From UHGV virus genome UHGV-0197780: a DNA stretch of 52,279 nucleotides; one strand, given 5' to 3'. This document shows, piece after piece, positions 1 through 52,279 of the stretch (the stretch's first letter is position 1; every line of letters begins with the position of its first letter). This stretch comes from a virus. Made by a program: the position numbers and the translations under genes. Under the pieces are notes generated by a model. That model saw nothing but the letters and a program-made list of their open reading frames with translations, was not told the DNA's origin and made no database searches.

Positions 1-116
1 ATGATTTCTGAAGCTTTAAACCAAAATGAACCCCAATATTTTTTCAAGTATTATATGTTAATGTTAAAACCCGCCATTAGGCGTACAACTAAGCTTGCTT
101 TAATGGCGGTTTTTAT

Positions 117-2417
117 TTACCCTAAGGCCTTATTAATTTGTTTTAGGAGTCTTCCGACGTTTCCAATTCTATTATCTTTATCGGCCTCTTCTCCCAGCCA
201 TTCTTTGGATTTTCTAAGATATCCTCGAGCCTTAGCATCCCTATACTTTCTCCAATATTTCAGTGACTGATCTGCATATGACATAGCATGAAATGCCTTT
301 CTTAAATCAGCATCATGGCATTGCTCTAACGACTCCATACTTTCATCTAATGCTTTTCTAACATCATTTGAATCCACCCTGCCAATATTTGCTTTAAACT
401 TAATAATCGCATAAGAGTTTCTGACAGACCAGTTACCGCTTCCACTTTTTGCTATGGCCTCATCAATAACAATAAATGCTCTTTCATGATTGCCTCTTCT
501 GCTTAAATAGAGGGCTTTCTGTTGCAAGTTGAAGGGAGATGCATGTTTCCTAAAGATAATGTCATATATTTTTTCACCATCACTGGTTTCTGGAAATGCT
601 TTTTCAAATAACCGAGCATCATAAGCGCGTCTTTTAAAAGCATCATAATTAGGAATGCAAAAACGTGATACATTATTGTGGAAGTTAACTAACATACAAG
701 CAAGCTCTTTTTCTGGAGCTATAGTTGTAATGTGTTCCGCCAGTAGATTTGAGCGAATTGAGAAGCAATCCTGATCACTCTCAGAATATTCACCAACATT
801 CTCGGATAAACAACTGCTCAATATCTTTATTAAGGCATATATTTCTTCATAGCCAACACGCCCCCCCTGAAAATAACTGTAAATAATATCCATTGATGTC
901 ACACTTCGGCTATTATGAAGATAACAAGCCAGCAAGAAAAGTTGTACTAACTTCTCATCTCTTTTCTTTAGCTCATTCAGAACGTTCTTGAATCTTTCTT
1001 TAATGCTTGGAGTGCGGCAGTTATTTTCAATTAATTCAAACAATGAATCGCCATCTTTTTTATTATAAAATTTTCTTGACTTTAAATCCACTGGTATATT
1101 ATCCGTAATCCCTTGGCAATCAGCATTAGTTATTTGAGTAATATCAATTATCTCGATGTTTTTCCTTAAAAAGTTCGACCTAGAAGCTGAGAGGTAAGCA
1201 TAATCCCTTTCAGCTATAACTAATCTTATATTTGGCTTGAGAGAAAGGTTGTTAAGAGCATCCATTGAAGTTTGCATGTTATCTACAAACAGAAGTACAG
1301 GAATATTTTTTAATCTTGTAGCCAGAGTTTCAGCTTTAGTTATAGATATATCCGAAAGAAATAATTTGATGCCATTAAAGTCATGAAATGCTGCCAACTG
1401 CATTAATAGTGTTGATTTCCCTGTGGCAGGCCCGCCTGTAATTAGTATATTCTTTCCGCTGTTTATATACTCTTCAACAATGGAGTAATAACTCAATCTA
1501 ATTACGCGAGATGAGTAAATATCACTCCAGGAAGGATTTGCTCCTTGGTAAAAGTCATTAATTGATCGTCTTTCTATCTCTGAATGAGACGGTACAGAAT
1601 ATTCCATAAACGGATTTTGATACTTATTATTTGTACTATCAAGGGAATCAATACTTTCGAAGCTAGATAAATAATCTAAAAACTCCTCTGTATCTGCACG
1701 TATTATCTTAAGGTCTAGTGATTGATAATATTCAATCTCACCCTCATCAACAAACTCAGGATGTACAATTATCCAAGCATTTTTCCTGTTTTTCTCATTC
1801 AGTGCATCTGCAAATACCTGTAAAGTTCCCGCATCCTTTAGGGCATATCCCCAAAAAACAGTTGGAAATTTATTCATTACAGATTTTAAATAATTCCACT
1901 TTGTTGGTTCACTTGAAAAAGCATTAGCAATATCAAGGTCGCCAAATATTAAATGAGACTCAGGATCACTGACAGAGCCGTGTAAATAAAAATAATCTAT
2001 AGCAATTTTATCTCTAAAGCTTACGCCATTAAACATTGCATTATTAACATATTTGTGAGGATTTCCTTTGAATATTTTCTCTACAAGATTATCTATATTT
2101 GTAGTAAATATATTTTTAATATTTACATTAGCTAGTTGCTGATATTTAGAACTAAAATCGCCAACTTCGTATCTAGCTCGTATGTAACGGTAAAGGTCCT
2201 CTCTCCTAGATTTAGAGATTAAAGTACACAATTGAGGTAGTTGTAGTATGGGTGGAGAACCTGGAAATTCTTTGAGAATTTCCTTCCTAAGCCCATCACC
2301 AATAGGAAGTGTTTTCCCATTTTGATCAGAAGCTAAAACAGAAAATCCAGCCCCAGTAAAAATATTAATACCTTCACGCAAAACTCGTTCAAAAGTATTT
2401 TTACTTTCAATTTCCAT
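117..2417 (-). CDS. SIR2-like (NADase-type) domain fused to P-loop NTPase (STAND/AAA-like) with a helical C-terminal region. Single-gene antiphage defence candidate (Avs5 / SIR2-STAND-like).
   Basis: The N-terminus carries SIR2 motifs GAGFS, TTNIDNL and LHGS. Downstream are a Walker A (GGPATGKST) and a Walker B-like (VLLFVDN) motif, then an alpha-helical C-terminal third. The listed ORF begins with TTG at 2459; the ATG at 2417 is preceded by AGGAAA. The region is AT-rich (1-2900) against GC-rich phage flanks. Confidence 0.6.
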   Translation of the reverse strand: MEIESKNTFERVLREGINIFTGAGFSVLASDQNGKTLPIGDGLRKEILKEFPGSPPILQLPQLCTLISKSRREDLYRYIRARYEVGDFSSKYQQLANVNIKNIFTTNIDNLVEKIFKGNPHKYVNNAMFNGVSFRDKIAIDYFYLHGSVSDPESHLIFGDLDIANAFSSEPTKWNYLKSVMNKFPTVFWGYALKDAGTLQVFADALNEKNRKNAWIIVHPEFVDEGEIEYYQSLDLKIIRADTEEFLDYLSSFESIDSLDSTNNKYQNPFMEYSVPSHSEIERRSINDFYQGANPSWSDIYSSRVIRLSYYSIVEEYINSGKNILITGGPATGKSTLLMQLAAFHDFNGIKLFLSDISITKAETLATRLKNIPVLLFVDNMQTSMDALNNLSLKPNIRLVIAERDYAYLSASRSNFLRKNIEIIDITQITNADCQGITDNIPVDLKSRKFYNKKDGDSLFELIENNCRTPSIKERFKNVLNELKKRDEKLVQLFLLACYLHNSRSVTSMDIIYSYFQGGRVGYEEIYALIKILSSCLSENVGEYSESDQDCFSIRSNLLAEHITTIAPEKELACMLVNFHNNVSRFCIPNYDAFKRRAYDARLFEKAFPETSDGEKIYDIIFRKHASPFNLQQKALYLSRRGNHERAFIVIDEAIAKSGSGNWSVRNSYAIIKFKANIGRVDSNDVRKALDESMESLEQCHDADLRKAFHAMSYADQSLKYWRKYRDAKARGYLRKSKEWLGEEADKDNRIGNVGRLLKQINKALG

Positions 2418-2908
2418 TAAAGGTTTCCTATATTTATTTAGAGATTGAAGGTTTTTCAAAAGAGATCATTGCCTTTAGTTGGATTTTCTGATCAGAAAAG
2501 CCTATGATTTTAACTTTAACGTTTATTCTACCAATTTTCAAATATTGATTAGAAAGATTCAAAAATGATATAAGCAATTTAAATATAATACTTTTATGAT
2601 ATTTCAATCATATTAACTAAAAACAATGTTCATTCTGTCCGTAAAGTTAAACACATAAATAAAAGAAATTACAACTTCGAGTCCGTGCAGTCAAGAGTCA
2701 CCACTGGGGGTGATGGCGGGGGACAAATTTTGACAACTCATACCCATCACTAATTGACTGACCTGTTCGCGGTTGGTTAACACACTATTATGTAATCTAA
2801 GTCCGCTCCTAGCACTCAGCGGACATCTCAGCTTTGCCTCACCCCGGAATAATTAAACTTAGCTTTGACATCCTGTACCAGCTGCAGTTGATTCTATTTA
2901 AGGCATAA

Positions 2909-3349
2909 TCAGCACCTCTCCGCATTGCGCAGGCAGCGGTTACGCATTTTGGCAAGCAACCAGAGTTCGTTTGCTGTTGTAGCCATCCCAAGCGTCGATG
3001 TGTAAACAGTCGCAGCCCGGCGCCACAGCTTTTTGTCTTCCAGCATCTTCGCCAGGGACAGTGCGTCTTGGACTTTTTTCACATATTCTTCAGATAATTG
3101 TGTTGCAGCCTGCGGCAGGGTAACATCGGGAACCTCAACGCCTGCAACAACCCGGTAGACATACTGGCAGCCGTTATGGGTACGATGGAGTTTTCCCGCG
3201 GCATGTAGCTGCCGCAGTAAGTTACCTGCTGTACTGGCTTGCAAGTCCAGCGCATCACAGACATCCTGCAGGACGCATTCTGGCGTCCGGCTAACGATGG
3301 CAAGCACCATCTGCGCTTTGGTTACTTTGGTTTTTGATTGTTTGGTCAT
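2909..3349 (-). CDS. hypothetical phage protein, N-terminal winged-helix-like
   Basis: The ORF lies downstream of the P-like gene on the same strand. Its ATG at 3349 is directly preceded by the recurring CGAGTTTTGACC motif. The ORF track began it at a TTG inside that motif. Confidence 0.45.
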   Translation of the reverse strand: MTKQSKTKVTKAQMVLAIVSRTPECVLQDVCDALDLQASTAGNLLRQLHAAGKLHRTHNGCQYVYRVVAGVEVPDVTLPQAATQLSEEYVKKVQDALSLAKMLEDKKLWRRAATVYTSTLGMATTANELWLLAKMRNRCLRNAERC

Positions 3350-3362
3350 GGTCAAAACTCGT

Positions 3363-4049
3363 TTACTTGGTTAAACCTGCCGCCTTGCGGCGTTTGTACT
3401 CTTCCATCAGAACCTGCGCTGGCGTCGGCCCTGCTGGATGTCTCGGTGCTGCCAACTGCTGACGAATTGGCGGAATCGAAAACCCGTTAGCCAGGTGTTT
3501 GGTCCATTTCGTGAGTAAGTTATCTGCCAGTTTTTTCAGCTCTCCCTCCGTCAGGTTCCTCTCAACTCCGGTTCTGCGCATTTCAATGCAAATGTGATAC
3601 AGAACATCCTGTTTCCATGGGTATTTGTCGCTTCCCGAATATCGGTAAGACTCGTTTCTCCAGCGTTTGTACTCCGCCATCACTGCATCGGATGTCAGAT
3701 TGAACGGGTTAGCACCGCTAGCAGATACCAGCGCGACGAACTCAGCGAGATCCGGCGGCCATGTGCTGCCCGCGGCGCAACGCTCCATGCACTGCCGGCA
3801 AACCAGCGTAATCTGGGCTTCACTCATCGACCCAATCTGAGCTATCCAGAGTTCTGATGGTTCCTCTCCGTTCTTCAGGATCCATCGGTTCGAAAAGATT
3901 TCGCCCATCACTTCCCATAGGCGCCACGCCGTTTCTACGGCCGTCTGTTCCTGCAGCTCGCAACCGTTGCTCACGGGCGGCTCGAATCTGTTGAACAGCT
4001 CTGGATGCTGCTGGCTCTGCTCGTACTCCCACATGATCGTTACCCCCAT
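3363..4049 (-). CDS. lambda P-like replication protein (DnaB helicase loader)
   Basis: The translation aligns by eye with lambda gpP (…YPWK…, [12 protein letters not shown] vs MEQVNAGMRVARRQ region). It sits immediately after the O-like gene. Confidence 0.65.
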
Positions 4050-4839
4050 TCACTGGTTTTTTCTGGCGGATTTCCGCACGGTTAAGATGTCTTGCTAGTT
4101 TTTGCTCCCACTGGACCTGGTGAAACGCCCTGCCTTCAGCCTGCCAGTACGCGATGAAGCTGCTCAACTCGGCAGCAAGATTTATCCCCGGTCTTAATGG
4201 CATTCCCCAAATCGTTGCCAGTCGGGGAAAATCCTCGGAAGGTTTCCACCCGAAATACATCACAAATTTTCCGAATGCTTGTGTTTCACCAAGAACTATT
4301 CCTGGTTGATTCGGATAGTCAGGCACAACTGGTTCGACCAGAACCTTATGTGTGGGGGTTATATCTTTTGGTTCCTCTGGTAGATTCCGGATCCCGTTTT
4401 TGGGATCGTTTGACGGAAAAAACGGGATCGTTTGGTTGTTTTGCGTACAGGAAACAGTCCCGTTTTCGGGCGCCTTTTCTGCTGTAACAACCCCGTTTTC
4501 GTGTGTGTTTAAACGATCCCGTTTTTGGTAATGTTCCCGTTTTTGGGTGTGTTCAATTTCTGCAACGCTTTCTTCCACACCAAGAAGTCGGTAAACCGGG
4601 ATTTGTTTAGTCTTTCCACGCCGTTCACCTGTATCTTCAATAAGCCCGATCGAAACCAGATACTGCAGGCTCGACTGGACCGTTTTCTTATCCAGCTCAG
4701 TTGCTTCTGCCAGCGCAGGAATGGATGGAAAAGCACAGAGATCAGCTCCGCACATGTCGGCCATCCAGGTTAGAACAGCTTTTGCAGAGGACTTCCCTGT
4801 CTTGACTTTTTTGGCCCATCGCATCGCGTCAATGCTCAT
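3820..4839 (-). CDS. lambda O-like replication initiator with intragenic iterons (origin)
   Basis: The N-terminus is an HTH. The middle is a low-complexity linker encoded by repeated CCCGTTTT/AAACGGGATCG elements. A strong GGGGGG SD precedes the ATG at 4839. The frame stays open 230 nt into the P-like gene. Confidence 0.6.
4380..4560. repeat. iteron cluster (ori-lambda-like) inside the O-like gene
   Basis: There are at least 5 copies of aaacgggatcg / cgatcccgttttt in direct and inverted orientation within 180 bp. Confidence 0.6.
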
Positions 4840-4883
4840 GAAGCCCCCCTATTTTCTGTACGGTACTCATTGTCAAAACTCGA

Positions 4884-5438
4884 TTAAAAAAACTGTGGCG
4901 CTACGGCGCTGATGCTCGCCAGAAGTGGTCCCGCCGCATCTGCAGGAAGCATGTTAAAAAGTGCAATTGCTGCCTCCCGAATTTCACGCTCTAACTTCTG
5001 CAACGGAGCACCAAGCAATTTTGCCTGGTGCGCTTCGCTACACTCTCTGATTGCTTGAGCCACCAGCTCGCTTTCAGTCAATCCACGTTTCAATCCGTGT
5101 TTGCGCGCAATCTCAATAGGCATCGCATCAGCGATCGCTCCTGAAAGCTGCATGACGTAGCTGGTGTACTTCTCTGATCCGGATTCGTTTTTCAGGTAGC
5201 GGTACAGATTCTGTTTATTGACGTTTATTCCGCGACCGTTTTGTTTTCTCCATTGCTCATCCACCAGCTGCGCGATGTGGTCCTGTGCACGTCCAGGTAA
5301 AGTCGACTCCCATTCCTGAACGGCAGCAAAAATTGCTCTACTCTTCATCCGAGCCCGGCGTAGACCGGAAAACTGATTTTCTGAGTTCAGTTGCAGGCCC
5401 ATTACCGGGTTATGCTTTTTAAAAGAGATGGTTTGCAT
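4884..5438 (-). CDS. phage regulatory protein in cII position (CII/CP76-like or YdaT-like)
   Basis: The ATG at 5438 has a perfect AAGGAG SD. It lies between the Cro-like and O-like genes. The call rests on position only. Confidence 0.35.
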   Translation of the reverse strand: MQTISFKKHNPVMGLQLNSENQFSGLRRARMKSRAIFAAVQEWESTLPGRAQDHIAQLVDEQWRKQNGRGINVNKQNLYRYLKNESGSEKYTSYVMQLSGAIADAMPIEIARKHGLKRGLTESELVAQAIRECSEAHQAKLLGAPLQKLEREIREAAIALFNMLPADAAGPLLASISAVAPQFF

Positions 5439-5440
5439 AC

Positions 5441-5662
5441 TTACTCCTTCGGTAATCCATCCGTTGGGTTTGGGTAGAGATCTGGTCTGAGTTCATGTGG
5501 AGTAACTTTCCACTCCAATGCCTTACTGACTTTCAGAACCAACTCGCCGGGAACTTTATGTTTGAACCAACCATTTACTGTTTGTGCTCGCCGATTAAGC
5601 CGCCGTCCGATTTCCGATTGGCTACACACGGCAAGTAATTTTTTTTGAAGGGATGGCTTCAT
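5441..5662 (-). CDS. Cro/YdaS-like HTH regulator
   Basis: The motif QSEIGRRLNRRAQTVNGW is a YdaS/Cro-type HTH. It is divergent from the CI-like gene. The probable ATG at 5662 has a GTGGAG SD; the listed ORF starts at a GTG at 5674. Confidence 0.6.
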   Translation of the reverse strand: MKPSLQKKLLAVCSQSEIGRRLNRRAQTVNGWFKHKVPGELVLKVSKALEWKVTPHELRPDLYPNPTDGLPKE

Positions 5663-5674
5663 GCGCTGCTCCAC

Positions 5675-5737
5675 TAAGCACTGTAAATTTGAATTACAGT
5701 TTAATCAGTTTATTTCGATAGTGTCAAATCATTCGAT
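5675..5737. promoter_or_regulatory. OR-like divergent promoter/operator region
   Basis: On the minus strand, TTGACA-N17-TTAAAC reads as a PR-like promoter. The palindrome ACTGTAA-N7-TTACAGT is an operator-like site. TCGATA half-sites (atttcgatag, cattcgatatg) overlap the -35. The same TATCGATA core recurs at 6300. Confidence 0.5.
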
Positions 5738-6187
5738 ATGAGGCCTGAAGAAAAAATCTGTATAATCTTTCTCATGTGTTTGTTTGGGTGGATGAAGATG
5801 AACTTTGGTGTTCGACTGCAACGAGTCTTAGATGAGATAGGAATGTCTCAATCAGAACTGGGGCGGAGGATCGGTGCGACATCCCAATCAGTGAATGGCT
5901 GGTGTCAGGCTGGAATCCTTCCCAGAAAAGAAATGCTTGAGCAACTTCCTGATATAACAGGAAAACCTTTGTATTGGTTTTTCATGACAGATGAAGACGA
6001 AGAGACGCTGCAGCCGCCAAGATCGGAAGATATCTATGTCCTTACCCCGGAGACCAAAAAGCTCATAGAAATTTACGATCAGCTTCCTCAAGTGGAGCAA
6101 GAACGATTCGTCGGGTTAATGCAGTTAAGGCTGGAAGAACTCGATGCTTTCATGAACGAATATTTAATGAAACGAAAGAAAGACTAG
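5738..6187 (+). CDS. CI-like repressor, XRE-family HTH
   Basis: The HTH motif is MSQSELGRRIGATSQSVNGW. A TATAAT at 5760-5765 inside the listed N-terminus suggests the true start is the ATG at 5804 (MNFGVRLQ…), which has a GGGTGG SD. It is followed by an intrinsic terminator. Confidence 0.6.
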   Translation: MRPEEKICIIFLMCLFGWMKMNFGVRLQRVLDEIGMSQSELGRRIGATSQSVNGWCQAGILPRKEMLEQLPDITGKPLYWFFMTDEDEETLQPPRSEDIYVLTPETKKLIEIYDQLPQVEQERFVGLMQLRLEELDAFMNEYLMKRKKD

Positions 6188-6210
6188 AACAGCCTTCCCC
6201 CCCTTCATAA

Positions 6211-6238
6211 GCGCCGCCTTCGGGCGGTTTTTTTGTGC
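6211..6238 (+). terminator. rho-independent terminator after the CI-like gene
   Basis: The sequence gcgccgccttcgggcgg is followed by seven Ts. Confidence 0.6.
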
Positions 6239-6282
6239 CTGCTCCCCACCTCACATCCAATTCTGAAATTTAAATCATCAGT

Positions 6283-6312
6283 TTTAATTGACAGCTGTAG
6301 TTTATATCGATA
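6283..6312 (+). promoter_or_regulatory. pL-like early-left promoter with operator core
   Basis: TTGACA, a 17-bp spacer, then TAATAC. The spacer contains TATCGATA, the same core as the OR half-sites. Confidence 0.4.
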
Positions 6313-6459
6313 ATACTATCTCCGTCCTATGACGTCATCGAGGCAGGAAGCCCACGAAGTAGCTGCCGGCGGCATACGAAACACCGGATGAGATGACAGC
6401 AATATCAATCGCAGCAGGTTCAACGTTCGGCTGCCCGGCCTTAAGGGAAGGAAATAAGT

Positions 6460-6582
6460 ATGGATAAAGCATACGAAGACTATTTTGAAAACCTCTCTGA
6501 AGGAGAAGAGGCACTGAGTTTCAGCGAGTTTACCGCGGCACTTTCAGGTAAGCCGGCAGATTGCGCCTCTTCTGAAATGTAA
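6460..6582 (+). CDS. small acidic protein (40 aa), first gene of the early-left operon
   Basis: Preceded by GGAAGGAAATAAGT before the ATG. The translation is MDKAYEDYFENLSEGEEALSFSEF…. It is below the ORF-track length threshold. Confidence 0.3.
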   Translation: MDKAYEDYFENLSEGEEALSFSEFTAALSGKPADCASSEM

Positions 6583-7002
6583 TGGAAATCCTGCGCGCTT
6601 CGTGGTGGTGAATTGCAGGGTGAAAAAGCTCAATCGTGAAGATCAGCGTCACGACACCACCGACGAAGCGCGTCGAAGTAGTGAAAATAAAAAGTCAGGG
6701 TTTGCAATGCGGTGAATGCGGCTATGCGCACGCGACACAGTTAAAAAAGTAAACATGGCGGTTATTCACACGTTGTGGGGAAAAAGTTGTCGGCGGTAGT
6801 TGTTAACTGGCTGCCGTCACCGGGAGGCACCCGGCGCCGCATTGCAAAACCACATCCTAATACTGAGTTAACTGGAGATAACTATGAAGGATTTTGCCCG
6901 AGTACCTACCGGGAACCAGGCGACCCGCCTGAACTGGTTAGAGGTGAGACTACGCCAGCTGTGTTACTTGCTGGCGCAGAAAGGAAACCCTGAGGCTGAG
7001 GC

Positions 7003-7197
7003 ATGAATACCCTGTTTGCCCTTGTCATCAGCGTTTGTGCTCTCACTGGTGAATGCTCTGATGTTCTGATCGGTGTTTATCCATCAGAGGCCAGTTGCAA
7101 CAGCAACGCCGATGAACAAAAAGTACAGGGCCAGTGCCTCCCCTACCGAAATGCACAAAACATGGCTGACGACCAACAGCCTGCAGTGAGTTTTTGA
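7003..7197 (+). CDS. small protein with N-terminal signal-like hydrophobic segment
   Basis: A GAGGCTGAGG SD precedes the start. The N-terminus reads MNTLFALVISVCALTG. Confidence 0.3.
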   Translation: MNTLFALVISVCALTGECSDVLIGVYPSEASCNSNADEQKVQGQCLPYRNAQNMADDQQPAVSF

Positions 7198-7215
7198 ATC
7201 GAGTTTTGACCAATG
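7197..7215 (+). repeat. 19-bp direct repeat AATCGAGTTTTGACCAATG (copy 1 of a recurring gene-start motif)
   Basis: An identical 19-mer recurs at 7633-7651. Related copies ending in the start ATG lie at 3347-3361 (reverse) and 4868-4885 (reverse). A fifth, cgagttttgataacc, is at 11667-11680. Confidence 0.6.
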
Positions 7216-7584
7216 GCCGTTACGGCCGGAGAAGTGATTATGGAATTTGGAATGAAACGCGTTCTGGCATCTGTCCAGGCCGCCGCCACTTTGAATAAGC
7301 TCTATGACGGCTCGCCCGTTTCACTGACGGCCATCAGTAAAGAGTCAAAGCTGTCTACTTCATACCTTGAGCAGATCTTCAAAAAGCTGCGGGCGGGTAA
7401 CCTGGTTATTTCACAGCGTGGCCCAGGTGGTGGTTATAGCCCCCGCGGCGATGACATCACCGTTACAGAAGTGATCACTGCGGTATCTAAACTGCCAGCC
7501 CATAAAACTTTTGAGCCTATCCTGCGAGCGCTTAACGACGTTCGCGTATCACAGCTGCTGCGGGGCGATTCGCCAGCCCCATAA
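7213..7584 (+). CDS. Rrf2-family-like transcriptional regulator, N-terminal HTH only
   Basis: The motif SYLEQIFKKLRAGNLVISQRGPGGGY matches the IscR/Rrf2 signature …LVxSxRGxxGGY. It lacks the Cys cluster. The gene is bracketed by the 19-bp direct repeats. Confidence 0.5.
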   Translation: MAVTAGEVIMEFGMKRVLASVQAAATLNKLYDGSPVSLTAISKESKLSTSYLEQIFKKLRAGNLVISQRGPGGGYSPRGDDITVTEVITAVSKLPAHKTFEPILRALNDVRVSQLLRGDSPAP

Positions 7585-7632
7585 AGCACAAAACCCGCGC
7601 AAGGCGGGTTTTGTGCCCGGTCAGCCGACCAA

Positions 7633-7651
7633 AGCTTTCCGGAATCGAGTT
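7633..7651 (+). repeat. 19-bp direct repeat AATCGAGTTTTGACCAATG (copy 2)
   Basis: Identical to 7197-7215. It ends in the ATG of a 32-codon ORF that overlaps the start of the exonuclease gene. Confidence 0.6.
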
Positions 7652-7725
7652 TTGACCAATGACCACCACCAGGGCGGCTGCCATCAGCTGCCGGGTATCT
7701 TACAATCCAAAGGAGCCCAAACGCA

Positions 7726-9864
7726 ATGAACAACTACCCGTATCTCATTAAAGCTAAGGCAAAAGCAAACGAAGCGAAAAGCCTCTTCTGCTGGTTCTCT
7801 GCTAAATCCGATTCTCGCGCCGAGCGCAAAATCCTGGACATCCTAGAAGACGCTGAAATTAACGTTGGCCGCGGCGCCAGCCATCAGCTGCCGATCCGCA
7901 CCAACTGGCTAATCGTTGATGACTTACCGGAAGAAGGTGTACTGGATGATACCTGGTGCGATCGTTACGAGCTTGGTGGTAAAGACGGGCTGACATGGAA
8001 AAAAATCGTTGCGCAGGCGGCTGCTGAACCACAGCCCTCCAGTAAACCAGAAAACGATATCTCTCCTGCAAATAGCGATGAAGAGGACTATTCGAACAAT
8101 GAAGAAGCACTCTTCAACCTGGCAGAAATGTCATTCCGCACGCAGCTGCTTGCCCAGTATATGGCCGACGAACGTCACGTGTATCACATTAGCATTCCTC
8201 ATCGTAACCGCCTTTCAGCGATGGAAATGGATACGGATAATCACGGTGTGCAGAATCTGCTGCTGACGGCAGAAAATATTCCGGAGCTTAAAAAATATGA
8301 TATGCCTGGCCTGTGGAAATTTACCAGTGCATTTAAGAGCGTATTTCCTGCGGGGAAACGCCATGAGCTCGGCAAGCAAATTCAGTTCGCCAAATTGTGG
8401 CTTGAAACGTCTCACATTGACCGCGGGATCCTTACAAAGGAATGGGCTGCTGGAAACTATATCACCTCAATAAACAAAACCGATACTGGCGCCAATGCTG
8501 GTGGCGGTAACAAAACTGACCGCAATCCGGATTATCAGCATTCGCTGGATACTCTGGATATAGAGATCGCCCTTGCGACGATGCCTATGGATTTTGATAT
8601 CTATAATTTTCCGGCATCAGTCCACCGCCGCGCGAAGGAAATAGTACAGAAGAAAGAAAGTCCATTTAAAGAATGGTCTGCAGCATTACGGAGCACACCA
8701 GGCATCCTTGATTATTCCCGTGCAGCGATTTTTGCACTGATCAGGGAAGCATCCAGTGGAATAACTCCTTTTCCAGATCGGTTGCGTGGCTACATCAACG
8801 CGAATCTGACTGAACATAAGCATGATACCCCAAGCGCTGAAATGCTTGCCAAGGCGGGACATATTCCATCTGCTGCAGTCACTCTGGATGCAATAAACCA
8901 AGCAATCGCCGGAGAGGATAGCAGCGCAAAACTGGAAACACTCTCCTCTGACTTTAAAGCAGTTGGCACCGAACTCGTAAAAGAAGCTCAAAAGCAGCGT
9001 CCGAACGCTAATCAGGTTCTGGCCGCCGAGCGCGGCGAATATGTCGAAGGGATTAGCGACCCTACTGATCCGAAGTGGGTAACCGAAGACCTTCCCAAAT
9101 CAAGGCAACCTGAGGTTTCAAAAATTGGGGACGGAGTATTTTCCATTGACGGTCTTGTTGACGTTACGGGCAAGGTTAACCAAAAAGAAAAAACAGATGA
9201 AGTTGTTCATCAAACGGATGCTGTAGATATTGAATCCGGTCCTCATAATAAGGAGGAAGATCAGCCTATTGATTATGTTCACGTTATGGTTGATCTGGAA
9301 ACCATGGGTAAAAAACATAACGCCCCTATCGTCGCTATTGGTGCGGTTGTTTTTGACCCGGCAACCGGCTCTATTGGAGAAAGTTTCTATAAAGTCGTAT
9401 GCCTTGAATCCTCTGTGAACTGGGGCGCCGTAATCGATCCATCTACTGTTATCTGGTGGCTTAAGCAGTCCTCCGAAGCACGCTCTGCGATCGTAAATGA
9501 TGATGCTATCCCGTTGCTGGATGCATTACTCCAGTTCAGAGAATTTGTCTCTGATAATGTTGCTGGCGGGAGCAAAAAGGCACAGGTATGGGGTAACGGT
9601 GCGTCATTCGATAACTCCATTCTGCGTTCTTCTTACGATTGCATTGCTGAAGATTATCCGTGGGAATACTGGAACGATCGGGACGTACGAACAATGGTAG
9701 AGCTCGGCCAGGCCATTGGCTTCGACCCCAAAACAACGATCCCGTTTGAAGGTGATCGTCACAATGCTCTCGCTGATGCTATTCATCAGGCCCGCTATGT
9801 ATCAGCAATCTGGCAGCGAATAATTTCCGGCAATCAGGTGCTGCAAAAATTGATGCAAAACTGA
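7726..9864 (+). CDS. phage exonuclease with a C-terminal DnaQ-like (DEDDh) 3'-5' exonuclease domain
   Basis: The C-terminal ~180 aa carry VMVDLETMG … GASFD … H…D motifs of DEDD exonucleases. An AAGGAG SD precedes the start. It occupies the position of the recombination genes in the pL operon. Confidence 0.55.
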   Translation: MNNYPYLIKAKAKANEAKSLFCWFSAKSDSRAERKILDILEDAEINVGRGASHQLPIRTNWLIVDDLPEEGVLDDTWCDRYELGGKDGLTWKKIVAQAAAEPQPSSKPENDISPANSDEEDYSNNEEALFNLAEMSFRTQLLAQYMADERHVYHISIPHRNRLSAMEMDTDNHGVQNLLLTAENIPELKKYDMPGLWKFTSAFKSVFPAGKRHELGKQIQFAKLWLETSHIDRGILTKEWAAGNYITSINKTDTGANAGGGNKTDRNPDYQHSLDTLDIEIALATMPMDFDIYNFPASVHRRAKEIVQKKESPFKEWSAALRSTPGILDYSRAAIFALIREASSGITPFPDRLRGYINANLTEHKHDTPSAEMLAKAGHIPSAAVTLDAINQAIAGEDSSAKLETLSSDFKAVGTELVKEAQKQRPNANQVLAAERGEYVEGISDPTDPKWVTEDLPKSRQPEVSKIGDGVFSIDGLVDVTGKVNQKEKTDEVVHQTDAVDIESGPHNKEEDQPIDYVHVMVDLETMGKKHNAPIVAIGAVVFDPATGSIGESFYKVVCLESSVNWGAVIDPSTVIWWLKQSSEARSAIVNDDAIPLLDALLQFREFVSDNVAGGSKKAQVWGNGASFDNSILRSSYDCIAEDYPWEYWNDRDVRTMVELGQAIGFDPKTTIPFEGDRHNALADAIHQARYVSAIWQRIISGNQVLQKLMQN

Positions 9865-9916
9865 TTTTTTATTTTCAGATACTGGCCCAGCAATGGGCCA
9901 TAATGAGGTAAAACAT

Positions 9917-10162
9917 ATGCTCCAGATGTTAACCCTTGAAGAGTGGGCAAACGAGAAATACAGAAGCAATCCTCCAAGTGTTTCCACTCTCAGGAATTAT
10001 GCTAAACAGAATATGTTTTCTCCCCCAGCCAAAAAAGAAGGTCGATTCTGGCGCGTCAGGGAGGATGCTGAGTTGGTCGGTACATTGACCACTCCAGTAG
10101 TAAAGAAAAGCGACCCTGTTCTTTTGCAGAGGATTTTGAACGATGGCTGCCAGACCACGTAA
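9917..10162 (+). CDS. excisionase-like protein
   Basis: Small basic protein directly upstream of int, overlapping it by 20 nt. The ATG at 9917 has a GAGGT SD. Confidence 0.5.
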   Translation: MLQMLTLEEWANEKYRSNPPSVSTLRNYAKQNMFSPPAKKEGRFWRVREDAELVGTLTTPVVKKSDPVLLQRILNDGCQTT

Positions 10163-11270
10163 AAATAATATATCTATTCCAAATTTATACCCGCTCTACA
10201 GTAGAAAGGTTAATAAAGTATACTGGCGTTATAAGCACCCGATAACTGGTAAGTTTCATAGTCTAGGTACAGATGAAGCAGAGGCCACGGCAATAGCTAT
10301 TGAAGCAAATAAAAGACTGGCGGAACAACAAACCCGCCAGATAATGGCAATCACTGACAGAATATCCACCAACTCAGGAAAATCAATATCAACTAACACC
10401 TGGCTTGAACGTTACTGGAAGATTCAGCAGGAAAGATTAAAGTCCGGAGATATTAAAGAAAACACTATCAAACAAAAAGCAAAACCAGTATCTCTGCTTA
10501 AGGAACGTGTAGGAATGAAATTAATATCCGCTGTCAATGTTCGAGATGTTGCGCAAATTCTTGATGAATATTTAGCGGAGGGACAACCCAGAATGGCTCA
10601 GGTCATTCGCTCTGTCCTAATAGATGTTTTTAAAGAAGCTCAGCATGCGGGAGAAGTACCTCCTGGTTATAACCCTGCACTAGCAACTAAACAACCTCGT
10701 AGAAAGATCACTCGCCAGCGCCTCACTCTTGAGGAATGGCAAAAGATTTTTGATATAGCCGATGAAAATCACAAATACATGGGGAACGCCATGCTTTTAG
10801 CCATAGTAACAGGACAGCGACTAGGTGATATATCCCGTATGAAATTCTCGGACATCTGGGACGATCATCTACACGTTGAGCAAGAGAAAACCGGAAGCAA
10901 AATCGCTATACCATTAGCTCTGCGTTGCAACGCAATCAACTGGAGCCTACGAGATGTAATCAGTCGTTGCCGGGATTATGCAGTAAGCCCTTATTTGGTT
11001 CATTTCTTTAGAACCACCTCACAGGCTGAGCGAGGAGCACAGGTGAAACCCAGAACACTGACCATGAACTTCAGCAAGGCAAGGGACAGTGCCAATATTG
11101 ACTGGGGACAAGGTACACCGGCAACTTTCCATGAACAAAGATCGCTTTCCGAGCGGTTATATAAAGCCCAGGGTATAAACACGAAAGATTTACTTGGACA
11201 CAAAACTCAACAACAAACGGATAGGTACCATGATGATCGAGGTAAGGGGTGGACAAAGGTGGCCTTATGA
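10143..11270 (+). CDS. tyrosine integrase (lambda Int family)
   Basis: The C-terminal catalytic region carries R…HExR…Y, ending …DRYHDDRGKGW. It is adjacent to the icd fragment. Confidence 0.8.
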   Translation: MAARPRKNNISIPNLYPLYSRKVNKVYWRYKHPITGKFHSLGTDEAEATAIAIEANKRLAEQQTRQIMAITDRISTNSGKSISTNTWLERYWKIQQERLKSGDIKENTIKQKAKPVSLLKERVGMKLISAVNVRDVAQILDEYLAEGQPRMAQVIRSVLIDVFKEAQHAGEVPPGYNPALATKQPRRKITRQRLTLEEWQKIFDIADENHKYMGNAMLLAIVTGQRLGDISRMKFSDIWDDHLHVEQEKTGSKIAIPLALRCNAINWSLRDVISRCRDYAVSPYLVHFFRTTSQAERGAQVKPRTLTMNFSKARDSANIDWGQGTPATFHEQRSLSERLYKAQGINTKDLLGHKTQQQTDRYHDDRGKGWTKVAL

Positions 11271-11286
11271 GGTTTTTCGGGAGGGG

Positions 11287-11320
11287 TTTTGATAACTTGT
11301 TTTGATAAAATTTTGATAAC
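11287..11320 (+). repeat. three direct TTTTGATAA(C) repeats, candidate Int arm-type sites
   Basis: ggTTTTGATAACttgTTTTGATAAaaTTTTGATAAC lies just 3' of int. A fourth copy, gagTTTTGATAACc, is at 11671-11680 on the other side of the icd core. Confidence 0.4.
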
Positions 11321-11330
11321 CGTTCGAAAA

Positions 11331-11365
11331 CTAATAATAAAAACGGGAACCACTAGGTTCCCGTT
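11331..11365 (-). terminator. icd transcription terminator
   Basis: On the minus strand a perfect 10-bp stem AACGGGAACC/GGTTCCCGTT with a 4-nt loop is followed by TTTTATTATT. It lies immediately downstream of the icd' stop. Confidence 0.55.
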
Positions 11366-11387
11366 CTGACATAATCTTAGGGGCAGA

Positions 11388-11552
11388 TTACATGTTCGCG
11401 ATAATTGCGTCGCCAAACTCGCTACATTTCAGCAGTTTAGCGCCTTCCATCAGACGTTCGAAGTCATAGGTCACGGTCTTGGCGGCGATAGCGCCTTCCA
11501 TGCCTTTGACGATCAGGTCTGCGGCTTCGAACCACTGCATGTGGCGCAGCAG
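11388..11552 (-). pseudogene. icd: icd 3' fragment (last ~54 codons of isocitrate dehydrogenase). Lambdoid att core at icd.
   Basis: The minus-strand translation [54 protein letters not shown] matches the Icd C-terminus. There is no upstream icd coding sequence. This is the 165-bp fragment type seen at e14/phage 21 att sites. Confidence 0.85.
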
Positions 11553-11694
11553 TAGTTCTCTGCATTGATCTTAATCCTTTGATTTTTTAAAAAAATATGT
11601 TTCTGAACACTTATCTAGAACCATTTTAATGTTAATTCTAACATGCTGATTACATGATAAATTATCCGAGTTTTGATAACCTATTTTCTCTCAA

Positions 11695-13191
11695 TCAGTA
11701 CTCTTTTGTTTGAACCTGCTTGTTCAAATCACGCACTTGTTTTGTTAACTCCTGCACCGTAAGAACAAGATCCGCGATGATGGCCGTATGGTCTACGTTA
11801 AGGATATTGATCTTCTCGCCATCAATTTCTACATCGCCGCTTTGAAAGGTGTAAATCGGGTCAACTTTTTCAGCTTGTTGAGCAATAAATCCACGCCTAC
11901 GGCGTGTTTCGCCTTTCATGTTGAACTCACATACCCCCAGCGCGTTAATACGCCTGGAGGCCCCTTCCTGGGATTCCGTAAAATCCTTTTTCAGCCGCAC
12001 GTCTGAGCCAGTGGTCATAACATCACCTTTAGGGGTGGAGATTGTCCCTCCGGTGTAAAAGAGCCAGGCATCTTTTTGGCCAAAACCGTCCATATACAGT
12101 ACCACCCGGTGGTTGTACCCAACGTATTCTTCAAGGTAGAAACCACCCCACGCTCCAGACGTGTCGCCGTTTCCTCCACGCCCTGTCATGCGGGACCGGA
12201 CTCTGCCACCGGAAACTAACGCGCCGATGGCAGGGGAACCGAAGTCGGTCTGCTGGGACACACAGTCATAGCGACACTGCATCCAGCTGCCGATGTCGGC
12301 CGCTTGCCCCACCCGCAGGTCTCTGTCTACCCCTAGATGACTTCCCTGAACACTAAGTTGATCTGCGGCTGTAGTGATGATGCGTGCGGTATAGTCGTTA
12401 GCACTTTTGTTATGATGAAAATCGATGTACGGAGTGCCCATCGACAGCTCTAACGCCTGGGAATACAGCTTGCCCTTTGCCGTATTATCGAAACCACCAC
12501 CGACAACCAAATCTCCGGGCAACGTCGTCTGGTTATTGGTGCCAATAACGAGGATGTCATCAAAGGTGTCTGCCGGTGATACAGTGGTAGCTCTTGAACG
12601 CTGAACCCTGAACGGTGTTCCCGAGCCAACGGCAATCGTCCCGCCTTGCCCCTGTTTTTTGAGCAGAGCCAGATCTGAATTCTTACCGAGAATAAAACCG
12701 GCATTATCGCTGGTTATAACCTGCGAGCCGTCGAGTTTGTTTCCTCCGGTGAGTTTTGCCAGCGCGTTAAGATCCGATGCTTTCGCCATCCCGGCTATCG
12801 CCGGCACGGTCACCTGCTTTCCTGTGATCGGATCAGTCAGGGTAATATTGCCGCTGCCGGTCAGGGCCATCGACCAGCCCTCCACTACACTACGCCAGAA
12901 TGCAAACGCGCTGGCCAGCTGGTTAGCAAACGACGAGGTGCTGGCGGTTTCAGCGGTAATAATGCCGTAACTGGCACCGGAAAATGCGGTGGTGATATTC
13001 CGGGTCAGCGTCAGTTGCGTGTCGCTGTCCACGGATTTGATCGCATACAGGTCAGCACTACCGCTGCGGTAGACCACTAGAATCGACCCGGGCAGTATCC
13101 CCAGCGCCTCCTGTGACCATTTTGTTGTCGCACCTGTCACCCGTGCCTGCGACGCGGCACCCGTGACGGTACCGACTTCATACATCGCCAT
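11695..13191 (-). CDS. side tail fibre protein with C-terminal S74-type intramolecular chaperone
   Basis: The body is Gly/Ser/Thr-rich fibre sequence. The C-terminus has GSDVRLKKDF…INALGVCEFNMKG, which fits the SDxRxK autocleavage motif of endosialidase-type chaperones. An AGGAGG SD precedes the start. Confidence 0.55.
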   Translation of the reverse strand: MAMYEVGTVTGAASQARVTGATTKWSQEALGILPGSILVVYRSGSADLYAIKSVDSDTQLTLTRNITTAFSGASYGIITAETASTSSFANQLASAFAFWRSVVEGWSMALTGSGNITLTDPITGKQVTVPAIAGMAKASDLNALAKLTGGNKLDGSQVITSDNAGFILGKNSDLALLKKQGQGGTIAVGSGTPFRVQRSRATTVSPADTFDDILVIGTNNQTTLPGDLVVGGGFDNTAKGKLYSQALELSMGTPYIDFHHNKSANDYTARIITTAADQLSVQGSHLGVDRDLRVGQAADIGSWMQCRYDCVSQQTDFGSPAIGALVSGGRVRSRMTGRGGNGDTSGAWGGFYLEEYVGYNHRVVLYMDGFGQKDAWLFYTGGTISTPKGDVMTTGSDVRLKKDFTESQEGASRRINALGVCEFNMKGETRRRRGFIAQQAEKVDPIYTFQSGDVEIDGEKINILNVDHTAIIADLVLTVQELTKQVRDLNKQVQTKEY

Positions 13192-13220
13192 AATAAAGTT
13201 CCTCCTGGATGGTTTTCCCT

Positions 13221-13248
13221 GGAAAAAGAAAAGGCCCCTTGCGGGGCC
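13221..13248 (-). terminator. intrinsic terminator between J-like gene and tail fibre gene
   Basis: On the minus strand GGCCCCGCAAGGGGCC is followed by TTTTCTTTTTCC. Confidence 0.5.
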
Positions 13249-13259
13249 ATATATTGTTA

Positions 13260-16200
13260 TCAGGTTGATGAACCGCGAATTACGTTGTTATTGCGCGCGG
13301 CGAAGGCGTCGAATCTTGAGAGGATGGTTAATACCATCTGTCCGTTACGGTCCAGGTAACAGCCATATCGCAGAACAGCGTCGCCAGTACCGGCAGGGAC
13401 GACAAATGACATGTTGTCTACGTTCATTGACTCTTGCGCCGTTAACAGGCGTGTTGCTCCACCTGTTTCATACATAAGCTCAATGCCTAGCTCCATACTG
13501 CCGCCACCAGACGTAGCGCCTGTGCCACGAAGAAGCATTGCATACGACAGATAGCCAGGATTCAGTCCGCCGTCAGCCCCTGGCGCGTAGGACATCCCCG
13601 CTCTGAGTTTCGCGCCGCCGTCGATAGTGATGCTATCCGTCTGGAGGAGTCCACCGCGAATATTGATCACCTGGTCGAAATTCTGCCGCCGGAACCGGGC
13701 CAGCTCAAACCACTGCCATGTAGCCTTCGGCACCTTGCGCGTGCGGTGCTGAGCGATGTTGATCGCAAATGACCCGATGTCGCCCTCGATGTGGTTCGCA
13801 TATACCGTACCCTGGAACCAGCCGTCAGTCGCATAAACCGCACCGCGAACGATCACGTTGTTGAACTGCGAAGAGCCATCCTTAGCGATACGCCAGCCGC
13901 GTGACCCGTCAACAAAGTCATTCGAGCGGATCTCGTGGCCGATCTTCGCGTTCGTGATGGAACCGTCCGCGATTTTGGTTGAGGTCAGGGAACTGTTTTT
14001 GATACGTGCCGTATCGATATACAGCTCATTGCCTTCGGCAACCATCACCGGAACAGCCGTCGCATTATTACGGTTAAACAGCGAGAAGCGGTCAGCGTAG
14101 AGGATCATGTCGCTCGTTTCACCATTGCTGCCCAGCGTAATCCCCGCGCCAACATTCTTCCCGTTAACCGTCTCAACCTTCATCGACCACAGCGAACTCA
14201 CCGTACCATTCACATCCGCCACGGTTTTGGCGGTGTTCTGAACGGAAGCACTGAGATCCCCGACACTGGATGTCAGGGTCGTCTGCTGCGTTGCCAGCGC
14301 CTCCAGTGCCGTTGCATGCGTCTGCTGGGTACTGGTGATACTGGCCACCGATTTAATCGTATTGTCCAGCGTCGTCTGGTTTTTGATGTTGGCGGCCGCC
14401 TGCGCGTCAATCTGCGACTGAAGCGAGGTATTCAGGCTGGCCTGTGTGCTCTGGCTGTCGCTTAGCGTCTTCGCCATGTTATCGACGCGGGAGTTGGCAT
14501 TATCCACTTTCGTGGCCAGTGCCGTCTGCTGCTGCGCCTGGGCGGTGATTTTCCCTTCGGCATCCGTTACGCGAGCCGTCAGACCGCTCACGGCACTCGC
14601 CGTCGCGTCAGAGGCATCCTGTGCCGCTTTCGCATCGGTAACATCCGTGATAACCAGATCGTCGATATACAGCGAATAACCGGGGGTGCCGCTGCCGGAG
14701 GCGCCACGGGTAGAGATCCAGACCACTGCGCGTGTTCTCCCACCCCCGTTGTTACTGGCAATACCCGTAAATTTCACCCACTTATCACGCCCACCAAGAG
14801 CGGCTTCGCTGACAGTGACCGCCGACTGCCAGGAGTTTTGACCGGCAGCATTCAGTGAGTTAATGCCGACCAGCGTTGTCCACCCGGAGGATGGCGCCTG
14901 ATCCGCCGGCATCATAGCCCAGAACTCAAACCGGAACTTCGCATCCTCACGGACTGACTGCCAGCTCCCAAGCTGTTTATCGCTGTTGCCGTTGTTGTTC
15001 GCTCCTCGACTCACCTGCAGGCTCATATTGCCGGTGAATTTCTGAGACGCCACCACAACGGCGGTGCCGCCCCCGCCCAGCACATGACCATCGCTGTAGC
15101 TTTCAAACGTACCGTCAACCCACGGATTAGCTCCCTGAGTACTGATGGTATTGATGCTGCTGGTCAGCGACGTGATACTCTGCGACTGGCTGGTGATAGT
15201 GTTTTCCACCTGGCTTACGCGACCAGTCAGTGAACTCACTGCAGTCGTGTCAGCCTTTTTACTCACCGTATCGTTTGTCGACCTGAGGCTGTTCTCCAGC
15301 GCCGTTATCGAGGAACTCAGGGAGTCAATATTACCCCCCTGGGTCTTCACTGTGTTCTGGAGCGTGGTAATTGCCGACGCGTTCGCATCAGCCTTCATCA
15401 TCACACCGCCGGCTGCACCCAGCCCCATCATTATCCCGTTCACAAATTCGACTGAGGTCGAAATGTGAGCGGTGGCATCTCCACCGGTTGGCGCACGCAG
15501 TTCCAGACCATCGCCAGGCTTCATACCTTTGCGACCAAGGAGAATGTACGCGCCGCGATATGGCAGAGAGTTGACTACTTCGGATGTACCACCAAGAGAT
15601 TCCAGAGCAGACAATAATCTACCTCGGTTGCCAGATGGCTCATCGAATGTCAGGACGCAAACGTAAGTGCCACTAGTCAACGCCCCGATATCAGCCGACA
15701 TCGTGTCGCCATTATTCGCGCTGCCAAAGACATCGTATGTTTTGGAGGTCGCAATCACCGCTGATCCGTCGCTTTGTTTTGCAAAAGTGACCAGCGCCCA
15801 GCTGCGACCAGGGCTAAACAGGTTCTTGCCGCTTTCATCAAAAACCCCAGGAGTTACGCTGTTGCCAAGTCCCCGTGCAGTGACAGTAAACACAGTGCGA
15901 CGGTTCATCGAGGCCTGCAGGCTGGTAATGCTACTGTTCGCCGCAGTTAAATCGCCCCCCTGAGATGTCACCGTGTTCCGGAGATCCTGCAATGCAGAAG
16001 CATCAGCCTTCCTGGCAATGTTGTTCTGAGCTGTCGACAGCCCGTTTTCCAGCGATGTGGTGCGATTACCGATAGAGCTTATGGAAGTGCCCTGCTGATT
16101 CACCGTACTCTGTAACGAAGACAGCGCAGAAGAGTCCGCTTTTTTAGCAACGTTTGCATCAGTTGTCGCCAGACTATTCTTCAGTAAAGAAATATCGCTG

Positions 16201-19200
16201 GACGCCGACGTTATATCCTTGCCCTGCTGAGTCACTTCGTTAGTGAGATCAGCGATCGCCTTGGCGTTCGCGATAGTACCGGCATTTCTGCGGGTCACCT
16301 TAATGTTATAGATCGTGAGCGTAATGGCGTTTCTGCTATAAGGTTGGAGATAGCCAGTTGTCGCGCCAGCCGGGACAGTGATGGTTCCAGTTACGGCTTT
16401 CTTCTCGCCAGCTGCATAATTTAACGCCTCCACGTAGACCGAGTTGTTCGTCAGGCTCGGGCCATCGAAGCGAATACCCCATGCCAGACCGTTGATTGCG
16501 ACACCAGCCAGACAAAGAAGACTAAAGTCTAGAATGTCGCCAGGTGTTACGGAAAACTTAGGTGAAGTTGGCGCCCATGCTGCTGTATCGATCACAGCCG
16601 GATAACCGTCAACAGTTGTTGCATGACCACCCCAACCCTGAGCGTTATTCAACATTGCGGAGTTTGGAACAATGTTGTCGCCCACCGTTAAAGTATTTTC
16701 TAACAACGTTACGCGATTACCCTGGCTCGTCAGAGCGTCGCCCTGAGAAGTCACGGTGTTCTGGAGAGCGTTCAGCGTAGTTGAGTCAGCCTTTTTACTG
16801 ACATTACTGTTTGTCGTGTTCAGGTTGTTCTGCAATGCAGTAATCTGGCTGCTCGCGGAGGTGATGTCTTTACCCTGCTGAGTAACGGTGTTTTGCAGCG
16901 TAGAGATAGCCGAGGCGTTAGCATCAGCCTTCATCATTACACCACCACCAGCGCCCAGACCTGACATGATGCCGTTAACAAACTCAACAGACGTTGAGAT
17001 GTACGAATCGGCCGCGCCGCCAGTAGGCGCACGTAACTCCAGACCGTCACCAGCTTTCATACCCTTGCGACCAAGCAGGATATAGGCGCCGCGATAAGGC
17101 AGAGAGTTCAAGACCTCCGCTGTGCCACCCAAAAGCTCCATTGCGGCTAAAATAGACGCACGGTTTCCGGCCGGCTCATCGTAGGTCAGCACACAAACAT
17201 AAGTGCCATTAGCCAGCGCCGCAATGTCGTCAGACATCGTTTTGCCGTTATTGGCAGAACCAAAAACGTCATACGTCTTGCTGGTGTCGATAGAGGTCGA
17301 GTTATCAGAATTTACCTTAAAGGTAATCATCGTGTAGCTACGACCAGGGCTAACCAGTTTATTTCCTGACTCATCGAACACGCCATCTTTCACGCTCGGA
17401 CCAATGCCTCTGGAGGTCACGGTGAACACGGTGCGGCGATTGATTGACGCCTGAAGGTTAGCGATGCTGCTGTTAGATGCCGAAATATCCTTGCCCTGTT
17501 GGGTCACGGTATTCTGCAGACTAGATAGCGCCGTCGCGTCAGCTTTCTTTGCAACGTTGGCATTGGTGGTGCTCAGGTTGTTCTGCAGGCTTGTAATGCT
17601 GCTTGAGGCTGAAGCAATGTCTTTGCCCTGCTGGGTAACCGTATTTTGCAGTGTCTGGAGAGCTGCGGCGTCCGCTTTTTTCGCGACGTTCGCGTTGGTC
17701 GTGTCCAGATTGTTTTTCAGATCCGTAATGCTGGTGGACTGCGACGCAATATCTTTACCCTGCTGGGTTACAGTATTCTGGAGAGAAGACAATGCGGAGG
17801 CGTTGGCGTCGATTTTGACACTATCTGTCACATCGATGACATAGAAATCATCAAAGCAACGACTCCCGGCTGTCAAACCGTTACTCAGCGTAACCGGGAG
17901 CTTGGCTGTCTCCGTGGCCTTCCAGCGACCGGAAATCAGCGTCCAGTCGGAACCGATCGTCCCGCTATTGTACGGTCGCTCAAACACCGGCTGACCAGCG
18001 GAGTTGCTGATCCGCAGCTTGTTGTTACCTGCTCCGTTATCAGTGGTCGCTCCGAGATCCTTAACCCATACCCCGATTTCATACGTCCGACCCTGTACAA
18101 AGCTTACATACTGTCCCGGTGACACATAACCAACACCAACCCTCAGCGCTCGTGTCCCACCATGTGGAGTGGAGGTCTCAACCACACTGGCTGCCGCTGA
18201 CTGTCCGATATAACCATCCAGTCCTCGCTCAAACGAGGGATTCACGACCAGGTTACCCGGTATCTTCCCGCTGGCATCGATATCTGCCGCGACCTGCGAG
18301 AGGCTGTTCGACAGGTTCGTCAGCGAATTGCTCTGGCTCTCCAGCGTTTTGCCCTGCTGCGTCACTTTCGTGTCGAGCGTAGCCAGCGCAGTCGCATCGG
18401 CTTTCTGCGCCAGCGCTTTATCGGTATTCGCCAGATTTCCGGTCAGCTTCGTGATGGCGCTGTTCGCAGCCGTCAGGTCATTGCCCAGCTGTGTGACGGT
18501 ATTGGTCAAATTCTGCACCGCTGTCGCATCAGCCTTTTTGGCCACTGCGGCATTGGTGGTTGCCAGCCCGTTTTCCAGCTGGGTTGTCCGGTTGCCGGTC
18601 GAGGTCAGCAGATTACCCTGTTGAGTCACGGTGGTGGTCAGGGAGTCAACCGCCGCCGCCGTGGCATCCGCAGTATCCTGAACCTTTTGCGCCGCTGTCA
18701 CATTTCGCATATGCCAGTCCGTAACGAACCATACGGTGCCGAATGGGCTGGACTGGTTAATTTGCAGGAATGGACGGAAGAAGCCGCGATCGACAATCCC
18801 CTGAGTAATTTTGAATCGCCAGGTTACTCGCTGCCATGTGGCCGACGCCTTGCGGTTGCCGCCGGATGACAGAGGCGCGCCCACGCTGCCGCTTGGCCTT
18901 GTTGCGGTTCCGAGATACAGGTTGAAATCAGCGGAGCCGGTACCACACGCGACGAGAGCAGACATTTCATAGACATCCCCCAATGTCGCCGGAATAGCAG
19001 CAAAATTGGGGTGATGGTCGCGAGCCGCAATGCGTGCAACATAAGCGTATGGGCAATTGGCTGGCACGCCCTCAGACGAGCTGGAAACCACAGTGAAGCC
19101 CATCTGACTAAACTCTGGGTCAAATGTCGGGTTGCTAATCAAATCGCCACTTGTCGCATTCCCTGCGCGTACAGATGAATTAAGCGCAGTGATACTGCTA

Positions 19201-22200
19201 TTCGCAGAGGATAAGCCCGATTCTGTTTGATCGACGCGCCCGGACAACACGCTTAAAGCGCTCTGATCAGCTTTTTTACTGACGTTGTTATTGGTCGTTG
19301 CCAGGTCATTTGTCAGTTTGGTGATGCTGTTACCCTGACTGGTGATCTGGTCACCCTGTTGGGAGACGGTCGAGTCCAGTGTCGAAATCGCATTGGCATT
19401 AGCGTCTGCTGTACTTTGCGCATTGTAGGCATCAGTCACTTCGGTAATGACCAGGTCATCAATGAGGAATGAGTTACCCGCCTTAACGCTGCTAACGTTA
19501 GGAATAGAAATCCTCACCATTGCCTGCTTAATACCGCTCTTTGTTGATTTCAGGTAACCAGAAACCTTCGTCCATTGAGCTGTAGACAGATCTTTCGCCG
19601 CTCTGGTTACTGCTGGCCACTGCCAGGAGTTGTCCTGATACTGGAGCGATAAGCCGACGGAAATCTGCACGTTCTCGGCCATAGCGGTACTCTTGGCATC
19701 CAGCTTAACCCAGCATTCCATATAGAAGACTGCGTTATCGCGAACCTGGAATCCGCTGAAAATGTGGGTATCAGTGTTGTCAGTTGCATTGGCATTGTAG
19801 TCATTCGGACGCGTCACACGAATGCATTTATTGCCGCCATGCGAGTCGTCAGTGGTCACGATGGCACGGTTATTCGCCAGATTGTGGCCAACCGCGTAGC
19901 TTTCAAAAGTGCCATCAGGAAGCAGATTAGCGCCGCGTTTGGATTGCTGGCTCAGAGAGCTGCTGAGCGACGTAATGTTGCTGTTCGCCGCCGTCAGACC
20001 GGACTCAGTCTTCTCCACGCGTCCGGTTAGCGAGTTCATCGCCGTCTGATCCGCTTTGCTGGCCACATTCGCGTCTGTCTGCGTCAGCGCATTCCGGAGC
20101 TGGGTGATGCTCTGCGAATTGCTGACCACATCATTGCCAATCTGGCTGACATTCGAGCTGAGTACGCCGGCTGCGTTTGCCAGCGCGGAAACACCGAGAC
20201 CGGAGTACATCTCAGCAACCTTGTCTGACAGCTTCAGGCCCAGGTTGATATACGCCTGGCCGGTCCACTGATTCACCAGAAACTCAACGGTATTCCAGCC
20301 GACTTTCAGTTCAAAACTGCCGGTAGTCCAGCTGGCATTCCCCCAGGCAACCTGAACGCCATTTACAAATACAGCGCCGGTATCATCAAAAATCCTGTTA
20401 CCGGGCGCCATTGTGATGGTGGTATCGGCGGCCACTTTCACCTGGCAGGAATACAGCGCGATCAGATAGCTGCCGGCGGATGTAAAGTCCAGTTTGGCCG
20501 CGTCGGACACCTCATCCACGACCACGGGCGCCACGGCGCGAATATCGCTGAATGACGGGACTGTCCCGGCATTAGCCAGCTGCACAGGATAGATCCGACG
20601 GGACCAGCTATTCGGCTGGCCATTGACCAGCTGATTCGACAGACTGGTGATGCTGTCAGTATTGCTTCGAATATCCTGGCCGTTTTGCTCTACCTGCTGC
20701 GTTAAGGCAGTGACCGCAGCCGCTTCGGCTTTCTTCGCCAGCGCGGCATTTGTCGTGCCCAAATCGCTCGTCAGTTTCGTGATGGACTGACCTTGGCTGG
20801 TTATCCTGTCGCCCTGCTGGGTAACCGTAGACTCCAGCCCGCTCAACGCCTCATTCGTACCAGCCAGGCCCGTTTCCGTCTGGCCCACCCGGTTAGTGAG
20901 TGATGTTAACGCGGCTCCCTGCGATGTCAGCGTGGCACCCTGTTGCTCAACTTTCTGCGTCAGGGACGTCAGCGCGGCTGCATCGGCTTTTTTCCCGAGG
21001 CTGGTTTCCAGGCCACCGATACGGCTCGCCTGCGCGCGCTGCTCTGTCGTCAGAGAACTCAGTTCACCAGAAACAGCAGCTTTGTTGTCGTTAAACTGCG
21101 TCTGCAGGGACTCTCTGGCCTTAACTTCCGCCGAGATGGCGGTAACGCGTGCGGTTTTTTCCTGGTACAGCAGCCCGGAGGTGACTTTCTCCAGATCGCT
21201 CCCATCATAGGAGCCACGCATCTGCGCCGCCAACGTGCTGCGTGCCTGCGCTTCGGCAGTCAGCGCGTTACTCAGCGTACTGCGCACATCCTGCAAAGCC
21301 GCCGTACTGGCGCCGGGTGCTGGCCGGCCAACGGCGATCCAGTCGAATTCGATAAAGTTGCTGGCATCCTGCTGGTTCGTCAGGTCCAGGCGAATACGAT
21401 CAATGTTCCCTGTCCACGGAATATCACGCACAGTCAGGGTTGCCACCCCATCGGCATATTCCGGCTCAGCAACAATGTATCGCTTCGTGTTATTGAAGTT
21501 TTCGCCGGCAGACACCCAGCGGATCTCACCCGCCCAGACTGGTTTACCGGTTTTACGAAAGCGCAGCATGATGAAGCGGTACGCCGCACCATCGACAGCC
21601 AGTCCGCCAGGAGAGGTAATGTACGGATCGGTGGCACTGTCCGCCGGGCGTAACCAGCCATCCTGGGACACACCCGGTACGCCGGCGCTGCCGGTCCAGC
21701 CCTCGGTCGTCTGATTGTTGAAATGCCAGATAACCTGCGAATCGAACTGGATATTAGCGCCGGCAGCGAGGCTGGACATTTCCCGCGCCAGATTCTCATC
21801 GGCAGTCTTCATCACCTGAGTCAGGCTCTCGATACTAGCCTCAATCCCCTGCGTTGCCGCCAGCAGTTCATCAGCGGCCTGTGCCGCCTTCGCGTTAACA
21901 TCGGCGATACGATCCGCGGTCTCCTGCTTCACTGCATTGGTCAGCGTGGTGTTAACCTGAGACAGCGACTGCTTCAGGCCATTTTCGGCAGTCTTTATCT
22001 GCGCATTCAATGCGGCATCGCCGTCGGCCAGCGTTTTGCTGACCCTGGCAATCTCCAGGTCGATGGTGGCGTTGATTTCCGCAGCCGTATCGGTGACTGA
22101 CTGTCTTACCTGGGTGATGCTGTCGGTCAACGACTTGTTCACAGTTGCGATCTGCTTGTTCGCATCTGCGACGGCGGATTTTGCCTCCTGAACGCCTTTG

Positions 22201-24947
22201 TTTGCCTGAGCCAGACCAGAATCGAGAGCCTCATTGACCGAGGTGATCTCATCCGTGATGGTTTTATTCACGGCGGAGATCTTCCCGTCAACATCAGCCG
22301 TGATGCTTTTCGCCGATGCATCAATATCCTGGCTGACCTGCTTCGCCTGGTCTTCGGCTTCCTTACGCAGAGCTTCAGCGGTCTGCTCCAGTTCCTGCTG
22401 CGTATTGCGGATACCTTCCTGTGTTTCGCTAATGGTGCGCTGCGTTTCCTCCCAGGCAGCCGTATCCTTGATCGCGTCGGTCAGGTTTTCGTAGTAGTCA
22501 TCAAAGTTATCGCTGGCCATCCCCTGGACCCAGCCGGTCCACGGGCTTTCATTGCCAAGACGATCCACAAGGCGCGCCCGATACCAGAATTCTGCGCCCA
22601 TACTGAGGCCCATCTGCTGATAGCTTTTCCCCGGATAGGCCACGTCTGATAACGGCATTGGCGCACTGCCGTCCTGGTTTTTGCTGTACTGCAGTTCCGT
22701 GCGCAGCGTATCCCCGGAGCCGGTCGGGAACTCCCAGCTAACCTGGACTCCATGAACCAGCGAACGGGTTGCCAGCGCCAGCGGTGCCAGCGGCTCGCCG
22801 ACCTTGCCGGTCAGGGTTTTCTCTTCGGAATACGCCCAGCCGCTCGAGATCTCCGCCGCATTGATCGCGCGGACGCGAACCAGGTAACGACCGGCATAAA
22901 TGCCGCTGACCTCAAACGAGGTGGTCGAGCTGCGCGGCACATTAATCCAGTTCCCGTCGTTACGGCGCCACTGCGCCTCGTAGGCAATAGCGCCGCTGAC
23001 CGCTGACCAGTTAACCTGCATCGTTTCGACGCTGATCCCCTGATTCACGACCGAGCGGGATGTGATGACAATATCGTCAGGAGGTGACTGGTTGCCCGCC
23101 GGCAATACGCTAACCGGGCGCTGATCGATAATCGCGCCGGTATCGATGCGGGCGAATTTATCCGGGTCATGTGACACGCCGGTGATCGTGAGGGTGGCAT
23201 CGCCGTTCTCTTTTACCCCTGTGACCCGGTACTGCTGCAGAAAGAGGTCATTAGATTCTACGGCCCAGACGCATTCCCGTTCTGGCGTCTCACTGTAAGC
23301 CGTTGTGACCGTAATCTGCCGGCGTCCGTTAACGGCCTGGATGGTCCGGCTCTGTGAGATCCCGGATGGCAGGTTTAGCTGGAGGCGGTCGCCAGGTTTG
23401 GCATCCACATCACGATCCAGCGTAATCACCCGGCCATTCATCGCGCTGATCCGCCCGCCGTTGACCCGTCCGGCCAGCAACTCATCCGCCAGGGCAATGA
23501 TATAACCGGGTTGAGGAATGCGCCCGTCCAGCCCCACATCAAACTCAACGACCCGGTCTTTGTTGTTGGTCAGTATGCCCCACAGCCCCTTACGGTGGGC
23601 TTCGCTCTGGCGCGTACAGCCAATCGCGGTCATTTCGAGCTGGTTAAAACTGTAGCGGGAAACCAGTTCCGGGATAAACGCCGGCTCCATTGCATCAGCA
23701 TAAGCATTATCCGGATCAGACCAGGAAACCAGGGCGTTGGTGTACCGAACCTGGCTGCTGCTGCTCGAATAACGGGGTTTGCCGACAATATTGGCGCGCG
23801 TATAGGTAAAATCGACATCACGCGGCATATCAGCCTGCACAACAATCTGCTCACCGTTCCAGCAGGTCATGCCCCGGAAAATGGCGGCAAAGTCTCGCAG
23901 CACGGTGTAAGCATCGTTGCGTTCCTGGACGTAGACGTTACAGGTATAGCGCGGCTCCATGCCGTCACCACCGCGCCCGTCAGGAACCAGCTGATCGCAG
24001 TACTGTGCAATCTGGTACAGCGTCCATTTCGAAATATTGGCGCTGCTCAGACGATTACCGAGACCAAAACGGTCAGCTGTAACAATGTCGTAATAGATCC
24101 AGGCCGGGTTATCCGTCCAGGCCCATTTAAACCCGCCGGTCCAGACGCCGGTATATTCGCGGGTTTCCGGATTGTAGTTATCCGGCACACGAATCACGCG
24201 CCCACGCGGCTCACAGGAAATTTGCGGAATGGAGCCATTAAACTGGCTGGAGTCGAACTCGATATAAAGCAGCGCGGTGTTGGGATAACGCAGCTTCGCG
24301 TCAATCACTTCGGTATAGCTCTGCAGCGTCATCACGTCGCCAACTTTGACACTGTTTGCATCCGGAGAGATTTTACGCAGGCGTAGCGTCCAGGTACTGC
24401 CGGCATGGGGCAGATCAATACGATGGCTCCGCTCATAACCGGAGGTGGTTTTACCCGTGACAGCGGTTTCCAGCACCGTCTGCCAGGCGCCGCCGTCGGT
24501 CTGCAGGTCAATCGCATACTTGACGGTATTGCCCACCACGTCGCCATCATCTTCCTGTTTCATCAGGGACGGCCATTTCAGGCGGACACGAACGGCAGAA
24601 AGCTGGGTATTAGTAAAGGTATGGGTCCAGGCTGTCTTGCTGGAAACTTCCGTTCCTACACTGATTTCATTTTCAGTACCGGGAATACCCTGAATATAAG
24701 TCTGAGCCTGCGTGCCGGGGCGAAATTCCCAGGACACGCCACTGAAGTTTTGCGAACCATCAGCATTTTCAAGCGGGGTGCCATCAAGATAAATATCTTT
24801 CCCGGTTAAACCACCTGCAAATTCACCCTCACCTAATGCGAGCAGAATTTTGGCTTTCGCAACAGACTGTAAATCATCCGGCTGTTCCGTCGGTGTACGC
24901 TGCTTTGAGCCGCCACCCTTGCGCCCTTTAATTATGTTATTTGCCAT
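13260..24947 (-). CDS. giant host-specificity / central tail fibre protein (lambda J-like N- and C-terminal regions with a ~2800-aa insertion)
   Basis: The first ~1100 aa align with lambda J (…CYPNTAL…, VPDNYNP.TR.Y.G.W.G, QYCDQ.VPDG.GG.EPR.TCN…). The C-terminal ~250 aa resemble the J receptor-binding end. The middle holds more than 20 copies of a ~45-aa TVTQQGKDI…NL.TTNANVAKKAD repeat. There are at least 5 NP(S/T)FE…DDLVITDVTD beta-sandwich CBM-like modules. A ~300-aa module is duplicated at ~80% identity, visible at nucleotide level (15300-15600 vs 16850-17150). Confidence 0.8.
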   Translation of the reverse strand: MANNIIKGRKGGGSKQRTPTEQPDDLQSVAKAKILLALGEGEFAGGLTGKDIYLDGTPLENADGSQNFSGVSWEFRPGTQAQTYIQGIPGTENEISVGTEVSSKTAWTHTFTNTQLSAVRVRLKWPSLMKQEDDGDVVGNTVKYAIDLQTDGGAWQTVLETAVTGKTTSGYERSHRIDLPHAGSTWTLRLRKISPDANSVKVGDVMTLQSYTEVIDAKLRYPNTALLYIEFDSSQFNGSIPQISCEPRGRVIRVPDNYNPETREYTGVWTGGFKWAWTDNPAWIYYDIVTADRFGLGNRLSSANISKWTLYQIAQYCDQLVPDGRGGDGMEPRYTCNVYVQERNDAYTVLRDFAAIFRGMTCWNGEQIVVQADMPRDVDFTYTRANIVGKPRYSSSSSQVRYTNALVSWSDPDNAYADAMEPAFIPELVSRYSFNQLEMTAIGCTRQSEAHRKGLWGILTNNKDRVVEFDVGLDGRIPQPGYIIALADELLAGRVNGGRISAMNGRVITLDRDVDAKPGDRLQLNLPSGISQSRTIQAVNGRRQITVTTAYSETPERECVWAVESNDLFLQQYRVTGVKENGDATLTITGVSHDPDKFARIDTGAIIDQRPVSVLPAGNQSPPDDIVITSRSVVNQGISVETMQVNWSAVSGAIAYEAQWRRNDGNWINVPRSSTTSFEVSGIYAGRYLVRVRAINAAEISSGWAYSEEKTLTGKVGEPLAPLALATRSLVHGVQVSWEFPTGSGDTLRTELQYSKNQDGSAPMPLSDVAYPGKSYQQMGLSMGAEFWYRARLVDRLGNESPWTGWVQGMASDNFDDYYENLTDAIKDTAAWEETQRTISETQEGIRNTQQELEQTAEALRKEAEDQAKQVSQDIDASAKSITADVDGKISAVNKTITDEITSVNEALDSGLAQANKGVQEAKSAVADANKQIATVNKSLTDSITQVRQSVTDTAAEINATIDLEIARVSKTLADGDAALNAQIKTAENGLKQSLSQVNTTLTNAVKQETADRIADVNAKAAQAADELLAATQGIEASIESLTQVMKTADENLAREMSSLAAGANIQFDSQVIWHFNNQTTEGWTGSAGVPGVSQDGWLRPADSATDPYITSPGGLAVDGAAYRFIMLRFRKTGKPVWAGEIRWVSAGENFNNTKRYIVAEPEYADGVATLTVRDIPWTGNIDRIRLDLTNQQDASNFIEFDWIAVGRPAPGASTAALQDVRSTLSNALTAEAQARSTLAAQMRGSYDGSDLEKVTSGLLYQEKTARVTAISAEVKARESLQTQFNDNKAAVSGELSSLTTEQRAQASRIGGLETSLGKKADAAALTSLTQKVEQQGATLTSQGAALTSLTNRVGQTETGLAGTNEALSGLESTVTQQGDRITSQGQSITKLTSDLGTTNAALAKKAEAAAVTALTQQVEQNGQDIRSNTDSITSLSNQLVNGQPNSWSRRIYPVQLANAGTVPSFSDIRAVAPVVVDEVSDAAKLDFTSAGSYLIALYSCQVKVAADTTITMAPGNRIFDDTGAVFVNGVQVAWGNASWTTGSFELKVGWNTVEFLVNQWTGQAYINLGLKLSDKVAEMYSGLGVSALANAAGVLSSNVSQIGNDVVSNSQSITQLRNALTQTDANVASKADQTAMNSLTGRVEKTESGLTAANSNITSLSSSLSQQSKRGANLLPDGTFESYAVGHNLANNRAIVTTDDSHGGNKCIRVTRPNDYNANATDNTDTHIFSGFQVRDNAVFYMECWVKLDAKSTAMAENVQISVGLSLQYQDNSWQWPAVTRAAKDLSTAQWTKVSGYLKSTKSGIKQAMVRISIPNVSSVKAGNSFLIDDLVITEVTDAYNAQSTADANANAISTLDSTVSQQGDQITSQGNSITKLTNDLATTNNNVSKKADQSALSVLSGRVDQTESGLSSANSSITALNSSVRAGNATSGDLISNPTFDPEFSQMGFTVVSSSSEGVPANCPYAYVARIAARDHHPNFAAIPATLGDVYEMSALVACGTGSADFNLYLGTATRPSGSVGAPLSSGGNRKASATWQRVTWRFKITQGIVDRGFFRPFLQINQSSPFGTVWFVTDWHMRNVTAAQKVQDTADATAAAVDSLTTTVTQQGNLLTSTGNRTTQLENGLATTNAAVAKKADATAVQNLTNTVTQLGNDLTAANSAITKLTGNLANTDKALAQKADATALATLDTKVTQQGKTLESQSNSLTNLSNSLSQVAADIDASGKIPGNLVVNPSFERGLDGYIGQSAAASVVETSTPHGGTRALRVGVGYVSPGQYVSFVQGRTYEIGVWVKDLGATTDNGAGNNKLRISNSAGQPVFERPYNSGTIGSDWTLISGRWKATETAKLPVTLSNGLTAGSRCFDDFYVIDVTDSVKIDANASALSSLQNTVTQQGKDIASQSTSITDLKNNLDTTNANVAKKADAAALQTLQNTVTQQGKDIASASSSITSLQNNLSTTNANVAKKADATALSSLQNTVTQQGKDISASNSSIANLQASINRRTVFTVTSRGIGPSVKDGVFDESGNKLVSPGRSYTMITFKVNSDNSTSIDTSKTYDVFGSANNGKTMSDDIAALANGTYVCVLTYDEPAGNRASILAAMELLGGTAEVLNSLPYRGAYILLGRKGMKAGDGLELRAPTGGAADSYISTSVEFVNGIMSGLGAGGGVMMKADANASAISTLQNTVTQQGKDITSASSQITALQNNLNTTNSNVSKKADSTTLNALQNTVTSQGDALTSQGNRVTLLENTLTVGDNIVPNSAMLNNAQGWGGHATTVDGYPAVIDTAAWAPTSPKFSVTPGDILDFSLLCLAGVAINGLAWGIRFDGPSLTNNSVYVEALNYAAGEKKAVTGTITVPAGATTGYLQPYSRNAITLTIYNIKVTRRNAGTIANAKAIADLTNEVTQQGKDITSASSDISLLKNSLATTDANVAKKADSSALSSLQSTVNQQGTSISSIGNRTTSLENGLSTAQNNIARKADASALQDLRNTVTSQGGDLTAANSSITSLQASMNRRTVFTVTARGLGNSVTPGVFDESGKNLFSPGRSWALVTFAKQSDGSAVIATSKTYDVFGSANNGDTMSADIGALTSGTYVCVLTFDEPSGNRGRLLSALESLGGTSEVVNSLPYRGAYILLGRKGMKPGDGLELRAPTGGDATAHISTSVEFVNGIMMGLGAAGGVMMKADANASAITTLQNTVKTQGGNIDSLSSSITALENSLRSTNDTVSKKADTTAVSSLTGRVSQVENTITSQSQSITSLTSSINTISTQGANPWVDGTFESYSDGHVLGGGGTAVVVASQKFTGNMSLQVSRGANNNGNSDKQLGSWQSVREDAKFRFEFWAMMPADQAPSSGWTTLVGINSLNAAGQNSWQSAVTVSEAALGGRDKWVKFTGIASNNGGGRTRAVVWISTRGASGSGTPGYSLYIDDLVITDVTDAKAAQDASDATASAVSGLTARVTDAEGKITAQAQQQTALATKVDNANSRVDNMAKTLSDSQSTQASLNTSLQSQIDAQAAANIKNQTTLDNTIKSVASITSTQQTHATALEALATQQTTLTSSVGDLSASVQNTAKTVADVNGTVSSLWSMKVETVNGKNVGAGITLGSNGETSDMILYADRFSLFNRNNATAVPVMVAEGNELYIDTARIKNSSLTSTKIADGSITNAKIGHEIRSNDFVDGSRGWRIAKDGSSQFNNVIVRGAVYATDGWFQGTVYANHIEGDIGSFAINIAQHRTRKVPKATWQWFELARFRRQNFDQVINIRGGLLQTDSITIDGGAKLRAGMSYAPGADGGLNPGYLSYAMLLRGTGATSGGGSMELGIELMYETGGATRLLTAQESMNVDNMSFVVPAGTGDAVLRYGCYLDRNGQMVLTILSRFDAFAARNNNVIRGSST

Positions 24948-24955
24948 ATTACGCC

Positions 24956-24981
24956 CATAAAAAAAGCCACCGCAAGGTGGC
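24956..24981 (-). terminator. terminator-like hairpin between tail assembly I and the J-like gene
   Basis: On the minus strand GCCACCTTGCGGTGGC is followed by TTTTTTT, 10 nt before the J ATG. Confidence 0.4.
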
Positions 24982-25009
24982 CTGAATTGGATGGTTTACT
25001 GAATAAAAA

Positions 25010-25603
25010 TTATTGCTGGTCTTCTACGTAAATACCGGCAGATATAATGGCGCCGCCAATTCGGCGTTTGCCATAAAGTAAAGGGACTGGGTATCCCTGA
25101 GAGGCAGTGTTCGTCACTCCCCCAAAGGCGTAGGACGCTTTATTGTCAGCGGATTCTTTTCGTGCCAGGCCAGCTGGCTGTGGGGAGAGCATCTGAACGA
25201 CGCCGCCGAGCATCATGGCGCCGCCAGCTTGAATACCATACGCGGCATTAGCCCAATCCTCTGTGAAAAAACCATAGACAACACTTGCCGCAACAATAAC
25301 TGCACCAAGGATTGTTTGGAGAATTCCTGCCTTCTTACTGCCAATGATAACAGGGACTATGCGGATAATTTCGCCACTTACAGGGTATCCTAAATCATCA
25401 TGCCCGATATTCTTATTCCCTTTAAATACTGCATAGGTCAATCCACGCTCCTCACTGGATATCATGAACCTTTCAAATCCAGGGATCGTCGCAGATAATG
25501 CCTCTCCGGCTTCATTGATGTTCTTTATTAAACGATAATGAACCTTCCCAAAGGTTTTACCTAGGACTCCAGACAGTTCTATTCTCGTCATGGTTTCTTG
25601 CAT
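25010..25603 (-). CDS. tail assembly protein I (lambda gpI-like)
   Basis: The C-terminus carries Gly/Ala-rich hydrophobic segments typical of gpI. It is positioned between K and J. Confidence 0.65.
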   Translation of the reverse strand: MQETMTRIELSGVLGKTFGKVHYRLIKNINEAGEALSATIPGFERFMISSEERGLTYAVFKGNKNIGHDDLGYPVSGEIIRIVPVIIGSKKAGILQTILGAVIVAASVVYGFFTEDWANAAYGIQAGGAMMLGGVVQMLSPQPAGLARKESADNKASYAFGGVTNTASQGYPVPLLYGKRRIGGAIISAGIYVEDQQ

Positions 25604-25619
25604 GCTTTATCCTTGCCAT

Positions 25620-26447
25620 TCAATTAAGATAACACTGTCTCTCCCACTCCTTATTAAAGGAAGTGGTGCCTTCATCTATTGCAGAAAAATTGACAGAAAA
25701 TATATAACGAGACTCCCCAGTGTAACCACCAAAACTATTTTTAGCGTTGATATGGCCACAGATAGCATCATTTTTTCCAATGAATTCACCAGAAAATTTA
25801 GCTGAGGAGGGGTCTTTTAGCATCCCTTTTATATGCTCCCTGGCGTTAAGGATATCATTTAGCTGTTGCTGATCTTCTTCCTTTGATTTCCTAGTAACTT
25901 CATTTTTCATTTCATCCCTCTGCTTTCTTAATTCATATGCTTCTCCAAATATTGGTGTCTGCGCATTAGTGAGGAACAAAAAGATTAAACATGCAGAGAT
26001 TGAACTCAACCCTAGGAAACCTTCTCCACCATGATTTTGGTTTGTAAAAACAAATGCAGCCATTATGGCTGGGATTAGAAAAACAAACGATATCGGTGCT
26101 CTGTAAGCATAAAAGCAGGTTATAATAAAAAATATTATGGCTATAACTAATGCTACTCTCCCAACAAGAAATTTTAGTCCACTACTATCATTGTTTTTTT
26201 GAGATGTACAGCATCGATTATCTTTATCAGTGTTTTTGGAAGATGCGTGTTTTACTGGTAAATATTCACCTACCGTTCCTGTATTAACAACGACTCCATC
26301 AGCAATCATCCTGTCCACAATTTCATCAAGAGTGTCAGGAGGAATGCGCAAGGCCTTAGATATATAATCAAAGCGCACACTCCCATCCATTTTATTAACG
26401 AAATTTACAACTTTATTGTATAACTGCTCAGTGATTGGCTCATTCAT
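25620..26447 (-). CDS. moron: wHTH-like N-domain, 3 TM helices and a C-terminal coiled-coil/soluble domain. Possible superinfection-exclusion or abortive-infection membrane protein.
   Basis: AT-rich (~33% GC) insert between the conserved K and I genes. The listed ORF begins with GTG; the ATG at 26447 has an AGGAG SD 7 nt upstream. Hydrophobic segments include FLVGRVALVIAIIFFIITCFYAY, ISFVFLIPAIMAAFVF and FLGLSSISACLIFLFL. Confidence 0.5.
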   Translation of the reverse strand: MNEPITEQLYNKVVNFVNKMDGSVRFDYISKALRIPPDTLDEIVDRMIADGVVVNTGTVGEYLPVKHASSKNTDKDNRCCTSQKNNDSSGLKFLVGRVALVIAIIFFIITCFYAYRAPISFVFLIPAIMAAFVFTNQNHGGEGFLGLSSISACLIFLFLTNAQTPIFGEAYELRKQRDEMKNEVTRKSKEEDQQQLNDILNAREHIKGMLKDPSSAKFSGEFIGKNDAICGHINAKNSFGGYTGESRYIFSVNFSAIDEGTTSFNKEWERQCYLN

Positions 26448-26493
26448 TCGCATGCTCCTGTAAATTGAATTAGGAGCATAATATACAGGCACC

Positions 26494-27204
26494 TTAAAAT
26501 AGTGAATGATGTCGCACGATTTTCATCGTCCTTTCCATCCAGTATCCACCATACGGCACGCGCTTGCTGAGATGGCCATACAGATGATGCAGGAGCATAT
26601 TTTCTTCCAGCAGAATCCCGGCGTGGTTCCACTTATCCGCCTGCACCTGCATGATCACCATATCACCCGGTTGTGGTGGACCATCAAACTCACGGAACCC
26701 GCATTCATACCAGCAGTCCTGATAAAAATTGTCCGGGTACTCCTTTTCCCACCACGGATAATCGACGCGGTAATCGTGCAGCTCGATGCCGTGGGTTTGC
26801 CGAAAATAGCTCATCACCAGGCCCCAGCAATCATAGTGGCCCAGCACGAATGGTCGCTCGAGGAGCGGCAACTCACCACGAGGGTGGATGGTACGGAGAT
26901 CGCCCTCTGGCCAGCTGATAATATGCCAGGGGAGAAGGGTCGCGTCGCATTGCGCTTTATCCAGTTCGCTCGGCTGGGTGGTGGCATCAGGATGGCTGTG
27001 AACAATACCGGTGATCGTTCCCCATTCCTCAACCTCCGCATAATCCTCCGGCGCCAGCACAAAATTATCTTTCGACTCTGTGGCCAGGTTCCGGCAGGGG
27101 AAATAACGCTCCGCTCGCCCCCTCTGGGCGACGAGGCCGCAGGCCTCGCGCGGATATTCTGTGGCCGCATGTTCCTGGATGGCCTTAATCGTTTTCTGAC
27201 GCAT
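26494..27204 (-). CDS. tail assembly protein K (lambda gpK-like, JAB/MPN + NlpC/P60)
   Basis: Carries the HSHP JAB motif and a C…H NlpC-like region. It sits upstream of L. Confidence 0.8.
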   Translation of the reverse strand: MRQKTIKAIQEHAATEYPREACGLVAQRGRAERYFPCRNLATESKDNFVLAPEDYAEVEEWGTITGIVHSHPDATTQPSELDKAQCDATLLPWHIISWPEGDLRTIHPRGELPLLERPFVLGHYDCWGLVMSYFRQTHGIELHDYRVDYPWWEKEYPDNFYQDCWYECGFREFDGPPQPGDMVIMQVQADKWNHAGILLEENMLLHHLYGHLSKRVPYGGYWMERTMKIVRHHSLF

Positions 27205-27205
27205 A

Positions 27206-27961
27206 TCAGCTCCTGATTAATGAGGTGCCGGGGAACCCGCCAAACGGCAGCTCACTATTCTCACCATGACGTAATTTGCAGGCCGTGAGCGTTCCGTTGC
27301 AGACATCCTGCGACGGGTCATCAACAGGCTGATTGTTCCTGTCAAAATACCGGGTGCCGGCATAGTCACACCCGTTACCGCTGCGGTATTGATTGCGGGT
27401 ACACCAGGTGCAAATCGCATGCAGCTGGCGAGTGGGGATCATCATCCCCTGCAGGGCAAACGGGCTGGAGAGAGTAAATTCCACCTTCTCATCGTCTTCA
27501 TAATGCTTTACATCAATGAAGAAAAGGCGCCGTTTCTCCTGCGTCGGATCAGCTGAGGCATTCCCGTCCGGAAAGTTCTTCGCATCGAGATACTGTTTTT
27601 GCGTGTCGTGGATGATAACCCGCGCCAGAGCCAGATCGTCGTAATGAAGACAGAGCGCGGATATTTTCCCGTCGATGTTCCCTACCCGCAGTGTTGGCTG
27701 CGCGTCGCTGCCAGTGGTGGATGACTCGATCCCTTCGATTACACATGGCCAGGCTTTATACTCCCGCCCCTGCCACCAGATGCTTTTCGCAGGCAGCTTA
27801 TCCAGGTCGCCGTCAGCTGCGAGGATTTCGGCTGCAGTATGGGGGACGTTATAGCCGTGGAAATACAAAATCTCATCCAGACCAAACGCCTGGCCATCGA
27901 TCTCCAGGAGACGAACCTCATCGCCTGGCTCTAATTTCTGATAATTCGCGTTAAGGCTCAT
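27206..27961 (-). CDS. minor tail protein L (lambda gpL-like)
   Basis: The sequence is gpL-like with a C-terminal Cys cluster. Gene order M-L-K-I matches lambda. Confidence 0.8.
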   Translation of the reverse strand: MSLNANYQKLEPGDEVRLLEIDGQAFGLDEILYFHGYNVPHTAAEILAADGDLDKLPAKSIWWQGREYKAWPCVIEGIESSTTGSDAQPTLRVGNIDGKISALCLHYDDLALARVIIHDTQKQYLDAKNFPDGNASADPTQEKRRLFFIDVKHYEDDEKVEFTLSSPFALQGMMIPTRQLHAICTWCTRNQYRSGNGCDYAGTRYFDRNNQPVDDPSQDVCNGTLTACKLRHGENSELPFGGFPGTSLIRS

Positions 27962-28296
27962 GGTTTAAATGCCTGAATAAATGTGGCTGACAGTGAGTAA
28001 TTTCCGCCGCCCAGCGGCACCGGTTTGTATTGTTCGCAGCGGTAAAGCCCCACCTCTTCCAGAGGCGGGGTCCACTGAAACGCGCGGGTGCCGGCATGAC
28101 GGTCGAGGAACTGCTTAATCGGACGGATATAGTCCTCCGTACCGACAAAACTCAGCTCCCAGTCCTGTGATCGGGTGTTAATACCATCGCCGGATACCTG
28201 CGCATACCCGTCACCGAATTGCGCCTTCCGGACACGAAAGTTAACGGTCTGCTGGGGATTAACCCGCGGACTCCAGGTGAATATCTCAATAGCCAT
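27958..28296 (-). CDS. minor tail protein M (lambda gpM-like)
   Basis: Size, position and sequence all fit gpM. The listed ORF starts on a TTG one codon upstream of the ATG. Confidence 0.75.
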   Translation of the reverse strand: MAIEIFTWSPRVNPQQTVNFRVRKAQFGDGYAQVSGDGINTRSQDWELSFVGTEDYIRPIKQFLDRHAGTRAFQWTPPLEEVGLYRCEQYKPVPLGGGNYSLSATFIQAFKP

Positions 28297-31200
28297 CAAC
28301 GTTGCCCTTTAACTGCATTCCAGACCATCCCGCCAGGGCGCATATCCTGCGCCATCAGCTCCCTGTATTTTTTCTCCACAAACGAGCCAATCTGCTGGCC
28401 AAACTGCTCAAAACCAGACGGTGCCTGCGTAGATGTGTTTCCGCCTTCAATCGTGATATAGACTTTTGGCCCTTCCGACGCGCCGGCGTTCTGTCCACTA
28501 CCCACCGCGCGTACCCCCAGTGAACCATCGCCGGCACGCGTCAGCGGCATGATGGCCTCCGGCCCGGCCTCGCCAAATACGCCGGCCCCTTTTGCGAAAG
28601 CGAAGAACTGCGGAGAGTCGTAGACCTGGTTGCTGTAGGCACTTAATGAAGGAGAGTCGAAGACACCGCCTTTGGCATAACCCGGTATTTGAAAGTTAAA
28701 GTTATTACCCGCATTCTGAATCGCAGTTCCTGCGCCGACATCAGCCGCTCCAGAAACACCACCTGCAATACTCACTCCAGCTCCCACCACACCCATGATG
28801 GTTTGCATGATGGTGCTGGTAACGAGAGCCTGAGCGGCCATATCAACGAGATTTTTTATGATTGACTGTGTGAGCGAGGAAAACAGGTCAGCCATGTTCT
28901 CCTTAAAGCTTCTCGTCCGCGTCAGCATGCTCGTCAGGAAGTTGCTAGAGCGCTCATGGGCCGTTTCAAATAACCCGACGGCCAAGCTCTGGAATTCGCC
29001 CTGCGATCGATATAACTCCAGCGACGTCTGATATTGCGAATCTGCAGAATCCTTCGTCGCCTTCTTCATCAGCATTTCGTACTGTTCTTTGCTGATCGCG
29101 CTGCTCTGATAGTACGACAGCAGCAAAGCCTGCCGCTGCGTTAACTGATTGCGGAGTGCTACCAGTGGATCAACCTCACCGGCGATATCCAGTTTAGGCG
29201 CCGCGATTTCGTCAGCCTTTGCCTGCAGCAGCTCTTTCGCGGTATCTCTGGCCAGCGTTATTCGTGCGGCCTGGTACTCTTTTTCATCAAGAAGGCGGGC
29301 TTTGAAAAGCTCAGCCAGGTCCCGGCTGGCTTCCTGCTCTTTTCGCAGAGTTTCCTGGGCGGGGGAATACTGCGCGGCCAGATCCAGTCGCTGTTTCTGG
29401 TAGTTCTCTGCATTCATTAACAGCGCGCGCTGCAGGTCAGCATCACTGGCGCCATTTTTCTTCGCCGCTTCCTGCAGCTCCCTGTTGCTGTCCTTTTCCT
29501 GCAGGTTAATTCTGGCCAGGCTGGATGCATGGGCTTCTTCAATTTGCTGCCGCAGCGTTTTGAACTGGTCGACCTGGGACTTACTGCCTTTCCCCGTGCC
29601 GGTACCGCCATCGCCGCCCCAGGGATTTCCATCTCCGGTCTCTTTGGGGGGCGTGCTTAACGCCCCTTTCAGATCGTCCGTAAGGGAGGTTATTTTTCCC
29701 GATAAACCCAGCTGAGCCAGTGTTTTTGCATCACTGACACGCTTAATGTTTTCCTCGGTTTTGCGGAGTCCCTCGTTAACGCTATCGAGATCCGCCCGCG
29801 CCCGCGTCTGGTCTTTTGTCACCCCTTCCAGCTGGCCGAAGGGGTCAAACCCTTTCAGGCTGTCGATACGACTGTCGGCATCCTGAATCTCTTTTATCAG
29901 CTGGTTACGCTGCACGACCTGGTTTTCGTACTTATCCTCCAGGTCGAACTGCTTCACATTTAACTGGTTAAGCGAGAGGCGCATCAGCGCTTCACTGGTT
30001 TCCACTACGGCATCTTTTAAATCAATGGCCGATTGCCGGGCTTCTTTTGCCTGTTGATGGAAATACAGTAATGCAGAGCCAGCCAGCGTCGCCGCGCCAA
30101 CCGGACCACCAACAAAAGCCAGGGCGCCTCTTGCCAGGCCCACCGCAACGGAGGCCGCACGGGCTGATATCGACAATTGCCGGTTTGCCGCTGCCAGTTT
30201 CAGTTTCGCCTGGCTGGCCAGATTGGTTTGCTCAGTTTCCTGCCGGATGAGGCGGGTAAACTCATCCTGGTAACTGATATTCATCCCGTACTGTTTAGCC
30301 GTCCGCTCCATCTGCCGGTAGTGGCCAAACTCAGCGTCGTTCTGTTTCAGGATGGCCGCTGTCGAATCCAGCGTTTTGCGGGCAATATCCGCATCAGCCT
30401 GCGCCCGCGCTTTTACCGCCGCCTGGCTTTCCCGCCAGGCCGCGATATTCTCCCGCAGCCCTGCAGTCAGTTTCGTGGATAACACGGGGATCAGGCTGTA
30501 AAGCGCCACGCTGGAGACGGTGTTGAAATTGTCTGCCAGGCTGTTCAGTGCCTCCGTGGCAACCTGAATCCCGCTGCGGAGTGGCCCGTTACTGCTCTGG
30601 CCGATCTTAATGACCATCCCTTCAAACGCACTGCTCAGCCCCAGCAAATCGCCGTTCAGGTTGTTAACCCTGATGGATGCCTGCTCATGCGCCGTTTTGG
30701 TACCGGTCAGGGAAGCGGTCAGTTCATCAAGCTTTGAACGGTTCTGGACCAGGATAGACGCCGCATTCAGGTTCTCCACGCCAAACAGTTTTACGGCCTG
30801 GGCCGTGGAGAGATTTTTCCCGGAAAGATTGGTCAGCGCCTGGCTGAGACCAACCACGGACGGCTTGAGGCTCTTGTCCGTGCCCTTTTCCAGATTCAGG
30901 ATGACGTTACGCAGCGCCGTGCCGGCTTCACCGCCTTTAATTTCACGCTCTGCCAGCACCTGAATCGCGGCATTCAGCTGCTCAAAACCAACGCCGGCCT
31001 GTGCGGCTGCAACGCCACCATTTTTAATGGCGGCCGCTGTATCCACAATCTCCGACGACCCGTACTTCGCGCCGGCGGCCAGCACGTTGATATAACGATC
31101 CGCTTCCTGCGCGCTCGCCCCGTACTGGTTTAAGGAGAGCGCCAGCGTTCTGGTCGCATCGGGCAGCGTTGTGCCGGCGGCCTGCGCCAGGATAAGCGCG

Positions 31201-31649
31201 CTGTTCGTAGCCTTCTGCAGTCCATCGGACGTTTTTAAAAGCTCCGGTTTAGCCGACGCCATCAGCTTTAACGCTTCGGCGGCCTGGCTGGCGCTGTACT
31301 CTGTCGTGCGCCCCATTTCCTGCGCAGCCAGATCCAGCGCTTTCATTTCAGCTGCAGTCGCACCGGTGATGGCCTGCAGATCTGATAACGCCTGTCCATA
31401 TTGTCTGGACGTGGTGACGATCGTACCGATGGAAAGGCCGGCTCCTGCCAGCCCCGCCAGCCGGCTGGCCATCCCGGATATCGACAGACCGACCTTCTTA
31501 TAGGCGTCTTCCGTCTTTTTCGCGTCCTCCTGGGCATTACGGTTAAACCGTCGTGACTGGTTCTCCGCATCGCCATACGCTCCCAGCAGCTGGGATTTAA
31601 AACTGGCTGCGTTCAGGTGCAGCCCGACCGCTAAAGATGCGACGTCTGC
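28296..31649 (-). CDS. tail tape measure protein
   Basis: A ~1120-aa helical Ala/Gln-rich protein between G-T and M. Its probable start is ATG 31649 (MADVASLAVG), overlapping the G-T stop (taATGg). The listed ORF starts at 31682. Confidence 0.8.
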   Translation of the reverse strand, partial: ADVASLAVGLHLNAASFKSQLLGAYGDAENQSRRFNRNAQEDAKKTEDAYKKVGLSISGMASRLAGLAGAGLSIGTIVTTSRQYGQALSDLQAITGATAAEMKALDLAAQEMGRTTEYSASQAAEALKLMASAKPELLKTSDGLQKATNSALILAQAAGTTLPDATRTLALSLNQYGASAQEADRYINVLAAGAKYGSSEIVDTAAAIKNGGVAAAQAGVGFEQLNAAIQVLAEREIKGGEAGTALRNVILNLEKGTDKSLKPSVVGLSQALTNLSGKNLSTAQAVKLFGVENLNAASILVQNRSKLDELTASLTGTKTAHEQASIRVNNLNGDLLGLSSAFEGMVIKIGQSSNGPLRSGIQVATEALNSLADNFNTVSSVALYSLIPVLSTKLTAGLRENIAAWRESQAAVKARAQADADIARKTLDSTAAILKQNDAEFGHYRQMERTAKQYGMNISYQDEFTRLIRQETEQTNLASQAKLKLAAANRQLSISARAASVAVGLARGALAFVGGPVGAATLAGSALLYFHQQAKEARQSAIDLKDAVVETSEALMRLSLNQLNVKQFDLEDKYENQVVQRNQLIKEIQDADSRIDSLKGFDPFGQLEGVTKDQTRARADLDSVNEGLRKTEENIKRVSDAKTLAQLGLSGKITSLTDDLKGALSTPPKETGDGNPWGGDGGTGTGKGSKSQVDQFKTLRQQIEEAHASSLARINLQEKDSNRELQEAAKKNGASDADLQRALLMNAENYQKQRLDLAAQYSPAQETLRKEQEASRDLAELFKARLLDEKEYQAARITLARDTAKELLQAKADEIAAPKLDIAGEVDPLVALRNQLTQRQALLLSYYQSSAISKEQYEMLMKKATKDSADSQYQTSLELYRSQGEFQSLAVGLFETAHERSSNFLTSMLTRTRSFKENMADLFSSLTQSIIKNLVDMAAQALVTSTIMQTIMGVVGAGVSIAGGVSGAADVGAGTAIQNAGNNFNFQIPGYAKGGVFDSPSLSAYSNQVYDSPQFFAFAKGAGVFGEAGPEAIMPLTRAGDGSLGVRAVGSGQNAGASEGPKVYITIEGGNTSTQAPSGFEQFGQQIGSFVEKKYRELMAQDMRPGGMVWNAVKGQR

Positions 31650-31885
31650 CATTACATTAATGCCCTCATGACTGCCGCGCATTCATCATCGACCCGGGAT
31701 GGCGCAGGTGTGGTTTCGGTAGGTGGCGCGTTTTCATCGCCAGGACGGCGGAAAGTGCCCTGTTTCAGGAAGTAGGCTCGCCAGTGGTACAGAGTGTTTG
31801 CCGGCAATGCGGCAATTTTGGATGGGTCAGGCTCGCCCCAGCGGTCGGCCAGCCAGAAGATCAGCTCCAGCCAGGGCGAGTCACT

Positions 31886-32250
31886 CAGTTTTTTTCCGCT
31901 TCCTCCAGCTTGCCGATTGCGTGTTGCTTCACTTTTTCCACAGCGGCCAGCAGTTCGGGGTTTTCATGGGCCTTCAGCAGCTCGGCTGCCGTGGGTTTAA
32001 ATTCATCCGGAATGGCCGTTCCATCCGGCTGAACCAGTGCATCGATGACGATCTGAATGACTTGCTCCGATGCCTCGCGCGCTGCGCCAGCTTTTGCGGT
32101 TTCAGCCATTTTCTCTTCGTAGCTGATGAGGTAATCCCCGGTCAGGCGGCGGATGAATACGGTGGCGCCAAATAACTCGGTTTTAATGACGGTTGGCTCC
32201 GATTTAAGCAACGCGGATTTCAGCGTGGACAGGTAATCTTTATCTTTCAC
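31886..32250 (-). CDS. tail assembly chaperone G. A -1 frameshift at A AAA AAC yields the G-T fusion ending at 31650.
   Basis: The GTG start has an AAGGA SD. The slippery heptamer AAAAAAC lies at 31889-31895 just before the G stop. The -1 frame is open from there for ~78 codons (KKLSDSPWLELIFWLADRWGEPD…), ending in a taa inside the tape-measure start region. Confidence 0.6.
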
Positions 32251-32260
32251 AGGTAGTCCT

Positions 32261-32288
32261 TAAAAATAAAAAGCCACCCGAAGGTGGC
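32261..32288 (-). terminator. intrinsic terminator after the major tail protein gene
   Basis: On the minus strand GCCACCTTCGGGTGGC is followed by TTTTTATTTTT. Confidence 0.5.
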
Positions 32289-32307
32289 TGTTTACAGGTT
32301 AAGTTAA

Positions 32308-32769
32308 TCAGGCGCCGCCGGAGACAGCGACAGTTCCCCAGGTGATCTTGTTCTGTTTACCCTGAACAGTGATCTGGATGACCTCATTCGCCGGAGCGGC
32401 GATTTCATTCATCTGCCACCCGGACAGCGCCAGGAGCATCGTCGCGGTTCGCTTGTTGGGTAATTCGACGTATAACTGGATGGTCTTGCGGGCCTCTGCT
32501 GCGTTCAGCAGCGCGGCAAAATCGGTATTGCCCGGATCATCAATGAAGCCCAGCGACTTTTCAGGCCCGTCAGGCAGATCGCTGATGGACTGTTTCTGCT
32601 TATCCAGTAACGTGGTGCAGTCGACAAAGCCCCCCGTCTGCCCCATTGCACCCAGCGCTTTACAGTTAATCAGCGGTTTCAGCGCTGACGTGGCAGCGCC
32701 AGGATCCCCGTATTTCACAATGGTGCCCGCCGGCAACATCGCATATTCAGGCGAAGTTTTATCAGCCAT
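32308..32769 (-). CDS. major tail (tube) protein
   Basis: The call rests on position, upstream of G, plus a strong downstream terminator. The probable ATG at 32769 gives MADKTSPEY…; the listed ORF begins at a TTG. Confidence 0.5.
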   Translation of the reverse strand: MADKTSPEYAMLPAGTIVKYGDPGAATSALKPLINCKALGAMGQTGGFVDCTTLLDKQKQSISDLPDGPEKSLGFIDDPGNTDFAALLNAAEARKTIQLYVELPNKRTATMLLALSGWQMNEIAAPANEVIQITVQGKQNKITWGTVAVSGGA

Positions 32770-32800
32770 GTTTCTCTCTCTTTTTATACGGCAGCGGATG

Positions 32801-33202
32801 CTACCTGTTTTCAATGCCGTTTCGGATTTCCACGGTTAACACGCGCAAAACGGTCTGGAGGTTGTAATCCAGGGCGGGTCGGATAAAGGGGTCTGCAACC
32901 TGTTTAACCGTGCCAAACTCCTGCGCCAGCGCCTTCATATGGTGCTGCTTGCTGGGGCCGACACGGAGCGTTACAACCGCGTTCCCTTTACCCTTGCGGG
33001 TGGAAGAGCGGATTTTGATTGAGTCCCGCATGTGCGGCCCGGCAGACGTTTCGTCAAAGCCGGCATGCTGCTTCATATCTTCCTCGACGACCTTTAGCGC
33101 TTCGCGCCCGGCATCCCGCAATACCTTCGTCGCCACTTTTTCGCCCAGGGCCATTAACTGCCGCTCCAGCTCATCCAGCCCTTTAACTTCCATTCGGATC
33201 AC
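32801..33202 (-). CDS. HK97 gp10-family tail component
   Basis: The N-terminus MEVKGLDELERQL is typical of the HK97 gp10 family. Confidence 0.55.
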   Translation of the reverse strand: MIRMEVKGLDELERQLMALGEKVATKVLRDAGREALKVVEEDMKQHAGFDETSAGPHMRDSIKIRSSTRKGKGNAVVTLRVGPSKQHHMKALAQEFGTVKQVADPFIRPALDYNLQTVLRVLTVEIRNGIENR

Positions 33203-33588
33203 GAGGAGTCCTCCACGTAGTGAATGATGAAATCGCGGGTCAGGCGATACTGAATGCGACGATTCGTCAGCTGGTTTTTATCCTGATGGATACCGCCTCG
33301 CTCCACATACTGAACCGGGATACCCTCCAGCTGGCCATGAACGACGGACTTCAGTTCCGTCCAGATTTTTTTATCCAGCTGCAGCAGTGAGGTGTAATCA
33401 TCGAGACGGTACAGATTCACCTGGATACGGGCAGAGACGATCCCCGTTCGCAACATTCCCGAGACCATTTCCGGGTCAGAGATACGCTGAAAGGTCGCTC
33501 CTTCCTGGACTGTGTCCGGCAGTAAAAGCGGATACGCATTCATGCCGGTGATGCGCTCCAGCGCACCCTTAATCGCCAGCTCTATCAT
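33199..33588 (-). CDS. head-tail joining protein (gp9-like)
   Basis: Called by position in the connector module. The ATG is at 33588; the listed ORF is extended by an upstream out-of-context frame. Confidence 0.4.
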   Translation of the reverse strand: MIELAIKGALERITGMNAYPLLLPDTVQEGATFQRISDPEMVSGMLRTGIVSARIQVNLYRLDDYTSLLQLDKKIWTELKSVVHGQLEGIPVQYVERGGIHQDKNQLTNRRIQYRLTRDFIIHYVEDSS

Positions 33589-33907
33589 GCCGCCCGTCAG
33601 CCTCCCCCGTGATAATGATCCGGTCCGTTTTACGGTCGATATTCCGGACGGTATAAACCAGATTTTTCGTCGTGATTTTCCAGTCAATATCAACCAGCAC
33701 GCCCGGATAGACCGTAAACAGGCAGGTTTCCACCACCTGCTGCTGATCCAGCGTGCGGACTTTCCGCCCCGATACCAGCTCCCGTTTTGCCCACGCTTTT
33801 CCCGATTCAACCTGCTTTTCCGGTAGCGGTTCGCCCAGCGGCCCCCGACCGGACTGAACGTAGCTAATCGCAATGCGACAGTTCATATCACCCGGTTTCA
33901 GGCTCAT
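33569..33907 (-). CDS. head-tail adaptor / head closure protein (Phage_H_T_join-like)
   Basis: LKPGDMNCRIAI matches the conserved PGDL..RI.I N-terminal motif. The ATG is at 33907. Confidence 0.5.
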   Translation of the reverse strand: MSLKPGDMNCRIAISYVQSGRGPLGEPLPEKQVESGKAWAKRELVSGRKVRTLDQQQVVETCLFTVYPGVLVDIDWKITTKNLVYTVRNIDRKTDRIIITGEADGRHDRAGD

Positions 33908-34221
33908 AGCGTATGCTCCTGCAGGGGGAAAAGAAGATGCCTCACCGCAGCGGTTTCCAGCCACTGTCCGGTATGGCCATTCAGATACGCATCGCTGACC
34001 AGAAACTGAATGGCCAGCCGGATATCTTCATCCGCGATAAATCCGCGGACGGTCTCCGGGAGTGCCTGCAGCTCTTCATCACTGGTGACCAGCTTGCAGT
34101 AATAATCACGCTCGATGCTCCGCTGCGCGGCATTCACCATTTGCGTGAGCATGGCGTCATGCTCCGTGAAGTCCAGTTCCAGGCGTAGCTGGGTTTTCAC
34201 ATCATCCAATGTCAGTATCAA
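33904..34221 (-). CDS. gp6-like head-tail connector
   Basis: The N-terminus LTLDDVKTQLRLELDFTEHDAML is typical of gp6-like connectors. The apparent start is TTG with a GGGAGA SD. Confidence 0.5.
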   Translation of the reverse strand: MILTLDDVKTQLRLELDFTEHDAMLTQMVNAAQRSIERDYYCKLVTSDEELQALPETVRGFIADEDIRLAIQFLVSDAYLNGHTGQWLETAAVRHLLFPLQEHTL

Positions 34222-34474
34222 AATCGCTGTCTCCCGGTTTCGGTTTCAGCGCGCGTTCGGCATCCTTTGGCCATACCGCGATACGGCGCTTAACCAGCTC
34301 TTCCGCATGCTGGCGTTCAAAACACGCAACATCACCACGGGAATAACGATGATGCGGTCCAAGAAACACCACTGCTTCGCGTTCTGGGCTACTTACCGCC
34401 TGTGCGACCACGGTCGCATGGCTATCCTCTGCAACCGTTTCTTCCGGTTCCACGGACTTATTTTTCACAGCCAT
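34202..34474 (-). CDS. hypothetical head-associated protein
   Basis: An AAGGAG SD lies 7 nt before the ATG at 34474. It sits between the capsid and connector genes. Confidence 0.35.
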   Translation of the reverse strand: MAVKNKSVEPEETVAEDSHATVVAQAVSSPEREAVVFLGPHHRYSRGDVACFERQHAEELVKRRIAVWPKDAERALKPKPGDSDFDTDIG

Positions 34475-34532
34475 AACATTCTCCTTAAATGGAAAGGCCC
34501 GCATATGCGAGCCTTATTAACAGGGGGAAGGG

Positions 34533-35819
34533 TTAGAACAGAACGCCAGTACCCAGCACCAGACCTTCCGGGTGACGGAAACCAATATCGTGTTCAGTAA
34601 CCACGCGGATAAGAGACTGATTACGGGAGAACGCCGATACCAGGTTGCCATCGGCGTCGATATAAGAGGCCTCTTTCGAGAAATCGACCTTCATATTGCC
34701 GTCTTCACCAATAACCACGTCATTGAAGTCGGCAAAGTAGATCTCGGACTCCTTACCGCCGGTACCCAGATTGGCAGGAATAGCGCTGGTACGCTGAATC
34801 GGGTAGCCTTTGAGTAATCCCTGAGCAATTTCCGGGTAAACTTTGTTCCCGTTGCCGTCACGCAGTCCGAACAACTTCATGTAGGTACGGTTAGACATGC
34901 CCCAGCCACTGTTGATCATGTTGCTGTTACCGTCCATCGCCTTCAAAATGATGTTGTCCAGATACTCGTCAATCGTGTTCATGTTGATTGCTGCATCAGC
35001 TTCCCACGGCAGCAGACGGTTCCACTGAGTTGCGCGCGCTTTCATACCAATCGGCGTATCGCCGGTACCATCATCACGCATAAAAGCTTTATCTTCACGA
35101 ACGGAGATAGCTGTCAGAATATCCTGCAGGACCAGCTGCTCTACGTTAAATCCGGCACGCCCGATCAGCGCATTGGAAATCGGCACCATCGCAATCAGGG
35201 TTTTCGCTGTCAATTTTACGTCATCGAAGCGTGTTTCTGATGTTTTAGCGTCTTTGTTTTCACCGGTATAGCCAGCCGTTGCACCACCGGCTACGCGTGG
35301 CAGCGCTATATTACCATTCGGCAGCGGAATGGAACGGGCACCCAGCTTACGGACGATGGTGCGGTCACTCAGCAGCTCGATCACTTCACTGTGCAGGTTC
35401 TGCGGAATAAGTACGCCACCGGATGCCGCCGCCGTGGAGATGGCCATCGATACCGACTGATCATTCAGTTCCTCTGCAGCGAACTTTGCCGCGTCCTGCA
35501 GATTACCTGCGCCTGCGGCGACAGACATAACCAGTCGGGTCATGCCAGCACCGGTGTACTGTTTCGGCTCCTGCTTAACAATAATTCCGGGGGCCTGCTG
35601 AGTCGCTTTCACGGGCTTTGCGACCAGCGCCGCAGCACGTTCGGCGGCTTCCAGGCGTTCAATTTTGGCGCTGATATCAGTGAACTGCTGCTGCAAGCTC
35701 GCAAATTCGGTCAACTGCTCTGCTGCCAGCGTCCCGCCGCTCGCTTCAATGGTTGCCAGGGCCTGAACCTGTTCGTTGATACCCGCACGCTGACGACGCA
35801 ATTCTTCAATCTGTGGCAT
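34533..35819 (-). CDS. major capsid protein, HK97 fold/family
   Basis: The N-terminal delta domain is a coiled coil followed by the HK97-type capsid body. It lies downstream of the prohead protease. Confidence 0.8.
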   Translation of the reverse strand: MPQIEELRRQRAGINEQVQALATIEASGGTLAAEQLTEFASLQQQFTDISAKIERLEAAERAAALVAKPVKATQQAPGIIVKQEPKQYTGAGMTRLVMSVAAGAGNLQDAAKFAAEELNDQSVSMAISTAAASGGVLIPQNLHSEVIELLSDRTIVRKLGARSIPLPNGNIALPRVAGGATAGYTGENKDAKTSETRFDDVKLTAKTLIAMVPISNALIGRAGFNVEQLVLQDILTAISVREDKAFMRDDGTGDTPIGMKARATQWNRLLPWEADAAINMNTIDEYLDNIILKAMDGNSNMINSGWGMSNRTYMKLFGLRDGNGNKVYPEIAQGLLKGYPIQRTSAIPANLGTGGKESEIYFADFNDVVIGEDGNMKVDFSKEASYIDADGNLVSAFSRNQSLIRVVTEHDIGFRHPEGLVLGTGVLF

Positions 35820-35840
35820 TTGATTTCTCTCTTTTTAGAC

Positions 35841-35866
35841 ATAAAAAAAGCAGCCTGCTGGCTGCT
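35841..35866 (-). terminator. terminator-like hairpin between protease and capsid genes
   Basis: On the minus strand GCAGCCAGCAGGCTGC is followed by TTTTTTT. Confidence 0.4.
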
Positions 35867-35896
35867 TAAGGTGACGCGGTTTGTGTTTGCGCCGGG

Positions 35897-36817
35897 TTAC
35901 ATTTTGGTTTGCAGGTCCATCGCGGCTGCCTGCATCTGAATGGAGGTTTTTTGACGGGGTTGCTGATACTTTGTCGCGATAGCATTGATCGCCGCCTGGG
36001 GGTCAGAGACTTCATCCGCCAGGCCGGCAGACACCGCGCCAGGGCCAAAATACAGCCCCGCCTGCGTATCAATGACGGCCTGCTGATTCAGGCCGCGATA
36101 TTCGGCCACCGACCCCGTAAACGTCTCGTACATTTCGTCGATCATGCCCTGGAACATACCCAGCGACTCTTCACTCAGTGGTTCATGTTGGGTGCCGTTA
36201 TTTTTGTTATCTCCCCGGTAAATGGTGGTGAACGTCAGCCCCATTTTTTCTTCCATCTTCGACGTATCGAGGTGCTCCATGATCACACCAATCGACCCCA
36301 CGCCACTGGTCTGGCTGACGATGATTTTGCTGCAGGCCGATGCGATGAAATACGCGGCGGAATACGCGCTGTAGTTCACAATCGCCGTGATGGGTTTCGT
36401 GTCACGAGACTGATAAATGTAATCGGCCAGCTCCTTGCACCCCACCGCTGCGCCGCCGCCGGAGTTAATATCCAGAACGATTTCGCTGATTGAGGGGTCG
36501 TTTAACGCCGCCTGCAACTGCCCGCGGATCCGCTCGTAGCTGGTCAGCTCGGAGCACATCGCCGTAATCTGCCCCCGGCGTGGAACGAGAATGCCATGAA
36601 CGGGGATCACCGCCACCCCGCCGGTGGGCTGGACCTGCTCAGCTGCAGGTGATTTACCCGGATTCAGCGCCATCTGAATGACGGCATCTTCGGTGATCCC
36701 CTGAATACGGGGGATGAGCACCGCTTTCACGGAGTCCATTGTTTGCCGCGTCACGTAATGCGGCACACCAAAGACCATATCTGCCAGGTGCGGCAGGTTA
36801 ATTAATTTCGTTGTCAT
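35897..36817 (-). CDS. prohead protease, S49 (SppA/ClpP-like) family
   Basis: Motifs DINSGGG…, SAAYFIASA… and GSIGV are characteristic of S49 peptidases. Confidence 0.75.
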   Translation of the reverse strand: MTTKLINLPHLADMVFGVPHYVTRQTMDSVKAVLIPRIQGITEDAVIQMALNPGKSPAAEQVQPTGGVAVIPVHGILVPRRGQITAMCSELTSYERIRGQLQAALNDPSISEIVLDINSGGGAAVGCKELADYIYQSRDTKPITAIVNYSAYSAAYFIASACSKIIVSQTSGVGSIGVIMEHLDTSKMEEKMGLTFTTIYRGDNKNNGTQHEPLSEESLGMFQGMIDEMYETFTGSVAEYRGLNQQAVIDTQAGLYFGPGAVSAGLADEVSDPQAAINAIATKYQQPRQKTSIQMQAAAMDLQTKM

Positions 36818-36853
36818 GTTGTCTTCCAGGTCATCCCGCGTGGCGGGAAATAA

Positions 36854-38113
36854 TCAGGCTCTGGCCAGAAGGGTTTCGATTTCGGCCAGCTGTTTTGCTG
36901 TCGGCGATTTATCGCCAGGAAGGATCTTCGCGCTGTCGACCATATTGAGCGGCGTCAGGTATTTATCCCCGCCGGCAATTGGCGGCAGATTCTCCATACG
37001 CCGGATATCGTTAGTGGATAGCCATCCCCACTGGCGGCCCAGCGCATAAGATTCATAGCGTGATTTCTGATCGCCTCGCAGCAGCCCGGAAACATTGAAC
37101 TCGATGTACAAATCGCGGCGTTCGCTGGGCAGAAGCAGATCGCGCTGCAGCGCACCCTCATGGCGTTTCAGCCAGGCCAGTAGCGTATACATCACGAACT
37201 GCAGGCCCTGGTGCTCGATGTTGTTGTTGGTTGCTTTCGCCAGCATCTGCACCATATGTGGCGGGATTTTATAGAGCCGGCAGACCTCTTCCACGCCCCA
37301 CTGCCGCGACTGTAGCAGCTGCGCCTTTTCGTTATCCTGCGACAGTTGTTTGTAGCTCATGCCCTCCTGCAGCAATGCCACAGAGAACATATTGTGAATA
37401 CCGGAATGGCGCTCGGTCCATTTCGCCAGCAGGCGATCAATAGCATCCTGGCTTTTAATGGTCGCGGCCTCTTTCGGACGCTCTATCACCCCGCTCATCG
37501 TTGTCCCGCGCCGGAATGTCGCGGCCGCATGCTCCTCAACCGCCAGATTTAGCCCCAGAACATCGGCGTTCGTCTGAATGGGGGAACTGCCGATATAGCC
37601 ATCCAGAGAAAAGACCTTCACATGGTGCATCATGCGCATCGGCAGAATTTCGCCGACTTCCGGGAGTTGGTAATACGGCATACCGTCCGGCCCTTTCAGC
37701 ACAATGACCTTTTTCGGGTTAATGGGGATCAGCTCTTTCGGGTAGCCTTTTCCGTCCCGTTCGATGATCGAGTAGCAATTTCCCTCCAGCCCCAGCAACC
37801 CCTGCTGCTGCTCAAAATACTCGAATGAGGTGTCTTTCCTGTTGGGCTGGGAGTGAATCAGGTCATAAACCGGGTGATCCGTCGCACGCTGGCGCCCGCC
37901 TTTTTTATCCCGTCGGTAAAGTTCGCACGGCAGCTGCGCGACGGACTCAGCCAGGAGGGTGACACAGGCCCGGACCGCTGAAAGTCCCAGAGCGGTTTCC
38001 GGCGTGATTATGATGCCAGTTTTGCTCTGGCTTGAACGAACCCCGCCCAGCATGGCTTCCCAGAAGCTATTACCCGAGTATTGTCGGCCCCTGAACATCT
38101 GGGGTAGGAACAT
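36854..38113 (-). CDS. portal protein (HK97 family)
   Basis: Size and position between terL and the protease fit a portal. The sequence is portal-like. Confidence 0.8.
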   Translation of the reverse strand: MFLPQMFRGRQYSGNSFWEAMLGGVRSSQSKTGIIITPETALGLSAVRACVTLLAESVAQLPCELYRRDKKGGRQRATDHPVYDLIHSQPNRKDTSFEYFEQQQGLLGLEGNCYSIIERDGKGYPKELIPINPKKVIVLKGPDGMPYYQLPEVGEILPMRMMHHVKVFSLDGYIGSSPIQTNADVLGLNLAVEEHAAATFRRGTTMSGVIERPKEAATIKSQDAIDRLLAKWTERHSGIHNMFSVALLQEGMSYKQLSQDNEKAQLLQSRQWGVEEVCRLYKIPPHMVQMLAKATNNNIEHQGLQFVMYTLLAWLKRHEGALQRDLLLPSERRDLYIEFNVSGLLRGDQKSRYESYALGRQWGWLSTNDIRRMENLPPIAGGDKYLTPLNMVDSAKILPGDKSPTAKQLAEIETLLARA

Positions 38114-38114
38114 T

Positions 38115-38291
38115 ATTTACCTCCGCCATTGCTGACGCCGGAGGAAAAGGCCCGGGTTGTCATATATGACCAGCCCAGACAAATAATCCCTCCTGTTATC
38201 AATCCCACTGATGGAGAAATAAGCCAGGCACCTGCGGATAACAATCCAGCACCAGTGAGGCCGACAATAAAACTCAGAACTGAAATTAGCA
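38115..38291 (-). CDS. small 2-TM membrane protein (59 aa) between terL and portal
   Basis: Translates as MLISVLSFIVGLTGAGLLSAGAWLISPSVGLITGGIICLGW…. It is below the ORF-track length threshold. Confidence 0.3.
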
Positions 38292-40007
38292 TGCTATATC
38301 TTCCTCATCGTATACGGATGTCATCACTGAACTGTTAAGCATGGCGCGCCCCAGCCCCATCATTAAACCAACCGCACCATCTATCTTGTTCTGCCGCCCT
38401 TCTTTCCCGGGACGCACAATATCGTCACTTCCGGGAAGGTACTGGCCGACGATATTGGAAATACACCAGTTCATGACAGGGTGTCCGTCATGATGGAATC
38501 TCCCCGAGATGAGCGCAGCCTCAATCTCTCTCATAGGATCACTCATATGGGTAAAATTTTGTCTTATCTCGACAGGCTCAAGCCCCTCTTCCTCAAGCAT
38601 GTGACGTAATGAAGTCGCGCCATAAGGATCAATGGGGCATTGGGCAATTTTTACGGTATTCCGCAGCTTCAGGATCGTTTCAAATATCAGCCTGTAATCA
38701 ACTTCGCCACCATCGGTCGGGATCAACTTACCCTGCCGGACAAAGGACTGATAACGTTCTGCGGTACTTTTCAGCGCGGTCTCCTGCGAGTAAATGGTTT
38801 CTTCTGGTGCCCAAAACAGAGGAGAAACACAGTAAAAATGTGTTATTCCGTCTATTTCACGACGAAAAACTGGAACCACGGCATTGAGGTCAACTTTCGA
38901 GGCCAGATCGATACCCAGCCAGCATTCTTCCCCTTCAAAATCTGACAACTTAAGGTTTTTATCGGCTGCATCCATCCATTTTCTCAGGTCGTAATAAGCT
39001 GATTTTGCGCTTACCCAGCGATTGAAATGCTTGGTCAGAATCTTGTTTGTCTGCCCGGGCGTCGACATACCCAATAATTGTTTAGCCCGGAGAAAATCTG
39101 CTTTTACCGAAATGCCATAGTTGGGGTTTGCCTTGATTAATGCCTCAGGAGTCGTCCAGTCATCATCGTCATCAAGGCCATAAATCAGACCAAATATGGT
39201 TTCATTTTCCTCGCCATTACGGGTTCTCCGCAGGATCTCTACAACCTGAGTACGCTTTTCATAGCAAGGGGATGTAATGTCATAGCCGGCAGTGGTGATG
39301 ATCAGTGTCATCGGTTGTTCACGAGCCCCCATACCGGTGGTCATGGTGGTGTAAAGCGCATCAGTAGTATGTTCGTGATATTCATCAATGATGGCGCATG
39401 ATGGCGAATCACCATCCCCCGGGTCACCGATCACAGGCGCAAAAACCGAACCGTCAGGGCGCGTCATTTTTTTTGCCCAGGGTTTTATCGAGAATTTTTG
39501 CCGCAATGCCGGCAGCTTTTTCACCATTTGCAGCGCCGGAGAAAATACCTTCCATGCCTGTTTTTCAGTCGTGGCGCCGCAATAGACTTCTGCACCATGC
39601 TCGCCATCTGCACAAAACATATAATTTCCTACAGCAGCGGCAATAGCGGATTTCCCGTTCTTCCTGGGCACCTCGATATAGATTTCAGAGAAACGACGCA
39701 GGCCTGTCTTCTTGTGTACCCATCCAAACGGTACGCCAAGAGCGAACTTCTGCCAGGCTTCAAATTCAATCCGGAGTTTACGCCGGGCCCATTCCCCTGA
39801 GGTATGAGGCATTTTCTGGGCAAAACGAAGAAATCGTTCTGCTTTGTTTTTATCGAAGCGGTAGGGCCAGTGGGGATCCTTTGCTCGTTCGAGGTCGTCC
39901 AGATGTCGCTGACAGGCAAGTACCGTTAACTGACACGCCAGAATCTTCCCGCCAACGATATCCCGCGCATACTGGTTCGCCGCATTGACGTTCGGATAGG
40001 TAGCCAT
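38286..40007 (-). CDS. terminase large subunit
   Basis: It has an ATPase N-domain and a nuclease C-domain. Its ATG overlaps the terS stop (ATGA). Confidence 0.85.
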   Translation of the reverse strand: MATYPNVNAANQYARDIVGGKILACQLTVLACQRHLDDLERAKDPHWPYRFDKNKAERFLRFAQKMPHTSGEWARRKLRIEFEAWQKFALGVPFGWVHKKTGLRRFSEIYIEVPRKNGKSAIAAAVGNYMFCADGEHGAEVYCGATTEKQAWKVFSPALQMVKKLPALRQKFSIKPWAKKMTRPDGSVFAPVIGDPGDGDSPSCAIIDEYHEHTTDALYTTMTTGMGAREQPMTLIITTAGYDITSPCYEKRTQVVEILRRTRNGEENETIFGLIYGLDDDDDWTTPEALIKANPNYGISVKADFLRAKQLLGMSTPGQTNKILTKHFNRWVSAKSAYYDLRKWMDAADKNLKLSDFEGEECWLGIDLASKVDLNAVVPVFRREIDGITHFYCVSPLFWAPEETIYSQETALKSTAERYQSFVRQGKLIPTDGGEVDYRLIFETILKLRNTVKIAQCPIDPYGATSLRHMLEEEGLEPVEIRQNFTHMSDPMREIEAALISGRFHHDGHPVMNWCISNIVGQYLPGSDDIVRPGKEGRQNKIDGAVGLMMGLGRAMLNSSVMTSVYDEEDIAC

Positions 40008-40441
40008 CAGTCAAACTCATCGAATTCATTCCCGTCATCGTCCGGATCCTTTTGTCCGCTGGTCATGCGAAGACGACTGAGCGGATCTAACCCCAACAGA
40101 GAGCCGAGGCGGGCAAGCTGGGAAACCGAGTCATTGCGGACATTAACTGCAGGGTGTTTTTTCAAGCCCCCCATTTCACTTTCTGAGGTCAGTCCGCTGG
40201 CCAGCATTTTTTCGGCTTCGAGCATCAGATGAAAAGCATTGCAGTAAGCCAGCAACAAAGGTGCGTCCTCCAGCTCAAACACCCCTCGGTCGATGAGTAT
40301 TTTGCTTTGCGTCTTCCACATTCTTATTGCCGCCTCCCCCATTAACTCAGCGGGAGGCGCAATACGTGTTAATTTGCTTTTTTGCCCGGTGGGTAAAGTG
40401 GGTTTTCGGCCACCACCGGACGATCGAATTCCTCCGGCCAT
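40007..40441 (-). CDS. terminase small subunit (P27 family)
   Basis: The sequence is P27-family-like. It lies directly upstream of terL. Confidence 0.7.
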   Translation of the reverse strand: MAGGIRSSGGGRKPTLPTGQKSKLTRIAPPAELMGEAAIRMWKTQSKILIDRGVFELEDAPLLLAYCNAFHLMLEAEKMLASGLTSESEMGGLKKHPAVNVRNDSVSQLARLGSLLGLDPLSRLRMTSGQKDPDDDGNEFDEFD

Positions 40442-40690
40442 AAACGTTCCTTTGATAGATGAAACCTTCCGGAAAAAAGTTTCTTATTTCTGGCGTGTAA
40501 AAATAGACTTCAACGGGCAGTCCCGAAGTGCGAAAGGGGTCAGGGATTTGATCCCCCCTTCCCCCTGGCTGCAGCTGCCTCAGTCGAGGTGGAGGTCGTC
40601 ATTCCGGCTGCGCCGGCGGCGAATACGGTTCGCACTGCGTGGGCCGGCATATATCAGACGTTCAATGAACACCAGTTGTTATACCGGCGG

Positions 40691-41122
40691 TCAGGATCCT
40701 GTCGCTGTAGCAGATCCTCCATCGGCCTGCAGTACGCTTTCTGGAAGCCGTTCATCTAATGGCTGGTTCTCGAAAACCTTCATCCCAAACTGACCAATCC
40801 AGGTGCTAACTGAGTTGATGTTCCCTGCGATGAAGTCGGTCACCTCGGCGATCAATCCTTTAACGACGACATCCGTGCTCTGACGCCAGTAATTCTCAAT
40901 CGCGACCAGCAACGGATCGGAACCATTACTGACAGATTGTTCACCTACGCTATACGTTTTTTTCTTCGCGCTATCGGTTATACATCGCAGCTGGCTGGTC
41001 TGGACGGCTCCAACCTCTGCTGCAATTACCTGCATCGTCAACGTAGCCACTTTGTTCCCGTCTGCATCAGCGCTGGATGCATAGAACATGGAGAGCGTCA
41101 GATCCGTGCGTTTATACATCAT
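40691..41122 (-). CDS. hypothetical protein
   Basis: An ORF with a plausible ATG ATG start, lying between HNH and terS. Confidence 0.35.
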   Translation of the reverse strand: MMYKRTDLTLSMFYASSADADGNKVATLTMQVIAAEVGAVQTSQLRCITDSAKKKTYSVGEQSVSNGSDPLLVAIENYWRQSTDVVVKGLIAEVTDFIAGNINSVSTWIGQFGMKVFENQPLDERLPESVLQADGGSATATGS

Positions 41123-41391
41123 TGCTTACCTCCCCTACGATGGCGGGAACGACGACCGCCGGGAAACGGAGATTGTTGATCCTGTACCAGCTCACCCACT
41201 AAAGGTTCCTGGGCCGACTCAGCAGCCGGTGCCGGTGCAATATCATGCGCAATCGTCAGTTTCAGCAGTGGGCGGCCGCCCTGGACATGCTCAAAATGGA
41301 TGCCATGCACGGCTTCATTCATTCGTGACTGACCATCAGTCTCCAGAACGGTCAAAACGCCATCAACGTATTCAATTTTGAAACTCTTCAT
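41119..41391 (-). CDS. hypothetical protein
   Basis: The ATG at 41391 gives MKSFKIEYVDG…. The listed ORF starts with GTG further upstream. Confidence 0.3.
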   Translation of the reverse strand: MKSFKIEYVDGVLTVLETDGQSRMNEAVHGIHFEHVQGGRPLLKLTIAHDIAPAPAAESAQEPLVGELVQDQQSPFPGGRRSRHRRGGKQ

Positions 41392-41750
41392 CGGGTTCTC
41401 TCTGTTGCTGTTTTCTTGCTGTGGCAGGTCCAGCACAATGACTCCAGATTAAAGTCATCATCGGTACCACCATGAGCTTTAGGAATGATGTGGTCGACAC
41501 TTGAAGCTTTCGTGGCAATACCGTCTCGCCTGCAGTTCTGACAAAGGTATTTATCCCTCTTCATGATACGGGCCCGTTTAATTTCCCACGGACGACCATA
41601 ACCACGTTCATGCCGAGTTTTTCCGGGCTGATAGTTACGCCAGCCATCACCGGCGTGTTGCTGCCGATGGATCTCACAGAACCCACTGACATCATTCGTT
41701 ACTGCCGTGCATCCTTTGTGCCGGCAAGGTCGTTTAGCGCGTGGAGGCAT
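41388..41750 (-). CDS. HNH endonuclease (terminase-associated, cos-type packaging)
   Basis: Cys/His clusters CRHKGC…C…H and HIIPKAHGG…N…CWTCH mark an HNH domain. The position upstream of terS fits HK97-like phages. Confidence 0.7.
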   Translation of the reverse strand: MPPRAKRPCRHKGCTAVTNDVSGFCEIHRQQHAGDGWRNYQPGKTRHERGYGRPWEIKRARIMKRDKYLCQNCRRDGIATKASSVDHIIPKAHGGTDDDFNLESLCWTCHSKKTATERTR

Positions 41751-41903
41751 AACTTTTTCCGAAGTTAGTGATAACGCAGTCGTTAACACCGTTTTGTGTT
41801 ACAGGGATGATGCCAGGGTGAACTTGGGTGAACTTGATGCCATATTCACCCCAATAAAAAGCCCCGCATAAGCGGGGCTGTAGATTCAGAAATATGGTTT
41901 TGG

Positions 41904-42128
41904 CTACTGGTAGGTATATGCGAAATGCCCTTCGATCTGAGATCTGACATCAACAGTTTCGTCTAACTTTAAGGAATCATAGCCCTTAATATGGAAATGA
42001 GGCTCATATGCATAAATCGTAATAAATGCATATGACCCTTCATCTCCCGTGAAAATCTCATATTTGACGCGAGAAAGACCGGCACCAACTAACATGTATG
42101 TATCCAGAAGCTTCTGGGTATTCATCAT
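41904..42128 (-). CDS. hypothetical 74-aa protein (AT-rich moron region)
   Basis: A clean ATG ATG start in low-GC DNA. Confidence 0.3.
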   Translation of the reverse strand: MMNTQKLLDTYMLVGAGLSRVKYEIFTGDEGSYAFITIYAYEPHFHIKGYDSLKLDETVDVRSQIEGHFAYTYQ

Positions 42129-42231
42129 CCATTCCTTTTCCTTTAAAAATCCTTATCAGCATACATGAATTCGATGGATGACGACTGCAATGAATTCTTG
42201 CAGGCTTCAAAAAAACCTCAACATCAGTAAG

Positions 42232-42420
42232 TTAATACCCATACAGCCCCCCAAATATGCCAAAAAATAAAGCAGAAAGCAGCCAGGCAAGTGCAGTCTT
42301 CTTCATTAGCACTCCGTAAAATGCTATAGACATTGCTAGACACATCGTTATAAAAACTGGCCACATAGTCAATAAAAAAAGCAAATAACCAAAAAACCCA
42401 CTATTAATAGTTATATTCAC
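42232..42420 (-). CDS. small hydrophobic 2-TM peptide (62 aa)
   Basis: GTG start. The peptide has two strongly hydrophobic segments. Confidence 0.25.
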   Translation of the reverse strand: MNITINSGFFGYLLFLLTMWPVFITMCLAMSIAFYGVLMKKTALAWLLSALFFGIFGGLYGY

Positions 42421-42999
42421 CGCTAACTTAACCCTGACGTTCTAAATATGAGCTGTATCGCATGACACCATGCAATCTGTTCTTTCTGGCGAACTATAGC
42501 ATTATCAAAGCCACTTAGTGAATGCTTGATGCCTTAGCCGCTGAGCTCCGTTAACTGATTTACACCCGCTACGCTTGTTATATCCGGAGTGTTGTCTAAA
42601 CTATCTAATGACTTTGCTCTGCCACGACAAAGTCCGTCGTTCTACCTGTGAGCTTAGGGATGAGCCACTTCCTGTAGTATCTGGCCTTCCATTTTTTCTC
42701 AAAACCAGTAGAAAAACATCCCGCAATCTGACTATACTCCTACATTGGCTGCCCCTGCAGCACCCCGTCAATCTGTCGGATTTACTCCACGGGGTTTTTT
42801 ATAACCTGAAACTGCTGGACAAAAGACTCCAAGAACTAAGCCCACCAGCAGCACATTTCCAGGATATCCATAAACAGGATACCTAAGAGTTGTTATGTCC
42901 TTCGAACATATAAGGCGCGTATGATGATTAGTTATATTCAAACCTGAGCTCATCAAGCCTTAATGGTTTTCTTATAAAAGTATTTTTGCATTAGATAAT

Positions 43000-43372
43000 G
43001 AGTATCTGCCCCTCGCACAATGCGCAAAGCATAGGGGAGGATTCATCGTAATCACCATTTCCATCGGTGTAATTATTAACCACCCAAAGAGTGTAATCAA
43101 TCGTGTCATCTCTGACAAGATTGATATTCCCAGCATTCTGTTCACCTCGTAAAATATACTTACCTTGCTTATCTTTTATACCATGAGAGAGAGTCCCACT
43201 CCTTTATTAAAATAATAGATAAAATCTTAAGTCCACCATCTGATACAAGTACTTCCAATGACAGTTTGTCACCTGAAGCTGGATCAGACATTCTTGCATA
43301 ACATTTTCTAATCACAACCAACCTACTCATTTTTGGGTAGGGTATAAGCAAGGCAGGGACTGAATTCAACAA
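43000..43372 (-). pseudogene. frameshifted gene remnant in AT-rich spacer
   Basis: A 67-codon ORF (43169-43372) is followed in the +1 frame by a further ~70 stop-free codons (…HGIKDKQGKYILRGEQNAGNINLVRDDTIDYTLWVVNNYTDGNGDYDESSPMLCALCEGQILII*). That length is unusual for 30% GC DNA. Confidence 0.25.
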
Positions 43373-43381
43373 GAAAATAAC

Positions 43382-43624
43382 CTATCGGGCTATCGCTTTA
43401 TAATAAGCCTGCCAGCGGTACTTATCCAATCTCAGTTGCCGCAAGCACTGAGTGCTTTCAATATCAGCCTGCAGATCTTCGTCGCTGTCCTTCGCGGCGT
43501 CACTTGCTTTGCACGGCGGGCTCATCAAATCCGGGGATGGAGTTGGCAGCATCGATGGCGCGCTGACGCAGCTGCACAGCATCATCATCAAACCTGCATA
43601 CAATACGATTCGGAGACTGAACAT
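43382..43624 (-). CDS. Rz1-like o-spanin lipoprotein, overlapping the 3' end of Rz in another frame
   Basis: A lipobox-like LCSC is followed by the Pro-rich segment [17 protein letters not shown]. It is out of frame with Rz. Confidence 0.4.
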   Translation of the reverse strand: MFSLRIVLYAGLMMMLCSCVSAPSMLPTPSPDLMSPPCKASDAAKDSDEDLQADIESTQCLRQLRLDKYRWQAYYKAIAR

Positions 43625-43850
43625 ATTTCACCACGTCACGGGTTATTGTTTTGTAGATGACCTTACCCGCTTCGTTAGCAGTAGCGGCCTTTTCCTCTAC
43701 AGGCTTAATGGTACTCTCGGCCTTCTCTCTCTTCTTTGAAGCTTGAGCATTGATGTGATCAGCGTGAGAACTCCAGCCTGAGCGCCACGAAATCACGTTA
43801 GAGGCCAGCAGGATTGTTATAGCGATGATAACGGCGGTTAAGCGACTCAT
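43500..43850 (-). CDS. Rz-like i-spanin
   Basis: An N-terminal TM is followed by a charged coiled coil. The ATG at 43850 overlaps the endolysin stop (ATGA) and has a GGGAG SD. Confidence 0.55.
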
Positions 43851-44350
43851 CTTTGCTCCCATAAACAAACTTCACGCTCAACTTCCCTCCGGGTAATAAG
43901 TCCTTTCCACTGCTTACCTTTGGCATAGGTCCAGCGACGTAGCTGATCACATGCCCCTTTCTGGTCACCCTGGTTGATTCTGCGCAGTAGCGTTGAGGTC
44001 CGAAAGTTACCAGCGCCGACGTTATAGGCGAACGAGTACAGAGCCCCACGCATCGTTTCGGGGATCGGCTTCTGGATGTATGGGTCAATCTGGCGGGCAA
44101 CGGTGTTCAGGTCTTTACTAAGCAGCGCGCGGCATTCAGCCTCGGTGTACCTCTTACCGAGCATTATGTCTTTGCCAGTGTGGCCATAGCAGACAGTCCA
44201 GACACCAACCACATCCTGATAGGGATCGTATCGCACACCCTCAAGGCCATCGTTACCGGTCGGGCCGGTGATGAGCGCTGAAGCAATGGCTATGGCTCCC
44301 CCGCCGACGGCAGCGATAACGCTATTCCTCAGCCTTGTTGACATAGCCAT
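43847..44350 (-). CDS. SAR endolysin (T4-lysozyme-like muramidase with signal-anchor-release domain)
   Basis: The N-terminus [18 protein letters not shown] is a Gly/Ala-rich SAR segment. The catalytic motif is E-x8-D-x5-T ([18 protein letters not shown]). Confidence 0.8.
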
Positions 44351-44591
44351 TGAGCCGGTCCTCTCGTTCTTTTCTTCGGTAATACCAGTTCACGCCGCAG
44401 GTAATAACGGTGCATGAGATACCGACAATGATTGCCCAGTCACTCAGGGTCAGCCCTGCAATTTTGTCGGCCAAAATCCATACCTCTGTTTTAGCTGTGT
44501 CAGCGTATGCCTTTGCGGAGACACCGCAGCCCGTCAGTGCGGTACCGGTGCCGTAGGAAAGTCTGCTGTATATGGTGCTCATTCTTGTCAT
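44322..44591 (-). CDS. holin with dual-start motif (MTRMST…), pinholin-like partner of the SAR endolysin
   Basis: A strong GGAGGTGAGG SD precedes the ATG at 44591. A second Met lies 3 codons later after an Arg, the S107/S105-like antiholin/holin arrangement. The protein has two TM segments and its end overlaps the endolysin start. Confidence 0.6.
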
Positions 44592-44771
44592 AACCTCACC
44601 TCCGCTGATTACGGATGGCGCTGTGTGCATGAAGGGGTCAGGCCCATCGGGCTGATTTGACAACGAGCCGTATCGATGATGATTCCCGTGAGCCTGAAAA
44701 AAGAAAGGCCACGCAAAGCGCAGCCTTCAAACGATGTTTTCCTTTGGTTACTGAATCGCCTGATTGATGGC

Positions 44772-44797
44772 GTAAAAAAGCCCGCCGTGAGGCGGGC
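44772..44797 (-). terminator. tR'-like intrinsic terminator upstream of the lysis cassette
   Basis: On the minus strand GCCCGCCTCACGGCGGGC is followed by TTTTTTACGCC. It sits ~110 nt upstream of the holin start and ~500 nt downstream of hicB. Confidence 0.5.
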
Positions 44798-45305
44798 ACA
44801 AAGTAGGCATTCTAGGTAGTAACGAAACGAAGGCATCCCTAATAGTCCGAGCTACCGATTTACCAGGAAGCATTCACTTTTGCCGTTACGTTCTATAAAC
44901 ATAGAAGGGCAACCGTAAAAGTAAACCCACTATGAAATATTCAATATGCTTAGTGACAGTGTGGTGCCGGGTGCCTCCCGGTGAGCATGCCCCAGTCGGC
45001 ATGGCCCGCGCTGCATTTACAGGTTTCTGTAACTGACTGGTCGCCCCTCCGCACAGGGGGATTCACCACATCAATACCTTATGATGGGAAGATTCTATAC
45101 GTCAATACCATAGGCGTATTGCTAAGCCACCAGCTATGCAGCAACTCCATCAGAAATAACCAGTTATCGAGGTAATGGCATTTTCAGAGCCCCCCGGATT
45201 ACATTAGGATGGTTTGGATAAAGGACTCAGCTGATTTAGCAACAAGCCGTATCCATAAATGAAAAGGCCGCCAGTACGGCGACCTTTGATTAGGATATAT
45301 AGAGA

Positions 45306-45713
45306 TTAGTGGACGACAATTTCCATCTTTTGCCCCAACGCTGATAGCGCTTTTTGGATCGTATCGATTTTGGTGCTGTGACCAAGAGACACGATGCGCT
45401 GCACTTCCTGTGGGCGCGTGTTAATCATGCGGGCGAGATCAGCATTGCTGGTGTTGGTGCTGACCAGACGGTTTAACAGCAATACTTTAGCTGCCACGCT
45501 GGCCGGAACCTCAACAAACGCATCACCTTCTGCTGATGGAGCGGGAATCTCCCGGCGGTCGTCAAAGTAAAAATCAAACGCCGTCACCAGGGCATCTTGC
45601 GCCATTTCTAACGCTTCCTCCCTGGTCTCTCCTCCCGTCATTGCCTCTGGGATATCCGGAAAGAATACCGCCCAGCCGGTTTCGTCATGCTCAAAAATTA
45701 CCGGGTATCGCAT
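45306..45713 (-). CDS. hicB: HicB antitoxin (RNase-H-like N-domain + C-terminal HTH)
   Basis: The N-terminus MRYPVIFEHDETGWAVFFPDIPEAMTGGETREEALEMAQDAL is the canonical HicB N-domain. Confidence 0.8.
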   Translation of the reverse strand: MRYPVIFEHDETGWAVFFPDIPEAMTGGETREEALEMAQDALVTAFDFYFDDRREIPAPSAEGDAFVEVPASVAAKVLLLNRLVSTNTSNADLARMINTRPQEVQRIVSLGHSTKIDTIQKALSALGQKMEIVVH

Positions 45714-45760
45714 ATTGATTAAGTGAACCTCCGCGAGTACCAGCCCCGAGGGGCTGGATT

Positions 45761-45934
45761 TTATTTGATACCGAGTTGCTTAAGAATTGCCTTCCTCAGC
45801 GGTTCCGGTATTTCCTTCCCCGGATGTCTCGGCATTACCGTTTGCTTGCCGTTGAGATAGATTTTCAAGTGGTTAGTACCATCTTTAAATTCTGCCCCTT
45901 GAGCTGCAAGCCAACGCCTCAACTCGCTTTGCTT
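45761..45934 (-). CDS. hicA: HicA mRNA-interferase toxin
   Basis: LNGKQTVMPRHPGKEIPEPLRKAILKQLGI is the HicA motif. The GTG start has a perfect GGAGGAGGAA SD. The listed ORF is extended upstream from a TTG. Confidence 0.75.
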   Translation of the reverse strand, partial: KQSELRRWLAAQGAEFKDGTNHLKIYLNGKQTVMPRHPGKEIPEPLRKAILKQLGIK

Positions 45935-45970
45935 CACTTCCTCCTCCTGTCTGTTTAACTTGAGACAAGT

Positions 45971-46022
45971 ATAAACATTTTTGTTTATAGCATCAAGCAA
46001 AGAATAAACATTTTTGTTTATA
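45971..46022. promoter_or_regulatory. two copies of the palindrome ATAAACAtttttGTTTAT upstream of hicAB (candidate HicB operator/promoter)
   Basis: Exact 18-bp palindromes lie at 45971-45988 and 46004-46021. Confidence 0.5.
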
Positions 46023-46333
46023 TAAATAACAGAGGGAGCTATTGCCCAACACCTCTACGCCACGGTGAGGCGAAGCAAATCAATTATGCGATATACGACG
46101 ATGTGACAAGGGTACTGATGCAATGCATCTCGCGAATACCCCCTGTCGTATCGCCGGAAAGCAAAAACCCCGCCGAGCGGCAGGGTTCTAATGGTTAAGC
46201 GGTGTGTCGAAGTGACCACTCTTAACAGATTACGATAGTTTTTGCGTACGCGTTAGTGTTTTTATATGATATTAGAAAAATCAACACGGAAGTACAAAAC
46301 GTGAGCGAGATCATAAAATTAAGAGGGCTGATG

Positions 46334-48085
46334 AGTTCAAAAACCATAGAGCCGTTCATCCGACACATTAGGTTTCCTTTCTATAAAAATCTTGAAGAGT
46401 TCAGTGTAATTAATTTTAATTATCCTATCACAGCATTAGTAGGACAAAACGGAACAAATAAGAGTTCGGTTTTAAGGGCCCTCTATGGCTCTCCTAATAA
46501 CTACTCTCTTGGTAGCTTGTGGTTTTCCACTGACATTGATGAAATAAAAGATGATGGAAGATCAAGATTCATATATGGTTATTTCGATTATTCAATCAAA
46601 GAAGTTGTCGAAGTAATTAAAACAAGGATCGTTGACCCTGATGATCCTGATCTTTGGGAAACATCTAGACCACTTGCAGGTGATGGCATGAAAAAAATGC
46701 CAAAAAATATTGTTTCCCCAAATCAACAAAAGTCGCGATGGAAACAAATTGATAAATTAGTTACCTATATCGACTTCAGGGCATCAATAAGTGCTTTTGA
46801 CAAATTTTTTTACCACTCTGACTTTAATCTTTATCCTAAGAAAACTTTTTTACGTAAAAGAAGCCACATATTAAAAGATGTAATTGAAAACAATTCATCC
46901 AGCTGCAAACCTTTCAAGGGTAAAAAGGAGAGGTTATATAATAACGAACTTCTTTCCAAAGAGAAAGTTGAAATTATAAGCCATATTTTAGGTCGAACTT
47001 ATAAAAGCATCAGACTAGTGGAGCATGCCCTCTTCACTAATGATAAAGCATCTACAGTTATACTGGAATCAAACAGTCTTAACTATTCTGAAGCCTTTGC
47101 AGGCAGTGGTGAATTTGCAGTAACTTTATTGGTTAATCAGATAATAAACGCCCCAAATGCTTCTTTAATCTTATTAGATGAACCAGAAGTTTCGCTCCAT
47201 CCTGCTGCACAAATAAGACTCATGGAATTTTTAAACCAAATTTGTCTTAAAAACAAACATCAGGTTGTTATTTCGACCCATTCGTCATCAATTGTAAGGG
47301 ATCTTCCTCAAGAGTCTATAAAACTTTTTACATTAAATTCCACAACAGGCAAAGTAAGTATTCTTGAAAATGTTAGTCCAGAGGAGGCATTTTTCACTCT
47401 CGGTGACAGACTGTCAAAAAAAACAATTTTCGTCGAAGATAAACTCGCTCAGAAATTCGTTGAAAAGGCTTTAAAAACTGGTGGTTCAGCTTTAGTCAAT
47501 ACATTTGATATAATTTACTGTCCTGCTGGAGCAACCACTTTACTAGGTAATATTGCTGTCCCGTTATTTTTATCCAATGTAACTAATGCAGTATTTTTAT
47601 TGGATGGAGATCAAAAAACACTTACTGACTTTATAAAGTCCACCCAAATTCCAGAAGACCAAGATCCTGCTCTATCTGAAATATTAAAAAGCATCCTTGG
47701 GTGTGAAATAAAAATTCCGACAGATGGAAATGGCGGCAAACCTAATGAGAAGCAAAAAAAGCTTCTTCATCGTGGATTTATTGATTTCTCATATAATTTC
47801 ATAGGTTATTTACCGGTAATAAACCCAGAGGTTTTTTTAATCGAAAACCTACCTGACTTTTATTTAGATTTAATCAAAGACAAGGACACAGCAGGCCTAT
47901 CACCCAAAGAAATAACCGTGGAAATATGTAAAAATGATATTGGGAGCAATGAAATTACATCAGATGATATATTTGCCACGCAAATCAGAATCCTATCAAA
48001 AATACCTGATAATCATCCTGCATTTATAGAAACAAGAGAGATGCTGAAATTTTTTCTTGAACATGGTATGATCAGGGATAAGTAA
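46334..48085 (+). CDS. OLD-family nuclease: N-terminal ABC-type ATPase + C-terminal TOPRIM (P2 Old / PARIS AriAB-like)
   Basis: ATPase motifs are Walker A ALVGQNGTNKSSVLRAL, Walker B/D-loop LILLDEPEVSLHP and H-loop VISTHS. The C-terminal TOPRIM-like motifs are TIFVEDK (Glu) and VFLLDGDQ (DxD). The ATG at 46334 gives a 583-aa product. The gene is AT-rich, on the opposite strand to the phage genes, and ends 4 nt before the MTase gene. Confidence 0.65.
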   Translation, partial: SSKTIEPFIRHIRFPFYKNLEEFSVINFNYPITALVGQNGTNKSSVLRALYGSPNNYSLGSLWFSTDIDEIKDDGRSRFIYGYFDYSIKEVVEVIKTRIVDPDDPDLWETSRPLAGDGMKKMPKNIVSPNQQKSRWKQIDKLVTYIDFRASISAFDKFFYHSDFNLYPKKTFLRKRSHILKDVIENNSSSCKPFKGKKERLYNNELLSKEKVEIISHILGRTYKSIRLVEHALFTNDKASTVILESNSLNYSEAFAGSGEFAVTLLVNQIINAPNASLILLDEPEVSLHPAAQIRLMEFLNQICLKNKHQVVISTHSSSIVRDLPQESIKLFTLNSTTGKVSILENVSPEEAFFTLGDRLSKKTIFVEDKLAQKFVEKALKTGGSALVNTFDIIYCPAGATTLLGNIAVPLFLSNVTNAVFLLDGDQKTLTDFIKSTQIPEDQDPALSEILKSILGCEIKIPTDGNGGKPNEKQKKLLHRGFIDFSYNFIGYLPVINPEVFLIENLPDFYLDLIKDKDTAGLSPKEITVEICKNDIGSNEITSDDIFATQIRILSKIPDNHPAFIETREMLKFFLEHGMIRDK

Positions 48086-48089
48086 AGTT

Positions 48090-49139
48090 ATGGCGGGTTT
48101 TATAATGAGCAAAAAGATCAGAGTTTTCGATTTTTTCTCTGGCTGCGGTGGCACTAGCCAAGGTCTAAAAACTGCTGGTTGTGAGATTGTTTTTGGCCTA
48201 GATTTTGATTATGACTCAAGCGAAACCTTTAAGGCTAACAATCCTGATGCCGTATTCATCAATGATGACATTAGGTCAGTTGATGTTGCTGACATCTCTC
48301 AATTAGTTGAAACGGCAAAAAAAGATGCAAAGATTCTGTTCTGCGGGTGCGCTCCATGCCAACCTTTTTCAAAGCAAAATCAGAATAAAACCACTTCAGA
48401 TCCCAGAAGAGGTTTGTTATCAGAATTCGGTCGCTTTGTCGAATTCTACGAACCCGATTATGTATTGATAGAAAATGTGCCTGGTTTACAAAAAGTGGAT
48501 GTAAATGACGGTCCTCTCTATGGTTTTATTTCTATTCTAAAAAATAGGAATTACAATCTTGTTTATGGCGTTATTCCAGCATTATGGTATGGTGTTCCGC
48601 AAACGCGTGAAAGATTTGTTTTAATGGCCTCTCTTGAATCTCAAATTCATTTACCGGAGCGCACTCATAATGGAACTGATATTCCATTCGCTACGGTTAG
48701 AGATTGGATTGGTAACATACCCTCTATTGAAGCCGGGGAATCTCATCCGTTGGTGAAAGACCATGTTAGTGCAAAACTTTCAGAGCTGAATTTAAAACGA
48801 ATTAGATGCACCCCTGAAGGTAAAGGACGAGAATATTGGCCAAGAGAACTTTTGCTTGAATGCCACAAGAAGCATACAGGTCATAGCGACGTTTATGGGC
48901 GTTTGGCATGGGATAAACCAGCAAGTGGGTTAACTACACGATGCATTAGTTACTCAAACGGCCGGTTTGGACATCCCGAACAAGACAGAGCTATTTCTGT
49001 TCGGGAGGCGGCCCTACTTCAAACGTTTCCAATAGATTACATTTTTAAAGGCTCCATGCTATCTAAGGCGAAACAAATAGGTAATGCTGTTCCGCCAAAA
49101 ATGGCTGAGTCAATAGGAAATGTTTTTATCAATATTTAA
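48090..49139 (+). CDS. DNA (cytosine-5)-methyltransferase
   Basis: Motif I FDFFSGCGG, motif IV GCAPCQPFS (PC catalytic Cys), ENVPG, QTRERF and motif X GNAVPP. Confidence 0.85.
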   Translation: MAGFIMSKKIRVFDFFSGCGGTSQGLKTAGCEIVFGLDFDYDSSETFKANNPDAVFINDDIRSVDVADISQLVETAKKDAKILFCGCAPCQPFSKQNQNKTTSDPRRGLLSEFGRFVEFYEPDYVLIENVPGLQKVDVNDGPLYGFISILKNRNYNLVYGVIPALWYGVPQTRERFVLMASLESQIHLPERTHNGTDIPFATVRDWIGNIPSIEAGESHPLVKDHVSAKLSELNLKRIRCTPEGKGREYWPRELLLECHKKHTGHSDVYGRLAWDKPASGLTTRCISYSNGRFGHPEQDRAISVREAALLQTFPIDYIFKGSMLSKAKQIGNAVPPKMAESIGNVFINI

Positions 49140-49159
49140 GCTGGAGCCCTAGCTCCAGC
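49140..49159. terminator. bidirectional hairpin terminator between convergent MTase and Q genes
   Basis: GCTGGAGCcctaGCTCCAGC is a perfect 8-bp stem. Confidence 0.5.
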
Positions 49160-49163
49160 TAGT

Positions 49164-49505
49164 CTAAAGCATCATTAAAACCCCTTCAATAAACCCCATG
49201 GCATTATGCAATTCTTTCCTGATGGTACCATCAGAGCATTTAAGTTTCTTAGCGATGCTACGTAAGGAGATTCCGATAATAAAATGAGCAATAATTAACT
49301 CATACTCTTCTGGCTTATATTTCCGCAATCGCGCTACACAACCGTCAATCATGATACCTTCATCATCATCGCATTGCTGGCGTGTTTTCTTTCCATGAGG
49401 TAGCAAACCTTTAAACCCAGCAGCAATGGGTTGCCAGTCAACACCACTATTGTCAGATGCCGCCCAAGCTCCCCAGCGGTCCAATATTTCGTACATATCT
49501 CTCAT
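49164..49505 (-). CDS. late antiterminator Q-like protein
   Basis: The size and a Cys-containing motif (…DGCVARLRKYKPEEYELIIAHF…) fit the phage 82/21-type Q family. A GAGGAG SD precedes the start. It lies upstream of the lysis genes. Confidence 0.55.
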   Translation of the reverse strand: MRDMYEILDRWGAWAASDNSGVDWQPIAAGFKGLLPHGKKTRQQCDDDEGIMIDGCVARLRKYKPEEYELIIAHFIIGISLRSIAKKLKCSDGTIRKELHNAMGFIEGVLMML

Positions 49506-49517
49506 TTTTAAAGCTCC

Positions 49518-50549
49518 TCAGGAAAGAACGCCGAGCGCGTATGCCCGGTCCAGCAATTTAATAATCAATACCGGCTGGGTGCCGTATTCACGCTCAAAAG
49601 CGGCAGGGTCATGGTGCAAAGCACGGTGGTGCTTGCGGCATAATGGGATCGTAAAAATATCGTGGGCCTTGGTGCCTACGCCGCCCTGCCCCCAGCCAAT
49701 AAGGTGGTGTGCATCATCTGCAGGCTGCCCGCAGCACATACACGGCTGTTTTTTAACCCATGAGATAAAGTCAGCTGATAACCATCGGCTCCGCTTAGGT
49801 CTCGCGAATAGTGTCGCCGGTGCAACAGGATCGACGTTCACAGGAACCAGAGGTTTGCCCGGCGTTGTTATTGCCGTTGGCTTGATTGCTTTTTCGAGAC
49901 GGGGAGAAAGAATGCTGGTGGCCGGTACCGACGGAACAATCTCACTCTCCCTGTAAACCGATTTAATGCCATCGTCTTTAATACGCAGGGATCGGCGCGC
50001 CATTTCTTCTGTAATTTCATCGCCAATCCCGGCGCCTACCGCCCACCAGCATAGCTCCGCCAGTGACAATGAGCGCTGAGCGTCCAGACCAAGCGCGATG
50101 CGGGCAGTGTCGATTACCCAGTCAGCGTTGTTAACACCTACCAGTTGATCGAGGGTTTGTTCCGTTTGGTTTTTCAGCTCATTATCACAGTGCCAGCATG
50201 CGATTATTACACCCGTCGAATGGCGAAACGGGACGAGCTCATGGTGATGGTAATCGGAATGTGTCCACTGACAGTTTTTAACCTGCCTACGCAACCATGA
50301 CTCGAGGGCACTAACTCCACCAGCTGCAGTGATAACTGCCTTCTTCATGAAAAAAGGTCTGATCCCCACATCATCCCGCAACGGCTGCCGGGCATCAGGA
50401 AGACGTCCACTGGGTATCTTTTTCATGCTTGCCGGCGGCATTTCAACAAGAACTCGGCCGGCACCGAATAACGGCATTAATTCACTACCCGGCTTAAGCA
50501 GCACAATTCCAAGATGGCGTGCAATATCCACGTTAAGCAAAGCTCGCAT
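49518..50549 (-). CDS. DUF968/NinG-like protein with C-terminal Cys/His (HNH-like zinc) motif
   Basis: The C-terminus is CMCCGQPADDAHHL…GTKAHDIFTIPLCRKHHRALHHDP. The ATG at 50549 has a GGAGGGA SD. It sits in the nin-region position upstream of Q. Confidence 0.4.
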   Translation of the reverse strand: MRALLNVDIARHLGIVLLKPGSELMPLFGAGRVLVEMPPASMKKIPSGRLPDARQPLRDDVGIRPFFMKKAVITAAGGVSALESWLRRQVKNCQWTHSDYHHHELVPFRHSTGVIIACWHCDNELKNQTEQTLDQLVGVNNADWVIDTARIALGLDAQRSLSLAELCWWAVGAGIGDEITEEMARRSLRIKDDGIKSVYRESEIVPSVPATSILSPRLEKAIKPTAITTPGKPLVPVNVDPVAPATLFARPKRSRWLSADFISWVKKQPCMCCGQPADDAHHLIGWGQGGVGTKAHDIFTIPLCRKHHRALHHDPAAFEREYGTQPVLIIKLLDRAYALGVLS

Positions 50550-50752
50550 CAGTCCCTCCACATCTTCTGTATGTAGGTCCTGTCAATCCGTGGCGGCTTC
50601 TTCGATTCCGGCAACAACACGCGGATCTCCCACGATGCAAAGTCTCTGGATAAGCTCTTCTCAACCACACAGTTATTTTTACGGTATCGCTCCACCAGCT
50701 CTGTAGCCTCAGCCTCTGAAAGCTGCTCGTGTAAAAACCAACTTTTCTTCAT
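50549..50752 (-). CDS. hypothetical 67-aa nin-region protein
   Basis: Its ATG overlaps the upstream stop (ATGA). Confidence 0.3.
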   Translation of the reverse strand: MKKSWFLHEQLSEAEATELVERYRKNNCVVEKSLSRDFASWEIRVLLPESKKPPRIDRTYIQKMWRD

Positions 50753-51141
50753 GGCTGATCACCGAACAGTCGCAAAAACTCAATCGCTCTTTCCCGCGCT
50801 CCGGGTTCTTCAGCGATCATTTCCTGCAGCAGCTGCACGGCGAGCATAGGCTCCTTTCGCCCGACGATGGAAATTCCTCTGGAGACACGGCGAGAGAGTT
50901 TTATAAAATTTTTTCTCTCTAACGCACGCAGATGCAACAGGACAGCATTAGACGAGCTAACGCCGAGCATATCGGCCAGCTCAGATAGCGTAGGTGGGTA
51001 GCCATGCTGATTGATGTAGGCCACCAGCAGATCGAAAACTTCCTGCTGGCGAAAAGTTAGTTTTGAAGACGAAAGCAAACCGGCGCTCGATGAAGGAGCA
51101 CCAGTCTGATGGGATTTTGATACTTCGGGGGTTTGCGTCAT
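50749..51141 (-). CDS. LexA-like DNA-binding-domain protein lacking the peptidase domain
   Basis: [53 protein letters not shown] aligns with the LexA N-terminal wHTH ([30 protein letters not shown]…). There is no S24 Ser/Lys domain. The ATG at 51141 has a GGAGAG SD; the listed ORF is extended from a TTG. Confidence 0.55.
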   Translation of the reverse strand: [130 protein letters not shown]

Positions 51142-51181
51142 GGTTTCTCTCCGCGACGCAGCAGGTATAGGTTGTTCAGGC

Positions 51182-51472
51182 CTATGACGGGATTGTAACA
51201 GAACCAGGAGGAACCTGGTAACCAACTCCAGACTTAGCCTTTTCAATCATCTGTGAAAAAAGAGAGAGCGTCCCCACGATCTCATCCGGCTGCAAAGGCA
51301 TAAACGAAACAGTGTCGCCGCGCCGGTACATTAAAGCGCGCTCACACACAGGAAAGGATGTCAGACGGGCAACGATCACCCCATCGTCGCATCTGATAAT
51401 TGCATAGCCGGTGTTCGGCATTTCTTGTTTTTTACTCACAGCAAAATCCTCAAAATAAACCAGGCAAGCCAC
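51182..51472 (-). CDS. hypothetical protein
   Basis: An ORF between the DinI-like and LexA-DBD genes. Its start is uncertain. Confidence 0.25.
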   Translation of the reverse strand: MACLVYFEDFAVSKKQEMPNTGYAIIRCDDGVIVARLTSFPVCERALMYRRGDTVSFMPLQPDEIVGTLSLFSQMIEKAKSGVGYQVPPGSVTIPS

Positions 51473-51483
51473 TGGACCTTAAC

Positions 51484-51717
51484 TTAACAGAACCAGTCAT
51501 CAGCGCTTTCCCAGGTGTCTTGCAGGATTTCCTCTACACGTGTTTTATCTCCGTCCATTCCACCAAGCACGGTCAACCCATCAGAGCTGGCCCGACGAAT
51601 CACAAGACTGCAGTTATTAAAGTTTTGATCCAATCGCCGCAGTAGCTCCTTCTCCAGAGCAGGCACAGCGCCATCCGGCAATTTTTTTTGGCGATCAATT
51701 GTGATTTCCACTTTCAT
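51484..51717 (-). CDS. dinI: DinI-family protein
   Basis: MKVEITIDRQKKLPDGAVPALEKEL…EEILQDTWESADDWF matches E. coli DinI nearly end to end. A GAGGAG SD precedes the start. Confidence 0.8.
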   Translation of the reverse strand: MKVEITIDRQKKLPDGAVPALEKELLRRLDQNFNNCSLVIRRASSDGLTVLGGMDGDKTRVEEILQDTWESADDWFC

Positions 51718-51736
51718 AACTAGCTCCTCACGCAGA

Positions 51737-51756
51737 TACTGTACAAATAAACAGTA
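51737..51756. promoter_or_regulatory. LexA (SOS) box upstream of the DinI-like gene
   Basis: TACTGTACAAATAAACAGTA fits the CTGT-N8-ACAG consensus. It lies 20 nt upstream of the dinI-like start. Confidence 0.7.
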
Positions 51757-52279
51757 TACTTGTTAGTTAAAATGTTCAAGCGTTTAATGCCACTTTTCGC
51801 TAACCCATGCTCATGTTTAGATTGATCTTTTCTCCACAAAGGACGAAACCCACTATCACAGGGATACAGTCATTTTTGTGGTGATCAACACCGTTGATAA
51901 GAAACGATGCTACCTCTGACGCTCCAGACTCCGCTATTGGCACAGAGCGGACAATCTGAATGGGATGAAGGTCTGCTTCGAGCGAGGAGCGGACATTGAC
52001 ATATCTGTTTAAGTGGCCAAATTTAGCTATCCACAACAGTTGTTTGTGGTTGCTCAGGATTATATGCAAAGATCGCCGCTATACAGTTGGCCAGTAATCA
52101 GGGACTGGTTGGTTAATTTTGGTGATAAAATGAATAGATTAGAGTAAAAAAACATAGATTCAAAAGAGGTTATGAGAATATAATTTAACTATATACCCGA
52201 GGGTACCCTTAAACTGATTTTATGCACCCTGCAATGAGCGATAATTAAGCACCAAGGTTTTTCTTAAACCTTTTATTAA

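Follow-up and report, generated by a model that had tools for sequence, protein, structure and literature searches.

Genes and flanking elements of the cassette

The stretch of DNA analyzed here (the window: UHGV-0197780, 52,279 nt in full) is a Klebsiella prophage that carries a two-gene cassette just after the late-gene activator Q. The relevant features of the region are as follows.

43847..44350, minus strand: lysozyme gene
44322..44663, minus strand: holin gene
46093..46270, minus strand: conserved noncoding block at the left edge of the cassette (88–98% identity to phage and prophage stretches; hairpin and T-run)
46242..46292, plus strand: candidate cassette promoter and ribosome-binding site, read from the sequence
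46301..48085, plus strand: nuclease gene of the OLD family (ABC-ATPase/TOPRIM), encoding 594 aa when read from GTG 46301 (open reading frame list; Pfam AAA_21/AAA_15)
48090..49139, plus strand: gene for the C5 DNA cytosine methyltransferase, 349 aa (PF00145, TIGR00675, PADLOC MTase_II, motifs)
49164..49505, minus strand: antiterminator Q (PF06530, 1.6e-46), which bounds the cargo slot on the right

The open reading frames occupy 46256..48085 and 48090..49139, in agreement with an earlier note on this DNA. The nuclease frame is open upstream to GTG 46256 (plus strand, 609 aa); GTG 46301 is the start used in database homologs and by NCBI, and a Klebsiella pneumoniae protein annotated as ‘ATP-dependent nuclease’, also 594 aa long, is 100% identical to the window nuclease. 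For the methyltransferase, NCBI places the start at an ATG 15 nt further in (344 aa). The two genes are spaced by 4 nt (TAA AGTT ATG). As the earlier note observed, they are AT-rich (GC content of 0.33–0.41 versus ~0.50 on either side) and occupy the interval from Q to the lysis genes in antisense orientation. Q is convergent with the methyltransferase gene, their stop codons being 24 nt apart, and prophages of E. coli, Hafnia and Klebsiella have the same junction of Q and methylase. An Rfam scan covering the window matched STnc100 alone.

The left-edge block is 88–98% identical to unannotated stretches in Klebsiella, Pectobacterium and Citrobacter phages and in E. coli prophages. Its hairpin (46185–46168) with the adjoining T-run, as read from the sequence, has the typical form of an intrinsic terminator. 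The block is probably a unit of the phage backbone comprising the late promoter, a short leader and a tR'-like terminator; it lies outside the cassette and marks the cassette boundary. The earlier note had put the pR'-qut region ~4.5 kb from Q. Instead, the likely late promoter/terminator is found ~2.9 kb from Q, at 46160–46270, and the cassette appears to be placed between Q and the late promoter rather than inside the late transcript. Related phages have different antisense genes in this position after Q. In lambdoid prophages of Klebsiella and E. coli the interval between Q and the late promoter can be regarded as a cargo site for antisense accessory genes. The low GC content and the slot shared with other antisense cargo identify the cassette as mobile cargo, in this case a candidate defense module. 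Its candidate promoter consists of TTGCGT (46242–46247), a 17-nt spacer and TATGAT (46265–46270), and a candidate ribosome-binding site, GGAAG (46288–46292), precedes GTG 46301 by 8 nt. The promoter scan did not report this candidate, which falls under the threshold of the tool (the −35 hexamer agrees at 3/6 positions).

Judged by its sequence, the second gene qualifies as a C5 DNA methyltransferase of the PF00145/Dcm superfamily. It matches PF00145 (4.7e-55) over profile positions 1–321 of 324, TIGR00675 above its cut-off (2.6e-41) and PADLOC MTase_II (2.6e-86). Its catalytic motifs are complete, including I (FSGCGG), IV (PCQ), VI (ENV), VIII (QTRER), IX and X (GNAVP), with the catalytic Cys within PCQ at 48354–48362. 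The description of a full-motif C5 enzyme tightly coupled to the nuclease gene therefore holds. One source labels the enzyme ‘M.HgiDII’. Palindrome counts over the whole window revealed no depleted palindrome that contains cytosine.

Domain architecture and family placement of the nuclease

The domains and motifs of the nuclease map to the following positions (residues in 594-aa numbering unless stated otherwise).

46433..46471, plus strand: Walker A/P-loop (ALVGQNGTNKSSV; Lys54), from the alignment, coordinates checked by translation
46478..47077, plus strand: family-specific ATPase insertions, about residues 60–259, with many invariant columns in the 42-sequence alignment
47078..47287, plus strand: ABC signature (YSEAFAGSGEF), Walker B (LLDEPE) and H-loop (THS), from the alignment and the match to TsOLD 6p74
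47408..47710, plus strand: TOPRIM core
47711..48082, plus strand: C-terminal helical region past the TOPRIM core, from the alignments and the helices of the structure model

Residues 43–347 match Pfam AAA_21/AAA_15. In the alignment of 42 homologs, with identity down to 41%, Walker A and B, the signature, the H-loop and the TOPRIM Glu and DxD are invariant, and the ATPase and TOPRIM catalytic motifs remain so in every genomic context examined. Invariant positions include G48, N50, G51, N53 and K54 of the Walker A core GQNGTNKSS, Y262–E271, D293, E294 and H327 from the signature to the H-loop, and P509-E510, K536 and Q561 in the C-terminal helical region. The TOPRIM Glu is E379 (with D380, in FVEDK; 47435–47440) after strand 1, and the DxD is D435-G-D437 (LLDGDQ; 47603–47611) after strand 3. 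The comparable helical region of OLD nucleases suggests that the C-terminal region might have a catalytic role. The ATPase insertions contain the conserved stretches WFST..D.I, RFIYGY..VEVIK.RI, DPDYWE.SRP and DFR..ISAFDK.FYH; searched alone against PADLOC profiles, this stretch matched no family. The insertions are candidates for dimerization or nucleic-acid recognition, and no separate DNA-recognition domain is evident in the nuclease.

The AlphaFold2 (AF2) model of the full-length protein (pLDDT 87.9) has TsOLD (6p74), GajA and the retron Eco8 effector as top Foldseek matches, and the modeled C-terminal domain matches the TOPRIM regions of TsOLD and BpOLD. The sequence match to TsOLD 6p74 covers Walker A and Walker B and is best over 47078..47287. 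Taken together, sequence and model place the protein among ABC-ATPase/TOPRIM fusions, OLD-family in a broad sense, with an N-terminal ABC ATPase and a C-terminal TOPRIM fold. The architecture, the OLD-like size and the conserved catalytic residues proposed in the earlier note are thereby supported. At the sequence level, however, the only relatives of the TOPRIM domain are HEC-04/IbfA and the retron type I-B effectors. Pfam gave zero matches for residues 361–609 (609-aa numbering) even at E ≤ 10, and no NCBIfam model matched the C-terminal 231 aa. In the comparison with profile models, TOPRIM was recognized through the HEC-04 and I-B models, DUF4435 and AriB were not matched, and the PADLOC Old and GajA matches were confined to the ATPase part, that of Old to the Walker B region. 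Neither the listed PADLOC matches of the full protein and its parts nor Pfam included any restriction endonuclease family.

The nuclease resembles Class 1 OLD proteins (P2 Old, Thermus scotoductus OLD 6P74, Vibrio cholerae OLD) in size and architecture, has its best PDB sequence match among them and, like P2 Old, is phage-borne. In contrast to them, its ATPase insertions are unrelated by sequence and it lacks a Pfam TOPRIM match. Class 1 is defined by a stand-alone gene without a conserved neighbor. Because the window family has a C5 methyltransferase neighbor in 74 of 77 genome loci and 60 of 60 viral loci, the Class 1 assignment of the earlier note fails. So does its alternative, fused PARIS: DUF4435 and AriB were not matched, and the models matched for AriA are generic ATPase models. 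PARIS (Class 4), split or fused, is rejected since neither an AriB DUF4435-type TOPRIM nor a separate DUF4435 gene next door was found. GajA (Class 2), the retron Eco8 effector (Class 3) and PARIS AriA/AriB share the ABC ATPase plus TOPRIM logic and are among the top structural matches; GajA exemplifies an OLD nuclease acting as a site-specific DNA nickase (PMC8136825). Yet no UvrD/PcrA-like helicase GajB adjoins the gene in the window or in loci L001–L014, excluding Gabija. Retron type I-B is rejected as well: there is no reverse transcriptase among the neighbors, Rfam found no msr/msd in the window, and the I-B effector match (4.7e-28, second best in PADLOC) is partial. In place of such components, the family has a conserved C5 methyltransferase partner.

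The best PADLOC match (1.4e-35) is HEC-04/IbfA, a single-gene ABC ATPase–TOPRIM defense (Payne et al. 2024 preprint; PMC12111858). It aligns residues 222–472 (609-aa numbering) with profile positions 153–397 of 494, and the TOPRIM stretch alone still matches positions 310–397. The Glu-to-DxD spacing of 56/58 residues equals that of the HEC-04 sites E319, D375 and D377 mutated in published work, and both proteins are associated with methylation-based systems. However, only about half of the profile is matched, leaving out the N-terminal ATPase part with the insertions and the C-terminal tail, the window nuclease is ~100 aa longer, and HEC-04/IbfA acts alone, with no obligate methyltransferase partner. 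We therefore consider the nuclease a separate family, a branch related to HEC-04/IbfA.

Linkage of the nuclease and the methyltransferase

The nuclease family is large (569 clusters at 50% identity, E ≤ 1e-30) and is found in Proteobacteria, Actinomycetota, Bacteroidota, Firmicutes and phages. We surveyed 80 genomes of different species, 77 of which had usable flanks and were counted. In 74 of them, the nuclease has a C5 methyltransferase no more than 6 kb away: directly downstream in 40, directly upstream in 6 and at a distance of 0.3–4.8 kb in 28. All 60 nontruncated IMG/VR loci have a C5 methyltransferase next to the nuclease or nearby, whether in tandem, upstream or convergent. The linkage is reciprocal, as orthologs of the window methyltransferase adjoin ATPase homologs, which lie upstream of them. 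The earlier note would have been refuted had nuclease homologs never occurred together with a methyltransferase, and these counts decisively show the opposite. Even for distant homologs in Pseudomonas, Microbulbifer, Duganella and Oceanospirillum, a PF00145 gene is directly downstream in 4 of 4 unrelated nonphage neighborhoods. Gene order and orientation vary among loci, and the pair is equally conserved at nonphage chromosomal sites from Pseudomonas to Actinomycetota. Methylase and nuclease identities drop together, from 100% to about 40–55%, and the recognition region is conserved among the partnered methylases. The commonest arrangement is a bare two-gene island without any other nuclease. 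The earlier note held that such a pairing is not a described defense architecture, and indeed we found no publication, PADLOC model or NCBIfam model describing it.

The remaining contexts are more varied. Three genome loci have no methylase; in one of these, type IV (methyl-dependent) enzymes adjoin the nuclease. Vsr is encoded in the nuclease operon in 18 of 80 loci, and operons of Bacteroidota and Firmicutes have the order methylase, GHKL (MutL-like), ABC/TOPRIM, Vsr; most loci, including that of the window, have neither Vsr nor the GHKL protein. A nuclease homolog comes after a complete M.HpaII–R.HpaII pair in Flavobacteriia and after a SmaI-like restriction-modification (R-M) pair in one actinomycete, and one homolog resides inside a type I R-M locus. 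The partner methylases in the HpaII- and SmaI-like loci share only 25–32% identity with the window methylase. Overall, nuclease homologs pair with several unrelated C5 methylase subfamilies. A broken nuclease next to an intact methylase occurs in two loci, and the reverse only in one metagenome bin.

The ‘M.HgiDII’ label suggests a comparison with GHKL/MORC-type R-M systems (R.HgiDII, R.NmeAIP-like). Related Bacteroidota methylases are found in operons with GHKL and Hypoth_Ymh proteins and Vsr, contexts treated in the searched text of Iyer et al. 2008 (PMC2292703) and Orlowski & Bujnicki 2008 (PMC2441816), which makes no mention of an ABC/TOPRIM partner. These operons also hold a homolog of the window nuclease. 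The window cassette differs in having neither the GHKL protein nor Vsr.

Possible roles of the pair

Of the two interpretations offered in the earlier note, the one we favor, with about an even chance of being right, is that of a methylation-protected, ATP-dependent R-M-like mobile defense module. The methyltransferase and the nuclease are co-inherited as a mobile unit, as in R-M systems, and linkage that survives changes of order and orientation in a site-hopping two-gene island is a signature of such systems. Vsr repairs damage caused by deamination of 5-methylcytosine, and its presence in the nuclease operons supports the view that the cytosine methylation is real. The gene-decay pattern (two nuclease breaks against one methylase break) is at most weak evidence for such a module. 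In such a module, expressed in the lysogen from its own promoter, the methyltransferase would place 5-methylcytosine on lysogen and prophage DNA at some motif. The ABC ATPase head, probably a dimer, would bind and hydrolyze ATP and control the metal-dependent C-terminal TOPRIM nuclease, which would nick or cut incoming DNA without the methyl mark. Methylation might be sensed by the nuclease itself or via the methyltransferase. Placed between Q and the late promoter, the cassette would protect the lysogen from superinfecting phages and plasmids. Inherited as one unit in many bacterial phyla and in phages, it most likely functions as an uncharacterized R-M-like defense, a candidate addition to the known systems.

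Several observations weigh against this R-M-like reading. The nuclease belongs to no recognized restriction endonuclease family, and we know of no TOPRIM or OLD-family enzyme with methylation-sensitive restriction endonuclease activity. A homolog that follows a complete HpaII- or SmaI-like pair cannot be the sole restriction enzyme of that locus; relatives beside such systems, or beside type IV enzymes without a methylase, complicate the reading, plausible as it is. The apparent lack of a separate DNA-recognition domain, the three methylase-free loci and the undepleted cytosine-containing palindromes of the window also count against it. The nuclease gene precedes the methylase without a visible control element, an order that would be risky on entry into a new host. 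Moreover, the characterized relatives are abortive-infection effectors: PARIS AriB cuts tRNA (PMC11464382), as does P2 Old according to a 2026 preprint (bioRxiv 10.64898/2026.07.10.737580). HEC-04/IbfA, the closest sequence relative, defends alone without a methylase (bioRxiv 10.1101/2024.01.29.577857; PMC12111858).

A more specific form of the R-M-like reading, which is possible although we lean against it, is that the TOPRIM (OLD-type) nuclease reads 5-methylcytosine as ‘self’ and represents a new kind of ATP-dependent restriction enzyme. Reading could be direct and largely sequence-independent, or a DNMT1-like methyltransferase could serve as the specificity subunit; either would explain the pairing with unrelated C5 methylases. 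If true, OLD nucleases would gain a fifth genomic class with this family, and R-M systems their first TOPRIM-based example. Neither an OLD-family nuclease dependent on a DNA methyltransferase nor a restriction enzyme with a TOPRIM active site is known to us. OLD-family ABC/TOPRIM nucleases are now central to phage-defense research (Gabija, PARIS, retron Eco8, P2 Old), and whether they can act as methylation-sensing restriction enzymes could be addressed with a compact, easily cloned two-gene module. Current annotation tools leave the pair as an ‘ATP-dependent nuclease’ and an ‘orphan Dcm’.

Other systems also couple a methyltransferase to an ATP-using effector. In type III R-M (Mod plus ATP-dependent Res), however, Res combines an SF2 helicase and a PD-(D/E)xK nuclease, and Mod modifies adenine at N6. 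ABC ATPase/TOPRIM components occur in MADS and many BREX loci, according to the introduction of bioRxiv 10.64898/2026.07.10.737580 and passages of PMC12839542, and the window nuclease weakly matches the NCBIfam MAD3 model (9.3e-4). Nevertheless, MADS and BREX are large multigene systems with adenine methylases, whereas the window system has two genes and a C5 enzyme.

It might be argued that the nuclease serves abortive infection or acts as a ‘backup’ effector linked to methylation systems, with the methyltransferase as a guarded partner or antidote rather than the source of a classical protective mark. Here the ABC ATPase would sense an infection cue (such as unmodified replicating DNA, lost methylase activity, or a phage factor directed against restriction or methylation), and the TOPRIM nuclease would then attack host tRNA or all DNA, causing death or arrest. 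OLD-ABC/TOPRIM modules are repeatedly embedded in methylation-based systems and have been interpreted as backup suicidal effectors (PMC12839542), HEC-04 was discovered within Hma loci (bioRxiv 10.1101/2024.01.29.577857), and PARIS, WonAB and P2 Old work via translation or tRNA (PMC11464382, PMC12137116, bioRxiv 10.64898/2026.07.10.737580). The homologs beside HpaII-like, SmaI-like, type I and type IV systems fit this idea, as does the restriction of sequence-level TOPRIM matches to HEC-04 and retron I-B effectors. However, HEC-04, PARIS and Old need no dedicated methylase and are embedded facultatively, whereas here the association is near-obligate, and the prevailing two-gene islands contain no other nuclease to back up. 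We also know of no phage inhibitor of C5 methyltransferases that could act as a trigger. On balance, we regard a backup effector as the main rival reading, rather unlikely but deserving serious consideration.

Two further explanations fare worse. The nuclease/ATPase could be an accessory protein that handles by-products of cytosine methylation (T:G mismatches from 5-methylcytosine deamination, trapped methyltransferase–DNA adducts or the ends left by another enzyme), analogous to the help that MutS (an ABC ATPase) and MutL (GHKL) give to Vsr, and would then not be a defense effector. The operons combining methylase, GHKL, ABC/TOPRIM and Vsr suggest such a role, and the MutL/Vsr analogy for GHKL partners already appears in the searched text of Iyer et al. 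2008 (PMC2292703); the variety of methylase partners looks as if the modification, not the site, matters. Since most loci lack Vsr and GHKL, a mobile cassette in a phage accessory-gene slot suits conflict systems better than repair, and the closest characterized relatives are all defense proteins, we find this role improbable. The other option, also raised in the earlier note, is that of two independent morons traveling together, an orphan anti-restriction methylase and a stand-alone OLD-type exclusion gene. Orphan methylases are frequent in phages, related prophages have further Dam/Dcm genes in the early region, and HEC-04/IbfA and P2 Old act alone. Given the linkage counts, however, this explanation is close to refuted: the genes, nearly contiguous in the window, diverge in step and are kept as a unit in several orders and orientations across phyla, at chromosomal sites outside phages as well as within them.

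The gene pair and its two products

The window is a lambdoid prophage in reverse orientation, its terminase, portal, tail and lysis functions being encoded on the minus strand; assemblies of Klebsiella pneumoniae and prophage contigs of IMG/VR contain it at 99-100% identity. The interval between the late-gene antiterminator Q and the lysis genes holds two open reading frames (ORFs) on the plus strand:

43847-44350, minus strand, lysozyme gene, paired with the holin gene
44322-44663, minus strand, holin gene, one of the lysis pair bounding the Q-to-lysis interval
46256-48085, plus strand, nuclease ORF, open for 609 aa, between Q and holin/lysozyme
48090-49139, plus strand, C5 methyltransferase ORF, 349 aa, 4 nt after the nuclease ORF
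49164-49505, minus strand, Q (PF06530, 1.6e-46)

Database versions of the nuclease start at GTG 46301, which has a GGAAG 8 nt ahead of it, and are 594 aa long (P0001, a K. pneumoniae protein, is 100% identical). GC content is 0.33-0.41 across the gene pair versus about 0.50 on both flanks. ORFs, Pfam matches and GC content together confirm the structural details of the earlier note, namely two plus-strand ORFs separated by 4 nt, AT-rich and antisense between Q and holin.

Pfam recognized only an ABC-type ATPase in the nuclease (AAA_21 and AAA_15, residues 43-347) and had no match in the last 250 residues, and NCBIfam offered no specific model and nothing for the C-terminal third. The TOPRIM assignment therefore rests on structure prediction and on the defence-system models of PADLOC. 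The best PADLOC matches were HEC-04, a single-gene ABC ATPase-TOPRIM defence (1.4e-35), and the 'ATPase-Toprim' effector of type I-B retrons (4.7e-28), both reaching about 100 residues beyond the ATPase. Matches to the models of Old, GajA, PtuA and AriA were confined to the ATPase part, and the insertion-rich stretch at residues ~60-259 had no PADLOC match. When the C-terminal 235 residues were searched by themselves, the only PADLOC models hit were HEC-04 (profile positions 310-397) and the effector of I-B retrons. For the AlphaFold2 model of the full-length protein (pLDDT 87.9), the best full-length PDB matches were Thermus scotoductus OLD, GajA and the effector of retron Eco8.

We aligned 42 nuclease homologues, down to 41% identity (594-aa numbering). 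Invariant in the ATPase are Walker A (G48, N50, G51, N53, K54), the YSEAFAGSGE signature, Walker B (D293, E294) and H327; invariant in the C-terminal part are E379-D380, D435-G-D437, P509-E510, K536 and Q561. Conserved TOPRIM catalytic residues, anticipated by the earlier note, are thus found as E379, D435 and D437. Glu and DxD lie 56/58 residues apart, just as E319 does from D375 and D377 in HEC-04, where mutating these residues abolished defence (bioRxiv 10.1101/2024.01.29.577857).

From profile matches and the predicted fold we conclude that the nuclease is an OLD-family ABC-ATPase/TOPRIM fusion and, by sequence similarity, that it represents a distinct branch with HEC-04/IbfA and the retron I-B effectors as nearest relatives. 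It had previously been read as a Class 1 OLD or fused PARIS nuclease. The ABC ATPase with TOPRIM residues holds, but both assignments fail: the nuclease is not a fused PARIS because DUF4435 signal is absent, and Class 1 OLD has no conserved neighbour, whereas here a C5 methyltransferase is conserved. Gabija is ruled out by the absence of a helicase neighbour, and a retron effector by the absence of a reverse transcriptase neighbour and a partial HMM match. Type III restriction-modification is likewise ruled out, as the cassette pairs an ABC/TOPRIM protein with a C5 enzyme. WonAB is a different system, in which the OLD-ABC ATPase is combined with a PD-(D/E)xK nuclease, and so is the OLD-like gene adjoining PluTI, which is Gabija.

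The methyltransferase (METHYLTRANSFERASE) matches PF00145 across the whole model (4.7e-55), exceeds the model cut-off of TIGR00675 and has motifs I, IV (PCQ), VI (ENV), VIII, IX and X. Among solved structures, the catalytic domain of eukaryotic DNMT1 is far nearer (4e-37, in two stretches that include the region after the TRD) than M.HaeIII or M.HhaI (1e-17 to 1e-13). One source names a 99% identical protein 'Modification methylase HgiDII', a label that is only an automated best-hit name. Motif avoidance did not point to a target: across the 52 kb of the window, none of the 4- and 6-bp palindromes with a cytosine shows clear depletion; all of them occur at about the expected frequency, and the HgiDII site GTCGAC occurs 8 times. 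The target-recognition region of the partnered methylases is common to Proteobacteria and Actinomycetota and largely also to Bacteroidota.

Linkage of nuclease and methylase across genomes

Nuclease homologues in E. coli (61% identity) are likewise antisense between Q and holin, and 3 nt downstream of them follows a methyltransferase of 67% identity. In Pseudomonas, Microbulbifer, Duganella and Oceanospirillum, four distant homologues (43-45% identity) have ordinary chromosomal surroundings, and the next gene downstream is in each case a PF00145 member. Scanning a single genome of each species gave 80 loci from Proteobacteria, Actinomycetota, Bacteroidota, Firmicutes, Acidobacteriota and others, 77 of them with usable flanks. 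The coupling of the two genes noted earlier recurs widely: a C5 methyltransferase lies within 6 kb in 74 of the 77 (40 directly downstream, 6 directly upstream and 28 at 0.3-4.8 kb, in most cases in the same operon) and is adjacent or close in all 60 non-truncated IMG/VR loci. The IMG/VR arrangement is directly downstream in 49/60 and otherwise convergent or upstream; Q adjoins the methylase in 21/60. Searching reciprocally from the methylase, we likewise found the nuclease as neighbour in Yersinia, Burkholderia and Hafnia-type prophages.

Gene decay events are too few to tell for or against restriction-modification: two broken nucleases versus one broken methylase, the latter in a metagenome bin. 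In a K. quasipneumoniae prophage (L101, 4001-5781) the nuclease gene is split into 381 aa and 164 aa, and the adjacent methyltransferase is intact. Some E. coli prophages carry a short PF01555 (N6/N4 methylase) fragment of 92-110 aa directly beside the nuclease start (L004, 5534-5866; L005, 5534-5812), perhaps because the cassette inserted into an older methylase gene of the phage or close to one.

The nuclease family is sizeable, since a profile search of 1.84 billion representatives returned 569 clusters at E<=1e-30. The cassette is frequent in Klebsiella and Enterobacter assemblies, with one methylase variant on 394 contigs. The E. coli alleles are rare (18/5426 complete genomes; one lies at 1516329-1519163 of NZ_CP116067.1), and the deposited phage genomes in INPHARED contain no close nuclease homologue. 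NCBI names the products 'ATP-dependent nuclease' and 'DNA cytosine methyltransferase'.

More elaborate surroundings also occur. Bacteroidota, Firmicutes and some Proteobacteria have operons of methylase, GHKL ATPase, ABC/TOPRIM protein and Vsr, in which the GHKL partner is either HATPase_c_3 plus Hypoth_Ymh or a HEF_HK/Response_reg_2 protein. These partners correspond to the 'putative restriction enzymes' R.NmeAIP and R.HgiDII (Orlowski and Bujnicki, PMC2441816) and to the paraMORC systems of Iyer et al. (PMC2292703); the searchable text of these two papers makes no mention of the ABC/TOPRIM partner. In five Flavobacteriia (L056, L057, L066, L074, L089) the nuclease homologue overlaps the R.HpaII stop codon and follows an M.HpaII-like methylase; R.HpaII was detected by Pfam in L056 (RE_HpaII, 5.4e-143) and inferred in the other four from equal methylase-to-ATPase spacing. 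The L056 operon (2438-6530; M.HpaII-like, R.HpaII, ABC/TOPRIM, with overlapping stop/start codons) is a complete type II system with a nuclease homologue appended. One actinomycete has a SmaI-like enzyme between methylase and ATPase. The methylase is absent from three loci. Two of these are L052 (4292-5475 and 9337-10977) and L063 (558-5130); one homologue has as neighbours type IV (methyl-dependent) enzymes resembling AspBHI and Mrr, together with a Response_reg_2 protein, and the other has an HNH_2 protein and a GHKL protein resembling sacsin. The nuclease catalytic residues are invariant across all genomic contexts examined.

Possible modes of action

The commonest form of the module is a bare mobile two-gene island, in which linkage outlasts changes of order and orientation; that two morons merely travel together is accordingly very improbable. 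Vsr is encoded in 18 of the 80 loci, which shows that genomic DNA is indeed modified by the methylase. Given these islands, their persistent linkage and the presence of Vsr, restriction-modification logic fits best, and we give it about an even chance. In this reading, 5-methylcytosine placed by the methylase would identify self DNA, and DNA lacking it would be attacked by the TOPRIM nuclease under ATP control. GajA provides a precedent of an OLD nuclease able to act as a site-specific DNA nickase (PMC8136825). Because the nuclease associates with unrelated C5 methylases, methylation might be read in one of two ways, as the data suggest: the methylase could serve as specificity subunit, as in type III systems, or the modification itself could be sensed.

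The main rival, an abortive-infection or backup effector, is possible but rather doubtful. PARIS, WonAB, HEC-04/IbfA and P2 Old (2026 preprint) are triggered suicidal effectors, often tRNA-cutting; characterised ABC/TOPRIM and OLD-ABC modules are frequently embedded in methylation-based systems, and the HpaII, SmaI and type IV contexts would fit such a role. However, the methylase partner is near-obligate, and many two-gene islands have nothing to back up. A repair-type accessory role of the nuclease we regard as quite unlikely.

In line with the earlier note, no ABC/TOPRIM nuclease with a dedicated C5 methyltransferase (Dcm) was found in PADLOC, NCBIfam or the searched literature other than Krishnan et al. 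2020, where a prior in silico mention is possible. That work is reportedly the source of the broader idea that OLD-ABC modules occur in 'RM-like' systems. The parts are of known kinds; what would be new is their conserved combination. The cassette, with its putative function, lends itself to testing as a candidate TOPRIM-based restriction system or a candidate fifth class of OLD nucleases.

A probable cargo slot between Q and the lysis genes

The left edge of the cassette borders a conserved block (46093-46270) of ~110-180 nt of non-coding DNA. It recurs without annotation, at 88-98% identity, in many phages of Klebsiella, Pectobacterium and Citrobacter and in prophages of E. coli. The block is mosaic, its upstream half being common to the Klebsiella phage and its downstream half to E. 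coli SCU-308. Read by eye on the minus strand, it has a terminator-like hairpin (46185-46168; 7 bp, GC-rich) with TTTTTGCTTT after it. On the plus strand, TTGCGT-17-TATGAT (46242-46270) resembles a sigma-70 promoter and could on its sequence drive the cassette; it too was read by eye and is below the scan threshold. The promoter/terminator scan did not report the by-eye sites near 46160-46270. The tRNA scan of the block found no tRNA, and Rfam matched only STnc100, further downstream.

Other antisense genes fill the stretch from Q to the block in related phages, which suggests a cargo hotspot: Klebsiella phage ST846-OXA48phi9.1 has two (173 and 289 aa; L095, 2692-4084) and an E. coli SCU-308 prophage one (237 aa; L096, 3202-3915). 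We infer that the block is a late promoter/short leader/terminator unit and that the cassette occupies the slot between it and Q, so that the cassette would lie outside the late transcript. Judged from the block, the pR'-qut region is displaced from Q by ~2.9 kb, not by the ~4.5 kb proposed before.

Two further features lie between block and holin:

45306-46000, minus strand, HicAB module in late-gene orientation (HicA toxin 45761-46000, HicB antitoxin 45306-45713)
44917-45102, minus strand, STnc100 sRNA match just upstream of holin (Rfam 78.3 bits, gathering score 47)

HicAB, with 81% DNA identity to the HicB-like region of Cronobacter phage ENT39118, looks like a second cargo piece in the Q-to-lysis interval. 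The STnc100 match may be a late-operon leader RNA; terminator-like hairpins lie near it at 44797-44780 and 44728-44704. Downstream of the lysis/spanin genes, an AT-rich stretch (41750-43400, GC 0.38-0.43) with only short ORFs (50-80 aa) may be another cargo or remnant region. The tail-gene region contains a single 3895-aa ORF (13260-24947, minus strand), unusually long for a lambdoid tail/host-specificity protein.

Follow-up and report, generated by a model that had tools for sequence, protein, structure and literature searches.

A LexA-derived DNA-binding protein lacking the autopeptidase domain in a probable Gifsy-type SOS induction module of a Klebsiella-type prophage

Gene content of the operon

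The window considered here, i.e., the whole 52,279-nt stretch of DNA that was analysed, bears at its right end a minus-strand operon of a Klebsiella-type prophage, whose features are collected in Table 1. The first gene encodes a homologue of DinI, as the sequence-only reading of this DNA had held and as the Pfam match bears out; the NCBIfam DinI score of the protein is 89 bits, under the equivalog cutoff of 111. It is followed by ORF85, which starts with a GTG codon located 7 nt 3′ of GAGGA, and by the gene for a LexA-like protein, the second one downstream of dinI. Homologues of the next gene, orf67, come after irsA in Gifsy-2, SPN3UB, and mEp237. The DUF968 protein shows, besides DUF968 itself, weak matches to HNHc_6 and RecA_dep_nuc. 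PADLOC assigned the LexA-like, orf67, and DUF968 proteins to no defence system. A promoter-like match inside ORF85 (51192–51221) and a terminator-like hairpin within the gene for the LexA-like protein (51076–51108) were set aside, neither being meaningfully above the shuffled expectation.

Table 1. Features of the operon and its surroundings
Feature	Position	Strand	Evidence and remarks
Putative sigma-70 promoter	51753..51779	-	-35 TTGAAC 51774-51779, -10 TATACT 51753-51758; read from sequence, activity inferred
LexA (SOS) box TACTGTTTATTTGTACAGTA (coding-strand reading)	51737..51756	-	overlaps -10 region of operon promoter
dinI homologue, 77 aa, C-terminal ILQDTWESADDWF	51484..51717	-	Pfam DinI E 6.9e-25; PHROG 189
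ORF85, GfoA/GfhA-family antirepressor homologue	51182..51439	-	PHROG 1813
LexA-derived DNA-binding protein, 130 aa	50749..51141	-	Pfam LexA_DNA_bind 1.9e-20; PHROG 362
orf67, 67 aa	50549..50752	-	PHROG 1212; start overlaps LexA-like stop codon (ATGA)
DUF968 / HNH-type nuclease-like protein (YdfU family)	49518..50561	-	Pfam DUF968 4.2e-70; PHROG 96
Late-gene antiterminator Q, nin-region end marker	49164..49505	-	Pfam Phage_antitermQ 1.6e-46

The LexA box and the promoter

A LexA box had also been claimed for the promoter of the dinI-like gene, and this claim stands. The 20-mer TACTGTACAAATAAACAGTA occurs only once in the window, just upstream of the dinI homologue, and agrees at 17 of 20 positions with the LexA box consensus TACTG(TA)5CAGTA, the mismatches being confined to the AT spacer. 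The box is at the same time the single exact match to CTGT-N8-ACAG in the window; roughly one such core is expected by chance in 52 kb, so that the core match alone is at chance level, and the box is taken as genuine because of its agreement with the consensus, its overlap with the −10 hexamer, and its alignment with the LexA box in the Gifsy-2 dinI promoter, which has been experimentally validated as LexA-dependent (PMC3121763). The promoter is collinear with the dinI promoters of Gifsy-2, mEp237, and Chris1, and the spacer between its −35 and −10 elements is 15 nt long, likewise in Gifsy-2. Among the 77 related prophage loci with sufficient upstream DNA, 71 have an exact box in the 120 nt upstream of the operon's first gene.

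A probable Gifsy-type SOS induction module

The locus is very probably a Gifsy-type SOS induction module, since a gfoA homologue separates dinI from the LexA-like gene. The analogy with Gifsy prophages had been drawn before and proved apt, and ORF85, overlooked at that time, adds the antirepressor homologue to it. ORF85 shows 37% identity (E 3e-12) to an 82-aa Salmonella protein used as the GfoA reference, which is the product of the gene matched by the published gfoA primer. No similarity of ORF85 to GftA of Gifsy-2 was detectable; the resemblance is limited to the GfoA branch. Homologues of ORF85 lie directly 3′ of dinI in SPN3UB, mEp237, Chris1, and pAEv1818. It has been established that the LexA-controlled GfoA antirepressor induces Gifsy prophages, thereby coupling induction to the SOS response (PMC3121763).

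The operon of Gifsy-1, -2, and -3 (dinI – gfoA/gftA/gfhA – irsA; Lemire et al. 2011, PMC3121763) shares with the one described here a LexA box over the promoter, dinI as the first gene, a small antirepressor of the GfoA family, likewise started by a codon other than AUG, as the second, and a position between the replication genes and Q. For the short HTH_3 repressor devoid of a peptidase domain, the comparison was made in a near-identical complete phage, Kp4865-4 (ORF85 98.8% identical), because the immunity region of the analysed prophage lies past the window end (52279). The repressor candidate of Kp4865-4 is, as the Gifsy-type antirepressor mechanism requires, a 143-aa HTH_3 protein without S24; it adjoins YdaS- and YdaT-like genes. 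The two operons differ in the third slot, which is occupied by the LexA-derived winged-helix protein here and by irsA in Gifsy; identity of these two genes was considered and rejected, since IrsA (Gifsy-2 STM1020) belongs to DUF1367.

By analogy, the induction scheme may also resemble that of phages 186 (Tum) and N15 (AntC), where a LexA-repressed antirepressor drives induction with no repressor cleavage. Tum of 186 includes a DinI-like half (PMC3121763). However, the gene order and the proteins are different in these modules, for which a LexA-derived gene has not been reported. LexA-wired antirepressor induction is already known from Gifsy, and the same design probably operates in very common Klebsiella prophages, where SOS-inducing antibiotics, e.g., fluoroquinolones, could provoke prophage induction and gene transfer.

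The LexA-like protein: what is retained and what is missing

It had been asserted from the sequence that the protein aligns with the N-terminal winged HTH of LexA and is devoid of the S24 autopeptidase domain, and both parts of this assertion have been upheld. Pfam LexA_DNA_bind (PF01726) covers residues 26–89 and scores 72.8 bits, where the cutoff is 23.7, the E. coli LexA structures in PDB are matched at about 1e-14, and in a Foldseek comparison with 3jso the domain superimposes within 0.6–1.8 Å at 52% identity. At the same time, the score with the NCBIfam LexA equivalog (TIGR00498) is 68.6, under its cutoff of 110.95. According to an AlphaFold2 model of the monomer, the protein would consist of a disordered N-terminus (1–24), the winged HTH (about 26–93), and a C-terminal two-helix hairpin (96–126), for which Foldseek gave no informative match.

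E. coli and Klebsiella LexA have the same winged-HTH fold in the N-terminal domain (52% identity) but possess, in addition, the Ala84-Gly85 cleavage site, the Ser119/Lys156 dyad, the C-terminal dimerisation domain, and Glu44-Glu45, none of which is found in the LexA-like protein. Its hinge reads IVGR---KEP against VGRVAAGEP in LexA, that is, the VAA-G segment is absent, and when aligned with the LexA hinge LVGRVAAGEPLLAQQ, it has no Ala-Gly site. The chain ends at residue 130 in two helices, before any S24 domain, so the Ser-Lys dyad is indeed missing. An S24 domain that a frameshift might have disconnected was sought downstream and throughout the window but was not found: the downstream ORFs, encoding the 67-aa and DUF968/HNH proteins, contain none, and tblastn of the window with the LexA C-terminal domain gave only a 12-residue match (E 6.3). 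Moreover, the length of 130 aa is common to a database cluster (P0002) of more than 1000 sequences, and therefore the gene is not a frameshifted lexA.

Because both the autopeptidase domain and the Ala-Gly site are absent, the protein should not be cleavable in the way LexA is, in agreement with the earlier proposal, and would be insensitive to activated RecA. We infer that it descends from a gammaproteobacterial lexA, a short helical hairpin having taken the place of the cleavage site and the peptidase/dimerisation domain. It is proposed from the model that the hairpin mediates dimerisation; the half-site spacing would then follow from this dimerisation, as far as a monomer model can indicate.

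LexA dimerises and contacts the RecA filament mainly via its C-terminal domain, and the VAA C-terminus of its cleaved N-terminal fragment marks this fragment for ClpXP. These properties bear on the idea that the viral protein acts as a poison or decoy, forming heterodimers with LexA or titrating activated RecA or ClpXP. Homology to the LexA N-terminal domain, and nothing else, speaks for such an activity, while the C-terminal domain is wholly absent from the LexA-like protein and the VAA segment has been deleted from its hinge, which makes the idea highly improbable. The heterodimerisation with LexA suggested in the sequence-only reading is accordingly unsupported, as the part of LexA responsible for dimerisation is not there.

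Distribution and genomic context of the family

The protein matches PHROG 362 with E 1.5e-41, residues 26–128 being aligned on profile positions 2–104 of 106, and in alignments of the family members the C-terminal hairpin is conserved. The family is found across many genera and includes the SfV orf42 / PHROG 362 “transcriptional repressor” proteins of SfII, SfIV, mEp460, cdtI, and Stx2 phages, which show about 42–44% identity to the 130-aa protein, including the hairpin. The SfV-type proteins are, however, only 105–108 aa long, lack the N-terminal extension, and mostly have Glu at position 45. Their genes are situated in the nin region, flanked by a Dam-like methylase gene and rusA; neither dinI nor an antirepressor gene nor an SOS box is adjacent. 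The pairing of the LexA-like gene with dinI is therefore not family-wide.

The 130-aa subfamily comprises prophage loci of the Klebsiella pneumoniae complex, K. oxytoca, Raoultella, Enterobacter, and Phytobacter, and in every locus examined, the LexA-like gene lies immediately 3′ of the antirepressor homologue. The box scan covered the loci of the Klebsiella pneumoniae complex, Raoultella, and Enterobacter and confirmed SOS boxes upstream; the K. oxytoca and Phytobacter loci have the same gene order. The first slot of the operon is occupied by dinI, by a phage recA (in Raoultella and Phytobacter relatives), or by neither.

The antirepressor–LexA-like gene pair persists down to about 52–61% protein identity in five genera or species groups, and the disordered N-terminal extension with its conserved (S/N)AGL(L/S)S motif is restricted to the 130-aa subfamily. 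Both observations would fit a protein that makes contacts with the antirepressor or the prophage repressor (e.g., for buffering or timing), the extension serving as an interaction or degradation signal. Such a role is nevertheless improbable. It is the DNA-binding domain, along with the recognition helix, that is most strongly constrained, and the GfoA-family antirepressors of Gifsy act without a partner of this kind, with irsA in the slot (PMC3121763). In addition, mosaic exchange parts the antirepressor from the LexA-like gene: in three loci (L018, L055, and L060), the dinI–antirepressor cassette has been exchanged beside a LexA-like gene that is still 98–100% identical, which argues against tight co-adaptation. 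Where the upstream SOS cassette is swapped, the LexA-like gene keeps its linkage to orf67 and DUF968.

Selection and DNA recognition

The LexA-like gene is under purifying selection. Among 60 distinct alleles from 78 loci, pN/pS has an overall value of 0.19 and drops to 0.07 in the winged HTH, premature stops are absent, and positions 60–71, which correspond to the recognition helix, show zero variation. The view that the gene is a decaying, non-functional remnant of a captured lexA, for which the truncation relative to its host homologue might speak, is effectively refuted by these data, as well as by the length kept in the database cluster and the occurrence of the family in many genera; its probability is negligible.

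A second-hand list of LexA residues implicated in DNA binding names Ser39, Asn41, Ala42, Glu44, and Glu45. Three of these five (Ser39, Asn41, and Ala42) are retained in the LexA-like protein, as are the wing residues SRGI, whereas Glu44-Glu45 is changed to Leu-Leu, residues 68 and 69 of the viral protein; thus, the outer C of CTGT may no longer be recognised. In close Klebsiella relatives, Thr-Leu or Val-Ala is found instead, and across the family the pairs LL, TL, VA, AE, TD, VE, FE, FI, and AT are encountered, with Glu or Asp retained at position 45 in most family clusters. Residues matching LexA Arg7, Gln8, Ser39, Asn41, Lys53, Arg64, Gly65, and Ile66 are invariant or almost so in the family alignment, and the recognition helix of the Raoultella allele has the sequence SPNAAAEHL. 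From these comparisons, the binding of the LexA-like protein to SOS boxes appears plausible but unproven.

Candidate operators were sought as TGT-N8-ACA sites with symmetric flanks in the window and Kp4865-4 and as perfect palindromes in non-coding parts of the right window end and of Kp4865-4; taken together, these scans yielded only the SOS box, terminator-like hairpins, and hicAB operators. A CTGT-AGGAGRTG-ACAG sequence at the start of Salmonella homologues was set aside as a site and is treated as likely chance, since it is absent from SfV.

Possible roles in the SOS response and in the phage cycle

In the literature searched, no binding, expression, or phenotype data on the enterobacterial LexA-like family were found; the family itself is common. 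The uncharacterised component of the module belongs to a widespread phage family, evidently of host LexA descent and uncleavable. The reading that we tentatively prefer is that the protein of the analysed prophage serves as a surrogate repressor at SOS boxes.

The following sequence of events may be envisaged. Host LexA would occupy the box over the operon promoter, and its removal upon DNA damage would allow transcription of dinI, the gfoA-like antirepressor gene, the LexA-like gene, orf67, and DUF968. The antirepressor, judging by homology, would inactivate a prophage repressor of the short, non-cleavable HTH_3 kind. In lytic growth, transcription reading through from the early rightward promoter would, as expected from the lambdoid gene order, cover the operon too. 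The LexA-like protein would bind palindromes of the LexA type that contain (C)TGT, among them the operon's own box; as host LexA is destroyed and the viral protein accumulates, SOS-type promoters would be shut again. The outcome would be a pulse of antirepressor expression, and the protein would dampen the host SOS regulon jointly with DinI or, in relatives, with a phage RecA.

In its widest form, the proposal holds that the protein is a surrogate LexA insensitive to RecA and expressed from an SOS promoter. After the antirepressor has fired, it would close SOS-type promoters again, including those of the operon itself, of the host SOS regulon, and of antirepressor operons under LexA control in rival prophages. 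With DinI or a phage RecA, it would form a three-part operon that rewires the damage response and gives priority to the prophage induced first. This full scenario is rather unlikely. If the protein does bind SOS boxes, it would allow a virus to switch off the DNA-damage response of its bacterial host and co-resident prophages to compete with each other.

It is also quite possible that the captured LexA domain has acquired a new site and acts as a transcription factor specific to the phage, its operator having diverged, so that it activates or represses phage promoters (e.g., delayed-early, late, or moron ones) and leaves host SOS boxes untouched. The variability at positions 44–45 is what would be expected of regulators diversifying their specificity, orf67 and DUF968 remain linked to the LexA-like gene when the upstream SOS cassette is exchanged, and the SfV-type members reside in ordinary nin-region operons. 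On the other hand, the scans of the window and Kp4865-4 yielded no candidate operator, the recognition helix of most members, SPNAAxEHL, is almost that of LexA, and a protein with a changed specificity would be expected to show less identity to host LexA.

The phage-specific role has a precedent in gp6 of the Bacillus tectivirus GIL01 (Fornelos et al. 2018, PMC6182141), which is likewise encoded by a phage and comprises the DNA-binding domain of LexA but not the peptidase domain; no other truncated phage homologue of LexA is known to have been characterised. The switch of GIL01 depends on host LexA, and gp6 binds GaCACAnnTGTGaC, a non-LexA site, thereby activating the late promoter (PMC6182141). 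No candidate for a gp6-like palindrome appeared in the scans of the window or Kp4865-4. Should the LexA-like protein bind elsewhere than at SOS boxes, this would be, after gp6, the second independent recruitment of LexA's DNA-binding domain as a phage regulator. The two proteins gave no BLASTP alignment, show 24% identity in a MAFFT multiple alignment, and are not orthologous; gp6 is, as far as sequence comparison can tell, the closest characterised analogue, an independently truncated LexA. It derives from a Bacillus-type LexA and is only 66 aa long without a C-terminal hairpin, whereas the LexA-like protein has 130 aa and carries the hairpin.

The SOS-controlled promoter and dinI

The LexA box TACTGTACAAATAAACAGTA also contains the window's sole exact CTGT-N8-ACAG. 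The coding strand of the operon promoter reads TTGAAC-N15-TATACTGTTTATTTGTACAGTA, with the dinI ATG 19 nt further on, and aligns base for base with the Gifsy-2 dinI promoter, whose LexA dependence was demonstrated by Lemire et al. 2011 (PMC3121763). Among 80 closely related IMG/VR prophage loci, 77 had sufficient upstream DNA, and in 71 of these an exact box lies no more than 120 nt from the first operon gene. The LexA box and the DinI homologue proposed in the sequence-only reading are thus both upheld and, together with the Pfam LexA_DNA_bind match described below, confirm the original observation. The operon and its box are all encoded on the minus strand; coordinates are collected in the table.

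Features of the SOS operon, of related loci and of the remaining prophage
Feature	Position	Strand	Remarks
LexA box	51737-51756	-	single occurrence of the 20-mer in the window
dinI homologue, 77 aa	51484-51717	-	Pfam DinI 6.9e-25
ORF85, 85 aa	51182-51439	-	between dinI and the LexA-like gene; PHROG 1813
LexA-like gene, 130 aa	50749-51141	-	second gene after dinI; ATG after GGAGAG
orf67, DUF968/HNH protein, antiterminator Q			downstream of the LexA-like gene; orf67 start overlaps its stop codon
Terminator-like hairpin	51076-51108	-	13 pairs, then T-rich tract
ATPase and methyltransferase genes	46256-49139	+	609 aa (AAA_21/AAA_15), then 349 aa (C5 cytosine)
hicA/hicB	45306-46030	-	toxin-antitoxin pair, 58 aa and 135 aa
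sRNA STnc100	44917-45102	-	Rfam 78.3 bits, E 4e-15; between hicB and lysis region
3895-aa ORF	13260-24947	-	single ORF, tail region
Full-length phage recA in the dinI slot	L094 3538-4684; L159 2600-3685		Raoultella; Phytobacter
Extra SOS boxes	L023 2906; L040 2904; L013 7420; L026 7428		related Klebsiella prophages
CTGT-AGGAG(A/G)TG-ACAG	L090 4984-5003; L091 3236; L092 2620; L093 3267		Salmonella homologues

Some related Klebsiella prophages carry extra exact SOS boxes, some 480 bp ahead of the dinI box and some 1.4 kb past Q, which suggests additional LexA-controlled phage genes. The DNA directly upstream of dinI is swapped for unrelated GC-rich sequence in four loci (L026, L032, L080, and L081); two of them, L026 and L032, have an SOS box about 1.9 kb farther upstream, suggesting an insertion that separated the promoter from dinI.

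A putative antirepressor gene and the identity of the module

The sequence-only reading paired dinI with the LexA-like gene; both are present, but it overlooked ORF85 between them, an antirepressor homologue that starts with GTG 7 nt past GAGGA. The Gifsy operon order dinI-antirepressor-irsA (PMC3121763) places ORF85 in the antirepressor position. In phages SPN3UB, mEp237, and pAEv1818, its homologue immediately follows dinI and precedes a DUF1367 gene; in Chris1, it follows dinI without the DUF1367 gene. When IMG/VR was scanned with the annealing portion of the published gfoA forward primer, the primer site was found to open an 82-aa ORF (TTG or GTG start) in 58 contigs, and in L100, the contig inspected upstream, this ORF is preceded by dinI with the Gifsy box. 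ORF85 is 37% identical to the primer-defined protein over 84 residues (E 3e-12); comparison with GftA of Gifsy-2 detected no similarity.

The complete phage Kp4865-4, near-identical to the window prophage, has an ORF85 98.8% identical to that of the window. Its repressor candidate, a 143-aa HTH_3 protein without an S24 domain adjoining YdaS- and YdaT-like genes, appears to be of the non-cleavable type that requires an antirepressor. Given the position of ORF85, its likeness to GfoA, and the repressor candidate of Kp4865-4, the locus can be assigned, on sequence grounds, to the Gifsy-type SOS induction modules, themselves a known kind. By homology, the operon would be SOS-repressed and supply DinI and a GfoA-type antirepressor.

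What differs is the third slot, occupied in Gifsy-2 by irsA (DUF1367), which is unlike the LexA-like protein. Because orf67 homologues follow irsA in Gifsy-2, SPN3UB, and mEp237, irsA and the LexA-like gene are alternative cassettes in one syntenic frame. Here the third gene is a LexA derivative from a phage family whose annotated function is putative, and its arrangement is undescribed in the literature searched.

A LexA DNA-binding domain without the autopeptidase

The LexA-like protein matches Pfam LexA_DNA_bind (1.9e-20) and solved LexA structures (about 1e-14), and it spans the PHROG 362 'transcriptional repressor' profile end to end (1.5e-41); its NCBIfam LexA score, 68.6, is below the cutoff of 110.95. 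The absence of an S24 domain was borne out, as the LexA C-terminal domain used as a tblastn query found nothing across the whole window. Nor does a frameshift restore S24: the ORFs downstream encode the 67-aa, DUF968/HNH, and Q proteins, and the 130-aa form stands for more than 1000 clustered sequences of that length, annotated in Klebsiella as 'LexA family protein' or 'DNA-binding protein'. In the BLASTP hinge alignment, 12 residues face LexA LVGRVAAGEPLLAQQ, and the protein resembles a LexA of gammaproteobacterial type from which precisely the Ala-Gly cleavage segment and everything beyond about residue 112 are gone.

The AlphaFold2 model (mean pLDDT 76.5) shows disordered residues 1-24, a winged HTH (helices 30-46, 52-59, and 64-76; strands 80-82 and 90-92), and behind it two more helices (96-109 and 115-126). 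In Foldseek, 67 residues of the winged HTH superimpose on the N-terminal domain of E. coli LexA (rmsd 0.6-1.8 A at 52% identity), and the C-terminal hairpin has no informative match. We infer from the model that this amphipathic hairpin could be a dimerisation module substituting for the LexA C-terminal domain. Heterodimerisation with LexA, one option of the sequence-only reading, has no structural support, since the LexA dimer interface is missing.

That the gene is a mere remnant is the least credible reading, contradicted by 60 distinct alleles from 78 loci with no premature stop and an overall pN/pS of 0.19. The ratio is lowest for the winged HTH (0.07), intermediate for the C-terminal region (0.21), and highest for the N-terminal extension (0.47), and residues 60-71, spanning the recognition helix, do not vary among alleles. 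The ORF thus has the sequence signature of a functional gene, not of a broken lexA. The terminator-like hairpin lies inside the gene, in the stretch coding for the disordered extension.

DNA specificity and possible mechanism

In LexA, DNA binding has been linked to five residues, Ser39, Asn41, Ala42, Glu44, and Glu45 (Knegtel et al., cited in PMC13416735). Across the family, Ser39 is invariant, Asn41 nearly so, and Ala42 usual; Glu44 is kept in none, and most clusters have Glu or Asp at position 45. Residues matching LexA Arg7, Gln8, and Lys53 and the wing SRGI are conserved as well, so the family as a whole looks built for a LexA-like (C)TGT half-site. The window allele keeps Ser, Asn, and Ala and replaces Glu44-Glu45 with Leu-Leu (the Klebsiella clade has Leu, Leu or Ala at position 45), and it may lack a contact to the outer base of the half-site.

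Tentatively, we regard the LexA-like protein as a RecA-insensitive dimeric repressor of SOS-type boxes, which would feed back negatively, after a delay, on its own operon and damp the SOS regulon. The main rival, a phage-specific regulator with a diverged operator, is only slightly less probable and has a precedent in GIL01 gp6; a search for alternative palindromes in the window and the complete related phage gave nothing convincing. A decoy for LexA or RecA is very improbable.

gp6 is the sole characterised truncated phage LexA homologue found in the literature searched, from which the enterobacterial family is absent. This protein recognises GaCACAnnTGTGaC and switches on the late promoter P3 (PMC6182141). 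gp6 has 66 aa and no hairpin, whereas the LexA-like protein has 130 aa and a hairpin; BLASTP detects no similarity between them, and each represents an independent capture of a LexA domain from a different host.

Distribution of the family

The 130-135-aa subfamily, with a conserved (S/N)AGL(L/S)S motif in the N-terminal extension, occurs in the K. pneumoniae complex, K. oxytoca, Raoultella, Enterobacter, and Phytobacter. Its gene directly follows an ORF85 homologue in all loci examined; a role as the antirepressor's partner is unlikely. The SOS-box scan covered the K. pneumoniae-complex, Raoultella, and Enterobacter loci and confirmed upstream boxes in these. In the K. pneumoniae complex and K. 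oxytoca, dinI occupies the first slot; in Enterobacter, the slot is empty. In L094 and L159, recA takes its place, with the antirepressor homologue and then the LexA-like gene behind it; two overlapping SOS boxes precede the Raoultella recA (Pfam RecA 3e-132). Three mosaic loci (L018, L055, and L060) combine dinI and ORF85 47-62% identical to those of the window with a LexA-like gene 98-100% identical.

The 105-108-aa subfamily (SfV orf42, SfII, SfIV, mEp460, cdtI, Stx2 phages, and Salmonella prophages) is flanked by a Dam-like methylase and rusA, with neither dinI nor an SOS box adjacent. In Salmonella homologues, an SOS-like CTGT-AGGAG(A/G)TG-ACAG covers the GTG start of the LexA-like gene together with its ribosome-binding site, possibly by chance, as it is absent in SfV. 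In a library clustered at 50% identity, the profile at E <=1e-30 retrieved only 17 proteins. Many proteins of this library (P0122, P0128, and P0140 among them) carry two tandem LexA_DNA_bind stretches over 140-260 residues and are perhaps LexA-domain pseudo-dimers within a single chain.

Other elements of the prophage

Besides the 3895-aa ORF and STnc100, the window carries an ATPase-methyltransferase pair, which runs convergent to Q and forms an insertion that separates Q from the lysis genes. The ATPase matches PADLOC HEC-04 (1.4e-35), with further ATPase-Toprim, PtuA, GajA, and Old-like matches, and the pair has the look of a defence-type moron. Ahead of hicA/hicB, the palindrome TATAAACAAAAATGTTTAT occurs twice, probably as HicB operators; another hicAB pair lies downstream of Q in a K. 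oxytoca locus (L158).
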